Shown: positions 1 through 64,000 of the stretch, in pieces | Layout of the letters: each line of letters begins with the position of its first letter | Numbering within the stretch: the first letter of the stretch is position 1 | From: Flavicella sediminum | Lineage (GTDB): Bacteria; Bacteroidota; Bacteroidia; Flavobacteriales; Flavobacteriaceae | Direction of reading: 5' to 3' | NCBI RefSeq assembly: GCF_006381105.1 | Contig: NZ_VDET01000002.1 | Coordinates: 965,578 to 1,029,577 of the forward strand | DNA length: 64,000 nucleotides | Notes under the pieces: generated by a model | Databases searched by the model: none | The model's input: the letters and a program-made list of their open reading frames with translations, nothing else | Told to the model about the DNA's origin: nothing | Position numbers and translations under genes: made by a program

Positions 1-2
1 TG

Positions 3-200
3 TATTCTGATTACCTAAACAAATATGGTAATGTTGATTTTGATTGGGAACTTCGCTTCGATTTAAAAGTAAACAAATATGTAAAAGCCAATGTGGGTAC
101 CCATATTCTTTATGATGATGATGTAAAAGACGAAGAAACTTCTTCCCCAAAAATTCAGTTAAAACAATTATTAGGGGTCGGACTTACCTATTCTTTTTAG
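3..200 (+). CDS. Partial CDS, C-terminal 65 codons of a probable outer-membrane beta-barrel protein; 5' end lies outside the window
   Basis: Open frame from the window edge to TAG at 198-200. Translation ends ...LKQLLGVGLTYSF with a terminal aromatic residue and alternating hydrophobic pattern typical of an OMP last beta-strand. Overlaps the convergent PorP/SprF stop by 4 bp. Confidence 0.35.
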   Translation, partial: YSDYLNKYGNVDFDWELRFDLKVNKYVKANVGTHILYDDDVKDEETSSPKIQLKQLLGVGLTYSF

Positions 201-1084
201 TTGAATTTGAATCGCAATACAAATTCATGTGTGCCGTTTGACACATTGCTAAAGTCTGAAGTTGCATATTCATAGGCGTAACCAAAATGCGTATTATCTA
301 GCAGCTTAAAAAACACAGAACCTATTATTGAAGTATCTACTCTATAGGTAATTCCTGCTTCCATCTTATTCATAAAAGCCACCGTTGCTGCCATATCAAT
401 CATTGGATCTATACCTTCCACAATTCTTGCAAAAACAGAAGGAATAAAATCAACATTTCTATTAATCGCAAATCGATAATCTCCTCCGAGATACACATGT
501 AATTTTTCTTTCACGGTAGATGAAGAATTTCCGGCTTCATCCAACAAAGGCTTCTGCACACCGCTTAACAATAAGTTTGGCGTAGATAGATGGATAGAAT
601 AGCGTTCTCCTTTTAAATAAGCTCCAAAACCTACCAATGGATTGAATTCACTTACGTTTTCACCGAATACATTGTCATTTTCAATACCCAAAGAATTAAA
701 ATCAATAGCATGCATTGCCCCCCCAACTTTCATCCCAAAAAACAAATTATCTGTTCTATTCAATTGCAATTTATAACTGATATCAATGGCAACATCCGTT
801 TGTTTTACAACATGAATTTTATCATTTACCACAGACAATCCAATTCCTAAATTATTTTTTAAAGCTTTAGAATACGACAGCATTTGTGTTACCGGATCAT
901 CCTGTAAACCCAAAGAGGCTTTTCTAAATCCGATATTTAATTCAGCAGTCTCACCTGCTCCTGCATAGGCCGGATTTAAAATATTCATATTGTATTTATA
1001 CGACAAAAAACTAGGTGCCGTTTCTTGCGCTATTGCGCCCAAAGAACACATGAATACTGCGAGAAGTAATTTATATTTTTTCAT
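197..1084 (-). CDS. PorP/SprF-family type IX secretion system membrane protein
   Basis: 295 aa with a signal peptide (MKKYKLLLAVFMCSLGAIAQ), a beta-barrel-like sequence and a C-terminal ...RFKFN ending in an aromatic. Sits immediately downstream (10-bp gap) of a T9SS type-B CTD cargo gene. This cargo + PorP/SprF pairing is the known arrangement, as in SprB-SprF. Confidence 0.7.
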   Translation of the reverse strand: MKKYKLLLAVFMCSLGAIAQETAPSFLSYKYNMNILNPAYAGAGETAELNIGFRKASLGLQDDPVTQMLSYSKALKNNLGIGLSVVNDKIHVVKQTDVAIDISYKLQLNRTDNLFFGMKVGGAMHAIDFNSLGIENDNVFGENVSEFNPLVGFGAYLKGERYSIHLSTPNLLLSGVQKPLLDEAGNSSSTVKEKLHVYLGGDYRFAINRNVDFIPSVFARIVEGIDPMIDMAATVAFMNKMEAGITYRVDTSIIGSVFFKLLDNTHFGYAYEYATSDFSNVSNGTHEFVLRFKFN

Positions 1085-1093
1085 TATAACTTT

Positions 1094-4000
1094 TTAGTAC
1101 TTAATATACAACCATCCTTTTTCTTGAAACACTTCAGGATAATAAGTGGCTACAGGATTTTTTGAATGAATTACATAAACATAGGAACCTACTGTTAATT
1201 TTTTAGCCGTCCCAACATTGGCAAATCCATCCCAACCAGTGCCATCCGTAAAAGGGTCTCCTTTATAAAGTAAATTGCCCGATTTATCTAAAATTTGTAA
1301 CATATTCTCTCCAAACATTTGAGCAATTTTCGTGTTTTGCCAAGTATCATTCACCCCATCGCCATTAGGAGAAAAACCTTTGGCCATCTCAATTACTGTA
1401 TCTATAACATCATCACAAACATCACCAATTCCATCCTCATCAACATCAATTTGTTTGGGGTTACTTGTCATTGGACAATTATCAACACTGTCTAAAACCC
1501 CATCATTATCATCGTCATCATCGCAAACATCTCCAGCGCCATCATTGTCGTTATCCTCTTGATTTTCATTTGCAATAAACACACAATTATCAACCGTATT
1601 TAAAATCCCATCATTATCGGTATCACCCGCATTTGAAGCAAATAAGCCTGTATACAAGCCTCTTCCAAAAGTAGCCGCTAAAACGGTATTGTCTTCTTTT
1701 CGAAGTTGTAAATCGTTCACTTTTACGTCACTCATACCATTGTATGTTTGCACCCAATTAGGTGTATCACTATCCCAGTTTCCTGTTTTCCAAACTCCTA
1801 ATTCTGTTGCTATAATAACTTCTTGAGCAACTTCTGGATTGCTAAGTATCGCTTTGACTGGAATGTCTGGGAAATCTCCTTCTTTATTTTGCCATGAACT
1901 ACCCGCATCATTAGAATACCAGATACTAACGACACCGTAATTATGAAAACTTACAAAAATTTCATTTTCATCAGCTCCAAATTCCACATCAGAAATACTT
2001 CCTAAAAACTCGGATCCTGTAATTTTTGTCCAACTGGCATTATTCCCATTTGCGTTTGTTATGATAAACAAATCTCCTGCCTCAGTTCCTACCAACATTT
2101 TTGTACTGGTGGTGGTATAGGGCGAAACTTTGATGGCCGTAGGCGCTGCTTTTAACAACGCATCTGTTAGCGTTGCTTTGGTAGCCGAACCGTTTGCTGA
2201 AATTGTTTTTAAATTAGAATAACGATACAAACGATAAATTTCGTTTTCAAAATCAGAACCATTGGTGTATAACAAATCTAAATTTGAATCTAGGTCGGCC
2301 TGATTGATAAAATCACCATCCGATTCCTCATCTTCATTAATCGTTCGCCAATCTTCTTTTGCGAAATCATAAAGACGTATGGCATCATTATAAACATAAG
2401 ACACAATCAAAAAATCTTCTCCTACTTGATCTACAAAACAGGCAGCTCCATCTCCTCCACTAATATCTACTGAACTAGCACTAGTAGAGTTTGCAAAATA
2501 CGGCGTCCCATTGTCCTGCGTACCTCCCATAAAATATTCTTCAGCAACACTTGGAGCAATAGCAGCCGTATAAAACTGGGTTACATTATAGTCGGATACC
2601 ATATGCGTAAACACCGTTGCACTTGTTGCGGCATTGTTTAAGGAAGACGCATAGTAGACACCTCCATCATTTCCGAAAATGGCTTGATTGCTATTGACAG
2701 GTCTAAAAACCATAGCATGCTGATCGGCATGTACTTCTGAAAAATTTCCAGAAACATTGCTGTTTCTTTTCGAAATTTGTGACCAACTAGTTCCATTATT
2801 CGAAGAACGAAACAAATTGATTCCGCCAACATAGACAATCGCATCATTTGTTGGGTCACATTCTATCATTAAATTATAAAACGACTGATTTCTTGTAAAA
2901 TCATCTGCTTCAATTCCATCATCAGAATCATTTGGCAGACTTAATTCAGTAGGATCTGTTTGAAAGCCATTGCTAGTGCTATAAATGATCGGTTTGTTTT
3001 CTGTAGTTTGTGCCAATACATACAACTTATTGCTATCCGTTTCAGAAACTTCAATTTCAGTTCTTATAGCATCTGCAATTCTTGTAACTTCTGTAAAATT
3101 ACTTCCATTTGTAGAGCTTAGAATCCCACCTCCAAGTTCTCCAAAATAATTACTTGTAGTACTTAGCCATATTTTATTGTCTGCTCCAATCTCAAAATCA
3201 TTTGGCTGTTGCGGACGATCATTAAACAAAGGTATAGTAGGTTTTGACCAACTAGTTCCTCCGTTGGTTGTTTTATAAACACCATAATCCGTAGGCTCTC
3301 CTAAAAATGTTGTTATAGCACCACCATACTGCCAAAAAGAAGCACCTACAGCTATAAAAACTTCCGTTTTATTACTGTTATTCCAGGCAATAATATCTTG
3401 AATAAAATATTCGCCTTCTACTATTTTCTGAGTTGCACCTCCTGAAACCGTTCCATAATCTGCTCCAAAAACACGTGACCAATTAACACCTCCATCTACA
3501 GATTTGTATACGCCGTTTCCGGTTACAGCCCCTTGTGTATAAAGTTCGCCCGTTCCTAAATAAAATATTTTAGAATCATTTGGATCAACCGTCATGCAAT
3601 TAACCGACATATTACTCGGCACATTGATGATGCGTGTCCATTTAGATGTTGTATTTGTAATGTCTTCATTGACCCATAAACCTCCACTAACACCACCAGC
3701 AAAAACACGTTTTCCAGTTGGATCATTCGGATCAAATAATAAACTACGTGTTCTACCTCCAACATTATTCGGACCTCTTTCTACCCAAGAATTTGCTTTA
3801 GAGTCGCCAGGAGTTTTCTCTTGCAAGCCTTTTCTTTTTTTACGAAGTTCTTTTTGTAATTGCAAGGTCTTTTCAGGCTCGGGCTTTCCGGTTTCAGGAT
3901 TTAAGGTCAATTCCCACTGACGCTCGTAATATTTATTTGGTGGTAGGCCTTTACTTCTACGCTCTTTTTTGCTAAGCTTTAAAACCTCTTTTACAGGACT

Positions 4001-4123
4001 ATTTTTTAAGAAAGTCATGTGTTTATTTCTAAGTTCAAGTATTGTAGTTTTAGAAGAAGTGGTATATATTTTAACAACTAAAAGCACTAGCAAGGCAAGA
4101 ACAACAACTACTATTTTTTTCAT
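1094..4123 (-). CDS. Secreted T9SS cargo protein with a BNR/Asp-box beta-propeller, thrombospondin type-3 Ca-binding repeats and a type-B (gliding-motility-associated) C-terminal sorting domain
   Basis: 1009 aa. N-terminal hydrophobic signal anchor. Several Asp-box motifs: SVDGGVNWS, TTNGGTSWS, SSNNGTSWS, SNDAGSSWQ. Acidic D-x-D-x-D-G repeats (DTDNDGILNTVDNC, DNDNDGAGDVCDDDDDNDGVLDSVDNCP, DVDEDGIGDVCDD). C-terminus carries FSPNGDGVNDTW and ends ...GWLYIKY, matching the TIGR04131-type CTD. Confidence 0.75.
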   Translation of the reverse strand: MKKIVVVVLALLVLLVVKIYTTSSKTTILELRNKHMTFLKNSPVKEVLKLSKKERRSKGLPPNKYYERQWELTLNPETGKPEPEKTLQLQKELRKKRKGLQEKTPGDSKANSWVERGPNNVGGRTRSLLFDPNDPTGKRVFAGGVSGGLWVNEDITNTTSKWTRIINVPSNMSVNCMTVDPNDSKIFYLGTGELYTQGAVTGNGVYKSVDGGVNWSRVFGADYGTVSGGATQKIVEGEYFIQDIIAWNNSNKTEVFIAVGASFWQYGGAITTFLGEPTDYGVYKTTNGGTSWSKPTIPLFNDRPQQPNDFEIGADNKIWLSTTSNYFGELGGGILSSTNGSNFTEVTRIADAIRTEIEVSETDSNKLYVLAQTTENKPIIYSTSNGFQTDPTELSLPNDSDDGIEADDFTRNQSFYNLMIECDPTNDAIVYVGGINLFRSSNNGTSWSQISKRNSNVSGNFSEVHADQHAMVFRPVNSNQAIFGNDGGVYYASSLNNAATSATVFTHMVSDYNVTQFYTAAIAPSVAEEYFMGGTQDNGTPYFANSTSASSVDISGGDGAACFVDQVGEDFLIVSYVYNDAIRLYDFAKEDWRTINEDEESDGDFINQADLDSNLDLLYTNGSDFENEIYRLYRYSNLKTISANGSATKATLTDALLKAAPTAIKVSPYTTTSTKMLVGTEAGDLFIITNANGNNASWTKITGSEFLGSISDVEFGADENEIFVSFHNYGVVSIWYSNDAGSSWQNKEGDFPDIPVKAILSNPEVAQEVIIATELGVWKTGNWDSDTPNWVQTYNGMSDVKVNDLQLRKEDNTVLAATFGRGLYTGLFASNAGDTDNDGILNTVDNCVFIANENQEDNDNDGAGDVCDDDDDNDGVLDSVDNCPMTSNPKQIDVDEDGIGDVCDDVIDTVIEMAKGFSPNGDGVNDTWQNTKIAQMFGENMLQILDKSGNLLYKGDPFTDGTGWDGFANVGTAKKLTVGSYVYVIHSKNPVATYYPEVFQEKGWLYIKY

Positions 4124-4212
4124 AAACTTTAAATGACTTTACCTCACAATATACAATCCTTTTTCCCTACGACACTATTTCCCTTTAATTTTCTAAAAAA
4201 GAGACGGAAACA

Positions 4213-5553
4213 CTACATCATAAACCCATTAATTTTTTTATGAGTAAGAATGGCATAGCTATCCGACATACTTGCCACATGCCCGCAAACCATCATAATT
4301 CTTTGATACAAACTGGCCCTATCATTGATACAATTGTCTGGCAATAATTTAAAAATCAACTTGTCGTAATTAGAAGCGTTGTTTGTGTATTTATTATTTA
4401 CAGCATTGATAAAAACATCTAGCAAGTCGGCAATAATTTTATAACCCGCTACTTCTTTTTCAACAACGGTTTGGCTGTTGTATATTTTAGCGATACTAAT
4501 TTGAATAATATCATTTATCTGTGCTTCATATGCACATTTATCTAGCAAAGCAATTCCATAGTCACCCGACAAAATAGCTGCTTCATTTTTTAAGAAAACA
4601 TCAGCCGCCTCATTAATTAATGTACCAATAGCCAAGGCTCTTAAATAGCTAACACGGTCAGTTTTTGTTTTAAGCGTATGGTATTTTTTAGTGTCGATTG
4701 TATTTTTAACCAATTTGATCAGGTATTCCAAAGCAAATTCTTCTTCAATCAAACCTAAATTAATTCCATCTTCAAAATCGATAATTGTATAACAAATATC
4801 ATCAGCAGCTTCCACTAAAAACGACAAAGGATGACGGTTAAAAGCAATATCTTCTCCTGTTCTCATCGGTTTTAAACCTAGATCAGAAGCAACTTCTTTA
4901 AAAAAATCTTTTTCACCTTGAAAAAAACCAAATTTCTTATCGACAATATGAGGAGTTGGTTTTTTAGGAAGCGATTCTTTTGGGTATTTCATAAATGCGC
5001 CCAAAGTAGCATAAGACAATCTTAAACCACTTGTTGTACCATGATTTCCTTCTGTTAAAATTTTAAAACCGTTGGCATTTCCTTCAAAATCAATAAAATC
5101 TTGCCATTCTTTAGCCGTTAAATTCTCTTTAAACTGCAATCCCTTTCCTGATTTAAAATACTCGCCAATTGCTTTTTCTCCACTATGACCAAAAGGAGGA
5201 TTTCCGATATCATGCGACAAAGCAGCTGCCGCCACAATAGCACCAAAATCGTTAAACGTATAGCCTAAGTTTTTTAAATTTGGATACTTTTCAATAATTT
5301 TTTGACCTACAATTCTTCCCAGAGACCTACCTACCACAGAGACTTCCATACTATGCGTTAAACGAGTATGCACAAAATCGGTTTGAGAAAGCGGAATTAC
5401 CTGTGTTTTATCTTGTAGACTTCTAAAAGAAGAAGAAAAAACAATCCGATCAAAATCTACTTCAAAACCTAAACGTGTTTCATTTTGATCTTTTCTTAAC
5501 CGTTGCTCTTTATCTCCTGCTCTTCTTAATGAAAGTAATTGTTCCCAATTCAT
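4213..5553 (-). CDS. dgt: dGTP triphosphohydrolase (HD-domain dGTPase)
   Basis: 446 aa with HD motifs: RLTHSMEVSVVGRSLG and ALSHDIGNPPFGHSGE. Confidence 0.85.
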   Translation of the reverse strand: MNWEQLLSLRRAGDKEQRLRKDQNETRLGFEVDFDRIVFSSSFRSLQDKTQVIPLSQTDFVHTRLTHSMEVSVVGRSLGRIVGQKIIEKYPNLKNLGYTFNDFGAIVAAAALSHDIGNPPFGHSGEKAIGEYFKSGKGLQFKENLTAKEWQDFIDFEGNANGFKILTEGNHGTTSGLRLSYATLGAFMKYPKESLPKKPTPHIVDKKFGFFQGEKDFFKEVASDLGLKPMRTGEDIAFNRHPLSFLVEAADDICYTIIDFEDGINLGLIEEEFALEYLIKLVKNTIDTKKYHTLKTKTDRVSYLRALAIGTLINEAADVFLKNEAAILSGDYGIALLDKCAYEAQINDIIQISIAKIYNSQTVVEKEVAGYKIIADLLDVFINAVNNKYTNNASNYDKLIFKLLPDNCINDRASLYQRIMMVCGHVASMSDSYAILTHKKINGFMM

Positions 5554-5741
5554 TCTTGGTCAAATTTTTATTTTGTTAATGCATGGCAATATACAATTTT
5601 ACGCGCTTTCTATATTTTTTTACCCGTGCAATTACTCCAATAAATAAATCTTATTTTTGCCGCTAAATGTTTTATGAAATCGTTTTCTTAGATAATAATA
5701 ATTCATGACAAGTATCAAGTTCCTGAAGTATCTAATTAAAT

Positions 5742-5749
5742 ATCTTTGC
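5742..5749 (+). promoter_or_regulatory. Candidate Bacteroidota -7 promoter box (TATCTTTG) for the porin gene
   Basis: Matches the TAnnTTTG consensus. Lies 18 nt upstream of the ATG at 5767. Confidence 0.35.
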
Positions 5750-5766
5750 CCCAAAAAGAACAACTT

Positions 5767-6987
5767 ATGCGCTTATCAAAATTAATTTTATTTACCGCTT
5801 CAATTATTTTATTTGGAAATAGTTACGCACAACAAAAACAAGAACCCACAAAAATAAATTGGAAAAGTGGCCTAACTTTACAGTCGGCTGACAACAATTT
5901 TAAAGTGAAAATTGGCGGTAGAATTCAGTACGACCATGCTTTTTTCTCTCAAAATAACGAACTAGAACAAGCGACCGCACCTTTAATGACCAAAAATGGA
6001 ACTCAATTTAGACGTGTATGGCTTTCAAACACAGGAACCATTTATGGCAATGTAGATTTTGGTTTGTATGTAGCCTTTGAAAATGGTAGAGTTGGCCTTA
6101 GAGGTGCGTATGTTGGTGTAAAAGACATTCCTGTTTTAGGAAGTATACGAGTGGGACAACTAAAAGAACCTTTGCGTTTGGAGGTTTCTACCAGTAGCAA
6201 ACATACCTTATTTATGGAACGTTCTTTTTCTGTAGATTTTGCTCCTATATTTAACAGTGGTATTTTGATTAACAACGACTTTTTAAACAAAAAACTATCC
6301 GCACAATTTGGATTGTTTAGAAATGCCGATTTAAACAAGGCCAATGATATTGCTGCCAATGAGGGGTATAATATTACTCAAAGAATTACAGGACTACCTA
6401 TAAAAACAGAAAATTCATTTTTACACATTGGTGGAAGTTACAGTTATAGAAAGCCAAATTCAGGAACCTATCAACTTCGGTCTAGACCAGAATCGAATTT
6501 AACAGAAGTACGCTATGTAGATACAGAGTTAATAGAAAACGTTGACCATAGTAATTTGGTAAATATAGAAGCCTTATATGGTATTGGTGCCTTTAATATT
6601 CAAAGTGAATATTTAGTTTCTAATGTTAAAAGAACAACTGGTATTGCAGCAGAAGATTTAAATTTCTCTACTTTTTATGCACAAATGAGTTATTGCTTAA
6701 CAGGAGAAAAAAGAAGCTATAAAAGTTCCTTAGCGGGAATAGGCTCTGTAAAACCGAATCGTAATTTTGGAAAAAACAGTCCGGGAGCTTGGGAAGTCGC
6801 TGCAAAATATTCTACCGTAAACTTAAATGACGGAGCCATTGCTGGAGGAAAAGAAAACAATTTACAATTGGGTTTGAATTGGTATTTAAATCCGTTGACA
6901 AAAGTGATGATGAACCACGTATGGGCGGAGATGGAAAACCAAGGAAAATTAAACGTATTCCAAGTTCGTTTTCAAATAGGCTTTTAA
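5767..6987 (+). CDS. Outer-membrane porin, possibly phosphate-selective porin O/P-like
   Basis: Signal peptide MRLSKLILFTASIILFGNSYAQQ, beta-rich body, C-terminal ...FQVRFQIGF. The track start at 5746 is a TTG. The ATG at 5767 sits just downstream of a TAnnTTTG box, so I use it. Confidence 0.5.
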   Translation: MRLSKLILFTASIILFGNSYAQQKQEPTKINWKSGLTLQSADNNFKVKIGGRIQYDHAFFSQNNELEQATAPLMTKNGTQFRRVWLSNTGTIYGNVDFGLYVAFENGRVGLRGAYVGVKDIPVLGSIRVGQLKEPLRLEVSTSSKHTLFMERSFSVDFAPIFNSGILINNDFLNKKLSAQFGLFRNADLNKANDIAANEGYNITQRITGLPIKTENSFLHIGGSYSYRKPNSGTYQLRSRPESNLTEVRYVDTELIENVDHSNLVNIEALYGIGAFNIQSEYLVSNVKRTTGIAAEDLNFSTFYAQMSYCLTGEKRSYKSSLAGIGSVKPNRNFGKNSPGAWEVAAKYSTVNLNDGAIAGGKENNLQLGLNWYLNPLTKVMMNHVWAEMENQGKLNVFQVRFQIGF

Positions 6988-7011
6988 CAAAACAGCTTTA
7001 CTTTAAGACCT

Positions 7012-7073
7012 AAAAAAAAAAGGAACTCAAAAATGAGTTCCTTTTTTTATGCTTTCTTTTAAGTTGTCTTCAA
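7012..7073. repeat. Copy 1 of a ~60-bp direct repeat containing a bidirectional intrinsic terminator
   Basis: A9 run, then GGAACTCA-aaaa-TGAGTTCC stem-loop at 7022-7041, then T7 and ATGCTTTCTTTTAAGTTGTCTTCAA. Near-identical to 7814-7875. Confidence 0.7.
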
Positions 7074-7121
7074 AATACTAATTTTCTTCAGAGTGTTATT
7101 CCGTGCTCGTACTCATGAACT

Positions 7122-7379
7122 TTAATCATAATGAAATCTACATTTTAAAATTCTGATTTCATCCTCTGATACCTGATAAATTAATCGATGTTCTCCATCT
7201 ATTCTTCTTGACCAAAACCCTCTGTAATTATGTTTTAACGCTTCTGGTTTTCCGACTCCTTCGTAAGGTTGTCTAGAAATATTTTTGAGCAATAAATTAA
7301 TCCTTTTCAGCATTTTTTTATCAATTTTCTGCCAATAGAGATAATCTTCCCATGATTCATCTACAAATACGTATTTCAT
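7122..7379 (-). CDS. yoeB: Type II toxin YoeB (Txe/YoeB mRNA interferase)
   Basis: 85 aa, ...SWEDYLYWQ...GVGKPEALKH...GFWSRRIDGEHRLIYQV...RFHY. Close to E. coli YoeB along its whole length. ATGA overlap with the upstream antitoxin gene. Confidence 0.85.
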   Translation of the reverse strand: MKYVFVDESWEDYLYWQKIDKKMLKRINLLLKNISRQPYEGVGKPEALKHNYRGFWSRRIDGEHRLIYQVSEDEIRILKCRFHYD

Positions 7380-7630
7380 TCTTCAAGAAGCTTTTTTTCA
7401 AATGAATTATGCTCCTTAAATTTTTTAACAGCGGCATCAAGTCTCGTTCTATTTTTCTCCGATGACAATTCATGTTGCGTTGTATTTAGTGCGTTGTATT
7501 CTTCCAATGAAATGACAACCACACCAGAGTTTTTCCCTCTGTTAATAATCAATGTTTCAAAATTATCAGTGACTCTGCTTAGATACGATTTAATGTCTTT
7601 TCTAAAATCTGTTATTGTCGTAGTTATCAT
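7376..7630 (-). CDS. yefM: Type II antitoxin YefM/Phd family
   Basis: 84 aa from the internal ATG at 7628-7630 (MITTTITDFRKDIKSYL...LIINRGKNSGVVVISLEEYNAL), a Phd/YefM fold signature. Stop overlaps the yoeB start as ATGA. The track ORF begins at an upstream alternative start. Confidence 0.75.
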   Translation of the reverse strand: MITTTITDFRKDIKSYLSRVTDNFETLIINRGKNSGVVVISLEEYNALNTTQHELSSEKNRTRLDAAVKKFKEHNSFEKKLLEE

Positions 7631-7813
7631 AACTTTGTGTTTTATTCTGTACAAAATTACGTACAAAAAACAATAATACAAAATTATCTGACTTTTATTA
7701 AATGAACTAGAATGATCCTAAGCTGATACTAATCAAGGATTCACATATAAAAAATTACCCATAAAAGTGATTACTGATTACTTTTCCATAGCCTGTAATT
7801 AGCGTTAACAACT

Positions 7814-7875
7814 AAAAAAAGGAACTCAAAAATGAGTTCCTTTTTTTTATGCTTTCTTTTAAGTAGTCTTCAACA
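7814..7875. repeat. Copy 2 of the ~60-bp terminator-containing direct repeat
   Basis: A7, then GGAACTCA-aaaa-TGAGTTCC at 7821-7840, then T8 and ATGCTTTCTTTTAAGTAGTCTTCAA. Lies 28 bp beyond the nrdA stop. Confidence 0.7.
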
Positions 7876-7902
7876 AACTAGGCTATCAAATGAAATTTAT
7901 AG

Positions 7903-10317
7903 TTACGATCCACACATTTCACAATCATCAGGATTGTTTTGAGATTGTAGAATCATTTCCTTTAATTCTGCAGCAGACATGGGTGCATCTTGAACAGCTT
8001 CAGCAGCGGCCCCTTCTTTCAATACTGCTTTTTTATCGTTAGATAAAGAGAACTTAATGGCATTTACTGCCGATTTAGTTCTTAGGTAATACATTCCTGT
8101 TTTTAAACCAGACTTCCAAGCATAGAAATGCATCGATGTCAATTTAGAATAATCAGGATCTTCCATAAACAAGTTCAATGATTGAGACTGATCGATAAAG
8201 TATCCTCTTTGACGAGACATATCAATAATATCTTTCATACTCAATTCCCAAACTGTTTTGTACAAATCTTTTAAGTCTTGAGGAATAATATCAATATGCT
8301 GAATAGAACCATTGGCTCTCATGATATCTTCTTTCATGTTATTGTCCCATAGGTTCAAGGCCAATAAATCTTCCAACAAGTGTTTGTTTACAACGATAAA
8401 CTCACCAGACAATACTCTACGTGTATAAATATTAGATGTATATGGTTCAAAAGCTTCATTGTTTCCAAGAATTTGAGATGTAGATGCTGTTGGCATTGGT
8501 GCCATTAATAAAGAGTTACGCACTCCATTTTTAGCCACATCTTTACGTAATTTTTTCCAATCCCAAGTTCCACTTAAATCGTCTTCAGAAACACCCCACA
8601 TATTAAACTGGAATTCTCCTTGAGACATTGGTGAACCTTCATAGGTAGAATACGTTCCTTTTGCTTTGGCAACTTCCATAGAAGAAGTCACAGAAGCAAA
8701 ATACAAAGTTTCAAAAATATCTTGATTCAATTTTTTAGCTTCATCAGAAGTAAAAGGCATACGTAACAAAATAAAAGCATCTGCCAAACCTTGTACACCT
8801 AATCCAACAGGTCTATGACGCATGTTAGAATTTTCAGCTTCTTTAACTGGGTAGTAATTACGATCAATTACTGTATCTAAATTACGAATCACTTTTTTAG
8901 TAACATCGTATAATTTTTTATGGTTGAAATACTTCACGCCATCAGCTCCTTCAGAAACAAACATAGGAAGTGAAATAGAAGCTAGGTTACATACAGCAAC
9001 TTCATCTTTCGCAGTATATTCCATAATTTCCGTACATAAATTTGAAGAACGAATGGTTCCTAAATTCTTTTGATTCGACTTTCTATTAGCCGCATCTTTG
9101 TACAACATATACGGATTTCCTGTTTCAATTTGTGCTTCTAAGATTTTCTCCCAAAGATCACGAGCCTTAATGGTTTTACGTCCTTTATTTCTTGCTTCAT
9201 AGCTTTCGTAAAGCTCTTCAAACTCGTCTCCATAAACGTCAAATAAACCAGGACATTCGTTAGGACACATCAAAGTCCAAATTCCATCTTGCTCAACACG
9301 TTTCATAAATAAATCTGGCATCCACAACGCCAAGAACAAATCACGAGCACGTTTTTCTTCAGCTCCTGTATTTTTTCTTAAGTCTAAAAAGTCGAATACA
9401 TCAGCATGCCAAGGTTCTAAATAAATAGCGAAAGAACCCTTACGTTTTCCTCCACCTTGATCTACGTAACGAGCGGTGTCATTGTATACTTTTAACATTG
9501 GAATAATTCCATTAGAAGTACCATTTGTTCCTCTAATATAAGAACCTGTAGCTCTAACATTATGAGCAGACAAACCAATTCCACCTGCAGATTGAGAAAT
9601 TTTAGCTGTTTGTTTTAAAGTATCATAAATACCATCAATACTATCGTCTTGCATTTGCAATAAGAAACAAGAAGACATTTGAGGTTTTGGCGTTCCAGAG
9701 TTGAACAAGGTAGGTGTAGCATGTGTAAAATATTTTTTACTCATCAACTCATAGGTTTCAACAGCCGCATCCAAATCGTCCATATGAATTCCAATAGCCA
9801 CACGCATTAACATGTGCTGTGGACGTTCTGCTATTTCTCCGTTCAATTTTAACAAATAAGAACGCTCTAAAGTTTTAAACCCGAAATAATCGTAGTTAAA
9901 ATCTCTATTGTATATAAGTGTAGAATCTAAGAAATCTGCATTTTTCTTGATGATATTGTACACTTCATCCGATAACAAAGGCGCTTTTTGACCTGTACGA
10001 GGATTTATATAAGTATACAAATCGTCCATTACTTCAGAAAAAACCTTTTTCGTGTTTTTGTGTAAATTTGATACAGAAATACGAGCCGCTAACCTAGCAT
10101 AGTCAGGATGCGTAGTTGTCATAGTCGCTGCAATTTCTGAAGCTAAATTATCTAATTCAGAAGTTGTCACACCATCGTACAATCCTTCAATTACGCGCAT
10201 GGCAACTTTTACAGGATCTACTAAAGGATTCAATCCATAACAAATTTTTCTAATCCTCGCGGTAATTTTATCAAACATCACTGGCTCTTTCTTGCCATCT
10301 CTTTTTACTACAAACAT
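7903..10317 (-). CDS. nrdA: Class Ia ribonucleoside-diphosphate reductase alpha subunit
   Basis: 804 aa with an ATP-cone N-terminus ([20 protein letters not shown]), the catalytic core motifs and the C-terminal redox-active cysteine pair (...CEMCGS). Confidence 0.95.
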
Positions 10318-10449
10318 AAGTTCTCTGGTTTTGCGGTTAATCGTATTATTTGGGGGTAAAAGTCCCCATTTCAGTCAATTTAAAACTGACGTGAGTGCTT
10401 TTACTTAGTAGATCTTAATCATTTAAGACCTTAAAAATTATTTAATCGT

Positions 10450-11421
10450 TTAAAAATCAGCATCAAAGCTAATAGATCCTGTACCGCCAGATTTTACTCC
10501 CGCTTTTTGGTACTCAGAAACTCTTTTTTCGAAGAAATTTGTTTTTCCTTCTAAAGAAATCATTTCCATAAAGTCAAATGGGTTAGAAACATTATACACT
10601 TTATCACAACCAAATTCAGTTAAAAGTCTATCTGTTACATACTCTAAATACTGTATCATTAATTTTGAATTCATACCAATTAAACTAACAGGTAAAGATT
10701 CTGTAATAAATACACGTTCTATATCTAAGGCGTCCACAATAATTTCAGTGATACGTTCTTTAGGCACTTTGTTAACAATATGATTGTTATGAAGATGAAC
10801 TGCGAAGTCACAGTGCAAACCTTCATCTCTTGAAATTAATTCATTTGAAAATGTCAATCCTGGCAATAAACCTCTCTTTTTCAACCAGAAGATAGAACAA
10901 AAACTACCTGAGAAGAAAATCCCTTCAACAGCAGCAAAGGCAATTAGTCTTTCAGCAAAAGAATCAGACTCGATCCATTTTAAAGCCCAATCTGCTTTTA
11001 ATTTAATTGCAGGAAAAACTTCAATAGCTCTAAAAAGCTCATCTTTTTCAGCTTCATTCTTTACATAAGTATCAATCAATAAAGAATATACTTCTGAATG
11101 AATATTCTCCATCATAATTTGGAATCCGTAGAAAAATTTTGCTTCAGAATATTGTACTTCACTTACAAAATTTTCCGCTAAATTTTCATTTACAATTCCA
11201 TCTGAAGCTGCGAAAAATGCTAAAATATGTTTGATAAAGTATCTTTCATCATTACTCAACTTATTCTCCCAGTCTGTTACATCTTGATGTAAATCAATTT
11301 CTTCAGCTGTCCAAATACTCGCTTCTTGTTTTTTATACCATTCCCATATATCTTGGTGTTGAATTGGAAAAATAACAAATCTATTGTCATTTGGCTGTAA
11401 AATTGGTTCTATTTGGGACAT
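10450..11421 (-). CDS. nrdB: Class Ia ribonucleotide reductase beta (R2) subunit
   Basis: 323 aa with di-iron and tyrosyl-radical-site residues (...[11 protein letters not shown]..., [17 protein letters not shown]). Immediately upstream of nrdA on the same strand. Confidence 0.9.
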
Positions 11422-11796
11422 TTTTGGATGTATTTTTAGGGTGTGAAATATTTGTTGTTTTCTGCTTCACAAAGATTGTAAAAATTGCTGCTAAATGAAA
11501 GTCTTACTTATCCACAAAAAAGCAAAGTTCTTAACAATACGCTCTTTTCGGGCTAAAAACCACAAAAAACACACTTTATAACATGCTTTATTACAGTGAT
11601 TTATATTTTAAAAATCGCTAAAACCCTGATTACACATAGCATAAGGCTATGCGCTTAGGACTGTTGATTCACTTAATTTTTTCGCAAAAATGCACCCCAC
11701 AAAAACAATTACTAAAACAAAAAAGTTAGCACATTTTCTAGCAACTTATGTTTATAAAATGGAGAATTTTGCAACAATTTTCAAAAAGGAATAATT

Positions 11797-12369
11797 TTAT
11801 TTTTTCAGATGATCTTCGGCTACTTTTTCCAACTCAGTATACCAATCTTCGCCAAATTTTCGAATCAAAGCTTGCTTTACAAATTTATAAACGGGCACTT
11901 GCAATTCTTTACCCAAGCTACAAGCATCATCACAAATTTCCCATTTATCATAGTTCACTCCAGAAAATTCTGTATACTCTCGAACTCTGACAGGATACAA
12001 ATGACAAGACACTGGTTTTTTCCAAGTAATTAAACCACTATTATACGCTTCTTCAATAGCGCAAAGTGCGGTATTTTTTTCATCAAAAATCACATAAGCA
12101 CAATCGGCATTATTAATCAAAGGCGTTTCATGCTCACCAAAATCATTGGTTGTGTAAACACCTTGTTTTTCAATAGCATCAATCCCTTCCTTTCTTAAAA
12201 AAGGTTTTACCTCTGGATAAATGTCTTTCATTATTTGAAGTTCATTCTCCTCTAACGGCGCACCTGCGTCACCAGCAATACAGCAAGCTCCTTTACAAGC
12301 TGATAGATTGCAAACAAAATCTTTTTCGATAATATCTTCCGATACAATGGTTTTTCCTAGTTGAAACAT
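11797..12369 (-). CDS. DUF3109-family Cys-rich protein
   Basis: 190 aa from the ATG at 12367-12369 (the track start at 12417 is a TTG). Cys clusters: CNLSACKGACCIAG and CDDAC. Assigned to this conserved Bacteroidota family from memory only. Confidence 0.45.
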   Translation of the reverse strand: MFQLGKTIVSEDIIEKDFVCNLSACKGACCIAGDAGAPLEENELQIMKDIYPEVKPFLRKEGIDAIEKQGVYTTNDFGEHETPLINNADCAYVIFDEKNTALCAIEEAYNSGLITWKKPVSCHLYPVRVREYTEFSGVNYDKWEICDDACSLGKELQVPVYKFVKQALIRKFGEDWYTELEKVAEDHLKK

Positions 12370-12467
12370 CCAGCAAAAATAATGGAAATATTTGACTACT
12401 CGCAAAAATTTCAACAAACACTCGTAGAAATTTCACTAACTTCGATGTCAGAATAAACAACAAACGC

Positions 12468-13049
12468 ATGCAATTAAATTTAAAAGAAATACTTACCGCT
12501 TTTATGGTCTTATTTGCCGTAATTGATGTGATTGGAAACATTCCCATTGTAATTGACTTACGCAAAAAAGCAGGTCATATTCAATCTGAAAAAGCGGCAA
12601 TCATATCAGGAGTTATTATGGTTATTTTTCTTTTTTTAGGAAAAAGCCTTCTAACATTTATAGGCATTGATGTAAATTCATTTGCCGTTGCAGGTTCCTT
12701 TATCTTATTTTTTATTGCTTTAGAAATGATTTTGGGCATTACTCTTTATAAAGAGGATGAAGACACCTCCTCTTCCACTGCTTCTATATTCCCACTAGCT
12801 TTTCCTCTAATAGCCGGGCCAGGAAGCTTAACCACACTTTTATCTTTACGAGCAGAATTCCGTATAGAAAATATTATTGTGGCCGTTATTTTTAATGTCA
12901 TTGTTATTTACATTGTACTAAAGACTTCAACCAAGATTGAAAAAATTTTAGGACCAAACGGCATTAAGATAATTCGTAAAATATTTGGTGTCATCTTACT
13001 AGCCATTGCTGTAAAATTATTTACTGCCAATATAAAGGAACTATTTTAA
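12468..13049 (+). CDS. MarC/UPF0056 (NAAT-family) integral membrane protein
   Basis: 193 aa, six hydrophobic segments, family-typical N-terminus LTAFMVLFAVIDVIGNIPIV. Confidence 0.65.
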   Translation: MQLNLKEILTAFMVLFAVIDVIGNIPIVIDLRKKAGHIQSEKAAIISGVIMVIFLFLGKSLLTFIGIDVNSFAVAGSFILFFIALEMILGITLYKEDEDTSSSTASIFPLAFPLIAGPGSLTTLLSLRAEFRIENIIVAVIFNVIVIYIVLKTSTKIEKILGPNGIKIIRKIFGVILLAIAVKLFTANIKELF

Positions 13050-13140
13050 CAAAAGTAAACTCTTAACTAAATCTTTAAAACAAAAAACACCTTTTAATTC
13101 CAAAGAATCAAAAGGTGCTTACAATATTATTAATTACTGA

Positions 13141-14991
13141 CTATTCTACAGTAACAGATTTCGCTAAATTTCTAGGTTGATCTACATTACACCCTCTTAA
13201 CACAGCAACATGGTAAGACAACAACTGCAATGGAATTGTAGTTAACAAAGGACTCAAAGCCTCATCTACTTCAGGAATTTCAATGACATGATCTGCCATT
13301 TCTTTCACAATTACATCTCCTTCAGTAACAATCGCAATTATTTTCCCTTTACGAGATTTTATTTCTTGTATATTACTAACAACCTTATCATAGTGCCCTT
13401 TATTGATAGCTATAACAATAACAGGATATCCGTCTTCAATTAATGCAATAGGACCATGTTTCATTTCTGCAGCAGGATACCCTTCAGCATGGATGTAAGA
13501 AATTTCTTTCAATTTCAAAGCACCTTCTAAAGCTACTGGAAAATTATAACCTCTCCCTAAAAACAAACAACTTGGCGTTTCTAAAAAGCCGGCAGCAATT
13601 TCTTTTATTTTAGCATCCTGTTCAAGTAACTTCTCTACTTTTGAAGGAATCAACTCCATGTTTTGCAAATAAGCATGGAAATCTGAATTTGAAATTTTCC
13701 CTTTTTCCTTTCCTAATTTTAATGCAATTAGTGTTAACAAAGTAATTTGTGTAGTAAATGCCTTTGTTGAAGCCACTCCAATTTCTGGTCCAGCATGCGT
13801 ATAAGCTCCAGAATGAGACTCACGAGCAATAGAAGACCCAACAACATTACAAACACCAAACACATAAGCTCCGTTTGCCTTAGCCATTTTAATAGCTGCC
13901 AACGAATCTGCAGTTTCACCAGATTGAGAAATAGCAATCACCACATCTCTTTCCGTTATGATTGGATTTCTATATCTAAATTCAGAAGCATACTCAACTT
14001 CCACTGGAATTCTTGCAATATCTTCAAACAAATATTCAGCAACTAAACCAGCATGCCAAGACGTACCACAAGCGATGATAATAATTCTATCGGCAGATTT
14101 AAATCTTTCGATATATTCTTCAACACCGGCCATGCGAATAATTCCTTCGTTAGGCAACAACCTACCTCTATAAGTATCTTTTATAGCTTTTGGTTGCTCA
14201 TAAATTTCTTTCAACATAAAGTGATCGAAACCTTCTTTTTCTATCTGAGAAAGATCTAAATCTAAAGCATGCACCTCAGGATTTACCGCTGAATCATCAT
14301 GCACTTTTCGAACTTCTACCTCTTTTCCTATTTTTATAACAGCCAATTCTTCGTCTTCCAAATAAATTGCGTTCTTGGTATATTCAATAAATGGAGAAGC
14401 ATCAGAAGCGATAAAAAACTCTTCATTATTCTCCCCAATACCAATAGCTAAAGGACTCCCTAATTTTGCTGCAATTATTTTTTTAGGGTCATTTATATCA
14501 AAAACAGCAATGGCATACGCTCCAACAACATCATTCAATGCTAATTGAACTGCTTTCGCTAGCTTACACTTTTCTTGCTTTTGAACTTCTTCAATAAGAT
14601 TTACCAAAACCTCAGAATCCGTATCACTATGAAAAATATATCCTCTAGTTACTAATTCTTTCTTTATCTTATCATAATTCTCAATGATACCATTGTGAAC
14701 AATTGTCAAATTTCCAGAATTAGACACATGAGGATGCGAATTCACATCGTTTGGAACTCCATGAGTTGCCCAACGTGTATGCCCAATACTAATAGTACCT
14801 TTTTTATTAGCTTCTGTTACGATAGCTTCTAAATCAGCAACTTTTCCTTTAGTCTTAAATACATTTGCTTTTTCGCCATCATATACCATGATTCCGGCAC
14901 TATCGTAGCCACGATATTCTAATCTTTGTAAACCTTTTATTACTATTGGATACGCATCTCTACTTCCAATATAACCTGTAATTCCACACAT
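13141..14991 (-). CDS. glmS: Glutamine--fructose-6-phosphate aminotransferase (isomerizing)
   Basis: 616 aa. Starts MCGITGYIG (Ntn Cys). Two SIS domains. C-terminal ...KSVTVE. Confidence 0.95.
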   Translation of the reverse strand: MCGITGYIGSRDAYPIVIKGLQRLEYRGYDSAGIMVYDGEKANVFKTKGKVADLEAIVTEANKKGTISIGHTRWATHGVPNDVNSHPHVSNSGNLTIVHNGIIENYDKIKKELVTRGYIFHSDTDSEVLVNLIEEVQKQEKCKLAKAVQLALNDVVGAYAIAVFDINDPKKIIAAKLGSPLAIGIGENNEEFFIASDASPFIEYTKNAIYLEDEELAVIKIGKEVEVRKVHDDSAVNPEVHALDLDLSQIEKEGFDHFMLKEIYEQPKAIKDTYRGRLLPNEGIIRMAGVEEYIERFKSADRIIIIACGTSWHAGLVAEYLFEDIARIPVEVEYASEFRYRNPIITERDVVIAISQSGETADSLAAIKMAKANGAYVFGVCNVVGSSIARESHSGAYTHAGPEIGVASTKAFTTQITLLTLIALKLGKEKGKISNSDFHAYLQNMELIPSKVEKLLEQDAKIKEIAAGFLETPSCLFLGRGYNFPVALEGALKLKEISYIHAEGYPAAEMKHGPIALIEDGYPVIVIAINKGHYDKVVSNIQEIKSRKGKIIAIVTEGDVIVKEMADHVIEIPEVDEALSPLLTTIPLQLLSYHVAVLRGCNVDQPRNLAKSVTVE

Positions 14992-15007
14992 AACAATTAG
15001 TGATTAT

Positions 15008-16651
15008 TTATTTTGAATAATTAATTCGTAAATCTGTTTTATCAGCAGCCAACACAACACCTTTATGTTGCCAATTTCTCGTATCAACATTAACATCACT
15101 AGTCGTAGTTGGCGTGTCTCCGGGTACATAAACCTTCAACATCAATTGATCCATATTTTCTGTGCTGTCAAAATCTATTAACTCTTTTATATAATCTGTA
15201 AGATAAAACTTGTAAGAATACGTGTATGTTTCCAATCCTACTCCACTTTCATCAAGATCCTCTACTCTACTCAATAATCCTTGTACTGAAGAAAAAGAAG
15301 CGTTAAAATAGTCTTCTATCTGTAATAAAGAACCTTCCTTATTTCTATACAAAAACAAACGTGCTGGAAAAGCAATCTCTGTATCTTTATAGACATAAAC
15401 ATTAGTATCATTCAACTCAGGAGTATTCGATTCATCTACAAACACTTCCAAAACAGCTTCATTCACCAACCACTGTAAATTACCATTGTCATTATTTGCT
15501 TCATCACGCATTTTTTCAATTGTAGTTGAAGCACCTGCATCTCCAAATAAATCGATTGAGACTTCGTAACCACCCGCACCTTGCAGGTACAACTTATTAG
15601 TCTGATCATCTTCCAAGTCATGATTATGTGTATAATTACTTACAGCAATACCTCCCGACATAGACAAGCTTTCTTGTTTATAAATTGTATCCAATGCGAT
15701 ACCATCTACACCTCCAACACGTCCTGTAACGTACTCTGTATAATTAAAACTAATGAAGCCACTAGCAATAGGCAACGACAATAAAGTTTTTGTAGCTCCC
15801 GTTGGCTCTATATAAATTCCTTTAAAGAAACGTGTAAAATCGGCATTTGCTTTAAATGTATCCGACAAAGACTGCAAACTGTCTTTTGGAAACTCCTCTA
15901 AAAAAGCATCCTCAAAATATGCAATATCTTCTGACAGTGGTATGGTTATAAACGGAGAAGCATTTGTTAAAATAATTGAATCTTTCATGACCACTCCTGC
16001 TGTATTTCGATTGAAATAATACACCGTATCAATTGCATTTGGAGTTACAGATGCCGTTCCCAAAGTTCTTTCAAATGGAATATCCTGAAAATCATGGTCT
16101 GAATAATAACTATTACTTTTTGCAGGAGCATCAGGATTTAACGCAGTTAAAAACTCACCTAACTGACTTACTTTAAAATCTAAAGTTCCTGCCTTGTCTC
16201 CAAAAACAGAATCCAACTGATAAGCTCTTGTTTCAGAATCACTATCTATAGTAGAATAATAAGGCAACACTAAAAAAGCACCATCTAATTTTCGTTCCAC
16301 TTTTATATGCGTTGTATCTGCCACGTCAAAAGAAGGAAAAGTAGCAGAAAAGCCATTACCATCTAATAAAACCTGTGTAGCAATTGCCGCTTTTAGCTCT
16401 CCAAAAGTATCTTCTAGTTTTACTCCTAGTAAATACTCTGACAAATTATCTGAAGCCACTTTATCTACAGGTACCGTAGCAAGCACAGGATCGTTATCAA
16501 AGCTGTAGTCTTCTGTTACAAAATTTTTATTATCTGTAATAAAACCAGGCTGAACACTTTCTAAATCATTTTCACATGAAGTGCAAAAAAACAATAACGT
16601 TGAAAAAAGCAAGGCTCCTTTCAACGTATTTAAACTATATTTTGTCATCAA
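15008..16651 (-). CDS. Lipoprotein of unknown function, possibly DUF4270-like
   Basis: 547 aa, signal peptide and lipobox (LLFFCTSCEND). Its position between glmS and the glycogen-synthase-like gene is conserved in Flavobacteriia, as far as I recall. Confidence 0.4.
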   Translation of the reverse strand: MMTKYSLNTLKGALLFSTLLFFCTSCENDLESVQPGFITDNKNFVTEDYSFDNDPVLATVPVDKVASDNLSEYLLGVKLEDTFGELKAAIATQVLLDGNGFSATFPSFDVADTTHIKVERKLDGAFLVLPYYSTIDSDSETRAYQLDSVFGDKAGTLDFKVSQLGEFLTALNPDAPAKSNSYYSDHDFQDIPFERTLGTASVTPNAIDTVYYFNRNTAGVVMKDSIILTNASPFITIPLSEDIAYFEDAFLEEFPKDSLQSLSDTFKANADFTRFFKGIYIEPTGATKTLLSLPIASGFISFNYTEYVTGRVGGVDGIALDTIYKQESLSMSGGIAVSNYTHNHDLEDDQTNKLYLQGAGGYEVSIDLFGDAGASTTIEKMRDEANNDNGNLQWLVNEAVLEVFVDESNTPELNDTNVYVYKDTEIAFPARLFLYRNKEGSLLQIEDYFNASFSSVQGLLSRVEDLDESGVGLETYTYSYKFYLTDYIKELIDFDSTENMDQLMLKVYVPGDTPTTTSDVNVDTRNWQHKGVVLAADKTDLRINYSK

Positions 16652-16668
16652 TTTTTTTAAGGGTATAT

Positions 16669-17478
16669 TTAATTTAATACTTCGTTCGTGTAGAAGTCCA
16701 AATAAGCATCTGCAAAAGTATCTTCAGATAAAAACTCTAAAGAAGGCATGTTTTGAGCTGTAATAAACTCTGACAATTCATTTGACAAATCTTCACTTGC
16801 TTTGATAACTCCATCTGAATTTGCAATAGCGCTTTTCATGATGTTTAAATGGTTTGGCACTTTTAATATTTCTGCCTTATCGTCAGAGATATTATCAAAC
16901 TTTACCTTATCTATCAAACTAGAATTCAAAGCTCCTTCAAAATCTGAACTATACAATGAAGTAACAATTTTACTATCAGCAAACAAAGGATCGTCTTTGT
17001 AATATTCTTTTAAATACAAGGGTAATAAAGAAGCCATCCATCCATGCACGTGAATGATATCTGGTGCCCAATTTAGTTTTTTAACCGTTTCTATAACACC
17101 TTTTGCAAAAAAGATCGCTCTTTCGTCATTGTCTGTAAACAACTCAGAATTCTCATCCTTAAATGTTGCTTTTCTCTTAAAATACTCTTCGTTATCTATA
17201 AAGTACACCTGCATTCTTTCCTTCGGAATAGATGCTACTTTTATAATCAATGGCATATCCATATCATTGACAATCAAATTCATTCCAGACAAACGAATCA
17301 CTTCATGCAACTGGTATCTTCTTTCGTTAATAACTCCATATCTTGGCATAAAGATTCTAGTCTGTACTCCTTTATGATGGGCTTTTCTTGCTGCTTCAAA
17401 CGACATTGACGACATTTCTGTTTCTGGCAAGTATGGTAATACCTCAGAAGAAACGTACAAAACTCTCTTATCTTTCAT
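16669..17478 (-). CDS. Short glycogen/starch-synthase-like protein (GT5 N-terminal catalytic-domain homologue only)
   Basis: 269 aa, KRVLYVSSEVLPY...HVHGWMASLLPLYLK. Resembles only the N-terminal half of GlgA. Confidence 0.55.
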   Translation of the reverse strand: MKDKRVLYVSSEVLPYLPETEMSSMSFEAARKAHHKGVQTRIFMPRYGVINERRYQLHEVIRLSGMNLIVNDMDMPLIIKVASIPKERMQVYFIDNEEYFKRKATFKDENSELFTDNDERAIFFAKGVIETVKKLNWAPDIIHVHGWMASLLPLYLKEYYKDDPLFADSKIVTSLYSSDFEGALNSSLIDKVKFDNISDDKAEILKVPNHLNIMKSAIANSDGVIKASEDLSNELSEFITAQNMPSLEFLSEDTFADAYLDFYTNEVLN

Positions 17479-17581
17479 TTGCTAACTATTTGGGTTTTTA
17501 AAGAATCTTGCAAAAGTACGAATTTTTATGCTAATTTCATGTTAAAATACTAAGTTTGCAGTCATTTATCACGAACAAACC

Positions 17582-18424
17582 ATGAAAGTAATCTCAGAAA
17601 TTAGGGAAATAAGCAACACTCTAAGTCGCTTAAAATCATCAAACAATACCATTGGATTAATTCCTACCATGGGTGCTTTACATAAAGGTCATATTTCCTT
17701 AGTAGAAAAGTCTATTGCCGAAAATGACATTACTGTGGTAAGTATTTTTGTAAATCCTACTCAATTTGACAAGCAAGAAGACTTAACAAATTACCCTATT
17801 ACTATTGAAAAAGATTTAGAATTACTAGAAAAATCGGGGTGCGATTTTGTTTTCACACCTAAGGCTAACGAAATTTACGACAACAACATTAGCTCTCAAA
17901 AATTCTTATTTGACGGATTGGAACAACAAATGGAAGGCAAGCATAGAGCAGGTCATTTTGATGGTGTTGGCACCATTGTTAAAAAATTCTTTCTTATTAC
18001 GATGCCGAATATTGCCTATTTTGGAGAAAAAGATTTCCAACAATTACAAATCATAAAAAAATTGGTAGAACTCGAAAAATTAGACATCAAAATTATTGGC
18101 TGCCCAATTCATAGAGAAGAGGACGGACTTGCTATGAGCTCTAGAAACACTAGACTTACCGATCAACAAAGAAAGGACGCCCCGTTTATTTACAAAACAC
18201 TAAAAGAGGCACAAAATAAAATTGCCAAGCACAGTTTTACAGAAATTAACAGCTGGGTAAGCGAACAATTTAAAAAACATAAAACACTTAACCTAGAGTA
18301 CTTTGAAATTGCAGAAGAAGACACTTTAAAAACAGCTATCAAGAGAGAAAACAATAAAAAATACAGAGCTTTTATTGCCGTTTTTGCTGACAAAATCCGT
18401 CTCATAGATAATATTAGCCTTTAA
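17582..18424 (+). CDS. panC: Pantoate--beta-alanine ligase
   Basis: 280 aa with the signature GLIPTMGALHKGHISL. Confidence 0.9.
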   Translation: MKVISEIREISNTLSRLKSSNNTIGLIPTMGALHKGHISLVEKSIAENDITVVSIFVNPTQFDKQEDLTNYPITIEKDLELLEKSGCDFVFTPKANEIYDNNISSQKFLFDGLEQQMEGKHRAGHFDGVGTIVKKFFLITMPNIAYFGEKDFQQLQIIKKLVELEKLDIKIIGCPIHREEDGLAMSSRNTRLTDQQRKDAPFIYKTLKEAQNKIAKHSFTEINSWVSEQFKKHKTLNLEYFEIAEEDTLKTAIKRENNKKYRAFIAVFADKIRLIDNISL

Positions 18425-18485
18425 TTCTGAATGAAATTTATTCACTAAGAATACTCAATTCACACAAATTCACTAATTTTGCGCC

Positions 18486-18836
18486 ATGCAAATAGAAGTA
18501 GTAAAATCGAAGATACATAGAGTCAAAGTTACCGGTGCTGATTTACAGTACATTGGAAGCATTACTATTGACAAAGATTTAATGGATGCATCCAACTTAA
18601 TTGAAGGTGAAAAAGTCCAAATCGTAAATATAAACAACGGAGAACGCTTGGAAACTTATGTAATTCCTGGCGAAAGAAAAAGTGGTGAAATTACTTTAAA
18701 CGGACCTGCTGCAAGAAAAGTAGCCAAAGGAGATATTGTCATTATTATTTCTTACGCAACCATGGATTTTGAAGAAGCTAAAAACTTCACTCCCTCTTTA
18801 GTTTTCCCTAACGAATCAGACAATTCACTTACGTAA
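18486..18836 (+). CDS. panD: Aspartate 1-decarboxylase (pyruvoyl-dependent)
   Basis: 116 aa, [29 protein letters not shown]..., with the conserved G-S processing site at residues 24-25. Confidence 0.9.
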
Positions 18837-18862
18837 TTTTGGCAGTAAACATTAAAAAATTA

Positions 18863-19816
18863 ATGAAAATCACCTTACCACTTGGTATTGGTGTATTTCT
18901 AATATGGATCTCTTTGTCTAAAATGACAAATACAGAGATTGAAGAAACAAAAACTGCATTTAAAACAGCAAACTATTGGTGGGTTGCTCTTTCGCTTTTT
19001 CTTGGTGTATTAAGTCATTTTTCAAGAGCCTATCGTTGGAAGTTTATGCTAGAGCCATTAGGTTACAAACCTAAATTTTTAAATAGTGCATTCGCGGTTA
19101 TTATTGCTTACTTAGTAAATCTAGGAATTCCTAGGGCGGGAGAACTCTCTAGAGCGGCCGTTCTTGCAGAATACGAAGACGTTCCTTTTGAAAAAGGGTT
19201 TGGAACCATTGTAGCAGAAAGAGTTGCCGATTTGGTGATGTATATGTTATTTATTTTACTCGCTTTTTTAGCTCAGTACGAATTGATTAAAAATATCATT
19301 GTTTCAAAACTTCCTAAAAACCCTTTGTACTCAGCTATCATTGCTCTACTTGTAATCAGCTGTATTTACCTATTTTTAAAATGGGTTAAAAAATCTAAAA
19401 AACCTGTTTTTATAAAATTACGAACCTTTATTTCTGGTCTTGTTGACGGCGTTAAAAGTTTATTGACCATGAAAAAAAAGTGGGCTTTTATTTTCCACAC
19501 CTTCTTTATTTGGATCATGTATATTTTAATGCTGTACGCAGCAAAATTTGCCATTCCAGAAACAGCCTCTATTTCCATCAACGCAGTACTTATTAGTTTT
19601 GTTGTAGGTACATTTAGCTATGCTGCTACCAACGGTGGAATTGGAGCTTACCCAATCGCCATCCAACAAGCCTTATTGCTTTATGGAGTTTCTTATTCAG
19701 GCGGTGCAAGTTTTGGATGGATTATGTGGAGCTCTCAAACTTTAATGGTTTTAGTGTTTGGTGGACTTTCATTTCTATTATTGCCACTTTACAACAAAAA
19801 ACGTTTACAATCTTAG
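18863..19816 (+). CDS. Flippase-like polytopic membrane protein (lysylphosphatidylglycerol-synthase TM-region family)
   Basis: About 8 TM helices. Start taken at the ATG at 18863; the track start at 18839 is a TTG. Family assignment rests on size and TM pattern only. Confidence 0.45.
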   Translation: MKITLPLGIGVFLIWISLSKMTNTEIEETKTAFKTANYWWVALSLFLGVLSHFSRAYRWKFMLEPLGYKPKFLNSAFAVIIAYLVNLGIPRAGELSRAAVLAEYEDVPFEKGFGTIVAERVADLVMYMLFILLAFLAQYELIKNIIVSKLPKNPLYSAIIALLVISCIYLFLKWVKKSKKPVFIKLRTFISGLVDGVKSLLTMKKKWAFIFHTFFIWIMYILMLYAAKFAIPETASISINAVLISFVVGTFSYAATNGGIGAYPIAIQQALLLYGVSYSGGASFGWIMWSSQTLMVLVFGGLSFLLLPLYNKKRLQS

Positions 19817-19893
19817 CTATAAAAATGCAATGCTATTTCTAAGCTAAGCTCTTTAAGCATATATTTACAACTCAATTTTTCATACACCTTGAA

Positions 19894-21249
19894 ATGAGTA
19901 AAGTCAAAACAACTTTTTTTTGTCAAAATTGTGGCACCCAACACCCAAAATGGATGGGACAGTGTGGTACTTGTAGCCAATGGAACACCATTACCGAAGA
20001 AATTATTCAAAAAGAAGAAAAACGAACTTGGAAACAAAGCAGCGCTACCAAAACAATAAATAAAGCACTGCCAATTGCAGCCATTGAAATTCGAAAAGAA
20101 CAAAGAATACACACGCACAACAACGAACTAAACACCGTATTAGGTGGCGGATTAGTACCAGGCTCCGTTATTTTACTTGGTGGAGAACCAGGCATCGGAA
20201 AATCTACTTTACTACTACAAATTGCGTTGCAAATGCAGCAAAGAATATTGTATGTTTCTGGAGAAGAAAGCCAGTCGCAAATAAAAATGAGAGCTGAACG
20301 TTTGCACTCAAAAAATTCAAATTGTCTTATTCTTACAGAAACAAACACGCAAGCCATTTTCAAAAGCATTGAAGAAAATGAACCTGAAGTTTTAGTCATT
20401 GACTCCATACAAACTCTTTACACCAATCAAATAGACGCTTCTCCTGGAACGGTTTCTCAAATAAAGGAAACTACGGCAGAGCTGATAAAATTCGCCAAAG
20501 AAACAGCCACTCCTGTTCTTGTTATTGGACACATCAACAAAGAAGGAAGCATTGCCGGCCCTAAAATTTTAGAACACATGGTAGATGTTGTTTTACAATT
20601 TGAAGGAGATCGAAATCACACCTACCGTATCTTACGTTCACAAAAAAACAGATTTGGCTCAACTGCTGAATTAGGTATTTACGAAATGTTAAGCAATGGT
20701 TTAAGAGAAGTAACCAATCCTTCGGAAATACTAATCAGCGAAAAAGACGACGACCTAAGCGGAACAGCTATTGCAGCCACCCAAGAAGGCATGCGTCCGT
20801 TAATGATTGAAGTCCAAGCCTTGGTAAGCACAGCGGTTTACGGAACACCACAGAGATCGGCTACGGGCTACAACTTAAAACGCCTGAACATGATTTTAGC
20901 TGTTTTAGAAAAACGAGCAGGATTTAGATTGGGCGCCAAAGATGTATTTTTAAATATTACTGGTGGAATCCATGTAGACGACCCAGCCATCGACTTAGCT
21001 GTGGTCATTTCAATTTTATCATCCAACAATGACGAAGCCATTCCGCAAAATTATTGTTTTGCAGCAGAAATTGGTTTGTCTGGTGAAATACGCCCTGTAA
21101 ACAGAATTGAGCAACGAATCTCAGAAGCTGAAAAACTAGGTTTCGATAAAATTTTTATTTCAAAATTCAATAAATTCTCTCAAAAAGAACACAATATTGA
21201 AATCATGTCCATTTCAAAAATTGAAGAAATTTACCATTTGTTATTTTAA
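19894..21249 (+). CDS. radA: DNA repair protein RadA/Sms
   Basis: 451 aa. Zinc ribbon CQNCGTQHPKWMGQCGTCSQWNT. Walker A GGEPGIGKST. RadA KNRFG motif. Lon-like C-terminal domain. Confidence 0.9.
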   Translation: MSKVKTTFFCQNCGTQHPKWMGQCGTCSQWNTITEEIIQKEEKRTWKQSSATKTINKALPIAAIEIRKEQRIHTHNNELNTVLGGGLVPGSVILLGGEPGIGKSTLLLQIALQMQQRILYVSGEESQSQIKMRAERLHSKNSNCLILTETNTQAIFKSIEENEPEVLVIDSIQTLYTNQIDASPGTVSQIKETTAELIKFAKETATPVLVIGHINKEGSIAGPKILEHMVDVVLQFEGDRNHTYRILRSQKNRFGSTAELGIYEMLSNGLREVTNPSEILISEKDDDLSGTAIAATQEGMRPLMIEVQALVSTAVYGTPQRSATGYNLKRLNMILAVLEKRAGFRLGAKDVFLNITGGIHVDDPAIDLAVVISILSSNNDEAIPQNYCFAAEIGLSGEIRPVNRIEQRISEAEKLGFDKIFISKFNKFSQKEHNIEIMSISKIEEIYHLLF

Positions 21250-21276
21250 AATTCAAAACAAAATTAAGCACAAAAA

Positions 21277-21312
21277 AATGCCGTTTTAGGACTACTAAAA
21301 CGGCATTTATTA
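21277..21312. terminator. Bidirectional intrinsic terminator between the convergent radA and hemD-like genes
   Basis: GCCGTTTTAG-gactacta-AAACGGC stem-loop flanked by A and T runs. Confidence 0.55.
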
Positions 21313-21328
21313 TTTTGTAAGAAAAATC

Positions 21329-22072
21329 TTATTTTTTATTTTCCCCTTTGATGTACTTATCCAAAGCCATTGTCATTGACGGAGTTTCTGGAGTCGGTGC
21401 TTGAATATCAATTTTTAAACCAGCATCTGTAGCCGCTTTTACTGTTGAATTACCAAACACGGCAATTCTCGTATCGTTTTGTTTGAAATTTGGAAAGTTT
21501 TGAAACAAAGAATCTATTCCTGATGGGCTAAAGAAAACCAACACATCGTAAAATACATCTTCCAAATCAGACAAATCACTTACGACAGTTTTATACAAAT
21601 CAGCTCTTTTCCATTTTACACCTAAACTATCTAGTGTCTCAGGAATCAAGTCTTTTAGTTTATCTGAAGAAGGCAACAAGAAATTTTCTGTCTTATGCTT
21701 TTTAATTAATTTTCCTAATTCAGGAAATGTTCTTAGTCCAACATAAATTTTACGTTTTCTATACACCACATATTTCTGTAAATAGTAGGCAACCGCTTCA
21801 GATTGACAAAAATACTTCAAGTCATCCGGCACTTTAAAACGCATTTCTTCTGCTATTCTAAAAAAGTGATCTACTGCATTTCTACTGGTTAGAATAATTG
21901 CTGTAAATTCTTTTAAGTCTATTTTTTGAGCTCTTACTTCTTTGACAGAAATTCCTTCTACATGAATAAACGATCTAAAATCTATTTTTACTTTTTGTTT
22001 TTCCGACAAATCAAAATAAGGAGAATGTTCCTTAGGTTCTGGCTGAGAAACCAAAATAGTTTTCACTTTCAT
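21329..22072 (-). CDS. Uroporphyrinogen-III synthase (HemD)-family protein
   Basis: 247 aa with a two-lobed HemD-like pattern (ILTSRNAV, FFSPSGI). Moderate similarity only. Confidence 0.5.
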   Translation of the reverse strand: MKVKTILVSQPEPKEHSPYFDLSEKQKVKIDFRSFIHVEGISVKEVRAQKIDLKEFTAIILTSRNAVDHFFRIAEEMRFKVPDDLKYFCQSEAVAYYLQKYVVYRKRKIYVGLRTFPELGKLIKKHKTENFLLPSSDKLKDLIPETLDSLGVKWKRADLYKTVVSDLSDLEDVFYDVLVFFSPSGIDSLFQNFPNFKQNDTRIAVFGNSTVKAATDAGLKIDIQAPTPETPSMTMALDKYIKGENKK

Positions 22073-22077
22073 ATCAC

Positions 22078-22755
22078 TTAATTTATTTGTATCATTAGCT
22101 TTATAACTAAAACTAAGGGTACTATTTCAAGGGTGCAAATGTACAAAATAAAATAAAACGAATTCATCTTAAACAATGTTATCTTATTGATAACGATTAA
22201 AAACCACCTAGCAATCAACAATATCGACACAAAACCCACAGCAACAAAACTCATAAAACTACTCCCGGGAAAAGAATAAATCCAAAGCAATAGCACAGGT
22301 AAACTATAAATTGTAATTACTTTTAAGTAACTAAATTTCAACAAGAAAAACCCTTCATACAAATCATCTATTCGAAAAAGAAAAGCCACAAGTCTACCCA
22401 ATACCATCTGACAAAAAAGATACAATGTGAGCCCTGCTAAAATTTTAAGATAGCCTCCGAACTCGAATGCGACTGCATTGCTATCCAATTTTATCACAAA
22501 AACATAAAGAAACAAAGCCCCGATTAAATTCTGTACAAATAATAAGAAAAAATGAAATAGACTGTATTTCTCTTGCAGTTCTGTGGCATAATCCAAAAAA
22601 TAATTTTTAGAAAAAAAGCAGCCTAAAAAAGCATTGAGTCTTTTAGGATAAAGCAGTTTTAAAACAGCCAATAATCCAAAAATTAAAAAAAACACCAAAA
22701 CTATCCAATCACTACTCTGAAAGACTCTATCAACCGCAATATTCATAAACATCAA
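22078..22755 (-). CDS. Polytopic membrane protein, DUF4271-like
   Basis: 225 aa, 5-6 TM helices. The HemD-adjacent position is typical of Bacteroidota. Confidence 0.4.
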   Translation of the reverse strand: MMFMNIAVDRVFQSSDWIVLVFFLIFGLLAVLKLLYPKRLNAFLGCFFSKNYFLDYATELQEKYSLFHFFLLFVQNLIGALFLYVFVIKLDSNAVAFEFGGYLKILAGLTLYLFCQMVLGRLVAFLFRIDDLYEGFFLLKFSYLKVITIYSLPVLLLWIYSFPGSSFMSFVAVGFVSILLIARWFLIVINKITLFKMNSFYFILYICTLEIVPLVLVIKLMIQIN

Positions 22756-22814
22756 GCCTTAGGCTAAAATTAAATTAGGCAAACCTTTAACGCAAAATTA
22801 GGAATAAAATATCA

Positions 22815-22822
22815 TACATTTG
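22815..22822 (+). promoter_or_regulatory. Candidate -7 promoter box (TACATTTG) for the GT2 gene
   Basis: TAnnTTTG match 22 nt upstream of the ATG at 22844. Confidence 0.35.
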
Positions 22823-22843
22823 TAGCCAAATTTAATTAATGAG

Positions 22844-23563
22844 ATGTCAGATACACTTGTCATAATCCCTACTTTAAATGAAATTGAAAACATCAACGCC
22901 ATTATTAAGGCTGTTTTTAGTTTGGAAAAAAAATTTCATATTTTAATTGTAGATGACAATTCTAAGGACGGAACTTCAGAAGCCGTACAAGCCCTTCAAA
23001 AAGAATATCCAGACCGTTTGTTTTTAGAAAAAAGAATCGGAAAAAAAGGATTGGGCAGCGCTTATATTCATGGATTTAAATGGGCTTTACAAAGAACGTA
23101 TACCTATATTATTGAGATGGATGCTGATTTCTCTCACAACCCAAAAGACCTAATTAAATTATACGAAGCTTGTACTTTACGAAATGCCAAATTATCTATT
23201 GGATCCAGATATATCAACAACAATGTAAATGTTGTTAACTGGAATATCAAACGCTTGTTACTTTCTTATTTTGCTTCAAAATACGTTCAAATAATTACAG
23301 GAATCCCCTTGTATGACACAACAGCAGGGTTTGTTTGCTACCACAGAGAAGTATTAGAAACGATCATTCTCGACAAAATAAAATTTGTGGGGTATGCTTT
23401 TCAAATAGAAATGAAATTTAAAACCTGGAAACATAAATTTCCAATTATAGAAGTGCCAATTGTTTTTACAGACAGAACGGCCGGAACTTCAAAAATGAAC
23501 AGCTCTATTATTTCTGAAGCTATTTTTGGCGTTATAAAATTAAGATTAAGAGGATTAAAATAA
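22844..23563 (+). CDS. Family-2 glycosyltransferase, polyprenol-phosphate mannose/glucose synthase-like (DPM1-like)
   Basis: 239 aa: IIPTLNEIENI, VDDNSKDGT, EMDADFSH. Confidence 0.75.
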   Translation: MSDTLVIIPTLNEIENINAIIKAVFSLEKKFHILIVDDNSKDGTSEAVQALQKEYPDRLFLEKRIGKKGLGSAYIHGFKWALQRTYTYIIEMDADFSHNPKDLIKLYEACTLRNAKLSIGSRYINNNVNVVNWNIKRLLLSYFASKYVQIITGIPLYDTTAGFVCYHREVLETIILDKIKFVGYAFQIEMKFKTWKHKFPIIEVPIVFTDRTAGTSKMNSSIISEAIFGVIKLRLRGLK

Positions 23564-23577
23564 TAAAACTTACAGCA

Positions 23578-24915
23578 ATGAGTAGTATTCTTATAAAAAA
23601 CACAAACATCGTTAATGAAGGCAAAACCGTAGCTACGGATGTATTAATTGAAGGTGATTTTATAAAAAAAATTGGCACTAATATTACCGCTCCTGAAGGA
23701 AGTACAGTAATAGACGCTAAGGGAAAACACTTATTACCTGGAGCCATAGACGATCAAGTTCACTTTCGTGAACCTGGCCTAACGCACAAAGCAAATATTG
23801 GTACGGAAAGTAGAGCTGCTGCAGCTGGAGGGATTACCACCTTTATTGAAATGCCCAACACAGTGCCTCAAGCAACAACACAAGAAGAACTAGAAAAGAA
23901 ATTTGTTCGCGCAAGCGAGACTTCTTACGTTAACTATTCTTTTATGTTTGGTGGTACCAATGACAATTTAGAAGAATTACTTAAAACAGATCCTAGCAAG
24001 GTTGCCGGAATCAAATTATTCTTAGGCTCCTCTACAGGAAACATGTTGGTAGATGATCAAGATGTTTTAAGAAAAATATTTTCTTCCACAAAAATGCTTA
24101 TTTCTGTTCACTGTGAAGATGAAGGAACTATTAAAAGAAATTTTAAAGAATACCACGACAAGTTCGGAGATGACATTCCTATAAAGTACCATCCAATTAT
24201 TAGAAGTGAAGAAGCTTGTTATTTATCTTCTTCGAAAGCCATTCAATTAGCAAAAGAAACTGGAGCAAGATTGCATATTTTTCATCTATCTACAGCCAAA
24301 GAAACTGAGTTGTTCAGCAATGATATTCCTTTAAAGGATAAAAAAATCACTTCGGAAGTTTGCATACATCACTTAACTTTTGAAGACAAGGACTACGACG
24401 AAAAAGGAACTTTTATCAAGTGGAATCCAGCTGTAAAAACGGCAGCCGACAAAAAAGGTTTATGGGAAGCTTTGTTAGACGATAGAATTGATGTAATTGC
24501 GACAGACCATGCACCTCATACTTTAGAAGAAAAACTAAACAATTATACAAAAGCTCCAAGTGGAGGACCTTTGGTTCAACATGCACTTCCTGCAATGATC
24601 AATTATGTTAAAGAAGGTAAAATTTCTTTGGAAAAAGTGGTTGAAAAAATGTGTCACAATCCTGCTATTTTGTTTGAAATTGACAGAAGAGGATATATTA
24701 AAGAAGGTTTTTATGCCGATTTAGTTTTGGTTGACTTAGACAAATCGTGGACGGCTACTAAGGAAAATACATTGTACAAATGTGGTTGGTCTCCTTTTGA
24801 AGGAACAGAATTCAAATCGACAATTACACATACTTTTGTCAATGGAAAATTGATTTACAATGAAGGCAACTTCAACGATGAAATCAAAGGGAAAAGAATT
24901 GAATTTAACAGATAA
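23578..24915 (+). CDS. pyrC: Dihydroorotase (amidohydrolase superfamily)
   Basis: 445 aa. Metal-ligand motifs DDQVHFREPG and ATDHAPH. Confidence 0.8.
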   Translation: MSSILIKNTNIVNEGKTVATDVLIEGDFIKKIGTNITAPEGSTVIDAKGKHLLPGAIDDQVHFREPGLTHKANIGTESRAAAAGGITTFIEMPNTVPQATTQEELEKKFVRASETSYVNYSFMFGGTNDNLEELLKTDPSKVAGIKLFLGSSTGNMLVDDQDVLRKIFSSTKMLISVHCEDEGTIKRNFKEYHDKFGDDIPIKYHPIIRSEEACYLSSSKAIQLAKETGARLHIFHLSTAKETELFSNDIPLKDKKITSEVCIHHLTFEDKDYDEKGTFIKWNPAVKTAADKKGLWEALLDDRIDVIATDHAPHTLEEKLNNYTKAPSGGPLVQHALPAMINYVKEGKISLEKVVEKMCHNPAILFEIDRRGYIKEGFYADLVLVDLDKSWTATKENTLYKCGWSPFEGTEFKSTITHTFVNGKLIYNEGNFNDEIKGKRIEFNR

Positions 24916-24917
24916 AC

Positions 24918-25538
24918 ATGCGTAGCATTCTCTATTTATTTCTTTTTGTTTGTATTGCTTCCTGCACAAGTAACACTATTTTTAAAAAACCTGACGACTT
25001 AATCGGTGAAGATAAAATGGTGGACTTATTGACGGATCTATACTTAACAACCGCAGCTAAAACAAGTAAAAACACTAACGGAAAAAGAAATATAGATTAC
25101 ACTTTTTTAGTTTATGAAAAACATGGCATAGACAGCGCACAGTTTAGAAGAAGTAATTATTACTACACCACTAAAATAGACGATTACGAAATTATTTACG
25201 AACGTGTAAAAGATCGTATTGAAAAACTAAACAAAGACTTCTCTTCTTTGAAAAAAGAAAGAGATTCGATTACTAAAGACAGTATCAAACAGGTGAAATT
25301 TATAAAAGACTCCTTGATAAAAGTCACTTATACCTTGGATTCTATTTTCCTTGACAGCATTAATAAAACCATTATTGACACAACGGCTAGATACAATTTA
25401 GAAAAGATAAAAGTATTTCAAAAATCTGGAAAACTAGACAGCCTAAGAATGGTTGTTAAAGAAAATGACTCTATAAAAAATGCCGAAATATTACAAGAAA
25501 TTGACAGTTTAGCCATAAAGAAAACAGCACTAAATTAA
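24918..25538 (+). CDS. Lipoprotein of unknown function, possibly DUF4296-like
   Basis: 206 aa, lipobox FVCIASCTSN, charged helical body. Confidence 0.4.
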   Translation: MRSILYLFLFVCIASCTSNTIFKKPDDLIGEDKMVDLLTDLYLTTAAKTSKNTNGKRNIDYTFLVYEKHGIDSAQFRRSNYYYTTKIDDYEIIYERVKDRIEKLNKDFSSLKKERDSITKDSIKQVKFIKDSLIKVTYTLDSIFLDSINKTIIDTTARYNLEKIKVFQKSGKLDSLRMVVKENDSIKNAEILQEIDSLAIKKTALN

Positions 25539-26545
25539 GATTTATCGGATTGGTATTTTTCACAAATACCCGCCACCACTGTTTCCATGTTTTCAAACTC
25601 AAAACTGAAAGTCCGCTTCACTTTGCTATTGCTATAAAAAGACTTATTATTGGCTGATTTGGCCGTGTGTTTTGAAAACGTATTTACCGTACCTGTTAGT
25701 TTCGATTTTAACCAAGACAAACGCCAACCAATTCCAGCAATTAAAGAAGTCACTTTTACTTTAGGTTTTGAAACACCTAAGGATTCTGCCACATAAAACA
25801 AGATTTCTTTAAAGCTTTTATTTTCCGAAACTAGCACAAAACGTTCGTTTTTCACTTTCGAATTCATTCCTTGAATTAAAACACGAACCACATCATCAAC
25901 ACCAACAAAACCGGTAACACCTTCTGTATAAAAAGGAGAACCTTTTGCTACCATCGTAAATAACGTTCCTGAATTTTCATTCCAAAAACCAGGACCTAAA
26001 ATCACCCCTGGATTGACCACAAAAACATCCAATCCTTCCTGAGCTCCTCTCCAAACTTCCATTTCTGCTCCAAATTTTGTAATGGCATAGCTGTAATTAT
26101 TTGTCTCAATATTGAACTCATCCGTCTCATCAATAAAATTTTTGGAAACAGATTTTGCCAAAGCAGCAATGGAACTTACAAACGCTATTTTTTCAACCCC
26201 AAAAGCCACACACAAATTGACCACATTTGCTGTTCCTTCAATATTTATAGCTCGCATATGTAAATAATCAGCTTCATCAAAAGAAACCAAAGCCGCAATA
26301 TGATATACTTTTTTCACGCCAACAAAGGCTGTTTCTAAAGTTGGAACATCCGTTATATCTGCTTGAATCCAATCAATTTTAGAAAACACCGAAGCTACCT
26401 CGGAGGTATAATATCCAAAGACTTTTTTTGCCTTTGCTAATGATTTTTCAGAACGATAAATAGCTCGAACTTTTTCACCTGCTGCCACTAATTGAAACAA
26501 CAAATGTGCCCCAAGCATTCCCGTACCTCCTGTAACTAATATCAT
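25535..26545 (-). CDS. NAD(P)-dependent epimerase/dehydratase (extended SDR)
   Basis: 336 aa. Rossmann motif MILVTGGTGMLGAHL. YxxxK catalytic pair present (YAITK). Confidence 0.7.
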   Translation of the reverse strand: MILVTGGTGMLGAHLLFQLVAAGEKVRAIYRSEKSLAKAKKVFGYYTSEVASVFSKIDWIQADITDVPTLETAFVGVKKVYHIAALVSFDEADYLHMRAINIEGTANVVNLCVAFGVEKIAFVSSIAALAKSVSKNFIDETDEFNIETNNYSYAITKFGAEMEVWRGAQEGLDVFVVNPGVILGPGFWNENSGTLFTMVAKGSPFYTEGVTGFVGVDDVVRVLIQGMNSKVKNERFVLVSENKSFKEILFYVAESLGVSKPKVKVTSLIAGIGWRLSWLKSKLTGTVNTFSKHTAKSANNKSFYSNSKVKRTFSFEFENMETVVAGICEKYQSDKS

Positions 26546-26674
26546 GCAACGAAAATAAATTAAAATTACGAATTACAACCAAGGAATTATTTTATTTGTT
26601 TGCCCTTAAGCTTTGATTAGACTGTTCTTTGAAGCTTATAAACGAATCACTATATTTGCCAAAAATTAAATAAA

Positions 26675-27964
26675 ATGACAACAAATTTCGTTGAAGAATT
26701 AAAATGGAGAGGCATGTTGCACGACATGATGCCCGGAACTGATGAGTTATTAGCTAAAGAAGTTACGACAGGTTATATTGGTTTTGATCCAACAGCAGAC
26801 TCCTTGCATATTGGAAGTCTTATTCCAATCATCATTTTAATGCATTTTCAAAGATCTGGTCACAAACCTATTGCTTTGGTAGGTGGTGCTACAGGAATGA
26901 TTGGAGATCCTTCTGGGAAATCAGCAGAAAGAAATTTGCTCGACGAAGAGGCTTTAAATAAAAATATAGCAGGTGTAAAAGGTCAATTAGAACGTTTTTT
27001 AGACTTTAACAGCGACGCAGCAAATGCCGCAGAATTGGTTAACAACTACGATTGGATGAAAGAATTTTCTTTGATCGATTTTGTTAGAGATATCGGAAAA
27101 CATTTGACCGTTAATTATATGATGGCCAAAGAATCCGTAAAAAAACGTGTAAGTGGTGATGGAGACGGAATGTCTTTTACAGAATTTACCTACCAACTGT
27201 TTCAAGGATATGATTTCTTACATTTATATGAAAACAAAAACTGCAAGCTACAAATGGGTGGTTCTGACCAGTGGGGAAATATTACCACAGGAACAGAATT
27301 AGTTCGTAGAAAAGCACAAGGAAAAGCATACGCCATGACTTGCCCATTGATTACAAAAGCAGATGGAACGAAATTCGGAAAATCGGAAGGTGGAAATATT
27401 TGGCTAGACAAGGCAAGAACTTCTGTTTATAAATTTTACCAATACTGGTTAAATTCTTCTGACGAAGACTCTAAAGATTTTATTAAAAAATTCACTTTTT
27501 TAGACAAAGAAACCGTTGAGCAATTAATAGCAGAACATGCTGAAGCTCCTCATACACGTTTGTTGCAAAAAACAATTGCAAAAGAAGTTACCGTTTTAGT
27601 TCATTCTGAAGAAGATTACGAAAACGCCTTAAAAGCTTCTAATATTTTATTTGGAAAATCTACGGCAGACGATTTGAAATCGTTAGATGAACAAACATTT
27701 TTAGATGTCTTTTCTGGAGTACCACAAACAGAAATTTCAAAATCTCAAATTGAAGAAGGATTTGATATTGTAGCTGCTTTTGCAGATACAGGTTTCTTAA
27801 AATCTAATGGGGAAGTAAGAAGAGCTTTAAAAGAAAATTCTATTTCTGTAAACAAAGAAAAAGTAAAAGATGATTTTTCTATCACAAGCAACGATTTGAT
27901 TGCTAACAAATATGTGCTTTTACAAAGAGGTAAAAAAAGTTATTTCCTATTGAAAGTAAACTAA
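26675..27964 (+). CDS. tyrS: Tyrosine--tRNA ligase
   Basis: 429 aa. HIGH-class motif (DSLHIGSL). KMSKS-type KFGKSEGG. C-terminal S4 domain. Confidence 0.9.
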
Positions 27965-28020
27965 GCTTTTGGCTATTAGCCTTTAGCATTTTAAAAACAT
28001 TAACCAACCATTTAAACTTT

Positions 28021-28057
28021 AGACCTAACAGGTTTTGAAAACCTGTTAGGTTTTTAT
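28021..28057. terminator. Bidirectional intrinsic terminator (tyrS / XRE regulator, convergent)
   Basis: AGACCTAACAGGTTTT-gaaa-ACCTGTTAGGT followed by a T5 run. Confidence 0.6.
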
Positions 28058-28058
28058 A

Positions 28059-28802
28059 TTATTTAGACGACAAACGTCTTAATTTTGCATCTATCTGATC
28101 CATTCTATCTTCTAGCTTCGAAACAAATTTTGGATACCTTTTCAACAACACACAAGAGACTTTCCAAAAATAAATTTCAGAATCTAAAGCCACGGTTATT
28201 GGCGCAATACGAATATGGTCCGCCAATAATTCGTAATTCTCCGTCGACTTGCGATATCTTCTAATAAATAAATTAGCATTTGCCAAAACAACAACAACAT
28301 CGTCTTCCTCCAACTCACTAGGCAAACTTTTTTCACCAATCACAACATCACCAGGAAACAATCCTTCTTCATTAGAAACCATATTTAAATCTTGTACCGC
28401 AAAGGCCAACAATTCAGAACCACCTTCTAAAGGAATCGTAATTTTAGGCAAAGAACCGTAACTCTTCGACCCGATAAAATCGTCTATAAACATTTTACCA
28501 TTCAAGTCATTTACAAAAGGGACTTCTGCAAAACCCGCTTTTACTACATGATTTACATCCGTTGTAATCCCACCATTAAAACTCAGCAATTGATTGACGG
28601 TAATCTCTTTTGTTAAAATATCGTCTATAGATATGCTAAAATAATTAGCAACCTTTATAATCGTATCTATCTTCGGCTCACTTCTACCCTCTTCATACGC
28701 ACCTAAAGTCGCTCTCTTTAAAGAGAATAAGTCGGCAAAAGCCTGCTGACTCAATTTTTTTACACCTCTAATTTTTTTAACATTTTTTCCGAAAAAAGAC
28801 AT
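28059..28802 (-). CDS. XRE-family HTH regulator with a C-terminal LexA/CI-like (S24-fold) domain; catalytic Ser-Lys dyad not evident
   Basis: 247 aa. N-terminal HTH: KLSQQAFADLFSLKRATLGAYEEGRSEPKIDTIIKVANYFSISIDDIL. C-terminal beta-rich domain (GDVVIGEKS...VVVVLANANLFIRRY) resembles the S24 fold. Divergent from the pspA-containing block. Confidence 0.55.
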   Translation of the reverse strand: MSFFGKNVKKIRGVKKLSQQAFADLFSLKRATLGAYEEGRSEPKIDTIIKVANYFSISIDDILTKEITVNQLLSFNGGITTDVNHVVKAGFAEVPFVNDLNGKMFIDDFIGSKSYGSLPKITIPLEGGSELLAFAVQDLNMVSNEEGLFPGDVVIGEKSLPSELEEDDVVVVLANANLFIRRYRKSTENYELLADHIRIAPITVALDSEIYFWKVSCVLLKRYPKFVSKLEDRMDQIDAKLRRLSSK

Positions 28803-28840
28803 ATTTTGCTAATTTTATTTGCAATTTAATTAATATTGTC

Positions 28841-28848
28841 TATATTTG
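28841..28848 (+). promoter_or_regulatory. Candidate promoter for the ybjN-pspA block: -7 box TATATTTG with TTG 19 nt upstream (28819-28821)
   Basis: TAnnTTTG consensus with a correctly spaced upstream TTG. About 155 nt upstream of the ATG at 29004. Only 39 nt from the divergent regulator start codon. Confidence 0.35.
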
Positions 28849-28863
28849 ACACATCAATAAGAT

Positions 28864-28871
28864 CAAAAGTA
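28864..28871 (-). promoter_or_regulatory. Candidate -7 box (TACTTTTG on the minus strand) for the XRE/S24 regulator gene
   Basis: Reverse complement of CAAAAGTA matches TAnnTTTG. The two divergent -7 boxes are back-to-back, about 20 bp apart. Confidence 0.3.
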
Positions 28872-29003
28872 ACAAAAATAGAGAAGTAAATCCACTGAAA
28901 ACACTGATAGTTCTAAAAAAATTAGCAATAACCAAAAAAAACTAAAAAACAGCACTCTCCTAGGTTCAAAAGATTTCGTAATATTAAAATCAAAATAAAA
29001 TAT

Positions 29004-29399
29004 ATGAAAGACCAATTTAACACCATTAAAAATTACTTGCTAGAGTTGAACTACAACATCACTCATGAAGACGAACAAGAAGGAATCCTGATGATTCAAA
29101 ATCGCAATGAAGGGATTGACAATTTAATTATAGGTATTGCCAGTCCAATTTTAATTATTGAACAATATATTTTCAAAATCAACAAGCCTAGCGAAAATAT
29201 CTTCCAGCAATTACTTCAAAAAAACAGAGACATAGTCCACGGAGCATTTGTACTTGACGAAACAGGAGAGAAAGTCATTTTTAGAGACACTTTACAAATT
29301 GAAAACATCGACTTGAACGAATTAGAAGGATCTATAAATTCATTGAGTTTATTACTAAGTGAATATTCCGAAAACATCATCCAGTTTTCCAAAGCCTAA
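29004..29399 (+). CDS. YbjN-domain protein (CesT/Tir-chaperone-like putative sensory transduction regulator)
   Basis: 131 aa, acidic, with an alpha/beta pattern typical of YbjN. Known as a recurrent PspA neighbour. Confidence 0.55.
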   Translation: MKDQFNTIKNYLLELNYNITHEDEQEGILMIQNRNEGIDNLIIGIASPILIIEQYIFKINKPSENIFQQLLQKNRDIVHGAFVLDETGEKVIFRDTLQIENIDLNELEGSINSLSLLLSEYSENIIQFSKA

Positions 29400-29471
29400 A
29401 TAAAATCCCTCAAAGCAATTCTTAGAGCCATTAAACCCACTAGCGGAAACAACCCTTATAAAACACATATC

Positions 29472-30170
29472 ATGAACATATTTAGAAGATTATTTAACGT
29501 AAGTAAAGCCGAAGCCCATTCTGCAATTGACAAAATGGAAGACCCAATCAAAATGACTGAACAAGGGATTCGCGACATGAAAAACGACTTAACACAAGCC
29601 CTTGAAGGACTTGCCCAAGTAAAAGCCATGTTGATCCGTTCTCAAAACGACAAAACGCAGTTTGAAACCAAAGCAAAAGATTATCAAAACAAAGCCATGC
29701 TTATTTTACAAAAAGCACAAAAAGGAGATCTTTCTGCTGAAAATGGAGATCGCTTAGCAAAAGAAGCTTTGATCAAGAAAGAAGAAAACACAGAACATGT
29801 AAATCGTTGCTCCATTGAAATAGACAAATTTTCAAAATCTGTTTCTCAATTAGAAACCAACGTAAACAGCCTGAAAAATAATATTAGCAAATGGGAAAAT
29901 GAATTAAAAACCCTTAAAGCTCGTGTAAAAGTATCTACCGCTACCAAGAATTTAAACAAACAAATGGCAGCCATTGATAGTTCTAGTACGGTAAACATGC
30001 TAGAAAAAATGAAAGAAAAAGTAACACAAGAAGAAGCTTTAGCAGAAGCCTATGGTGATATTGCCAATGACTCGAAAAGTATTGACGAAGAACTTGACAA
30101 AGCCTTAGACGGTAAAAGTACCAACGCCGATAACGATCTAGAAGCCCTAAAAAAACAAATGGGATTGTAA
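29472..30170 (+). CDS. pspA: Phage-shock protein A / IM30 (Vipp1) family, ESCRT-III-like
   Basis: 232 aa. MNIFRRLFNVSKAEAHSAIDKMEDPIKMTEQGIRDM... aligns with E. coli PspA (MGIFSRF...EDP...) over the whole coiled-coil length. Confidence 0.85.
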   Translation: MNIFRRLFNVSKAEAHSAIDKMEDPIKMTEQGIRDMKNDLTQALEGLAQVKAMLIRSQNDKTQFETKAKDYQNKAMLILQKAQKGDLSAENGDRLAKEALIKKEENTEHVNRCSIEIDKFSKSVSQLETNVNSLKNNISKWENELKTLKARVKVSTATKNLNKQMAAIDSSSTVNMLEKMKEKVTQEEALAEAYGDIANDSKSIDEELDKALDGKSTNADNDLEALKKQMGL

Positions 30171-30230
30171 AATTATTTCCCTAAGTTTAACCCTCGTTAG
30201 ACTTAGGGTTTAACAAAAAATTGCTACGAA

Positions 30231-30941
30231 ATGACCTTATACGAATTAGTGTTTTCACCCATAAACACACCACTGACATTATTATTAATTGCACTAACCG
30301 TATACAGAGTTGTTACCATGCTTTTTGGCCTTGACTTCGATTTTGACATTGATGTAGATCTTGATATCGATGTGGATGTTGACATAGACAACGACTTATC
30401 TATAGACAGCAGCGGTATGGATTTAGAAGATATTGCGAACCTTGAATTGAAAAACGAAACCATCGTAAAAGACAAAACTAAATCTTTAAAATGGTGGCAA
30501 GTCGTTTTAATTTACTTCAACTTCGCCGAGCTTCCCTTTATGTTTACCCTAACTTCTTGGGTGTTTTTTTGGTGGTTTATTACCGTTCTCGGAACCTACA
30601 TCACCTTAAGTCATCATAATGCTTTCGGACTTATAATTTTCTTAGCAGCTATATTGCCTTCATTAATTGTAAACAAAATATTTACCACACCTTTTAAAAG
30701 TATTTTTAAAAAACTAGAACGAAAAGGTGTCACTTCTATAGACTTACTTGGAAGAGAAGCAATTCTAGATTCAAATTTAACAGGTGATAAACTAGGACGC
30801 GTAAAAGTAAAAGTAGGATCCGATCCAATGATTATTTACGCAAAATCTATAGACGGAAAAACACTAAAAGTGGGTGAAAAAGTCTTAATCATTGACCAAT
30901 CAAAGGACAAAAAATATTACTATATCAAAAATAACTATTAA
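30231..30941 (+). CDS. NfeD/YqiJ-like membrane protein with a C-terminal OB-fold domain and an Asp-hydrophobic alternating repeat
   Basis: 236 aa. N-terminal TM helix, then DFDFDIDVDLDIDVDVDIDNDLSID (nt 30333-30407), 3-4 TM helices, and a C-terminal soluble beta domain (GDKLGRVKVKVGSDPMIIYAKSIDGKTLKVGEKVLIID) like the NfeD short-form OB fold. Sits directly upstream of flotillin with an 11-bp gap, as yqiJ sits before yqiK in E. coli. Confidence 0.6.
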   Translation: MTLYELVFSPINTPLTLLLIALTVYRVVTMLFGLDFDFDIDVDLDIDVDVDIDNDLSIDSSGMDLEDIANLELKNETIVKDKTKSLKWWQVVLIYFNFAELPFMFTLTSWVFFWWFITVLGTYITLSHHNAFGLIIFLAAILPSLIVNKIFTTPFKSIFKKLERKGVTSIDLLGREAILDSNLTGDKLGRVKVKVGSDPMIIYAKSIDGKTLKVGEKVLIIDQSKDKKYYYIKNNY

Positions 30942-30952
30942 AAAAAATTACT

Positions 30953-33049
30953 ATGAATTTAACTATGATTTCCCTTTCACTAACAGACATTGCCTCTTCC
31001 ATGATTGGAATTGCCATTGGCGGACTAGCAGGACTGGTATTACTATTCGTGCTTTTTGTAGCCATGTTCTACAAAAAAATTCCTCAAGGGGAAGCTATTA
31101 TCAAAACAGGTTTCGGAGGAACGCATGTAGCATTTGACAAAGGAATGTATGTTATTCCTGTTCTTCATAAAGTGGAAATCATGGACATTTCCGTAAAAAA
31201 GATTGAAGTCGAGCGTATGTTAGAAGATGGTCTTATTTGTAAAGACAATATGCGAGCAGACATAAAAGTAGCTTTCTTTGTAAGAGTAAACAAATCGAAA
31301 GATGCTATTATAGAAGTAGCTCAAACCATTGGTTGCGAAAGAGCTTCTGCAGAAGAAACTTTGTACGAATTGTTCGAAGCAAAATTTTCTGAAGCCTTAA
31401 AAACCGTTGGTAAAAAATTCATGTTTACAGAATTGTACGAAGCTCGTAGAGAATTTAGAGATGAAATTATCAACATTATTGGTACCGATTTAAACGGCTA
31501 CACACTGGAAGACTGTGCGATTGATTACCTGGAACAAACTCCGATTAAATACTTAAAAGCAGATAATATTTTAGATGCGGAGGGGATTAAAAAAATCACA
31601 GAGCTTACAGCAATTCAAAACATGAAGTCTAACTTGATCAAACGTGATGAAGAAAAAGTCATTCGCAAACAAGATGTAGAAGCACGTGAAGCAATTTTAG
31701 AATTAGACAAACAATTGGCTGAAAAAGAAGAGCAACAAAAAAGAGAAATTGCCAATATAAAAGCCAGAGAAGGAGCTGAAATTGCTAAAGTTGGTGAAGA
31801 AGAACGTTTAAAATCTGAAACAGCCAGAATTGCTACAGAAGAAAAAGTAAAAATTGCAGAAGAAAACAAAGACCGTCAAATTATTGTTGCTGCTAAAAAC
31901 AAAGAACGTACGGAAGTTGTTGAAACGGAAAGAGTATTAAAAGACCAACAACTAGAGGCTACTGAAAGAGTAAAAGTTGTGGCACTTGCCGATATTGAAA
32001 AAGAGAAAGCCGTTGAAGTGGAGAAAAAGAACATTCAAGATGTTATTCGCGAACGTGTTGCCTTAGAAAAAGGTGTGGTAGAAGAACAAGAATTAACAAA
32101 AGATATTGAAGCATTTAAAACAGCAGATCGTGACAAACAAGTAGCGATTACCATTGCCGAACAAGATGCCGAAGCTCAATTGATTAGAATTACCAAAGCT
32201 GCCGAAGCGCAAAAAGAAGCTGCCAAACAAAAAGCAGAAGAAATCAACATTGACGCACAGGCCAAAAAAGAAGCTTCGACTAAAGAAGCGGAAGCTAGAA
32301 AAATATTAGCCGATGCTCAAGCCAAAGAAGAAGCAACCATCGGTCTTTCTGAAGCACAAGTACTGCATGCCAAAGCAGATGCTCACGAACGTGAAGGAAT
32401 TGTAGAAGCAAGCATTATTGAAAAAACCGCACTTGCCGAAGCTGTAGGAATTGAAGCAAAAGCAGAAGCTGTTAAAAAACAAGGTTTAGCTGAAGCTGAA
32501 GTTATTAGAGAAAAAGCCATTGCAGATGCTGCCGGTATTGAAGAAAAAGCAGAAGCAATGAAAAAACTTGATGGTGTTGGAAAAGACCACGAAGAGTTTA
32601 AACTAAGACTGGATAAAGAATTACAAGTAGACTTAGCTGAAATAAACATCCAAAAAGAAATTGCAGATGCACAAGCTGACGTAATTGGAGAAGCATTGAA
32701 AGCTGCAAATATTGATATTGTTGGTGGTGAAACAATGTTCTTCGATCAAATTATTGGGCAAATTACACGCTCTAAAGGTATCGACAGATTGGTCAATCAT
32801 TCTGAAAACATCACCGAAGTAAAAGATGCTATCTTAGGTTCTAACGACGTAAAAGGAAATCTATTAGAAAAAGTAAAAGGTTTTGCTCAAGACTACGGAA
32901 TTGGCTCTGAGGATATCAAAAACTTAACAATCTCTAGCTTATTATTGAAACTTCAAGGTGAAGCAGACTCTAACGATCAAAGAAATTTATTTTCTAATCT
33001 ATCCAACCTTTCCAAAGCACTTGGCTTAAGTGATAAGAAATTAAGTTAA
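30953..33049 (+). CDS. Flotillin (SPFH/band-7) family protein with an extended Glu/Ala-rich coiled-coil tail
   Basis: 698 aa. N-terminal TM anchor. SPFH core (KTGFGGTHVAFDKGMYVIPVLHKVEIMDISVKKIEV). About 350 aa of EA-repeat coiled coil with internal near-duplications: AEAVGIEAKAEAVKK / ADAAGIEEKAEAMKK. Confidence 0.85.
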   Translation: MNLTMISLSLTDIASSMIGIAIGGLAGLVLLFVLFVAMFYKKIPQGEAIIKTGFGGTHVAFDKGMYVIPVLHKVEIMDISVKKIEVERMLEDGLICKDNMRADIKVAFFVRVNKSKDAIIEVAQTIGCERASAEETLYELFEAKFSEALKTVGKKFMFTELYEARREFRDEIINIIGTDLNGYTLEDCAIDYLEQTPIKYLKADNILDAEGIKKITELTAIQNMKSNLIKRDEEKVIRKQDVEAREAILELDKQLAEKEEQQKREIANIKAREGAEIAKVGEEERLKSETARIATEEKVKIAEENKDRQIIVAAKNKERTEVVETERVLKDQQLEATERVKVVALADIEKEKAVEVEKKNIQDVIRERVALEKGVVEEQELTKDIEAFKTADRDKQVAITIAEQDAEAQLIRITKAAEAQKEAAKQKAEEINIDAQAKKEASTKEAEARKILADAQAKEEATIGLSEAQVLHAKADAHEREGIVEASIIEKTALAEAVGIEAKAEAVKKQGLAEAEVIREKAIADAAGIEEKAEAMKKLDGVGKDHEEFKLRLDKELQVDLAEINIQKEIADAQADVIGEALKAANIDIVGGETMFFDQIIGQITRSKGIDRLVNHSENITEVKDAILGSNDVKGNLLEKVKGFAQDYGIGSEDIKNLTISSLLLKLQGEADSNDQRNLFSNLSNLSKALGLSDKKLS

Positions 33050-33062
33050 AAATACAAACTGC

Positions 33063-33095
33063 TCTATGCTTCCTTAAAACATAGAGCAGTTATTC
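33063..33095 (+). terminator. Perfect 10-bp stem-loop after the flotillin gene; possible partial terminator or attenuator
   Basis: CTGCTCTATG-cttccttaaaa-CATAGAGCAG followed by a moderately T-rich tract. Lies in the 256-bp gap before the giant ORF. Confidence 0.4.
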
Positions 33096-33305
33096 TATAA
33101 AATCATTATTCGTCAATTGGCTACCGACCAAAAACAACACTTTTATCAAAGTCATTAACTATAGACTTCAAAACACATAGTTCTGGGGCGTCCATTAGAA
33201 ATTCTCGAAGAAACAAAAACTGTCCATTTGAATAATTTCAAAACATAAAGACCTCACAAAGAGCATAAAAAAACTGCTACAAGGAATAAAGAAGACCGCA
33301 ACAAA

Positions 33306-36300
33306 ATGAAAAAAAACGCTATAACACTTGAAGGAGGAACTTATGAAATCATCCAAAACAGACTGCAAAATCATAAAAGTGACTTGGTGGAACGTTTGCA
33401 AGTTTTAAACACCGACAGAAAAGACATTTTTGGAGCCGTTGAAACCAAATTAATTGCGAATGACAGAATAAACACCGAGAATTCTTGTATTGCCAGAGAT
33501 ATAGTTTCTTTTGGGAATATTTGTTTATTTGGATACAATGTCCATTTTGGTTTGCGTTCAGAAATAAAATTAGCCGATGTATTCAGTGTTTATAAATTTC
33601 ATGAAAACAGATTTCAGCTACAAGACTTAACTTTTATCAACCAAGAAGCATTTGTCACTGATTTTAAAAATTTATACAAATACTATAGAAATACTTTTTT
33701 CACAAAATTCATGCTTACCGAGCAATACCTATACATGGTATTTCAAATTGGTGAAGAAATCAGCGATATCAAAGCTTTTAAATGGCTGGTAAAAAACAAC
33801 CAAATAAGCTACATCGACAATAGAAGTGATCATGAATACAAATTCCCTAACCAACACGAATTTAATTGGCAGGAAGTTAATTATGACAATTTCAGAAAAG
33901 GCGCACATCCTCATGTTTCTATTTTAGACAAGGTTTTTGTTGAAACTATTGGCGGTGATTTAACCATTAAAATAGAAGACAATTCTCAATCGGGCTTAGG
34001 AATTTATGCCGAACCTGTTGATAACAAAGACCAGACTTTAGATGACGGACAGTACAGATATGCCGACTTAGGTAACTTGACGGTTTTAGAAATTACACCT
34101 TACCTAGAGGAAGCACGTTATTTTGTGTACAACCATAAAGTACAAGAGGTAGCCCGAATTCAAAGCATAAAAGATACCGCAGTATTGTTGCCAGACGACC
34201 AAGGATTAATTTTTCCGGAAGGTTATTATTTACAGACAGGTACATTAAAAAAATTCGACAGAACTGTCAACAACGTAAAATTTCAGAAAAAAGTAGCCTC
34301 TCCTAATGGAGAAGATTTCTTATATGTTTTTTATGAAGAAACAGCTGGAGATTATGTGCTAATGCACTACAATATTATTGAGCAAAATATTCACCCACCC
34401 ATAATTTGCAACGGTTTTACACTTTTAGAAAACGGAGAACTCTCCTATTTTAAATCGGAAAATGAAGCGAATAAACATCATGTTATTCAAATTTGGCAAA
34501 CGCCATTTTCCAAAAAAATTAAATCCAATCCTGCCCATAGCGATTCACTTTTATACAAAATTGGAAACAAAGACATTGTAAAGGCCATGGCGGAATGCCA
34601 GGAACTAATTACACTTCTAAACAAAGAAGATAATTATGATGGTTTGTACAACGACATCGCCAAACAAAGCATTGATATAGTCGATTCTTATTATTGGATT
34701 TCAGAAAAAGAAACATCCAACTTAAGCGAACCCCTTACAGAAATAAACAGCACGGCAAATTCTGCCATTGATGAATTTGAGAAAGTAGTTCAGTTAAAGA
34801 AAATCGCCGCAGAGGTCACTGAAAATTTAGAAGCCGAAATTCAGAAACTTTTTGACAACATTAAACACAGCACCTTTAATTCTATTGATGATTTTGTTCA
34901 ACTTTTAACCCGATTAAGAGGCTCTCAAGGAAATTCAATTTCGCTAAAAGAAACACGCTATATAAACATAGAGCGCTTAGACGAAATCAATGAAACTATA
35001 AAGGAAGAAACGGAACGAATTTCAAGAAGATGTATTACTTTTTTACTGAATAAAAAGGCTTTAGACCCCTATCAAAAAAGAATTCAAGAGAAAAATAAAG
35101 TCTTAACCGAGTTAACAAAAGTAATTGAAGGAAAAGACTTAGAAGCAAGCATCAATCAGATAAGTGCCGACCTTGAATTACTAATAGATATTGTCAATAA
35201 TTTAGATATTGAAGACACCTCACATTCCACCACTATAATTGATAATATTTCTTTATTATTTGCAGAAATAAATCAATTAAAAGCAGGTGTAAAAAGAAAA
35301 GTTCAAAGCTTAAATGCCAAAGAAAGCAAAGCTGATTTTATTGCCCAATTAAAATTATTTGACCAAAGTATCATCAATTTTATTGATATAGCCAACACTC
35401 CTGAAAAATGTGAAGAATACCTTACCAAACTTTCGGTACAACTGGAAGAATTGGAAGGGAAATTTGCCGATTTCGATGAATACATTACAGAAATCATCAA
35501 CAAAAGAGAGGAAGTTTATAGCGCTTTTGAAAACAGAAAAAACACCTTAGTTGAAGCCAGAAACAAAAAAGGAATCGCCCTTCAAAATGCTTCTGAAAGA
35601 ATTTTAAAAAGCATTCATAAAAAAGCGGCAACTTTTAAAACAGAAGAAGAAATCCACGGTTATTTTGCTTCCGATATTATGGTGAATAAATTGCACAATA
35701 TTATTGAGCAATTACAAGAGCTAGAGGAAACAGGAAAAGCAGAAACCCTGCAAACCAATTTAAAATCGGCAAAAGAAGAGGTTCTTAGAAAATTAAAAGA
35801 CAGCTTAGATTTATACGAAGATGGCGATTCTGTCATCAAACTAGGAAAGCACAAATTTGGTGTTAACAAACAAGCCCTAGACTTAAATATTGTCAATAAA
35901 AACGGAGACTTATTTTTCCATTTGTCAGGAACCGATTTTCATGAAAAAATTGAAAATGAAGTTTTAAACTTATCCAAAGATATATGGAATCAAGATTTGA
36001 TTTCTGAAAATGAACATGTTTATCGATCTGAATTTTTAGCTTATAAAATATATCAAAAATACCCCCTTGCTTTCTTACTAGAAAAAACGACTGAAAACCT
36101 TGTGGAGCTAGTCAAACAAGAAAGCAGTGAAAACTATTCTGAAGGCTATGTAAAAGGTGTACACGATTTAGATGCGGCAGTCATTTTAAAACTTCTTATT
36201 CAAACAGAAAACGATTTACAATTATTGCGATTTACTCCAGTTACAAGGGCCAATGCGCAATTGTTTTGGAATCAATTAGAAAACGAAACAAAACAAGCTT

Positions 36301-38120
36301 TAAACCATAAAATAAAAGCAACAGGTGCAATTTTAAACATCTTTCCAGCATCCAAAGAATACCAAAGTTGTTTAGAAGCTATTTTAGATTTATTGCCAAG
36401 AAAAGAAAATTCTATTGCCAATTACCTATTTCAAGAAATAAAACAAAACGATCATTTTATTGTAAGTCAACAAGCCTTTGACTTAAAAACTGAATTTGTC
36501 AACTTTTTAAAAACAAAAGAAGTCTGGTCTAATTTTGAAAAATCATTGAATAATTTTACATCAGTCACCGACAGACTAGAATTGTGTACCCAATGGTTAA
36601 AATCGTATTGCAATACAACAGCTAGCAACTATGAATTTTACATTGCAGAAAGCGTTGTGCTGTTATTATTTAACAACCTACAACTACCTTATACTGCAAA
36701 TGAAACCCTGGAATCAAAAGAATTAAGAGGAGCACATTCACAAATTGTAGACGGCCTATACAGCTTTAACTATTTCGACTTTATTACTCGATTGTCAGAA
36801 TTTAACAACACTGTTGTAAAGCGATTTACAGACTACAAAGAGACTAAAAAAGAAATCATAGCAAACAAAAAAAGAAAATTAAAACTGAATGAGTTCAAAC
36901 CAAAAGTGCTTTCTTCTTTTGTTAGAAATAAATTGATCAATCAGGTTTACTTACCTCTTTTTGGAGATAACTTATCAAAACAATTGGGAACTGTTGGTCA
37001 CAACAAACGTACCGACCGTATGGGAATGCTATTGCTGATATCTCCACCAGGATATGGAAAAACAACCTTAATGGAATATATTTCAGAAAGATTGGGCTTG
37101 GTGTTTATGAAAATAAACGGTCCTGCTATCGGACATGAAATTACATCTGTAGACCCAATGGCAGCGAATAATTCTGCCACCAAACAGGAATTGGAAAAAC
37201 TAAATCTTGCTTTTGAAATGGGAAACAATGTGATGTTGTACCTAGATGATATTCAACATTGCAACCCAGAGTTTTTACAAAAATTTATATCGCTTGCAGA
37301 TGGACAGCGAAAAATAGAAGGCGTTTACAAAGGGGAAACAAAAACCTACGATTTTAAGGATAAAAAATTCTGTGTAATCATGGCCGGAAACCCTTATACA
37401 GAAAGCGGTGATAAATTCCGAATTCCAGATATGTTAACCAACCGTGCAGATATTTACAATTTAGGAGATGAAATTGGAGAAACGGAAAACTTATTCAAAT
37501 TAAGTTTGATAGAAAATGCACTGACATCCAACGATACTTTACGTCAATTAAGCAGTAAAAATTTCGATGATCTTTATACTTTAATAAACCATATTGAACA
37601 AAAAAGTACAGAAAGTATTGATTTAAAAGGAAACCATTCGCCACAAGAAATTAACGATTATATTTCTGTTTTAGAAAAAGTAATTAGCCTAAGAAACACG
37701 GTAGTAAAAGTAAATGAACAGTATATAAAATCTGCGGCAACAGAAGACGCCTACCGAACTGAACCAGCATTTAAACTACAAGGATCGTATAGAGACATGG
37801 GAAAATTGACGTCTAAAATTGTTCCTATTATGAATGCCAATGAGCTAGACAGTTTGTTATTGAGTCACTATGAAAGTGAATCACAAACACTAACCTCAGC
37901 AGCAGAAGCCAATTTATTAAAATACAAGGAAATGACTTCTTCTTTAACAAATGAAGAAGCCCTAAGATGGGAAAATATTAAAGAAACCTTTGTAAAAAAC
38001 AACAAGTTAAAAGGTTTTGGAAATCAAAATGAAATGGCACAGGTTTTACAACAACTGATGGATTTTTCTGAAAATTTAGAAGGCATCAAAGATGTTCTAA
38101 AAAACGGATTTGAAAAGTAA
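33306..38120 (+). CDS. Giant (1604-aa) cytoplasmic protein of unknown function with a C-terminal AAA+/P-loop NTPase module
   Basis: Uninterrupted ORF with no signal peptide or TM segment. Walker A LLLISPPGYGKTTL (nt 37026-37070). Walker B VMLYLDDIQ (nt 37230-37256). Sensor-1-like CVIMAGNPYT (nt 37371-37400). The first ~1200 aa have no motif I recognise; the central part is E/K/L/I-rich and looks helical or coiled-coil. Confidence 0.7.
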   Translation: MKKNAITLEGGTYEIIQNRLQNHKSDLVERLQVLNTDRKDIFGAVETKLIANDRINTENSCIARDIVSFGNICLFGYNVHFGLRSEIKLADVFSVYKFHENRFQLQDLTFINQEAFVTDFKNLYKYYRNTFFTKFMLTEQYLYMVFQIGEEISDIKAFKWLVKNNQISYIDNRSDHEYKFPNQHEFNWQEVNYDNFRKGAHPHVSILDKVFVETIGGDLTIKIEDNSQSGLGIYAEPVDNKDQTLDDGQYRYADLGNLTVLEITPYLEEARYFVYNHKVQEVARIQSIKDTAVLLPDDQGLIFPEGYYLQTGTLKKFDRTVNNVKFQKKVASPNGEDFLYVFYEETAGDYVLMHYNIIEQNIHPPIICNGFTLLENGELSYFKSENEANKHHVIQIWQTPFSKKIKSNPAHSDSLLYKIGNKDIVKAMAECQELITLLNKEDNYDGLYNDIAKQSIDIVDSYYWISEKETSNLSEPLTEINSTANSAIDEFEKVVQLKKIAAEVTENLEAEIQKLFDNIKHSTFNSIDDFVQLLTRLRGSQGNSISLKETRYINIERLDEINETIKEETERISRRCITFLLNKKALDPYQKRIQEKNKVLTELTKVIEGKDLEASINQISADLELLIDIVNNLDIEDTSHSTTIIDNISLLFAEINQLKAGVKRKVQSLNAKESKADFIAQLKLFDQSIINFIDIANTPEKCEEYLTKLSVQLEELEGKFADFDEYITEIINKREEVYSAFENRKNTLVEARNKKGIALQNASERILKSIHKKAATFKTEEEIHGYFASDIMVNKLHNIIEQLQELEETGKAETLQTNLKSAKEEVLRKLKDSLDLYEDGDSVIKLGKHKFGVNKQALDLNIVNKNGDLFFHLSGTDFHEKIENEVLNLSKDIWNQDLISENEHVYRSEFLAYKIYQKYPLAFLLEKTTENLVELVKQESSENYSEGYVKGVHDLDAAVILKLLIQTENDLQLLRFTPVTRANAQLFWNQLENETKQALNHKIKATGAILNIFPASKEYQSCLEAILDLLPRKENSIANYLFQEIKQNDHFIVSQQAFDLKTEFVNFLKTKEVWSNFEKSLNNFTSVTDRLELCTQWLKSYCNTTASNYEFYIAESVVLLLFNNLQLPYTANETLESKELRGAHSQIVDGLYSFNYFDFITRLSEFNNTVVKRFTDYKETKKEIIANKKRKLKLNEFKPKVLSSFVRNKLINQVYLPLFGDNLSKQLGTVGHNKRTDRMGMLLLISPPGYGKTTLMEYISERLGLVFMKINGPAIGHEITSVDPMAANNSATKQELEKLNLAFEMGNNVMLYLDDIQHCNPEFLQKFISLADGQRKIEGVYKGETKTYDFKDKKFCVIMAGNPYTESGDKFRIPDMLTNRADIYNLGDEIGETENLFKLSLIENALTSNDTLRQLSSKNFDDLYTLINHIEQKSTESIDLKGNHSPQEINDYISVLEKVISLRNTVVKVNEQYIKSAATEDAYRTEPAFKLQGSYRDMGKLTSKIVPIMNANELDSLLLSHYESESQTLTSAAEANLLKYKEMTSSLTNEEALRWENIKETFVKNNKLKGFGNQNEMAQVLQQLMDFSENLEGIKDVLKNGFEK

Positions 38121-38532
38121 TCGTATGCAAATTAAATCGCCAGCCAGCTTCTTTAATTACTATAAAGATTGTTACAAGTTAGACTATAAATACATTGAAA
38201 AACTAGAAAACAAACTATTTTATCGACCTTATTGGGTATCCTGGCCAATTTAATAACGCTTTTACTACAGAACGTTACAAAACCTTTGCTCGAGTTGGAA
38301 TAAGCACCATACCTTTACATTACCGATTTTGGAATGAAAACAAAACACAAGCAAAACAAAAACTAATACATCTCATAAATAAATAAATAAAGTACAAGTA
38401 TTAATTATACACCCCATCAATTTCAATTGAAGGTTAAGTACAACAAAAGAATAAAATAAAGTCTCGACTCCGCTCGACCTGACATAGAAACAAATTTGAT
38501 AATTATTATCAACTACTAAAAAGAAAACACAC

Positions 38533-39084
38533 ATGGGAATATTTGATTTTTTCAAGAAAAAAGAAAAAGAAAGACATTTTGATCCGACCAACATTACTGT
38601 AAGAGACTTAGGCAAAGGATACATTTTTGAATACATAATAGAAACTTGGACCGTTACCGCTTTGTTTGAATACGACTGGGGCGACAATTATTTTACCCGA
38701 GAGTTTATCATTAAAAACGGTACTATTGAAAAGTATTTAGAACTTGAGGATGATGGTGGCTTGGTTGTTACCATTTCCGAAAAAGTAAAACTGAGAAAAT
38801 TAGGTGACGAGGTGTGTGATTATATAGACAAACACGAAAAACCGCCTAAAAAAATAAACTTCGAAGGCGTTCAATATTTCCTTGATGAAAAATCTCCTGG
38901 CTTCTCTAAAGAAATTGATGCTGCCAACTGGGAAGAACTTATTTCCTACGACTACCTAGACAAAGAAGAAGAAAAAACACTTTGCATAGTTCAGTATGGC
39001 GACGAAGAATTTGAAGTAAGCAAAGGAACGATTATTAGTGAACTGGCTATTTCTAATATATTACCTGTGGCAGACAATTATTAG
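38533..39084 (+). CDS. DUF4178-like (B. subtilis YdjI-like) protein
   Basis: 183 aa, soluble and acidic, with conserved aromatic and acidic blocks (YDWGDNYF, FEGVQYF, CIVQYGDEEFEV). Family assigned from memory. YdjI is encoded in the B. subtilis pspA-ydjGHI operon. Confidence 0.5.
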   Translation: MGIFDFFKKKEKERHFDPTNITVRDLGKGYIFEYIIETWTVTALFEYDWGDNYFTREFIIKNGTIEKYLELEDDGGLVVTISEKVKLRKLGDEVCDYIDKHEKPPKKINFEGVQYFLDEKSPGFSKEIDAANWEELISYDYLDKEEEKTLCIVQYGDEEFEVSKGTIISELAISNILPVADNY

Positions 39085-39121
39085 TCTTCAAAACTCTAAC
39101 TTTGATTTTAAATTAATTCGA

Positions 39122-39919
39122 ATGAAAACACTCAAAACACTACTCTTCACAAGCGTACTACTTCTCGTAATTTCTTGCGGAAAAGAAGTCCGTAAAAAGT
39201 ATCTTAAATCGCCTTTAGACAACATCATCACTACATATATTGATGTACAAAACTACAGCGTTATCCTAGCGGATATGGATTATAAAGAGGCTACCGACAA
39301 GTATTTTCACAAGTACAAAATCATACTAGAAAAAAACAATGCTACAAAATCTACCGAAGATGATTTTGACATAACTACAACAGATTGGAAGGAAGTTTCT
39401 GCCATTACTTTTGAAGAGCACCAGCAAGATTTAGGAATGACCGTACTTTCTAAAAAAGACGGTGTGTTAGACAAAAAAGCAACACCCGCTGGCTACAACA
39501 ACTATGTAGGTAACAACAAATACGGAAACTGGCAAAGACAAAGCAACGGTACTTCTTTTTGGGTATTTTATGGGCAATACCATTTTATGAGATCTATGTT
39601 CTATGGTTCTAGCCATAGGTACTACAGAAATGATTATGATTATTACAGAACCAACCATTACGGAAGAAGTAATTACTATGGTAGAACTAATAATTTTGGA
39701 ACCTCTACGTATAAAAACACAAGTTCTAGCTGGACTGCCAAACCCAAAACATTTAAAGACAAGGTAAGAAGCAATGTAAAAAGAAGTTCTTCCGCTCTAA
39801 AATCAAAAGGGTACAGCTCTAGTAAAAGTTACAAAAGCTCAAACCAAACAACAAGAAACACAAACAGATACAGCAGCTCAAGTTCTTCACGCTCTCGTAG
39901 TGGCGGATTTGGTAAATAA
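39122..39919 (+). CDS. Lipoprotein with a Tyr/Arg/Ser/Asn/Gly-rich low-complexity C-terminal half
   Basis: Start at the ATG at 39122 (MKTLKTLLFTSVLLLVISCGKE, signal peptide plus lipobox Cys). The track ORF begins upstream at 39038. C-terminus reads ...YYRNDYDYYRTNHYGRSNYYGRTNNFG...SSSSSSRSRSGGFGK. Confidence 0.5.
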   Translation: MKTLKTLLFTSVLLLVISCGKEVRKKYLKSPLDNIITTYIDVQNYSVILADMDYKEATDKYFHKYKIILEKNNATKSTEDDFDITTTDWKEVSAITFEEHQQDLGMTVLSKKDGVLDKKATPAGYNNYVGNNKYGNWQRQSNGTSFWVFYGQYHFMRSMFYGSSHRYYRNDYDYYRTNHYGRSNYYGRTNNFGTSTYKNTSSSWTAKPKTFKDKVRSNVKRSSSALKSKGYSSSKSYKSSNQTTRNTNRYSSSSSSRSRSGGFGK

Positions 39920-39937
39920 TATAAAAGCTAGAAAAAC

Positions 39938-40807
39938 ATGGACAAATACATCAATATTATCGAGTTATCACATTCCCTTGGATACATCGTCAGCGGCTTT
40001 ATCATTTTTATCATTGGAAAAATTGCCTACAAATTACTTCACCCAAATATCAACATTCAACACGAACTAGTTGAAAAAGATAATTTTGCTTTTATCCTTT
40101 CGTATGTCGGTTATTTTGCCGCTTTAATAACAGCCATTGGTGGCGCTATTGTTGGCGAAAGTTATGATTTTGTAACTGACATCCTGCATATTTTTATGTA
40201 CGGAGGTATCGCTATTGTATTGTTATTATTGGCCGCATGGATTAGCAATAAAGTTATTCTAAATAAATTCGATCTTAAAAAAGAAATTATTACAGATAAA
40301 AACGAAGGTTCAGGAGTTATTGAAGCGGCTATTTATATGGCAAACGGACTTATTTTATACGGTGCTTTGGTGGGCGAATCTGAAACTTTAGTAGAAGGAA
40401 TTACCACTTTTATTATTTATTGGCTGATTGGAAATACAGTTCTTATTCTAGCTTCCAAACTATTTATTACTTGGATGAGCTACGACATTCATGCTGAAGT
40501 AGAAAAAGACAATGTAGCGGCTGGAATTAGTTTTTCTGGGGCTATACTCGCTATAGGAATTATTACCATGAATGCTATTTTAGATCCTTTTATTGATTGG
40601 ACTACAACAATTATAGACATCAGTTTGCAAACAATACTAGGTTGTTTACTACTGCCTATTATGCGTGTTTTTGCAGATAAAATTTTATTACCTGGAAGAA
40701 AACTTACCGATGAAATTATCAACCAAGAAAAACCAAATATTGGTGCCGGTTTGATTGAAGCCTTCGCCTATATCGCTTCTGCAATATTAATTACATGGAG
40801 TATCTAA
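39938..40807 (+). CDS. DUF350-like (E. coli YjfL-like) polytopic membrane protein with a repeated unit
   Basis: 289 aa. Four copies of an [ED]K[DPN]N-plus-hydrophobic-helix unit: EKDNFAFILSYVGYFAALITAIGG, DKNEGSGVIEAAIYMANGLILYG, EKDNVAAGISFSGAILAIGIITMN, EKPNIGAGLIEAFAYIASAILITW. Stop overlaps the next gene by 13 bp. Confidence 0.6.
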   Translation: MDKYINIIELSHSLGYIVSGFIIFIIGKIAYKLLHPNINIQHELVEKDNFAFILSYVGYFAALITAIGGAIVGESYDFVTDILHIFMYGGIAIVLLLLAAWISNKVILNKFDLKKEIITDKNEGSGVIEAAIYMANGLILYGALVGESETLVEGITTFIIYWLIGNTVLILASKLFITWMSYDIHAEVEKDNVAAGISFSGAILAIGIITMNAILDPFIDWTTTIIDISLQTILGCLLLPIMRVFADKILLPGRKLTDEIINQEKPNIGAGLIEAFAYIASAILITWSI

Positions 40808-42351
40808 AACAAAATTCTTTTGTATTAAAAGCCGCTATTTTTGCAACAGGTTTTGCAGGAATAGTAGCTGAATATACTCTTTCTACACTGGCCACCTATT
40901 TTATTGGAAATTCAATTTTTCAATGGACCATGATTGTCTCCTTGATGCTATTTTGCATGGGACTGGGAAGTAGATTGAGTAAATTAATTACAAAAAATTT
41001 AATTCAGAATTTTTTAATTCTAGAAACCACACTTTCGCTAATTGTTGCTTTTTCTTCGGTTTTGGTGTACACCCTTGCTTCGGTTAGTGAATACTACGGA
41101 ATTGTAATTTATTCCTTGAGTATGATTATCGGATTGCTGATTGGTTTAGAAATTCCATTGGTGGTTAGAATTAATAAAGAATACGAAGACTTAAAAAGCA
41201 ACATCTCTTCCATTTTAGAAAAAGACTATTATGGAAGTTTAATTGGCGGTGTATTTTTTGCCTTTATCGGCTTACCAATATTGGGCTTATCGTATACGCC
41301 TTTTGTCCTTGGAATTATTAATTTCTTAGTCGCACTCATTGTATTTTATCGTTTTAAAGACAAAATCAACAAGCAGCATACCTTTCGATTAAAAGCTGTT
41401 TTAACGGTGGTTTTTGCTATTTTAATTACAGGGATTGCCTTTACTGAACCTATTATTCAGTGGGGAGAACAGAAAAAATTCAAAGACAAAGTCATTTATT
41501 CTGCACAAACCAAATACCAAAATATTGTTTTAACCGAATGGAAAAAGGAACACTGGTTGTACTTAAATGGAAATTTACAATTCTGCTCCATTGATGAAAA
41601 AATGTATCACGAACCTTTGGTACACCCCATCATGCAATTGCACCCAAATCCGCAACGAATTTTAATTTTAGGTGGTGGCGATGGTTGTGCGGTTCGTGAG
41701 ATACTAAAATACCCAAGTGTTGAAAAAATTGACATGGTTGATTTAGATCCAAAAATGACAGATTTAGGAACACAGCACCCTGTTCTTATAAACATCAACC
41801 AAGGCAGCATGAACAGTGAAAAATTGAGTGTAATTAACAAGGATGCCTACATTCATTTGGAACAAAACACAAGTGACTTTTACGACATTATTATTGCCGA
41901 TTTACCTGACCCAAGAAACATTGAGCTTGGAAGGTTGTATTCTCATGAATTTTATTCGCTTTGCAATAGAAAACTAAGACCCAACGGCTTTATCATTACC
42001 CAAGCCGGAAGTCCGTATTTTGCTACAAAAGCTTATCACTGTATTGGAAAAACAATGCAATCAGCTGGTTTTACAACCGTAAACTTACACAATCAAGTAT
42101 TGTCTATGGGCGAGTGGGGTTGGATATTAGGAACAAAGAACACAGCGACAAACGCAAAGCAACTCAAGGAAAAATTACAAAGTATTGATTTCAAAAATGT
42201 AGAAACAAATTGGATCAACAACGAAGCTATGCAACTAATTACTTCTTTTGGAAAAGATTTTTTTAAACTAAATGATACTAGTGAAATTAATAAAGTCCAC
42301 AACCCTGTACTTTATCAATATTATTTAGATGGAAACTGGGATTTATATTAA
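40795..42351 (+). CDS. speE: Membrane-anchored polyamine aminopropyltransferase (spermidine/spermine synthase with an N-terminal ~7-TM domain)
   Basis: 518 aa. Residues 1-215 are polytopic. The C-terminal domain has ILILGGGDGCAVREILKY...VDLDPKMTDL...IIIADLPDP...FYS, the spermidine-synthase GGGDGG and D-L-D/ADLPDP signature. Confidence 0.8.
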   Translation: MEYLKQNSFVLKAAIFATGFAGIVAEYTLSTLATYFIGNSIFQWTMIVSLMLFCMGLGSRLSKLITKNLIQNFLILETTLSLIVAFSSVLVYTLASVSEYYGIVIYSLSMIIGLLIGLEIPLVVRINKEYEDLKSNISSILEKDYYGSLIGGVFFAFIGLPILGLSYTPFVLGIINFLVALIVFYRFKDKINKQHTFRLKAVLTVVFAILITGIAFTEPIIQWGEQKKFKDKVIYSAQTKYQNIVLTEWKKEHWLYLNGNLQFCSIDEKMYHEPLVHPIMQLHPNPQRILILGGGDGCAVREILKYPSVEKIDMVDLDPKMTDLGTQHPVLININQGSMNSEKLSVINKDAYIHLEQNTSDFYDIIIADLPDPRNIELGRLYSHEFYSLCNRKLRPNGFIITQAGSPYFATKAYHCIGKTMQSAGFTTVNLHNQVLSMGEWGWILGTKNTATNAKQLKEKLQSIDFKNVETNWINNEAMQLITSFGKDFFKLNDTSEINKVHNPVLYQYYLDGNWDLY

Positions 42352-42353
42352 GT

Positions 42354-42662
42354 ATGAAGACAACCTACAAACATATTGAAGCAAATATTTACAGTCATAA
42401 AATTTGGTCTGCTTGCACCGAGCCTTCAGCACTTAAAGAAACTTATGGCGGTTTATTAAAGGAAGTCGATTTTACGATTATTCTCTTTAATGAACATCAT
42501 TTTCCAGAACAAGGCTACACCTGTTTTTGGTTATTAGGTGAAAGTCATTTGGCCATACATACCTTTCCAGAAAGTGGCAAAAGTTATATTGAATTGAGCA
42601 GTTGCAATAAAGAAAAATTAGACTTATTCGTTGACAAGGAAAAAAGTATAAACCTGAAATAA
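42354..42662 (+). CDS. Small pyruvoyl-dependent S-adenosylmethionine decarboxylase proenzyme (SpeH/class-1-like)
   Basis: 102 aa. LLGESHLAIHTFPESG matches the AdoMetDC self-cleavage (E-S) and catalytic-site signature. Starts 2 bp after the speE stop. Confidence 0.65.
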   Translation: MKTTYKHIEANIYSHKIWSACTEPSALKETYGGLLKEVDFTIILFNEHHFPEQGYTCFWLLGESHLAIHTFPESGKSYIELSSCNKEKLDLFVDKEKSINLK

Positions 42663-42663
42663 A

Positions 42664-43440
42664 ATGAAAAAAAAAGTTAGAGATTTTATCAACCACAACA
42701 AAACCTTTATCAAATTCATTTATGCGCTAATTGTCTTAAATATCATTGCCTTAATTCTAGAGTCTTATGAGGAATTAAATGCCCAATACAGCCATATTTT
42801 TTATTATTTCGAACTGTTTTCAGTTGCTATTTTTACCGTGGAATACTTTATCCGAATTTGGGTTTCTGACAAAACAAAAGAAGACAAAAAAGAACGACTC
42901 AACTTTGCTTTCTCTACCTTAGGAATCATCGATTTGATTGCCATACTTCCCTTTTACCTTCCCTTTATTTTTCCTATCGATTTAAGAATTGTTCGTATAC
43001 TTCGCTTGTTTCGTTTGTTAAGAATTTTTAAACTAAGTCGCTATTCAAAATCACTAAAAACCATCCAGTATATTTTTAAAGAAGTAAAAGGAGAACTTTC
43101 CATCACCGTATTTGTCACTTTTGTTTTGATGATTTTATCTTCAACACTTATGTACTATATAGAACATGACGACCAACCAGAGCAATTTGCAAGTATTGGC
43201 GATGCTTTTTGGTGGTCTGTAGCAACACTAACAACCGTTGGCTATGGAGATGTTTACCCTGTAACCGGCCTAGGAAAATTATTAAGTGGAATTATTGCCT
43301 TGATCGGAATTGGTTTTGTAGCACTACCTACAGGAATTATCAGTTCTGCCTTTATTGCAAAAATACAAGCAGAAAAAAAACAGAAAAAGAAGAAAACCAT
43401 GTGTAACTGTCCACATTGTGGGAAAAATTTCGACTTATGA
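42664..43440 (+). CDS. Voltage-gated K+ channel (6-TM Kv-like) with a C-terminal CxCxxC zinc-ribbon-like tail
   Basis: 258 aa. S4 voltage sensor RIVRILRLFRLLRIFKLSRYSK. Selectivity filter TTVGYGDVYP. C-terminal ...KKKKTMCNCPHCGKNFDL. Starts 1 bp after the AdoMetDC stop. Confidence 0.8.
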   Translation: MKKKVRDFINHNKTFIKFIYALIVLNIIALILESYEELNAQYSHIFYYFELFSVAIFTVEYFIRIWVSDKTKEDKKERLNFAFSTLGIIDLIAILPFYLPFIFPIDLRIVRILRLFRLLRIFKLSRYSKSLKTIQYIFKEVKGELSITVFVTFVLMILSSTLMYYIEHDDQPEQFASIGDAFWWSVATLTTVGYGDVYPVTGLGKLLSGIIALIGIGFVALPTGIISSAFIAKIQAEKKQKKKKTMCNCPHCGKNFDL

Positions 43441-43976
43441 TTCCTAACAAATACATCATACAGTTTGTCATCTTATTATATGTTATCTATATAGTGAGCC
43501 TTGTTTTTCCCATAACAAAATTTGGAATTGTTCCAAGAACAACACAAGGACTTGCAGGAATTTTTACGGCTCCATTTTTACATGGCGGAATTTGGCACCT
43601 TGTTTCCAATACCATTCCTTTGCTTGTGTTACTTACTGTATTAAATCATTTTTATCCTAAAAAAACCATAGCGGTTGTGCTATTTATTATTGTTGCTAGC
43701 GGAATACTGGTATGGATTTTTGCAAGAAAAGCAAACCACATAGGGGCTAGCGGACTTATATACGGACTTGCCACATTTTTAATTTTAAATGGATTTTTGG
43801 AACAGAAATTTGTTTCCATACTTGTTTCATTAGCCGTAGCCTTACTCTATGGTGGATTGATCTGGGGAATTTTTCCTTCAGTCAGATCCTATATATCTTG
43901 GGAAGGACATTTATTTGGAGCCGCATCAGGTGTGTTTATTGCCTTTTTATTAAAAAACAAAGCTTTGTACACCTAA
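43437..43976 (+). CDS. Rhomboid-family intramembrane serine protease
   Basis: 179 aa from the ATG at 43437 (ATGA overlap with the K+ channel stop; the track start at 43416 is a TTG). TM2 HxxxN (WHLVSN). Catalytic GASGLIYG. TM6 His in EGHLFGAASG. Confidence 0.75.
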   Translation: MIPNKYIIQFVILLYVIYIVSLVFPITKFGIVPRTTQGLAGIFTAPFLHGGIWHLVSNTIPLLVLLTVLNHFYPKKTIAVVLFIIVASGILVWIFARKANHIGASGLIYGLATFLILNGFLEQKFVSILVSLAVALLYGGLIWGIFPSVRSYISWEGHLFGAASGVFIAFLLKNKALYT

Positions 43977-44000
43977 CTTTTAAGGAGTTGGCGAAGCATA

Positions 44001-44036
44001 AAAAAAGGCTGTAAAATAATTTTACAGCCTTTTTTA
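44001..44036. terminator. Bidirectional intrinsic terminator closing the + strand block and the convergent minus-strand gene
   Basis: A6-GGCTGTAAAAT-aa-ATTTTACAGCC-T6. Confidence 0.6.
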
Positions 44037-44051
44037 CTTTTAATCTTGCTA

Positions 44052-44525
44052 TTAAAAACTCATAGACAATCCAAAACCTTTTTCGTTCGCAACCAAATTA
44101 AATTTGGGTTGAAAATTAATTGAGGAAGTGGCCTCCAATGAATTGTTGTACATAGAAATAGCTTCATTCGTTTTTTTCACGACTTTAGAATTGATTGGCA
44201 AAGCAATAGCTATTAATCCCGCACCAATACCCGCCATGGTCCAATTGGCATCGCCACCAGCAATGGCACCTCCAATAGGATACCCCACTAAAAAGCCTCC
44301 AGCTCCACCTAAAATATTAGACCAAATACTTTTCGATTTCGCCTTCTTTACCAACTCAAAAGCCTGAGCATTCGATTCCATTGCCGTAACCAAATTTTTC
44401 ATACTAAGATTGCTTCCATTTTGGCTGTATTTATAACCACCAAATACTTTTGTCATTTCAATTTTTTGGGCATTGCAAAAACTAAATGACAATACAAATA
44501 CAAAGACTGCTACTATATTTTTCAT
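44052..44525 (-). CDS. Secreted or membrane glycine-zipper protein of unknown function
   Basis: 157 aa, signal peptide, GGAGGFLVGYPIGGAIAGG...AGIGAGLIAIALP. Confidence 0.4.
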   Translation of the reverse strand: MKNIVAVFVFVLSFSFCNAQKIEMTKVFGGYKYSQNGSNLSMKNLVTAMESNAQAFELVKKAKSKSIWSNILGGAGGFLVGYPIGGAIAGGDANWTMAGIGAGLIAIALPINSKVVKKTNEAISMYNNSLEATSSINFQPKFNLVANEKGFGLSMSF

Positions 44526-44581
44526 AAACTATTTTTTAGCTGTGCAAAATAATAATTTTCCACTAAAAAAGAATTCTTTCT

Positions 44582-45025
44582 TTATAATTTACGCCAGTTT
44601 TCATCTGCCTTCTTTTTCAAAACCTCTGCCCCTTCCTCATTCCATAGCTTTAAGGTATTTATTCCCCATGAATTGTAAAACAAATACAATTTACCATCTC
44701 TAATTTCAAAAGTTTTAGGATTTATATCTACTTTTTCATTTTTCGCCCCTATTGCATAGCCACACCAACCACCATACTGAGGTTGGTATTTTTTAGGATT
44801 GGCTTTAAATTTCTTTAAATTTTCAGCCGAAGAAAACTTGTATTTTACACCTTCAATTTCCGTTACAAAAGCTTTTTCACCTTCGGTAGCCTTGTCCTCA
44901 AAATAAGCCACCACATCATAGCCATCTGCAGCAAAACCTTTTTTATTTGTGTTCGTAGTTTGTTGTGCAAAAAGGGATGACGCCCCCAATACAACTAACA
45001 AAATAAATATTCTTTTTTTCCACAT
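44582..45025 (-). CDS. YHS-domain (TRASH-like metal-binding) secreted protein
   Basis: 147 aa, signal peptide, YDVVAYF...YQPQYGGWCGYAIG, the YHS-domain pattern. Confidence 0.5.
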   Translation of the reverse strand: MWKKRIFILLVVLGASSLFAQQTTNTNKKGFAADGYDVVAYFEDKATEGEKAFVTEIEGVKYKFSSAENLKKFKANPKKYQPQYGGWCGYAIGAKNEKVDINPKTFEIRDGKLYLFYNSWGINTLKLWNEEGAEVLKKKADENWRKL

Positions 45026-45111
45026 ATCAATATACCATTTAGGCTTGCATAGTCGAAAAAAAAGAGTTCAAATTACAAAAGTAAGAGAACAACACTAAAA
45101 AATTAATTACT

Positions 45112-46107
45112 TTAAGATATCAAAAGATTGCATCCTCTAATATCAGAATTGTCAAAACGTCCTAAAATTTCAAAGCTTTTATCTGCATGAATTTTCCCTA
45201 AATCTTGGGTCGCAATAAAAGCACACGAATTTTGATTTGCCAAATCGATAACATTGATTCCTCCTGTTTTTCCAGTTGGTAAAAGACTTAAAGGATCTTC
45301 AGTGTCTCTAATTAAGATTTTCATCCAAGGGGGTGTTTCAAAAATTCCGTGCCCTTTGGAATAGGCCTGACTCAACAATTCTGTCATTCCATATTCTGAA
45401 TGAATTTCAGTCAAACCAAAACCTGCTTTTAATTCCGCATGCAATTCCTCACGAATCATTTCTTTACGCTTTCCTTTCATACCACCTGTTTCCATAACAA
45501 GCGTATTTTTTAATGAAAACTGGTGTTTTTCAATTAAGTCTAACAAAGCAAAAGAAACGCCTATCAATAAAACTTTCTCTCCACGCGCATCCAATTCCTC
45601 CAAAGTTGCAATCAGTTCGTCTAAATTATGCAGGTAAAAACCACTTTCCTTTTTCTTCGATTTTTGAATCAAATCATCCACCATATAAATTAGTGAAGAT
45701 CCTTCACGTTCTAAATACGAAGGCAAGAGTGCCAAAACCACATATTCTTCAATATTTCCGTAAAAATGCGAAAAGCCTAGTCGGTAACTTTCTTCGTACA
45801 AAGACAAATCTGTGACATGATGTTTGCTTTGCTGCATGCCTGTAGTACCACTACTTAAAAACGTTTGCACAATCTTATTTTTATCAGAAAGTATGGTATG
45901 ACTTTTAAAAAACTGTATTGGCAAAAAAGGAATATCAGCCAAACAACGCACCTCAGCAATAGAAATATTTAGGTGTGCTAAATATTCGCTATAAACAGGA
46001 TTGTTTACTGCTTGAAATTGAAAAGTAGCCAAAGCCAAATCTTCAAATTCTTGTTCCGTTTTTAATGCAAATAGTTGTGCGTTCATTTTTAAAAGTAAGC
46101 AACACAA
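45112..46107 (-). CDS. LuxE-like acyl-protein synthetase / acyl-CoA reductase-associated adenylating enzyme family
   Basis: 331 aa. SSGTTG adenylation motif near residue 85. LuxE-like overall layout. Assignment tentative. Confidence 0.45.
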   Translation of the reverse strand: MCCLLLKMNAQLFALKTEQEFEDLALATFQFQAVNNPVYSEYLAHLNISIAEVRCLADIPFLPIQFFKSHTILSDKNKIVQTFLSSGTTGMQQSKHHVTDLSLYEESYRLGFSHFYGNIEEYVVLALLPSYLEREGSSLIYMVDDLIQKSKKKESGFYLHNLDELIATLEELDARGEKVLLIGVSFALLDLIEKHQFSLKNTLVMETGGMKGKRKEMIREELHAELKAGFGLTEIHSEYGMTELLSQAYSKGHGIFETPPWMKILIRDTEDPLSLLPTGKTGGINVIDLANQNSCAFIATQDLGKIHADKSFEILGRFDNSDIRGCNLLIS

Positions 46108-46223
46108 AAATACTTCAAATTTATAGAACGCTCGAAAAGAAATACCGCAAAAAAAATAAACTTACCACGCAACCAATTCTACTTTTCTGTGTCTTACTAG
46201 TAAGAATCAAAAAATTTATACTC

Positions 46224-46649
46224 ATGAAACGAATTTTATACTTTGCCTTATTCACCCTGTTATTCACTTCTTGTCAAAACGACAATGACGATTATCCGGA
46301 TTTTCATTTTGCAGTTTTACCCATTGAAGAGGCCACAATTCCTAGCTCTTTTGAATTGGGGGAAACTTATGAAATTACCTTAAAATATTCTTTACCAAAC
46401 AGCTGTCATAGTTTTTATAGCTTGTATTACAAATACGATGAAGCCAATAGAATTGTGGCCATAAATTCATTTGTCGACGATGAATCGGAATGTACAGAAG
46501 CCTTAATTTCTAAAGAATACAGTTTTGACGTAAAAGTAACTCAAGAAGAAGATTATGTATTTAAACTTTGGAAAGGCGTAGATGACGATGATGAAGATAT
46601 TTTTGAAGAAATAACTGTTCCGGTAACAGACCCAAATGACCCTCAATAA
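46224..46649 (+). CDS. Small acidic lipoprotein (1 of 3 upstream of the serpin)
   Basis: ATG at 46224, MKRILYFALFTLLFTSCQND. Two further Cys. Acidic tail DDDDEDIFEE. Stop overlaps the next start (TAATG). Confidence 0.5.
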   Translation: MKRILYFALFTLLFTSCQNDNDDYPDFHFAVLPIEEATIPSSFELGETYEITLKYSLPNSCHSFYSLYYKYDEANRIVAINSFVDDESECTEALISKEYSFDVKVTQEEDYVFKLWKGVDDDDEDIFEEITVPVTDPNDPQ

Positions 46650-47053
46650 TGAAAAAAGCTGCTGTTTTTATTTTTTCCTTACTGCTTTTTATTAGTTGTA
46701 CTGAAAATGAAATTTTCCAATTGGACAAAGAATTTTCGCTTCAACTAAAAGAAAGTGCCCTAATTTCTACAAACACAAACAATAGTGAAAATTTAAAAAT
46801 AGAGTTTCACGAATTGCTAGAGTATTCTGTTTGCCCAGAAAACGTGAATTGTATTTGGGCAGGTAGAGCCATAGTAAACTTAAAAATAAACGACAGCGAA
46901 ATCCTTCAATTGGCATTACTTGATAACGATATTCCTTCTAAAAAAATGCAAGACGGCTATGAAATCACTTTGGTAGATGTAACTTTCATCAAAACAAATT
47001 CTACTGAAAACAGCTATTCCGTTCACCTCATCATAAAAAAAACGACTCCATGA
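46649..47053 (+). CDS. Small lipoprotein (2 of 3)
   Basis: 134 aa, lipobox LLFISCTEN. Cys pair CPENVNC. Block similarity to the preceding gene (YEITL...). Overlaps the next gene by 4 bp. Confidence 0.5.
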   Translation: MKKAAVFIFSLLLFISCTENEIFQLDKEFSLQLKESALISTNTNNSENLKIEFHELLEYSVCPENVNCIWAGRAIVNLKINDSEILQLALLDNDIPSKKMQDGYEITLVDVTFIKTNSTENSYSVHLIIKKTTP

Positions 47054-47454
47054 AAAAATTACTCATTCTTTTCAGCTTTCTAAGTGTTTTAACCAGTGCT
47101 TGCAACGAACAAGAAACTTTGGAGATAGACTCGGATAATTTACTGATAGGTTCTTGGTCGCATCCTCAGTATACCGACAATCAAGTTCGCTATACGCGAG
47201 TTGCGAACACCGTGCAAAATGAATACACCTGTACTTTTAAAAATGATGGTACCTTAGTTGAAAATAAAAATGCAGGTTGGTGCGGCACCCCTCCCATTAC
47301 TTACGATGAATTTACAGGAAAATGGAATTTAGAAAACGAAGAGACTGTCAATTTAGAATCGACCTACTGGGGAGGTTCTCATACAGTCAAATGGGAAATT
47401 ATTTCTCTTACAGATGACAGCTTGATTGTTGAAATAAACTATCCAAACTTATAA
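47050..47454 (+). CDS. Lipocalin-like lipoprotein (3 of 3)
   Basis: 134 aa, lipobox LTSACNEQ, then GSWSHP..., a beta-rich body and a Cys pair. Confidence 0.45.
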   Translation: MKKLLILFSFLSVLTSACNEQETLEIDSDNLLIGSWSHPQYTDNQVRYTRVANTVQNEYTCTFKNDGTLVENKNAGWCGTPPITYDEFTGKWNLENEETVNLESTYWGGSHTVKWEIISLTDDSLIVEINYPNL

Positions 47455-47456
47455 GC

Positions 47457-48671
47457 ATGAAAAAAATACTTTTACACACTATAGCCCTTGTGCTTCTAAT
47501 AGCAATAACAGCCTGTACTAGTTCAAACGGACTGACCTCCAACCCCGTTATTTTTAAAAAGACGGCTAAAAAAACACAGCTCATCGAATCAAATAATGAG
47601 TTTGCTTTTTCTTTCTTTAAAGAAGTGGCTATTGCCGATGAAGAAAACTATATGGTGTCACCCGTTAGTTTATCTCTAGCTTTAGGAATGCTGTACAACG
47701 GCGCCGAAACAAGTACAAAAAGCATTATGGGAAATGTTTTAGGCTACCAGGACTTTACTTCAGATGAATTGAGTTTGGTCAATCAAGAAATTATGCAAAC
47801 CTTAGAAGGTGATGTTTTGCAAATTGCCAATTCTAACTGGATCAAAGAAGGTTTTCCTATAAAAGAAACCTTTACAAATTTGAATCAAACCTATTACGAT
47901 GCGGAAATTAGAACTGAGAATTTTAGCGACCCAAATACGGTAGCCCTCATCAATAATTGGGTAGCCAACAAAACCAATAACAAAATAACGGAAATTATAA
48001 AAACCATTTCGCCGGAAGCCGTACTGTATTTAATCAACGCTATTTATTTCAATGCCAATTGGGAATACGAATTCAAAACAGAAAACACAATACAAGCTCC
48101 TTTTTATACTGATGCGAACAACAGTAGCCAAGTGGCTATGATGCAACTGCAATCAGATAAGTTGGCTTTTTATAAAAACGAATTGTTTTCATCACTGATA
48201 CTTCCTTATAAAAATAACAAATACAGCATGACCTTGCTCCTTCCTAACGAAGGAAAAAACATAGCCGATCTTGTTGAAAATATAGATGGAACTATATGGA
48301 ATACCTGGCAAAGCAAGTACCAAATCCAAAAAACAAGTCTGAGTTTACCCAAATTTAAATTTGAATATCAAAACACCTTAAATGACGAGTTGGCAAAATT
48401 AGGTTTGGAAACACTTTTTGGCAATCCTGATCTTTCTGGAATTGCCGAGGCTCGATTGAAAGTTTCTAAAGTTCTTCAAAAAACATTTATTGACGTAAAC
48501 GAAAAAGGTACAGAAGCAGCCGCCGTAACTGTTATTGGAATAGAAACAACCTCTGCCAGTCCACGACCACATGTAAACTGTAACAAACCTTTTTTATTTG
48601 CTATTACAGAAAGGGAAACCGGCGCTATTTGTTTTATTGGAAAAGTAGGGAAACCTGAATATTCGAAATAG
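47457..48671 (+). CDS. Serpin (serine protease inhibitor) lipoprotein
   Basis: 404 aa. Lipobox IAITACTSS. Serpin core (MVSPVSLSLALGMLYNGA, NAIYFNANWEYEF). Hinge GTEAAAVT, reactive-centre loop ...IGIETTSASPRPHV, then NKPFLFAI. Confidence 0.85.
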   Translation: MKKILLHTIALVLLIAITACTSSNGLTSNPVIFKKTAKKTQLIESNNEFAFSFFKEVAIADEENYMVSPVSLSLALGMLYNGAETSTKSIMGNVLGYQDFTSDELSLVNQEIMQTLEGDVLQIANSNWIKEGFPIKETFTNLNQTYYDAEIRTENFSDPNTVALINNWVANKTNNKITEIIKTISPEAVLYLINAIYFNANWEYEFKTENTIQAPFYTDANNSSQVAMMQLQSDKLAFYKNELFSSLILPYKNNKYSMTLLLPNEGKNIADLVENIDGTIWNTWQSKYQIQKTSLSLPKFKFEYQNTLNDELAKLGLETLFGNPDLSGIAEARLKVSKVLQKTFIDVNEKGTEAAAVTVIGIETTSASPRPHVNCNKPFLFAITERETGAICFIGKVGKPEYSK

Positions 48672-48708
48672 GTTTAGTAAGTTTGTTATAAGCCGTTCTA
48701 CCAGATAA

Positions 48709-49248
48709 ATGAATACACAAAAGCTCATAGAAGACTGTCAGAAAAACAAACCCAAAGCGCAAGCTATGGTGTATGAGTTGTTTGCTAGTAAATTGTTTGC
48801 TGTTTCTTTTAAATACTCTAGAAACCGACAAGAAGCTGAGGACAATTTACATGACGGATTTATGACCATCTTCAATAAAATTGATCAGTTTAAAGGAACT
48901 GGATCTTTTGAAGGTTGGATGAAACGAATCATTATAAACACCGCTTTGCTTACTTATAGAAAGGACAAAGTTTTTCATTTGGTAAATGACGAAATACCAG
49001 AAGAAGTAAGCGTAGAAATAGAAGAAGAAAATATAAGTATTGATGATTTATTAAACTTGATACAAGAATTACCTAACCGCTATAGACTGGTATTTAATCT
49101 ATATGTATTGGATGGTTATTCTCATAAAGAAATCGCAGAAATGTTAGCCATCTCTGAAGGAACCTCAAAATCGAACTTGTCAAGAGCAAGACAAATTTTG
49201 AAACAAAAATTAGAAGAATCAGAACAAAAAATCCAAAATAATTTTTAG
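48709..49248 (+). CDS. ECF-type RNA polymerase sigma-70 factor
   Basis: 179 aa. Region 2 (FKYSRNRQEAEDNLHDGFMTIF) and region 4 (YVLDGYSHKEIAEMLAISEGTSKSNLSRAR). Confidence 0.85.
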   Translation: MNTQKLIEDCQKNKPKAQAMVYELFASKLFAVSFKYSRNRQEAEDNLHDGFMTIFNKIDQFKGTGSFEGWMKRIIINTALLTYRKDKVFHLVNDEIPEEVSVEIEEENISIDDLLNLIQELPNRYRLVFNLYVLDGYSHKEIAEMLAISEGTSKSNLSRARQILKQKLEESEQKIQNNF

Positions 49249-49250
49249 AG

Positions 49251-50600
49251 ATGGATACTAAAAATATAGATCGATTATTTCAAGAAAAACTAAAGGATTT
49301 AGAAATGAGTCCAAGCCCTGCTGTGTGGTCCTCAATTGAAAGTTCCTTGGCTGCCAAAAAGAAAAAAAGAGTTGTTTTTTGGTGGTGGAGAACAGGAGCC
49401 GCTATTGCTGCGGTACTATTAATTGGTGTTTTATGGACCAAAATTCCCTACAATGACTCAAAAATAACTGCACCCAATTTTGAAAATACGATCACAGATT
49501 CTGAAGAAACAAAAATTGAATTAAAAACAATCTCTTCTCCTGCTTCTATAAAATCAACAATCGATACAGAACGAAAAACTGAAGAATTTAAAAGACCGAA
49601 AGCTGTTTCAGAAACGCTTGTTGCAACTGAAGAAATTCCTGAAATTAAAAAATCAGAAAACCCAAGTTTCACAAAATCAAAAACGAATTCTATCGCGGAA
49701 ACACCTCAAAAGGAAACCAACACAATCCTCTTAAAAAACAAGCAAGAAAAAAACATTTTTGAAACACTTGAAGCACAAAATCAAATAGAAGAAAAAACGG
49801 CTGTTGCAAATACGACAAAATTGCCTAACACGAAAAAGCTTACAAACATTGCTAAAATTGACTTAGAAGAAGCATTGAAAAAAAACGAACTACTTCCAAA
49901 GAAAAAAAACAACTGGATCATTGCGCCGAGTATTTCACAGCTTCGTCCAAGTAGTTTTTCTAACAATTCCTCTATTGATGAAAGTTTAGATGCCGCCACC
50001 AAAAAAGGAAATAACGGTTCTTCTTTTGGTGTCAAAATTGCTTTTCAAGCTTCCAACAAATGGCAATTACAATCAGGAATTCATCGTTTACAACTAGGGC
50101 AAACAACACAAAACATTGCCCTAAACAACAATTCACAAATTTCTTCCTTAGCCAACCTAAGTTTTAATGCTCCAAAATTTAGCGAAATAGCAAGTGATGT
50201 AGGAAAAACGGAGGAAAACTCGAAAGAGTTTGCTTCAAATAGTAATTCTGACTTAAAACAAACTTACGGATATATCGAGGTTCCTTTAGAAGTCAAATAC
50301 GCACTTCTTCAGTCTAAAAAATTAGAATTTCATTTGGTCAGCGGAATTAGTACTTTATTTTTAACCTCCAATAATTTACAAGTACAAAATGAAAACCTAT
50401 CGTACTCTATTGGAGAAGCTTCCAATTTAAACTCTGTAGATTTTAGCGTGAATTTTGGTACCGATTTAGAGTATCATTTTTCAAACAGATGGTTTTTTAA
50501 CATGGCGCCTATGCTAAAATTACAAACCAACACTTTTAACAGTTCATCCAACAAACCCTATTTCTTTGGGGTTTATACTGGCTTAAATTATAAGTTTTAA
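49251..50600 (+). CDS. Putative anti-sigma factor: cytoplasmic N-domain, single TM helix, and a long extracytoplasmic region ending in an OMP-like beta-barrel
   Basis: 449 aa. Starts 3 bp after the ECF gene. TM at VVFWWWRTGAAIAAVLLIGVLW. C-terminal alternating-hydrophobic strands ending ...YFFGVYTGLNYKF. Confidence 0.5.
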   Translation: MDTKNIDRLFQEKLKDLEMSPSPAVWSSIESSLAAKKKKRVVFWWWRTGAAIAAVLLIGVLWTKIPYNDSKITAPNFENTITDSEETKIELKTISSPASIKSTIDTERKTEEFKRPKAVSETLVATEEIPEIKKSENPSFTKSKTNSIAETPQKETNTILLKNKQEKNIFETLEAQNQIEEKTAVANTTKLPNTKKLTNIAKIDLEEALKKNELLPKKKNNWIIAPSISQLRPSSFSNNSSIDESLDAATKKGNNGSSFGVKIAFQASNKWQLQSGIHRLQLGQTTQNIALNNNSQISSLANLSFNAPKFSEIASDVGKTEENSKEFASNSNSDLKQTYGYIEVPLEVKYALLQSKKLEFHLVSGISTLFLTSNNLQVQNENLSYSIGEASNLNSVDFSVNFGTDLEYHFSNRWFFNMAPMLKLQTNTFNSSSNKPYFFGVYTGLNYKF

Positions 50601-50673
50601 ATCAAAAAAAAATGCATTGCGTTTCTCTTAACAGAAATTCACAATGCATTTTTTGAAACTTTTGGTTTACAAA

Positions 50674-53541
50674 CTATTTTGGCTGATAATTTTTATCCTT
50701 CGTCAAAATAAATTTATCAAACTCAAAACCATCTTCTCTCATAGAAAACGATACAATATACGTTCCTCTATTTTTAAACTCTAAATAAATTGAATTTGGT
50801 GTTCCACAGTGATTTTCAGGCACTCGTTGCGCAGAAGTCCAAGTCCATTTATTTTTACCAGCACATAACTGAATTCTAGCGCCACTTTCAGGCCAAGTTC
50901 CATTTACACCAACATGCAAACCATTGTCTTCCGGACCGCTTGAGTAGGCTTTTGTCCAAACATAATATTTTCCTGGTGACGTAATTTTTACTTTGTAAGA
51001 AACCACACCTCCAAAACCTGGTAATGGAAAGAAATTACCCCCTTTAATTAGCGGGTCTGCATGTGTTACACGGGTATCAGGCAAAGCCTCAATATAACTG
51101 TTTCCACTAGCCGTATCATAATGTTTTTCCAAATTTTCAAACGCCAATTTTTCGTTTTTAGAGCGCACAAACCATTCTCTTTCGGTACCATTTTTAGAAC
51201 TAAATTGAAAATTTTCTGCTTCTACTTCAATCACCCCATTTTTAGCGGTAAATGCTTTGGCGTTTTCTAATTTGCTACGCAATTGCAAACCTTCACCAGG
51301 CATTAAAATTAGACTACCCCATCTACCTCTAGACCATGCTGTTTCGTCATTTTCAGGAATTTTTCCATTGGTAACTGCTTTCGACAAAACTTCTATAATA
51401 TCATTTTTCGCCAAATAAAAAGCATCTACCTTAAGGTCCACTCTTTCAAAATCTTTTGACGTTTCAGGATTGGTAAATGTACCTACCTTATTTCCATTTA
51501 CTCTAATTTCGTAAACCGATTCTCCGTCGTTTTCCGTCATTGACTGAAACATGCCTTTGTACACCCCACTTTCTCCTTTAAAAACAGTGTAGGCCGCTGC
51601 AAACTTTGCTCGTTGATCTTTAGCACCTGCATTTATCGCCAAAGCCTTATTTCTATTGTCGACATAATACAAAGCCTCTGCATCTTTAGCAATGGTAAAA
51701 TCTTCTAGAGCCGACAAAACCACTCGTTTTGCAGGTCCACTCGTACTTTTTTGCGTCTTGGTATTTGTAATCAAGGCTACCCAATCTTTTTCTTTAGAAG
51801 GAGGAAATCCGATAGAAACTTTAGCACCTCCTCTGATGTATTTTACAGAACCTTTTTGAAGTTTACCACCAGTTCTAGGGTTGTACCACTTTACAGCAAA
51901 TTTCGCTTTTGTCCCTATTAAATTTAATTTTGTTTCTTTCACTTCTGGCAAATACACCAAATAGGTCGCACCATTTTCAGCAAGCACATAATCCTTCGGA
52001 TTGTCAGTCAATCCATCGGCAGATTTCATTTGTGCAAACGGTACATTATTTTGAAAGAATTCCAAAGCATAACGTGTCTGATCCCATAAAATATCTCTCG
52101 ATCTCCAATCTTCACATTTCAAATCGTTGTGTGCATATTTATAACCAAAATACCATTCTACTCCAGCACCACCTGCCATTAAATTCCCCCACAACACTTC
52201 ATGTCTAATTTCATTATGCTCTGGATCATCCGCGTCTGGTTTTGCTCCAGTTCCTGCAGGTCCTATTTCATCTTGACAAACCACCCAAGGTCTACCTGCA
52301 ACTTGCGAATCATTGATCCATTTTACAATTAAGCGGTGTACATCTTCTGGATGATGTGTTTGCATAGAAGGTCCATCTAAATAAGCATAGCCCAATAACG
52401 GATCTAAAAATAAATCTTGTGCTTTTGGATCGGCATGTGTATGTAAAACAACCAAATTCTTATAAGGATCGTGCGTTTTTATATATTTAGCCATGTCTTC
52501 TCTGTCTTTATCTGACTGTCCTTTAGGCGTCCAACTTAACGGTCCATTTTCTTCTCCTAAATTCCAAGTAACACCTAAATGATGTGCATAACGAGCTATC
52601 AATTCACGATAATATAATTTTCGTTGCACCCCAAGCTCACCAATGTCCAACAGCAATTCATTTTCTGTTTCCTGAGTAACAATATGCATCATTAACCCCA
52701 ATGTTTCCATATGATCAAAAACAACTTCCCATTGATCTAATTTACTACAGTCAAAACGATAGCGCTCATTCATATCTGTCCAAGGCCAAACATCTTTTCC
52801 ATCACCTTGCACATTCATTGTTAAGAAATAAACGGCATTCATTCCTTTAGAACTTAAATAATTTAAAGCCCCAATCATATTTTTTCCTTTGCCATTTTTC
52901 CAAGTCGGATCACCATTTTTCCAATCTTGAGCATGTGCAGCGTATTTATGTGAAGGTTTTGTTTGGTCAAATTCGTAGTATCCCAAAAAACTTTCCGGGC
53001 TATCGGCTCCACCTTTTAAGAAATATTCTTTGGTTTCTTCAAACTGAAGATATCTTTTGTTTACATAATTCAAACGCCCTTTGGCTCTAAAGTCCTTTCC
53101 TTTTTTATCAGATTTTCCAATAGAAATTTTTCCAGAAGCACCATCAAACATAGCAGGTTCACCGGCATTTTTATCATCACTAATAGCTATTTGTTTTCCT
53201 TTTCTAAAAGAAGTCGTATAGGTCCATTCTCCAATTTTATCAGGTGTAAAGCGTACTTGCCATACTTTTCCTGAGTTGGCACTTGACTCTGCGGCATTCC
53301 CATCTGCAGCATAAAAACCAGGAATTACATAGGTCTTTTCTCCATTTGTAAAGGTTACATTCAAACGATAATTTAAAAAAGGATTTTCTTCCGAATACTC
53401 AGCAATTTCATCACCAGAAAAACTAAGTGTTACCTTATGCCATTTTTTTAATTCACCGTTTATTTGAACTGTACTATTTTGTGCAAAAAGATTCAAGGAG
53501 GAAAAGAAGACCAAGCCTAAAATCAAACCAATTTTTTTCAT
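50674..53541 (-). CDS. Secreted multidomain glycoside hydrolase (N-terminal DUF5060-like beta-sandwich, GH-A-clan TIM barrel, C-terminal carbohydrate-binding-like domains)
   Basis: 955 aa, signal peptide. The TIM-barrel region contains NE and E catalytic-pair candidates (WNLGEENGP...). Domain assignment is approximate. Confidence 0.45.
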   Translation of the reverse strand: MKKIGLILGLVFFSSLNLFAQNSTVQINGELKKWHKVTLSFSGDEIAEYSEENPFLNYRLNVTFTNGEKTYVIPGFYAADGNAAESSANSGKVWQVRFTPDKIGEWTYTTSFRKGKQIAISDDKNAGEPAMFDGASGKISIGKSDKKGKDFRAKGRLNYVNKRYLQFEETKEYFLKGGADSPESFLGYYEFDQTKPSHKYAAHAQDWKNGDPTWKNGKGKNMIGALNYLSSKGMNAVYFLTMNVQGDGKDVWPWTDMNERYRFDCSKLDQWEVVFDHMETLGLMMHIVTQETENELLLDIGELGVQRKLYYRELIARYAHHLGVTWNLGEENGPLSWTPKGQSDKDREDMAKYIKTHDPYKNLVVLHTHADPKAQDLFLDPLLGYAYLDGPSMQTHHPEDVHRLIVKWINDSQVAGRPWVVCQDEIGPAGTGAKPDADDPEHNEIRHEVLWGNLMAGGAGVEWYFGYKYAHNDLKCEDWRSRDILWDQTRYALEFFQNNVPFAQMKSADGLTDNPKDYVLAENGATYLVYLPEVKETKLNLIGTKAKFAVKWYNPRTGGKLQKGSVKYIRGGAKVSIGFPPSKEKDWVALITNTKTQKSTSGPAKRVVLSALEDFTIAKDAEALYYVDNRNKALAINAGAKDQRAKFAAAYTVFKGESGVYKGMFQSMTENDGESVYEIRVNGNKVGTFTNPETSKDFERVDLKVDAFYLAKNDIIEVLSKAVTNGKIPENDETAWSRGRWGSLILMPGEGLQLRSKLENAKAFTAKNGVIEVEAENFQFSSKNGTEREWFVRSKNEKLAFENLEKHYDTASGNSYIEALPDTRVTHADPLIKGGNFFPLPGFGGVVSYKVKITSPGKYYVWTKAYSSGPEDNGLHVGVNGTWPESGARIQLCAGKNKWTWTSAQRVPENHCGTPNSIYLEFKNRGTYIVSFSMREDGFEFDKFILTKDKNYQPK

Positions 53542-53666
53542 ACTTTCTACTATATTTAAGGTTTAAGAGCTGCAAAATACTAAAAAGTTAGAGCTCATTC
53601 CCCCTATCTTAAAAAGAAAAAGAGCGCAATAAATTGCACTCTTTTTACTATTCGGTTGGTTAAAAA

Positions 53667-54026
53667 TTATTTTTCAGCTCCCAAAACGTCTTTAATCAAT
53701 CTTTCTAATTCTTGTTTTGGCAATGCACCTTGCGCCATTTGAGGTTCTGTACCTACAGGGCAAAACAACATAGAAGGAATGCTTCTAATACCAAAAGCAG
53801 CAGACAATTCTTGCTCTGCTTCTGTATCTACTTTATAAATATTTATTTTTCCTGCATATTCTTCACTTAAAACTTCTAAAACTGGAGCAATTGACTTGCA
53901 TGGGCCACACCAATCTGCATAAAAATCTATGATACAAGGTATTTCTCCTTTGAAATTCCAATCTTTACTTTCTTCGAAATTAAAAACCTTTTCAAAAAAA
54001 GATTCTTTTGTCAATAATTCTGTCAT
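53667..54026 (-). CDS. Thioredoxin
   Basis: 119 aa from the ATG at 54024-54026. WCGPC active site. Confidence 0.8.
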   Translation of the reverse strand: MTELLTKESFFEKVFNFEESKDWNFKGEIPCIIDFYADWCGPCKSIAPVLEVLSEEYAGKINIYKVDTEAEQELSAAFGIRSIPSMLFCPVGTEPQMAQGALPKQELERLIKDVLGAEK

Positions 54027-54153
54027 TTTTCTTTGATTTAATTTAGCATTTGGTCGTAAAATTACCGCAATCTTACAGCGCACAAATATGATATTTATCA
54101 GTATAATAAACTATCTTTGTTGCCTAAAAATTAGAATCTTTTAGTTCGCAATT

Positions 54154-55509
54154 ATGAATAGAGCAAAAACTATAAAACATTCAGAATTTGTATTGATTGG
54201 TGGAGGTATCATGAGTGCTACTTTGGCCATTTTATTGTATGAAAAATTCCCTGGAAAAAAAATTACTGTTATTGAAAAATTGCCTAAAATGGCAGAAGAG
54301 AGCTCTGAAGCTTGGAACAATGCAGGTACAGGACACGCAGGAAACTGTGAGTTGAATTATACTCCGGAAAAAAAGGGGGTTATAGATACTAGTAAAGCTG
54401 TTAAAACAGCGGAACAATTTAATGAAACTTTGCAATTTTGGAAAGATTGTGCCGAAAAAGGATACATCCATAGCTTGTCTAAATGTATTTCAAAAGTACC
54501 GCATATTAGTTTTGTTGAAGGAAAAAAAGATGTGGCTTTCTTAGAAAAAAGACACAAACTTTTGAAAGAGATTTCTCATTACAAAGAAATGATCTTTAGC
54601 AAGGACATTGATGAAATTAAAAAATGGATTCCTTTGATGATGGAAGGCAGGGATAAAAAAGATCCTATTGCTGCTACCTATATGGAAGAAGGCTACGATG
54701 TGAATTTTGGTGAAATTGCAGAACAAATATTTCGCTTTTTAGGAAGACAAGAACATGTTGAGTTGGTTAACCATAGCAATGTATACAATCTTCAAAAAAC
54801 AAAAAATAAACGTTGGTTACTTACTATTAAAGGACAAAATGTTGGAAAACATTGGAATTTAGTAGCCAATTATTTATTTATTGGTGCTGGTGGTGGCGCT
54901 TTATCTTTATTAGAGAAATCTAAAATTAAAGAAGCTAGAGGTTATGGAGGTTTTCCTATTAGTGGCTTATGGTTGCGTTGTACAAATCCTGAAATTATTG
55001 ACCAACACCATGCAAAAGTTTATGGTAAAGCAAAAAAAGGAGCACCCCCAATGTCTGTTCCACACATGGATACCAGAATGATCAACGGTCGTAAAGAATT
55101 GCTTTTTGGACCGTATGCTGGATTTACAACTAAATTCTTAAAACATGGTTCTATGTTCGACTTACCTAAGTCGGTAGAATTTGACAATATTATGAGTTTA
55201 TTAGGAGCTGGATACCACAATTTACCTTTGGTAGGTTATTTGGTAAAACAAGTCAGCTTAAAATTTAAAGATCGTATGGACATGCTTCGTGAATTTTATC
55301 CAGATGCACAAGACGATGATTGGAAATTAGTGGTTGCCGGACAGAGAGTTCAGATTATTAAAAAAGATAAAAAAGGTTTTGGTAAATTGGAATTTGGTAC
55401 AGAAATAATTGTTTCAAAAGACAAAACCATTGCTGCTTTATTAGGAGCCTCACCTGGCGCTTCAACATCTTATTCCGTAATGCAAAAAGTGATCAAAAAA
55501 TGCTTTTAA
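54154..55509 (+). CDS. mqo: Malate:quinone oxidoreductase
   Basis: 451 aa. FAD-binding fold FVLIGGGIMSATLAILL. Mqo-typical ...GASPGASTS near the C-terminus. Confidence 0.8.
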   Translation: MNRAKTIKHSEFVLIGGGIMSATLAILLYEKFPGKKITVIEKLPKMAEESSEAWNNAGTGHAGNCELNYTPEKKGVIDTSKAVKTAEQFNETLQFWKDCAEKGYIHSLSKCISKVPHISFVEGKKDVAFLEKRHKLLKEISHYKEMIFSKDIDEIKKWIPLMMEGRDKKDPIAATYMEEGYDVNFGEIAEQIFRFLGRQEHVELVNHSNVYNLQKTKNKRWLLTIKGQNVGKHWNLVANYLFIGAGGGALSLLEKSKIKEARGYGGFPISGLWLRCTNPEIIDQHHAKVYGKAKKGAPPMSVPHMDTRMINGRKELLFGPYAGFTTKFLKHGSMFDLPKSVEFDNIMSLLGAGYHNLPLVGYLVKQVSLKFKDRMDMLREFYPDAQDDDWKLVVAGQRVQIIKKDKKGFGKLEFGTEIIVSKDKTIAALLGASPGASTSYSVMQKVIKKCF

Positions 55510-55530
55510 ACGAGTACTAAATAGACAACA

Positions 55531-55568
55531 AAAAGACCTAACAGATTTTATACTGTTAGGTCTTTTTT
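55531..55568. terminator. Bidirectional intrinsic terminator (mqo / greA-like, convergent)
   Basis: A4-AGACCTAACAG-attttatac-CTGTTAGGTCT-T6. Shares the 11-nt stem AGACCTAACAG with the terminator at 28021. Confidence 0.6.
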
Positions 55569-55570
55569 AT

Positions 55571-56029
55571 TTAGAGCAAAGATTCAATAACAAAATTTCT
55601 TCCTTGAAACAAAAAGCTTTCTTTATTCTTTTTACCCAATAACAACCTACCAATTGGTGAACTTGGAGATATGGCATAATAGGCTTCCCCTTCTACAGAA
55701 ATTTTTCCTGAACTGATGGCCATAAAATAATTGGCTACATTTGTTTTTACTACAGAACCCAAGCGGACTAACGCTGTATTTTCTTCCAAATTTACGCGTT
55801 CCAATAACAGCTTCATTTGCTGAACCTCTTTAAGCTGTTGCCCTGCTTTTTCCATTTCTAATTGCAACATGGCTCTTCCTGTTTCATGCTTATCACCAGC
55901 AGAGCTTTTTGTTTCAGAATTCAGGTCTTCTTGATTTGATTTAATCGTACTTTCTATAGTGTACAACTTCTGTGTTACAAAATCTTTACAACTCCTGTAA
56001 AGGACTTCTTTTAAGGTTTTACTACTCAT
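55571..56029 (-). CDS. GreA/GreB-family transcript-cleavage-factor-like protein
   Basis: 152 aa. The C-terminal FKBP-like domain carries the Gre signature ISPSSPIGRLLLGKKNKE. The N-terminal part looks coiled-coil. Confidence 0.5.
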   Translation of the reverse strand: MSSKTLKEVLYRSCKDFVTQKLYTIESTIKSNQEDLNSETKSSAGDKHETGRAMLQLEMEKAGQQLKEVQQMKLLLERVNLEENTALVRLGSVVKTNVANYFMAISSGKISVEGEAYYAISPSSPIGRLLLGKKNKESFLFQGRNFVIESLL

Positions 56030-56064
56030 CTTTTTTTTATTGTAAATTCAGAATTAGAACTAGA

Positions 56065-57180
56065 TTACGAATTAAAATCAAATTTTAATTGAACATCCAT
56101 TATTTTTTCTTTTTCCTGTGAATTGATATTCAAATTGGTGACTGAAATTCCTAACAAACGTACAGAATTATTCATTTCATCTTGAAATAGCAATTCTTTT
56201 ACGGTTTCTAAAAGCATGGATTTATCTTTGACAAAATACGGCAAAGTTCTACTTCTGGTTTGCTGGGTAAAATCGCTGTATTTAATTTTTAAGGTAATGG
56301 TTTTGGCAGCAACATTGGTTTTCAGCAATCTTCTTTCTAATTCTTCTGCAATTTTTTCTAGCTTTTCTAGCATATAAATTTCCGAAGTTAGGTTTTCTGT
56401 AAAAGTATGCTCCGCTGCTACCGACTTTCGAATTCGATGCGACTTTACCTCACTGTTATGAATTCCTCGAACAATCTGATAATAATAGCTTCCTGAATTT
56501 TTAAAATGCTTTGTCAAAAACTCTTCCGATTTACTTTTTAAATCCTTTCCCGTAAAAACACCCAAACTGTACATTTTCTTTTGGGTAACTTTTCCTATTC
56601 CATAAAATTTTTCAATGGCCAGATCTTCTAAAAACTCAAGAATTTCTTCTTGGGGAATTGTTTTTTGACCGTTAGGCTTATTAATATCTGAAGCTATTTT
56701 GGCTACAAATTTATTTACTGAAATACCCGCAGAAGCCGTTAAACCGACTTCTTTAAAAATTCGTTGTCGAATTTCTTCTGCAATTAAAGTCGCCGATGGA
56801 TTGTTTTTTTTATTATTTGTAACATCCAAATACGCCTCATCTAAGGAAAGTGGCTCTACCAGATCGGTATACTCAAAAAATATTTTTTTTATTTGGGAAG
56901 AAATTTCTTTGTAGCGCGCAAAATTAGCAGGCACAAAAATTAATTCTGGACATAATTTTTTTGCTAGCGCACCAGCCATTGCTGAGCGTACTCCAAATTT
57001 ACGAGCCTCATAACTAGCCGCCGAAACGACACCACGAATTTCACCTCCACTTACAGCAATAGGCTTTCCTCTTAAATCAGGATTGTCTAACTGCTCAACA
57101 GAAGCGAAAAAAGCATCCATATCTACATGGATAATTTTTCTTGAATTTATATCAGTCGTTTGCAAAAAAATATTTTTCAC
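56065..57180 (-). CDS. dinB: DNA polymerase IV (Y-family)
   Basis: 371 aa, KIIHVDMDAFFASVEQLDNPDLRGKPIAV. The track start is a GTG. An ATG (MDAFF) at 57118-57120 is the alternative start. Confidence 0.85.
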   Translation of the reverse strand: MKNIFLQTTDINSRKIIHVDMDAFFASVEQLDNPDLRGKPIAVSGGEIRGVVSAASYEARKFGVRSAMAGALAKKLCPELIFVPANFARYKEISSQIKKIFFEYTDLVEPLSLDEAYLDVTNNKKNNPSATLIAEEIRQRIFKEVGLTASAGISVNKFVAKIASDINKPNGQKTIPQEEILEFLEDLAIEKFYGIGKVTQKKMYSLGVFTGKDLKSKSEEFLTKHFKNSGSYYYQIVRGIHNSEVKSHRIRKSVAAEHTFTENLTSEIYMLEKLEKIAEELERRLLKTNVAAKTITLKIKYSDFTQQTRSRTLPYFVKDKSMLLETVKELLFQDEMNNSVRLLGISVTNLNINSQEKEKIMDVQLKFDFNS

Positions 57181-57245
57181 AAAGCTAAAACAAAAAAGGC
57201 TGTCTTTGCAGACAGCCTTCTTCCTAATTCAGATAATTTAAACAA

Positions 57246-58868
57246 TTATACATGATCTAAATGATGGTGCTCATCAATTAGGGGACCTCCTTCAATAATT
57301 ACATCTGAAGCTTGCTCAGAGAATTTTTCGAAGTTTAAGTGGAATGAATGCGCTAATTGAATTGATTTACTAATGTAGGCTCCTTTTTGCAACCAAGTAT
57401 TCATTGGATCCAAAATTTCTGTAGGTACATTAGGACAATATTTAGGCATATTCAATCCGAATATAGGGTGTTGATCGTAATCTACTTTGTCTAATTCTCC
57501 TTGAAGAATTGCAGTAATCATTGCTCTTGTGTATTTCAATTTAATACGAGAACCTACGCCGTGAGGACCTCCACTCCATCCAGTATTGATCAACCAAACA
57601 TTCACACCTGCTTCCTGCATTTTTTTACTCAACATTTCAGCATAAACAGTTGGGTGTAATGGCATAAATGGCGATCCAAAACAAGCTGAGAAGGATGGTA
57701 CTGGCTCTGTAATTCCTGCTTCTGTACCCGCAACTTTAGCCGTATAACCAGATATAAAGTGATATGCTGCTTGACCTGGAGTTAATTTTGACACTGGAGG
57801 TAAAACACCAAAAGCATCACACGTTAAAAAGAAAATATTTTTAGGATTGTTTGCATAAGAAGGAACTGCAATATTGTCAATATGATCAATTGGGTAACTT
57901 ACACGAGTATTTTGCGTGATAGATCCATCCATATAGTCAACAGTACCGTCTTCTTTAAAAACAACATTTTCTAACAAAGCACCTGGCTTAATTGCTCTAA
58001 AAATATCTGGTTCTTTTTCTTCACTTAAATCAATAACCTTGGCATAGCAACCTCCCTCAAAATTAAAAATATTATTTTCTGAAGTCCAACCATGCTCATC
58101 ATCACCAATTAATTTACGACTTGGATCGGCAGATAAAGTTGTTTTACCAGTTCCTGAAAGTCCGAAGAAAATAGCGGTATCTCCATCTTCACCAACATTT
58201 GCTGAACAGTGCATTGGCAACACATCTTTCTCTGTAGGTAAAATCATATTCAAGGCAGAGAAAATACCTTTTTTCATTTCACCTGTATAAGCTGAACCAC
58301 CAATTAAGGCAATCTTTTTTGTAAAGTTTAAAATAGAAAAATTTGCCTGACGTGTTCCATGAACCGCTGGATCAGCTTCAAATCCTGGTGCGCATAAAAT
58401 CAACCACTCTTCTTTAAAATTTTGTTTTTCAGATTCTTCTAATCTAAGAAACATGCTATTTACAAAGAAATTAGACCAAGGATATTCTGTAACGGAACGT
58501 ACATTCATTTTGTATTTAGGATCTGCACAAACATATCCGTCTCTTGCATATATTTCTTTACCTGATAAATAGTCTACAATCGCTTCTTGTAATACATCAA
58601 ATTTTTCTGGCGCGAAAGGTTTGTTTACTTTTCCCCACCAAACTCTATCAGCTGTATATTCATCTTTTACTAAGTATCGATCTTGAGGAGATCTTCCTGT
58701 AAATTTACCTGTATTAACCGCTAAAGTGCCGTTCAATGTTTCTTTACCCATTCCCTTTTCAACAGTAATTTTCTGAAGTTCTGCAGGAGAAAGATTCCAT
58801 TGTACAGTTGCATTTTTAATACCGTACTGTTCTAAACTTGCGCTTTGTTTTTCTAATAAATCTTGCAT
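57246..58868 (-). CDS. pckA: Phosphoenolpyruvate carboxykinase (ATP)
   Basis: 540 aa. Kinase-1a P-loop GLSGTGKTTLS. PCK-specific motifs. Confidence 0.95.
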   Translation of the reverse strand: MQDLLEKQSASLEQYGIKNATVQWNLSPAELQKITVEKGMGKETLNGTLAVNTGKFTGRSPQDRYLVKDEYTADRVWWGKVNKPFAPEKFDVLQEAIVDYLSGKEIYARDGYVCADPKYKMNVRSVTEYPWSNFFVNSMFLRLEESEKQNFKEEWLILCAPGFEADPAVHGTRQANFSILNFTKKIALIGGSAYTGEMKKGIFSALNMILPTEKDVLPMHCSANVGEDGDTAIFFGLSGTGKTTLSADPSRKLIGDDEHGWTSENNIFNFEGGCYAKVIDLSEEKEPDIFRAIKPGALLENVVFKEDGTVDYMDGSITQNTRVSYPIDHIDNIAVPSYANNPKNIFFLTCDAFGVLPPVSKLTPGQAAYHFISGYTAKVAGTEAGITEPVPSFSACFGSPFMPLHPTVYAEMLSKKMQEAGVNVWLINTGWSGGPHGVGSRIKLKYTRAMITAILQGELDKVDYDQHPIFGLNMPKYCPNVPTEILDPMNTWLQKGAYISKSIQLAHSFHLNFEKFSEQASDVIIEGGPLIDEHHHLDHV

Positions 58869-59317
58869 AATATTTAAATTAATATTCTATAATTAGGAAG
58901 ATCTGAGACTTCAAGCTTATAGAATTGGTTATAAAACTTATGTAAATTTACAACCACATTGCCCCCATAAACATGACAATTATCAGTCTAAAAAAAAAAC
59001 TACGAAACGGTTTTAGTAACTAATTATCAATAACTTACAAAAATCACATTAGGTTTTGTATTTTTAATTCTTGTTCTATTTTTTTTAGAAAAAAACTAAT
59101 GGATTTACACTTACTTAACCACAAGACTAGATGCTCTATTTACTTATCGAATTATATTCCTGTAGCAACTTCGCATAGAATAAAGCGAACAAAAAATTCC
59201 TAAGAAAAACTATACACTACCTCTACATTAATGTTTTTATCAAACATTCTGATTTAAAATCATTATATTTAGTTTATCAACAAAACCAGTAGATAACTAA
59301 ACTTTAAAGATTTTATT

Positions 59318-62116
59318 TTGAAAAAACATCTTAGCATATTCACCCTACTTTTTATCTACACTTGTATTAATTTAGTTGCACAAGAGATACCTCCTATTCA
59401 AAATTTTACATCTAACCTCTACAAAGCCGAAAATCAAAATTGGGCGATTACACAAACAGAAGACAAACATATCATTGTTGCAAACAACAAAGGACTCTTA
59501 GAGTATGACGGAGCACGTTGGAATTTATCTCCATCTCCCAACAACAGTATCATAAGATCTGTTTATTCAATAGACTCTTTAATTTATTCAGGAAGCAATA
59601 AAGAATTTGGCGTTTGGCAAAAAAACAAATTTGGCCTTTTAAAATACACAAGCTTAAGTCATAAAATTGAATCTAAACTACTAGAAGATGAGGAGTTTTG
59701 GAACATCCTAAAGTTTGAACATTGGATCTTATTTCAATCACTTAATAGAATCTATATTTATGACACCTTAAAAGATGAGTTTAACATAATCGATTCTAAA
59801 ACCATTTTACAAAAAGCTTTTAACGTAAATGGAAATATCTATTTTCAAAAAGTAAACGACGGCTTATACAAAATAGAAAATGGGAAACCCATGTTATTGT
59901 CAGATGACCAAATAATCAAACAAAATGTTTTGGTTGACATTTATGGTATCGGAAAAAAAACACTACTATTAACCCAAGAAAATGGCTTTTTCGAATTAAG
60001 CTCTGAAGGGAAATTAAACAAATGGACAACGCCAAATGAGTCTTTATTTTCATCCATTAGTATCTATAGCAGTCACTTAAAAAAAGACGGAACCTTTCTA
60101 TTAGGTACCATAGCCAAAGGAATATATCATATTGACAAAAACGGAGCACTTCTATCTAATTTAAACCAAGAAAACGGATTAAACAACAACACCGTATTGA
60201 CCATATTTGAAGATACAGAAAACAATATTTGGTTAGGCCTAGATAACGGAATTAGTGTTGTAAACTTAAACTCTCCTATCAAGGTTTACAACGATCCTTT
60301 TGGAAAATTAGGTACCGTTTATGCATCTGCTATTAAACACGATATTCTTTACCTAGGCACAAATCAGGGACTATTTTACAAACCCGTAAACGCCAACTCC
60401 TCATTTAAATTAATTGCAGGAACAAAGGGACAAGTTTGGTGTTTAAAAGAAATAGATACCACTTTGTTTTGCGGCCATAATCAAGGAACGTTTATTATAA
60501 ACGACACAATCGCTAACAAAATATCTGACACACCTGGAACATGGGATTTAAAAAAAGTTCCTTCCTCAAACTCTTTAATAATTCAAGGGAATTATACGGG
60601 ATTAACCGTCCTAGAAAAAACAGGAGGTTACTGGAAGTTTAAAAACAAAATTGAAGGATTTACAAACTCAGCTAGATATTTTGAATTTTTAGATAAAAAT
60701 AAAATCATCATAAACCATGAACTAAAAGGAATATTTGAAGTAACAACAGACAACCATTACAACAAAATAAAAAGCACCAAACTAAATGACAAATTCAAAG
60801 GTCACAAATCCGGGCTTATAAGCTACAACAACGAATTACTTTACTTTTACCCAGATGGAATTTACAAATATGACCCAACAGAAAACGCTTTCAAAAAACA
60901 TGAGCAATATTCAAAAAACGTTTTAGATAATGAAAATTACATTTCTGGAAAACTTATAAAAACAGACAACAAATTATGGGTGTTTACTGACAAAAGTATC
61001 GGGTACTTTTCTCCAGGAAACCTAAATAACATTCCACAGTTCACGAAAATTTCTTTCCCTGCATCTGCCAGAAGAGACTTCGCGGGTTTTGAAAGCGTAA
61101 CACACATAAAAAACCAACGCTATTTATTCGGAAACTCTACAGGTTATTTAGTCATTGATCTTGATAAATACGGATCACACGAATTCTATATCCAATTAAA
61201 TAGTTTTCATAAAATTGGAAAACAAGTAGAGCACCTTGAATTAAAAAACAACCAACTATTAAAATCTACTGAAAACCATATCGATTTTAGCTACAGTATT
61301 CCAACCTATAACAAGTACACAGAAATAACCTACCAATACAAGTTAAAAGGAATTTATGAGAATTGGAGCAACTGGACAACCAGCCCAAAAACTAAATTTG
61401 AAAACCTTCCTTTTGGAGAATATGAATTTATTGTTAGAGCCAAAGTAGGCAACAAACTGACAAAAAATATGGTCAGCCTAAGCTTTACTATTGACCGACC
61501 TTGGTACCTGTCAAACAGAATGCTTGGCCTTTACTTATTTGCAATCACTATCTTATTTATAGGAATTCATAATATTTACAAGCAATATTTTAAACGACAA
61601 AAAAAGAGTTTGCTTGATAAAAAACAAAGAGAACTTGAAAGGGTTCAGCTAGAGAATGAACGAGAAATAATGAAGCTTCGAAACGATAAGTTAAGAGGTG
61701 ACATTGATAGTAAAAACAGAGAACTAGCAGCCTCTACGATGAGCATCATTAAGAAAAATGAATTTCTAAACACGATTAAGAAAGAACTTTCAGACGTCAA
61801 AAACAATGAATTGGTAAAACCGGTAATCAAAATTATTGACAAAAACCTAAATCATACTAGTGACTGGGAGTACTTCCAAGAAGCTTTCAACAATGCCGAC
61901 AAAGATTTCTTAAAGAAAGTAAAAACGAAACATGACAACCTAACACCAAACGATTTACGATTGTGTGCCTACTTAAGACTTAATTTATCTTCAAAAGAAA
62001 TTGCTCCGCTTCTAAATATTTCACATAAAAGCGTTGAAATAAAACGTTACCGACTAAGAAAAAAGATGGGACTGACTACAAAAGACAATTTAATTCATCA
62101 TATACTAGAAATATAG
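59318..62116 (+). CDS. One-component regulator: periplasmic two-component-regulator beta-propellers plus Y_Y_Y domain, a TM helix, and a cytoplasmic LuxR-type HTH
   Basis: 932 aa. Signal peptide, then propeller repeats (NNIWLGLDNGISVV...). TM at LGLYLFAITILFIGIHNIY. Coiled coil, then C-terminal LTPNDLRLCAYLRLNLSSKEIAPLLNISHKSVEIKRYRLRKKMGL. Apparent TTG start with no in-frame ATG nearby. Confidence 0.7.
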   Translation: MKKHLSIFTLLFIYTCINLVAQEIPPIQNFTSNLYKAENQNWAITQTEDKHIIVANNKGLLEYDGARWNLSPSPNNSIIRSVYSIDSLIYSGSNKEFGVWQKNKFGLLKYTSLSHKIESKLLEDEEFWNILKFEHWILFQSLNRIYIYDTLKDEFNIIDSKTILQKAFNVNGNIYFQKVNDGLYKIENGKPMLLSDDQIIKQNVLVDIYGIGKKTLLLTQENGFFELSSEGKLNKWTTPNESLFSSISIYSSHLKKDGTFLLGTIAKGIYHIDKNGALLSNLNQENGLNNNTVLTIFEDTENNIWLGLDNGISVVNLNSPIKVYNDPFGKLGTVYASAIKHDILYLGTNQGLFYKPVNANSSFKLIAGTKGQVWCLKEIDTTLFCGHNQGTFIINDTIANKISDTPGTWDLKKVPSSNSLIIQGNYTGLTVLEKTGGYWKFKNKIEGFTNSARYFEFLDKNKIIINHELKGIFEVTTDNHYNKIKSTKLNDKFKGHKSGLISYNNELLYFYPDGIYKYDPTENAFKKHEQYSKNVLDNENYISGKLIKTDNKLWVFTDKSIGYFSPGNLNNIPQFTKISFPASARRDFAGFESVTHIKNQRYLFGNSTGYLVIDLDKYGSHEFYIQLNSFHKIGKQVEHLELKNNQLLKSTENHIDFSYSIPTYNKYTEITYQYKLKGIYENWSNWTTSPKTKFENLPFGEYEFIVRAKVGNKLTKNMVSLSFTIDRPWYLSNRMLGLYLFAITILFIGIHNIYKQYFKRQKKSLLDKKQRELERVQLENEREIMKLRNDKLRGDIDSKNRELAASTMSIIKKNEFLNTIKKELSDVKNNELVKPVIKIIDKNLNHTSDWEYFQEAFNNADKDFLKKVKTKHDNLTPNDLRLCAYLRLNLSSKEIAPLLNISHKSVEIKRYRLRKKMGLTTKDNLIHHILEI

Positions 62117-62461
62117 GTCTATAAATTATCCTACAAGACCTTAACATAAGAGCTAATACTCATAAGTGTATTATTTACACTAAAAACATTAACATACGTT
62201 AATAACAACACGGACCCACTGTAAACAAAGAACCTATCAGCCAAAAAGAACTGCTAAAAAAATAATTTTATTCTTTTGTAGTGCTTATGTATAGGTGATT
62301 TAATAGAAAAAAACACACTACAGTTGTAACTTGGTTTAACAGAAGTGGCCGTGATAGAGTTACAACCAAACTTAACACATTTGATCACACTATGAAACAG
62401 TAATGTTTTCTAAAAACGACCTCCTCTTATTATTAAAAACTAACTTAAATAAATTTGAATT

Positions 62462-64000
62462 ATGAAAAAAAATTTTCTAACATTCGTCTTATTTCTGCTT
62501 ACAACAATTGTATTTGCCCAATCAAATGTATCTGTAGTAAATACAGAGCAAGGAACAAAATTAGTTGTGGACGGAAAAGACTTTATGGTAAATGGAGTGA
62601 ATTGGGATTATTTCCCAATTGGAACAAATTACACCTATAGCCTGTGGAAGCAATCAGATGACATCATTAAAGCAGCTTTGGATGCAGAAATGGGATTACT
62701 GAAAAACATGGGCGTAAATACAATTAGATTGTATACGGGTATTCAACCTAAATGGGTTCAATATATCTATGAAAAGTACGGTATTTACACAATGTTAAAC
62801 CATTCTTTTGGGCGCTATGGACTTACCATAAACGGCGCATGGGTAGCCGTTACAGATTACTCGAATCCCGAAACTCAAAAACTTCTGATTTCTGAAGTAA
62901 CTAAAATGGCGAATGAATATAAAAACACGCCTGGAATACTGCTTTACTTATTAGGTAACGAAAATAATTACGGACTTTTTTGGGCAGGAGCTGACACAGA
63001 AGACTTTCCTGATGATGAAGATGAAAAAAAATTCATTGGAGAAACACGTGGTAGAGCCATGTACAAACTAATGAATGACGCTACTCTTAAAATGAAATCA
63101 ATTAGCAAATCAAAGCCAATTGCTATCTGTAACGGTGACGTATTGTTTATTGACGTTATTGCAGAGGAATGTAAAGATGTAGACATTTATGGCGTTAATA
63201 TGTATAGAGGTATTTCTTTTGGAGATGCTTTTAAAACCATAAAAGAAAAATTAAACAAACCTGTTTTATTTACAGAATTTGGTGCAGATGCCTTCAACGC
63301 AATCACCAATATGGAAGATCAAAAATCACAAGCGCAATATATGGTTGGTAACTGGAAAGAGATCTATCAAAATGCAGAAGGACTTGGAAAATCAGGAAAT
63401 TCAATTGGAGGTTTTACTTTTCAATTTAGTGATGGCTGGTGGAAATACGGTCAGACAAAAAACTTAGAGGTTCATGACAATAATGCTTCTTGGTCTAACG
63501 GAGGGTATTATATAGATTTTAAGAATGGGCAAAACAACATGAATGAGGAATGGTTTGGTATTTGTGCAAAAGGGCCTACAAACGAAAGAGGACTCTATGA
63601 CCTTTATCCAAGAGCTGCTTATTACGCGCTAAAAGAAGTACATAACTTAAACCCGTACCAAGAAAACCTTACTCAAAAGTCTGTTGATGATCATTTCAAC
63701 AAGATTCAATTAATGGAAGCTGTTTTAAAAGCGAGAGGAGACAAAGCTGCTTTAGGTGGAAATGAAAAAATTAAATTAAGCAATTTAAGAGCAGAATTCA
63801 CAACATTTAATACAGGCGGATCTTTACTTACAACTCCTAAAGACGCTGACCCAGATAACCCTACATATCCTGACCAACTTGGTTTTGACTATATGGAATC
63901 TTACTACATAGGTGTTGAAGCAAATCCTTCTCCAAATATGAGTGCAAATGTAAACTTCAATATTTTAGGTAATGTTGCAAAAAATCCTATTGATGAAATT
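62462..64000 (+). CDS. Secreted GH-A-clan (GH5/GH2-like TIM-barrel) glycoside hydrolase, 5' partial (runs off the window end)
   Basis: Open frame from the ATG at 62462 to the window end. Not in the ORF track because it has no stop. Signal peptide MKKNFLTFVLFLLTTIVFAQ. Candidate acid/base and nucleophile motifs LLGNENN and FTEFGAD. Confidence 0.5.
   Translation, partial: MKKNFLTFVLFLLTTIVFAQSNVSVVNTEQGTKLVVDGKDFMVNGVNWDYFPIGTNYTYSLWKQSDDIIKAALDAEMGLLKNMGVNTIRLYTGIQPKWVQYIYEKYGIYTMLNHSFGRYGLTINGAWVAVTDYSNPETQKLLISEVTKMANEYKNTPGILLYLLGNENNYGLFWAGADTEDFPDDEDEKKFIGETRGRAMYKLMNDATLKMKSISKSKPIAICNGDVLFIDVIAEECKDVDIYGVNMYRGISFGDAFKTIKEKLNKPVLFTEFGADAFNAITNMEDQKSQAQYMVGNWKEIYQNAEGLGKSGNSIGGFTFQFSDGWWKYGQTKNLEVHDNNASWSNGGYYIDFKNGQNNMNEEWFGICAKGPTNERGLYDLYPRAAYYALKEVHNLNPYQENLTQKSVDDHFNKIQLMEAVLKARGDKAALGGNEKIKLSNLRAEFTTFNTGGSLLTTPKDADPDNPTYPDQLGFDYMESYYIGVEANPSPNMSANVNFNILGNVAKNPIDEI

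Follow-up and report, generated by a model that had tools for sequence, protein, structure and literature searches.

The genes at 38533-43976 of the window (the whole 64-kb stretch of Flavicella sediminum DNA analysed here) probably form a membrane-coupled aminopropylation module that sits inside a PspA envelope-stress locus. The most likely function of the module is a dcAdoMet-dependent aminopropylation that is coupled to the membrane and uses an acceptor other than putrescine. The gene association itself is already published and so is not new. Clusters of an AdoMetDC, a membrane-SpdSyn-like fusion and DUF350 were reportedly described by Li et al. in 2019. Ravi et al. (2024) defined an operon type with CesT/Tir-PspA, 7TM-SpdSyn, DUF350, a lipoprotein and DUF4178, and proposed other substrates for its aminopropylation (PMC11237479); the likeness to the E. 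coli yjf cluster, with its PspA paralogue, DUF350 protein and polyamine-conjugating enzyme, which the preliminary description of this DNA had pointed out, is the same one that these authors draw. New here are the details of a predicted six-helix MFS-like half of the enzyme with four buried acidic residues, a minimal AdoMetDC, the remnant of a helicase-like gene and, in a distant clade, an oxidase-like partner.

Organisation of the locus

The open reading frames noted earlier are all present at their coordinates, and the motifs and domain assignments given for them are correct. Genes for a DUF4178 protein, a lipoprotein, a DUF350 protein, the membrane-fused aminopropyltransferase, a 102-aa AdoMetDC, a K+ channel and a rhomboid follow one another on the forward strand in one tight run, with spacings ranging from a 13-nt overlap to a 37-nt gap. 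As read from the sequence, the four junctions from DUF350 on are all overlaps or gaps of 1-2 nt: the DUF350 and SpeE genes overlap by the 13 nt, 2 nt separate SpeE from AdoMetDC, 1 nt separates the AdoMetDC stop from the K+ channel start, and the channel stop and rhomboid start share an ATGA overlap. The unit had been drawn as 38533-42662; its start holds but its end moves downstream, since the K+ channel and rhomboid genes also belong to it. The channel (42664-43440) is of the six-TM voltage-sensor type, with a TVGYGD filter and an Arg-rich S4 (Ion_trans 127.8 bits, Ion_trans_2 64.6 bits), and the final gene (43437-43976) encodes a rhomboid-family intramembrane protease (PF01694, 74.2 bits), an arrangement that recurs in Cellulophaga (locus L003). 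A terminator-like hairpin at 44001-44035 of the forward strand, with a 16-bp stem and then a T-rich tail, closes the unit and is the only strong one; because terminator-like sites were overall no commoner in the scan than in shuffled sequence, this call rests on stem length and position.

Upstream of the run, and also on the forward strand, lie the CesT/Tir-PspA dyad and genes for a flotillin-like protein and an AAA+ ATPase. The dyad opens with a CesT/Tir-like chaperone (29004-29399; PF22550 CesT_Tir_1, 193 bits, full length) and continues with a PspA/IM30 family protein (29472-30170; PF04012, 146.9 bits), which scores under the E. coli PspA equivalog cut-offs and so is a member of the family and not an orthologue of E. 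coli PspA. The pspA gene is 8.3 kb upstream of the module, with a YqiJ-like gene, the flotillin-like gene, the AAA+ gene and a gene remnant in between. The first of these (30231-30941) encodes a membrane protein with hydrophobic segments that had no match in a Pfam search, and its position beside the flotillin-like gene, together with the description in PMC11237479, suggests a YqiJ/YuaF-like 3TM partner. The flotillin-like protein (30953-33049) has one N-terminal TM segment and then a long Glu/Lys/Ala-rich coiled-coil region; Pfam Band_7 did not match it even at E <= 1, and composition and context point to an SPFH protein. A homologue precedes the AAA+ gene in Tenacibaculum (L004) too. The 1604-aa ATPase itself (33306-38120; DUF3686, PF12458, 594 bits; DUF7902, PF25472, 82 bits; AAA_5, 32.6 bits) corresponds to the 'novel AAA+ ATPase' of group-1 PspA operons (PMC11237479).

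A candidate regulator of the locus is encoded divergently at 28059-28802 on the reverse strand, and has an HTH_3 domain (Pfam, 40.4 bits) and a weakly Peptidase_S24-like C-terminal part (20.6 bits, under the cut-off). Homologues in Cellulophaga L003 and in L009 are likewise encoded divergently at this place. The intergenic region that the window's regulator gene shares with its neighbour contains, at 28841, a Bacteroidetes -7 box (TATATTTG).

The 412-bp gap 5' of the DUF4178 gene is explained by a deleted helicase-like gene that left its remnant there (38125-38383, forward strand). When an 898-aa AAA_11/AAA_12 protein encoded between pspA and DUF4178 in Cellulophaga (L003:5040-7736) was used as the tblastn query, it matched in two pieces in different frames, residues 1-22 at 38125-38190 (68% identity, E 3e-8) and residues 842-898 at 38213-38383 (84% identity, E 2e-30). 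The scar may break transcription coming from the pspA promoter.

The membrane-fused aminopropyltransferase

The 518-aa enzyme (40795-42351) joins an MFS-like domain (residues 1-228) to a SpeE catalytic domain (229-518), within which the Spermine_synth domain spans residues 268-451 (126 bits) and the GGGDGC and ADLPDP motifs fall at 293-298 and 368-373. The fusion had been called atypical, a view that does not survive comparison with its family: its full-length hit to the curated NCBIfam model NF002956 scores 580 bits, where the cut-off is 472, and matches at E <= 1e-30 come from at least 849 clusters at 50% identity. Across 38 and 116 diverse members the catalytic residues and the acidic residues of the membrane domain are near-invariant; all of the 116 retain D318, D369 and D372, and 103 retain D296. 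The catalytic domain is nearest to the triamine/agmatine aminopropyltransferase of T. thermophilus, P. calidifontis SpeE and thermospermine synthase.

The threading of the enzyme through the membrane can be read in two ways. The N-terminal part had been described as having about seven TM segments, and hydropathy does give seven hydrophobic segments, but the AlphaFold model (pLDDT 92.9) has six long helices, and on that model the domain is the six-helix half of an MFS-type transporter. Four acidic residues buried in it are conserved (E26, E77, E119 and D144). Both the model and the MFS fold agree with six crossings and a catalytic domain on the inside. The family-wide distribution of Lys and Arg, on the other hand, is what seven crossings and an external catalytic domain would give: mean Lys+Arg is 2.6 at the N-terminus, 2.2 in loop 2-3, 3.4 in loop 4-5 and 3.7 at residues 184-199, against 0.0 in loop 1-2, 0.2 in loop 3-4 and 0.6 in the turn at 156-170. 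Together, these charges and a hydropathy dip with conserved P161, G164, T168 and P169 would predict an N-in, C-out topology with seven crossings. A catalytic domain facing the periplasm would receive dcAdoMet via the acidic MFS-like domain or DUF350 and would aminopropylate an envelope macromolecule. This could be a protein, either the lipoprotein of the same unit (with its conserved basic ...RSRSGGFGK tail as one candidate site) or some other exported one, or else an amine lipid such as phosphatidylethanolamine or ornithine lipid. The conserved partners with predicted export, the lipoprotein and a twin-arginine flavoprotein found in 23 of 28 distant loci, would suit such a reading, but we judge it unlikely: the six helices of the model are continuous, with 133-186 unbroken at pLDDT 88-95, and dcAdoMet is a cytoplasmic metabolite for which we know of no exporter. 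A parallel to this reading would be the fungal 7TM N-terminal histidine methyltransferase (NHMT), which has the same architecture of a ~215-residue 7TM domain and a SpdS-like domain, resides in the ER and modifies signal-peptide-bearing secreted proteins with a need for its TM domain (PMC10349129). The likeness is limited, however, in that hhalign with NHMT covered the catalytic domain only (probability 64%), with the bacterial membrane-domain HMM the NHMT membrane domain did not outscore shuffled sequences, and NHMT has Ile at the position of the family's dcAdoMet-binding Asp.

A probable minimal AdoMetDC

The next gene (42354-42662) encodes a class-1b-like pyruvoyl AdoMetDC of 102 aa (AdoMet_dc, PF02675, 51.7 bits) with the motif ESHLAIHTFPE, in which cleavage of the protein by itself is predicted between E63 and S64. 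Its S64, H69 and C84 align with S63, H68 and C83 of the T. maritima enzyme (PMC10407285), which is also the closest PDB match to its AlphaFold model in Foldseek. The model (pLDDT 91.5) has a beta-alpha-beta4-alpha fold and differs from solved class 1b enzymes in missing their C-terminal strand. Among 286 homologues, the best 120 are 94-109 aa long in all but one, partial case; the E-S-H...H...C core of the short family is invariant, as are 29 positions in 36 homologues, including E63-S64, H69 and C84. Judged by its sequence, the short protein represents a minimal, conserved form with an intact Ser/His/Cys triad, and with the dcAdoMet-binding and catalytic residues of its partner also retained the pair looks catalytically complete, as had been proposed. 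Activity is not certain, because the protein scores under the TIGR03330 equivalog cut-off (42.6 against 75.65) and lacks the C-terminal strand.

These same two features could mean that the protein has instead neofunctionalised into a pyruvoyl arginine/ornithine decarboxylase supplying the amine acceptor. They could also mean a non-catalytic partner of AdoMetDC fold for the transferase, comparable to the N-terminal domain of human spermine synthase, which Foldseek also matches (3c6k, E 9e-5). We regard both as very improbable, since a transferase with an intact dcAdoMet site requires a source of dcAdoMet and the AdoMetDC gene begins just behind it, since the closest sequence and fold matches are true AdoMetDCs, and since that degree of invariance argues for catalysis over a scaffold. 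The AdoMetDC homologues that occur with such fusions were moreover reportedly enzymatically active AdoMetDCs in the work of Li et al. 2019. Homologues have nevertheless repeatedly turned into arginine or ornithine decarboxylases with the same Ser/His/Cys retained (PMC10407285).

DUF4178, lipoprotein and DUF350

The DUF4178 protein (38533-39084; PF13785, 57.5 bits) yielded neither a TM or hydrophobic segment nor a signal peptide when these were looked for. B. subtilis YdjI, earlier cited as a DUF4178 counterpart, is actually an SPFH protein (PMC8581546). The lipoprotein (39122-39919) has a signal peptide with the lipobox LLVISC (VISC being residues 16-19), a folded domain that is conserved, and a tail free of acidic residues and rich in Arg, Ser, Gly and Tyr; in the last 115 residues Ser makes up 23%, Tyr 12%, Arg 10% and Glu 0%. 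Searches with Pfam and NCBIfam models gave no match; an alignment of 24 sequences shows conserved motifs and the conserved ...RSRSGGFGK C-terminus, and the protein probably corresponds to the 'Ctha_1186 domain' lipoprotein described in PMC11237479. The DUF350 (YjfL family) protein (39938-40807; PF03994, 160.9 bits) matches the 133-position model twice, which amounts to four 2-TM units and an 8-TM protein.

Conservation of the linkage

In a survey of 80 genomes the DUF350 gene stood directly upstream of TM-SpeE in 56 of 75 loci, and an AdoMetDC gene lay within 10 kb in 25 of 45. The window's own clade (clade A) provided 16 loci with enough flanking DNA, of which 14 have the lipoprotein, 13 DUF350, 11 DUF4178 as the first gene of the module, 9 PspA and 8 a homologous K+ channel; in 10 of the 16 there is no AdoMetDC gene within 10 kb. 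This linkage is far above chance expectation, and contiguous operons occur, that of Carboxylicivirga being CesT-PspA-DUF4178-lipoprotein-DUF350-SpeE-AdoMetDC-K channel. The proposed association with DUF350, DUF4178, the lipoprotein and PspA is thus borne out, and because it is conserved the homologues are not found unlinked to DUF350 and PspA genes, the pattern that had been named as speaking against it. The PspA part holds in the window's clade (9/16) but not elsewhere (2/34). Distant relatives pair the enzyme with a flavoprotein encoded directly downstream, an oxidase-like protein whose twin-arginine motif predicts TAT export. The envelope-side partners counted for the preferred explanation are the window's lipoprotein and this flavoprotein.

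Substrate and product

No second canonical speE/speD pair is present within the 64-kb window. One could suppose, with the preliminary description, a specialised but ordinary polyamine pathway that releases spermidine or a longer free polyamine (thermospermine, spermine or aminopropyl-homospermidine) at the membrane under stress. The residues for dcAdoMet-dependent aminopropyl transfer are complete, the nearest solved relatives are polyamine makers, and at NCBI the family goes by 'polyamine aminopropyltransferase'. The unit also encodes a K+ channel, and polyamines block such channels. There is also the SpeD2-SpeE2 precedent of P. aeruginosa, where the class 1b AdoMetDC PA4773 is encoded immediately upstream of the thermospermine synthase PA4774; the proposed product is norspermidine, which may participate in antibiotic resistance, and papers cited there connect mutants in pmrAB with the making of norspermidine, and spermidine located at the surface with protection of the outer membrane (PMC11107197). 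However, it is not obvious why such a pathway should depend on an MFS-like domain, DUF350, a lipoprotein and DUF4178, and the enzyme scores under the canonical SpeE equivalog cut-off (TIGR00417, 150.7 against 249.55). A role of bacterial membrane-aminopropyltransferase fusions in spermidine/spermine biosynthesis was experimentally excluded, according to a statement from the laboratory of Li et al. that cites their 2019 work (PMC12803844), and because of that statement the spermidine product suggested earlier is unlikely; Ravi et al. likewise propose other substrates. Spermidine occurs only in traces in Flavobacterium species, whose major polyamine is sym-homospermidine (PMC8570120). Taken as a whole, free polyamine synthesis seems to us distinctly improbable.

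A proposed route from dcAdoMet to the envelope

In the preferred reading, membrane-coupled aminopropylation of an acceptor other than putrescine, the 102-aa protein would cleave itself at E63/S64 and make dcAdoMet in the cytoplasm. The C-terminal domain of the 518-aa protein would bind this through GGGDG, D318 and D350, with D369 and D372 serving aminopropyl transfer to an acceptor amine. What has been published on homologues, together with the enzyme's closest relatives, agmatine/triamine and thermospermine-type enzymes that take longer substrates, suggests that the acceptor would not be putrescine nor the product bulk spermidine. The MFS-like half as a homodimer, possibly with the adjacent DUF350 protein, may provide a path for a cationic substrate or product, which would link synthesis to delivery into the inner membrane or through it. 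The output would then act on the envelope side, where the co-encoded lipoprotein is located, and may serve adaptation to membrane stress together with PspA, the flotillin-like protein, the K+ channel and the rhomboid.

Gene organisation of the locus

An unbroken run of same-strand genes occupies 29004-43976 on the + strand. At its 5' end lie a CesT/Tir-like gene (29004-29399; PF22550, 193 bits) and pspA (29472-30170; PF04012, 146.9 bits), found adjacent at 29004-30170 in the Pfam search of the window and referred to here as the dyad. They are followed by a gene for a membrane protein, labelled YqiJ-like and without a family match (30231-30941), one for a 698-aa coiled-coil protein called flotillin-like from its TM-plus-coiled-coil build and its position (30953-33049), and one for a 1604-aa AAA+ ATPase with DUF3686, DUF7902 and AAA_5 domains (33306-38120). 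Next, again all on the + strand, comes the module itself: DUF4178 (38533-39084, by Pfam), a lipoprotein recognised by its lipobox (39122-39919), DUF350 in an 8TM form (39938-40807, by Pfam), the membrane-fused aminopropyltransferase TM-SpeE (40795-42351, by Pfam and NCBIfam), an S-adenosylmethionine decarboxylase (AdoMetDC) homologue (42354-42662; PF02675), a K+ channel (42664-43440, by Pfam) and a rhomboid protein (43437-43976, by Pfam). From DUF4178 to rhomboid the successive spacings are +37 nt, +18 nt, a 13-nt overlap, +2 nt, +1 nt and a 4-nt overlap, and a terminator-like hairpin with a 16-bp stem lies at 44001-44035, 3' of the rhomboid gene. The preliminary description read the parts of this module correctly, and the motifs it quoted are all present in the sequence, but the end it placed at 42662 falls two genes short, since the tight spacings and the hairpin at 44001-44035 carry the unit through the K+ channel and rhomboid genes. 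Within the 64-kb window no second speE/speD was detected with HMMs of the family.

Several features of this neighbourhood are recorded in their own right. The 698-aa flotillin-like protein returned no Pfam match, Band_7 included, even at E <= 1, and could be an extremely diverged SPFH protein or belong elsewhere. Between its gene and that of the AAA+ ATPase is a perfect palindromic hairpin with a 16-bp stem (33057-33091), which may act as a terminator or attenuator dividing the locus into separate transcripts. Divergent from the CesT/Tir-PspA genes is an HTH_3 regulator with a weak S24-peptidase-like C-terminal part (28059-28802, − strand), kept in the same divergent position in Cellulophaga (locus L003 of the survey) and in locus L009; it could be a self-cleaving repressor of the LexA/CI type for this stress locus. 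The K+ channel is of a bare six-TM voltage-sensor type with the C-terminus CNCPHCGKNF, instead of which relatives from other orders have a TrkA_N/RCK domain (L002). Just downstream of the locus, 46065-48671 holds a bacterial serpin cluster, in which three consecutive small predicted lipoprotein genes precede a 404-aa serpin with a lipoprotein-type signal (PF00079, 352 bits). An Rfam search of 28000-45000 at gathering thresholds gave no riboswitch or other RNA, and the idea of an anti-phage defence system was set aside, PADLOC having returned only coiled-coil, P-loop and generic methyltransferase noise.

The pspA gene is separated from DUF4178 by 8.3 kb, made up of three genes and a gene scar. 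The scar accounts for the 412-bp gap between the AAA+ and DUF4178 genes: 38125-38383 carries the first 22 and the last 57 codons, in different frames, of an 898-aa AAA_11/AAA_12 helicase-like gene of which some 820 codons are missing, and which is intact in Cellulophaga between pspA and DUF4178. On sequence comparison the gap is thus an internal-deletion scar rather than a regulatory region. A promoter of the module's own within it was considered and rejected, the gap having proved a gene scar and containing no TAnnTTTG (Bacteroidetes -7) box, one of which is present upstream of the CesT gene. A scan for sigma-70-type promoters gave sites no more numerous than in shuffled sequences.

Conservation and linkage among relatives

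Linkage was surveyed over 80 loci from species-representative genomes together with three obtained by exact protein look-up, the six-frame ORFs of the loci being searched with iterated HMMs seeded from the window's proteins. Two clades of TM-SpeE loci were compared, clade A being that of the window (at least 45% identity to the window; 16 loci with 3.5 kb on both sides) and clade B a distant one (about 37% identity; 34 loci). The co-occurrence of TM-SpeE with DUF350, DUF4178 and PspA that had been proposed as a check has now been counted. Of the 75 loci having enough upstream DNA, 56 have DUF350 immediately 5' of the SpeE gene; DUF350 is found in 13/16 clade A loci (as the long 8TM form) and 28/34 of clade B (as a form of about 70 aa). 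Other partners divide by clade: the lipoprotein occurs in 14/16 against 1/34, DUF4178 in 11/16 against 4/34, CesT in 8/16 against 1/34 and the K+ channel in 8/16 against 3/34. The linkage to PspA put forward earlier stands for clade A (9/16) and fails elsewhere (2/34 in clade B), and so is clade specific. An AdoMetDC gene is present within 10 kb in 25 of 45 surveyed loci, with 6/16 in clade A and 21/34 in clade B, where it is located about 2 kb upstream; its placement directly downstream of SpeE, at 79 bp or less, is confined to the Bacteroidota members of clade A. Most surveyed clade B loci encode AdoMetDC, a zinc-ribbon/TM protein of about 410 aa, a 70-aa DUF350, TM-SpeE and a twin-arginine oxidase-like protein.

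CesT/Tir-PspA dyads have been sorted into three operon groups by Ravi et al. 2024 (mSystems, PMC11237479 section 19). In group 1 the dyad is accompanied by a novel AAA+ ATPase and by two further proteins, one of the band-7/flotillin type and one a YqiJ/YuaF-like TM protein. In group 2, exemplified by Shewanella oneidensis AAN56744-AAN56747 (section 19), its partners are DUF4178, a novel lipoprotein, YjfL/DUF350 in an 8TM form and a fusion of a spermine/spermidine-synthase-like domain with a transporter-like 7TM domain. Group 3, which has an ATP-grasp ligase, corresponds to yjf of E. coli (PMC11237479). The same source notes that the polyamine link was also found in a study of AdoMetDC gene linkages, that of Li et al. 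2019, and proposes a monitoring role for the system, directed at polyamines or at aminopropylation of other substrates (section 20). The window resembles group 2 in having the dyad, the 7TM spermidine-synthase-like fusion, 8TM DUF350 and DUF4178, and in the proposed logic whereby PspA membrane dynamics would be tied to polyamine concentration or to aminopropylation of other substrates. It differs in that the dyad is split from the module by the group 1 set (YqiJ-like, flotillin-like, AAA+) and the helicase-gene scar, so that there is no single operon of six to seven genes with the dyad contiguous to the module, and in having the extra AdoMetDC, K+ channel and rhomboid genes while lacking the terminal ribbon-helix-helix gene.

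The relatives bear on how this layout arose. In Carboxylicivirga the genes form a contiguous operon, CesT-PspA-DUF4178-lipoprotein-DUF350-SpeE-AdoMetDC-K+ channel, and the loci with the dyad contiguous with the module are L002 and L007-L009; Tenacibaculum (L004) has flotillin-like and AAA+ genes between pspA and DUF4178, as in the window. The window's gene order for the 7TM spermidine-synthase-like fusion, 8TM DUF350 and DUF4178 is repeated in L002, L003, L007, L008 and L009. Comparison of the Carboxylicivirga, Cellulophaga and Tenacibaculum layouts indicates that the window holds a group 2 operon into which a group 1 set has been inserted. The locus is real and conserved, and its central gene association has been in the literature since 2019-2024.

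E. coli yjfIJKLMC shares with the window a CesT/Tir-like protein (YjfI), a PspA paralogue (YjfJ), DUF350 (YjfL), a lipoprotein and a polyamine-related enzyme, and related operons include a K+ channel (PMC11237479 section 19). Its enzyme is, however, an ATP-grasp ligase related to glutathionylspermidine synthetase where the window has an aminopropyltransferase, its DUF350 is in a 4TM form, its lipoprotein is DUF1190 and it has no AdoMetDC. The B. subtilis parallel drawn earlier does not carry over, as YdjI, there taken for a DUF4178 protein, is an SPFH protein (PMC8581546).

The membrane-fused aminopropyltransferase

TM-SpeE, of 518 aa, consists of an N-terminal multi-helix membrane domain joined to a SpeE fold, and matches NF002956 / PRK03612 over its full length (580.3 bits against a cut-off of 472), residues 7-515 aligning with profile positions 18-518 of 522. 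It misses the equivalog cut-offs for canonical SpeE (TIGR00417, 150.7 versus 249.55; NF002010, 177.5 versus 260). Although the fusion had been called atypical, it is common, with a curated model and 849 clusters at 50% identity at E <= 1e-30 (7132 at E <= 1e-10). The window's protein is 90% identical to those of Cellulophaga. Residues D267, E273, D318, D369, D372, Y382 and Q403 are invariant in a 38-sequence alignment; over 116 sequences D318, D369 and D372 remain invariant, D267, E273, Y382 and Q403 are each kept in at least 111, and D296 is kept in 103, with Asp or Glu there in 106. The catalytic domain keeps the residues for binding decarboxylated S-adenosylmethionine (dcAdoMet) and for aminopropyl transfer, and activity is predicted from this conservation. 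Some relatives of about 610-620 aa, represented by P0363 and P0371, lack membrane segments; their N-terminal part is instead another SpeE-like domain, so that two aminopropyltransferase domains stand in tandem.

Best matches of the catalytic domain are the Thermus thermophilus triamine/agmatine aminopropyltransferase (1uir, 3anx), P. calidifontis SpeE, P. horikoshii SpeE and thermospermine synthase (6bq2). The 1uir, 3anx and 6bq2 enzymes, best in sequence and structure, share with the window a DL(T/P)DP...LY(S/T) active-site region, but are soluble, have known polyamine substrates and are only 27-31% identical to the window's domain. An architectural precedent is the A. nidulans NHMT (AN4663), an ER-resident enzyme that methylates the N-terminal histidine of secreted enzymes (PMC10349129 sections 8-10). 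Like the window's protein it has a multi-TM (7TM) domain of about 215 residues followed by a SpdS-like Rossmann domain; its TM domain is needed for activity, and it was formerly annotated as a spermidine/spermine synthase (PMC10349129). NHMT uses SAM as a methyl donor because Ile replaces Asp/Glu in its GxG(D/E)G motif, which in the window reads GGGDG. With the NHMT sequence rebuilt from the OCR-damaged Supplementary Note 3 and 13 blocks masked, hhalign aligned only the catalytic domain, weakly, and the membrane domain of NHMT scored below or no better than shuffled controls against an HMM built from the bacterial membrane domain. As a family assignment NHMT was therefore rejected. By analogy, though, it illustrates that such an architecture can serve protein modification instead of polyamine synthesis.

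The N-terminal domain is of the MFS class, as in the type of system described by Li et al. 2019. An AlphaFold model of TM-SpeE (pLDDT 92.9, pTM 0.84) has six long helices, at 2-36, 40-64, 69-97, 101-127, 133-186 and 193-228. Acidic residues within the membrane helices are conserved (E26 in 98/116, E77 in 94/116, E119 in 106/116 and D144 in 105/116), and R125 and N176 of the membrane domain are likewise conserved across the 116 sequences. SpeE enzymes are oligomers, and so we infer that a TM-SpeE homodimer could rebuild a complete MFS-like cavity, one suited to a cation.

Quite how the protein sits in the membrane is read differently by charge bias and by model. The family-wide Lys+Arg distribution, with a hydropathy dip at the conserved P161, G164, T168 and P169, predicts an N-in protein with seven crossings and a periplasmic catalytic domain, whereas the unbroken helix 133-186 and the six-helix MFS half of the AlphaFold model predict six crossings and a cytoplasmic catalytic domain. 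The N-terminal extensions of homologues are acidic and without signal-peptide features, which is compatible with N-in under both topologies. Since dcAdoMet is cytoplasmic, the cytoplasmic location is favoured and is probably correct, the periplasmic one keeping a lesser but real share of the likelihood.

The small AdoMetDC

The 102-aa protein encoded directly downstream matches PF02675 with 51.7 bits against a gathering score of 25, and at 42.6 bits lies under the TIGR03330 equivalog cut-off of 75.65. It shares 100% identity with a protein of Flavicella sediminum, which, taken with the 90% identity of TM-SpeE to Cellulophaga proteins, places the source of the window among marine Flavobacteriaceae. 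Its E63-S64 aligns with the T. maritima processing residues, and S64, H69 and C84 with T. maritima S63, H68 and C83, the processing and catalytic residues (PMC10407285 section 7); these three are included in the 29 positions invariant among 36 short homologues. A local truncation or frameshift was ruled out as the source of its length, the short form being found among 286 homologues. Apart from one partial sequence, the best 120 of the 286 measure 94-109 aa, and 120/120 carry PF02675, so shortness is a family trait rather than truncation. The AlphaFold model (pLDDT 91.5) runs beta-alpha-beta-beta-beta-beta-alpha and stops after the second helix; the complete class 1b fold is not present, its last C-terminal beta-strand being missing, while longer homologues have an additional portion of helix and the strand. 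The best structural match is nevertheless the T. maritima AdoMetDC (query-normalised TM-score to 1tmi of 0.65). Residue conservation and model together favour an active minimal AdoMetDC, and a change of substrate, under which the same fold would act on something else, is judged the less probable reading. Two clade B Bacteroidota homologues (L035:7301-7651 and L063:7752-8108) have Ser at the Cys83 position (VFLSNF), and these may be inactive or work differently.

The product of the pathway

The spermidine product first proposed is unlikely, because the major polyamine of Flavobacterium is sym-homospermidine, spermidine being present only in traces (PMC8570120 section 25). Bacterial fusions of a membrane domain to an aminopropyltransferase are also described, in section 4 of PMC12803844, from the same laboratory as Li et al. 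2019, as shown by experiment to take no part in spermidine/spermine biosynthesis. A soluble counterpart exists in the second pair of Pseudomonas aeruginosa, SpeD2-SpeE2 (PA4773-PA4774), where, as here, a class 1b AdoMetDC adjoins an atypical aminopropyltransferase. Its proposed product is norspermidine, linked to antibiotic resistance (PMC11107197 sections 7, 11), and that paper refers to studies of pmrAB mutants and of outer-membrane protection by surface spermidine (its references 40, 52). Unlike the window's proteins, SpeE2 is a soluble 349-aa thermospermine synthase and SpeD2 is of 160 aa, and the pair comes without a membrane domain, DUF350, lipoprotein or PspA.

A further parallel is with the clusters of Li, Kurihara, Kim, Liang and Michael 2019 (Biochem J 476:2579), who reportedly found, across thousands of genomes, AdoMetDC together with DUF350 and an MFS-SpdSyn-like fusion. 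Hosts are said to lack spermidine, the fusion reportedly fails to complement a speE deletion, and the acceptor is said not to be putrescine. The window is like them in tying a class-1b-type AdoMetDC to an MFS-like-SpdSyn-like fusion with DUF350 clustered, and unlike them in having the AdoMetDC shortened to 102 aa. Among the papers searched there was no newer functional study of DUF350 or of the membrane-SpeE fusion.

Envelope-side partners and a possible acceptor

Two families of partner point towards the envelope. The lipoprotein (39122-39919) belongs, with 23 homologues in the surveyed loci, to a family having a lipobox, a conserved folded part and conserved motifs, and, judged by position, this family fills the place expected for the 'Ctha_1186 domain' lipoprotein in 14/16 clade A loci. 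Its tail is Arg/Ser/Gly/Tyr-rich, of low complexity and almost free of acidic residues, and closes with ...RSRSGGFGK, itself conserved. Such conservation at the end of a disordered basic stretch marks it as a candidate site of modification or recognition. Among 28 large clade B ORFs that come straight after the SpeE gene, 23 start with a twin-arginine motif, after which come in turn a hydrophobic stretch, in many cases a lipobox cysteine, and a dinucleotide-binding GxGxxG motif. The protein is of about 540 aa and its gene overlaps or lies close 3' of TM-SpeE (L030-L083, for example L054:11451-13082). These features suggest a periplasmic amine-oxidase-like partner, which in turn suggests that the pathway has a substrate or product located beyond the cytoplasm.

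It is conceivable, though we think it improbable, that the enzyme is an envelope-modifying aminopropyltransferase and not a polyamine synthase. A dimer of MFS-like halves, together with DUF350, would bring dcAdoMet together with an acceptor that comes to lie at the inner membrane's outer face, either an amine lipid (phosphatidylethanolamine or ornithine lipid) or the lipoprotein encoded alongside, through its basic tail. The aminopropyl group would add positive charge to the envelope under membrane stress.

Significance

Although it opens no new category, the locus is an instructive and compact case of a predicted pathway, here placed in its entirety in one terminator-bounded and tightly spaced gene run that also encodes a K+ channel, a rhomboid protein and a periplasmic lipoprotein. 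Its decarboxylase is pared to a 102-residue core, and its membrane domain can be viewed as an MFS half whose acidic cavity is conserved. The gene run, the minimal decarboxylase, the acidic MFS half and the twin-arginine oxidase-like gene of clade B direct attention towards the membrane and periplasm and away from the cytoplasmic polyamine pool. They bear on a question raised in 2019: what is aminopropylated in the thousands of bacteria that keep AdoMetDC and a membrane-fused aminopropyltransferase without making spermidine. A concrete signature is suggested by the locus, namely +57 Da adducts on lipids and on the lipoprotein. Were the envelope modification true, it would mean that bacterial lipids or proteins carry a covalent modification of a new kind, tied to the Psp stress response, and would provide a function for the long-unexplained DUF350/YjfL, DUF4178 and 'polyamine-independent AdoMetDC' genes.
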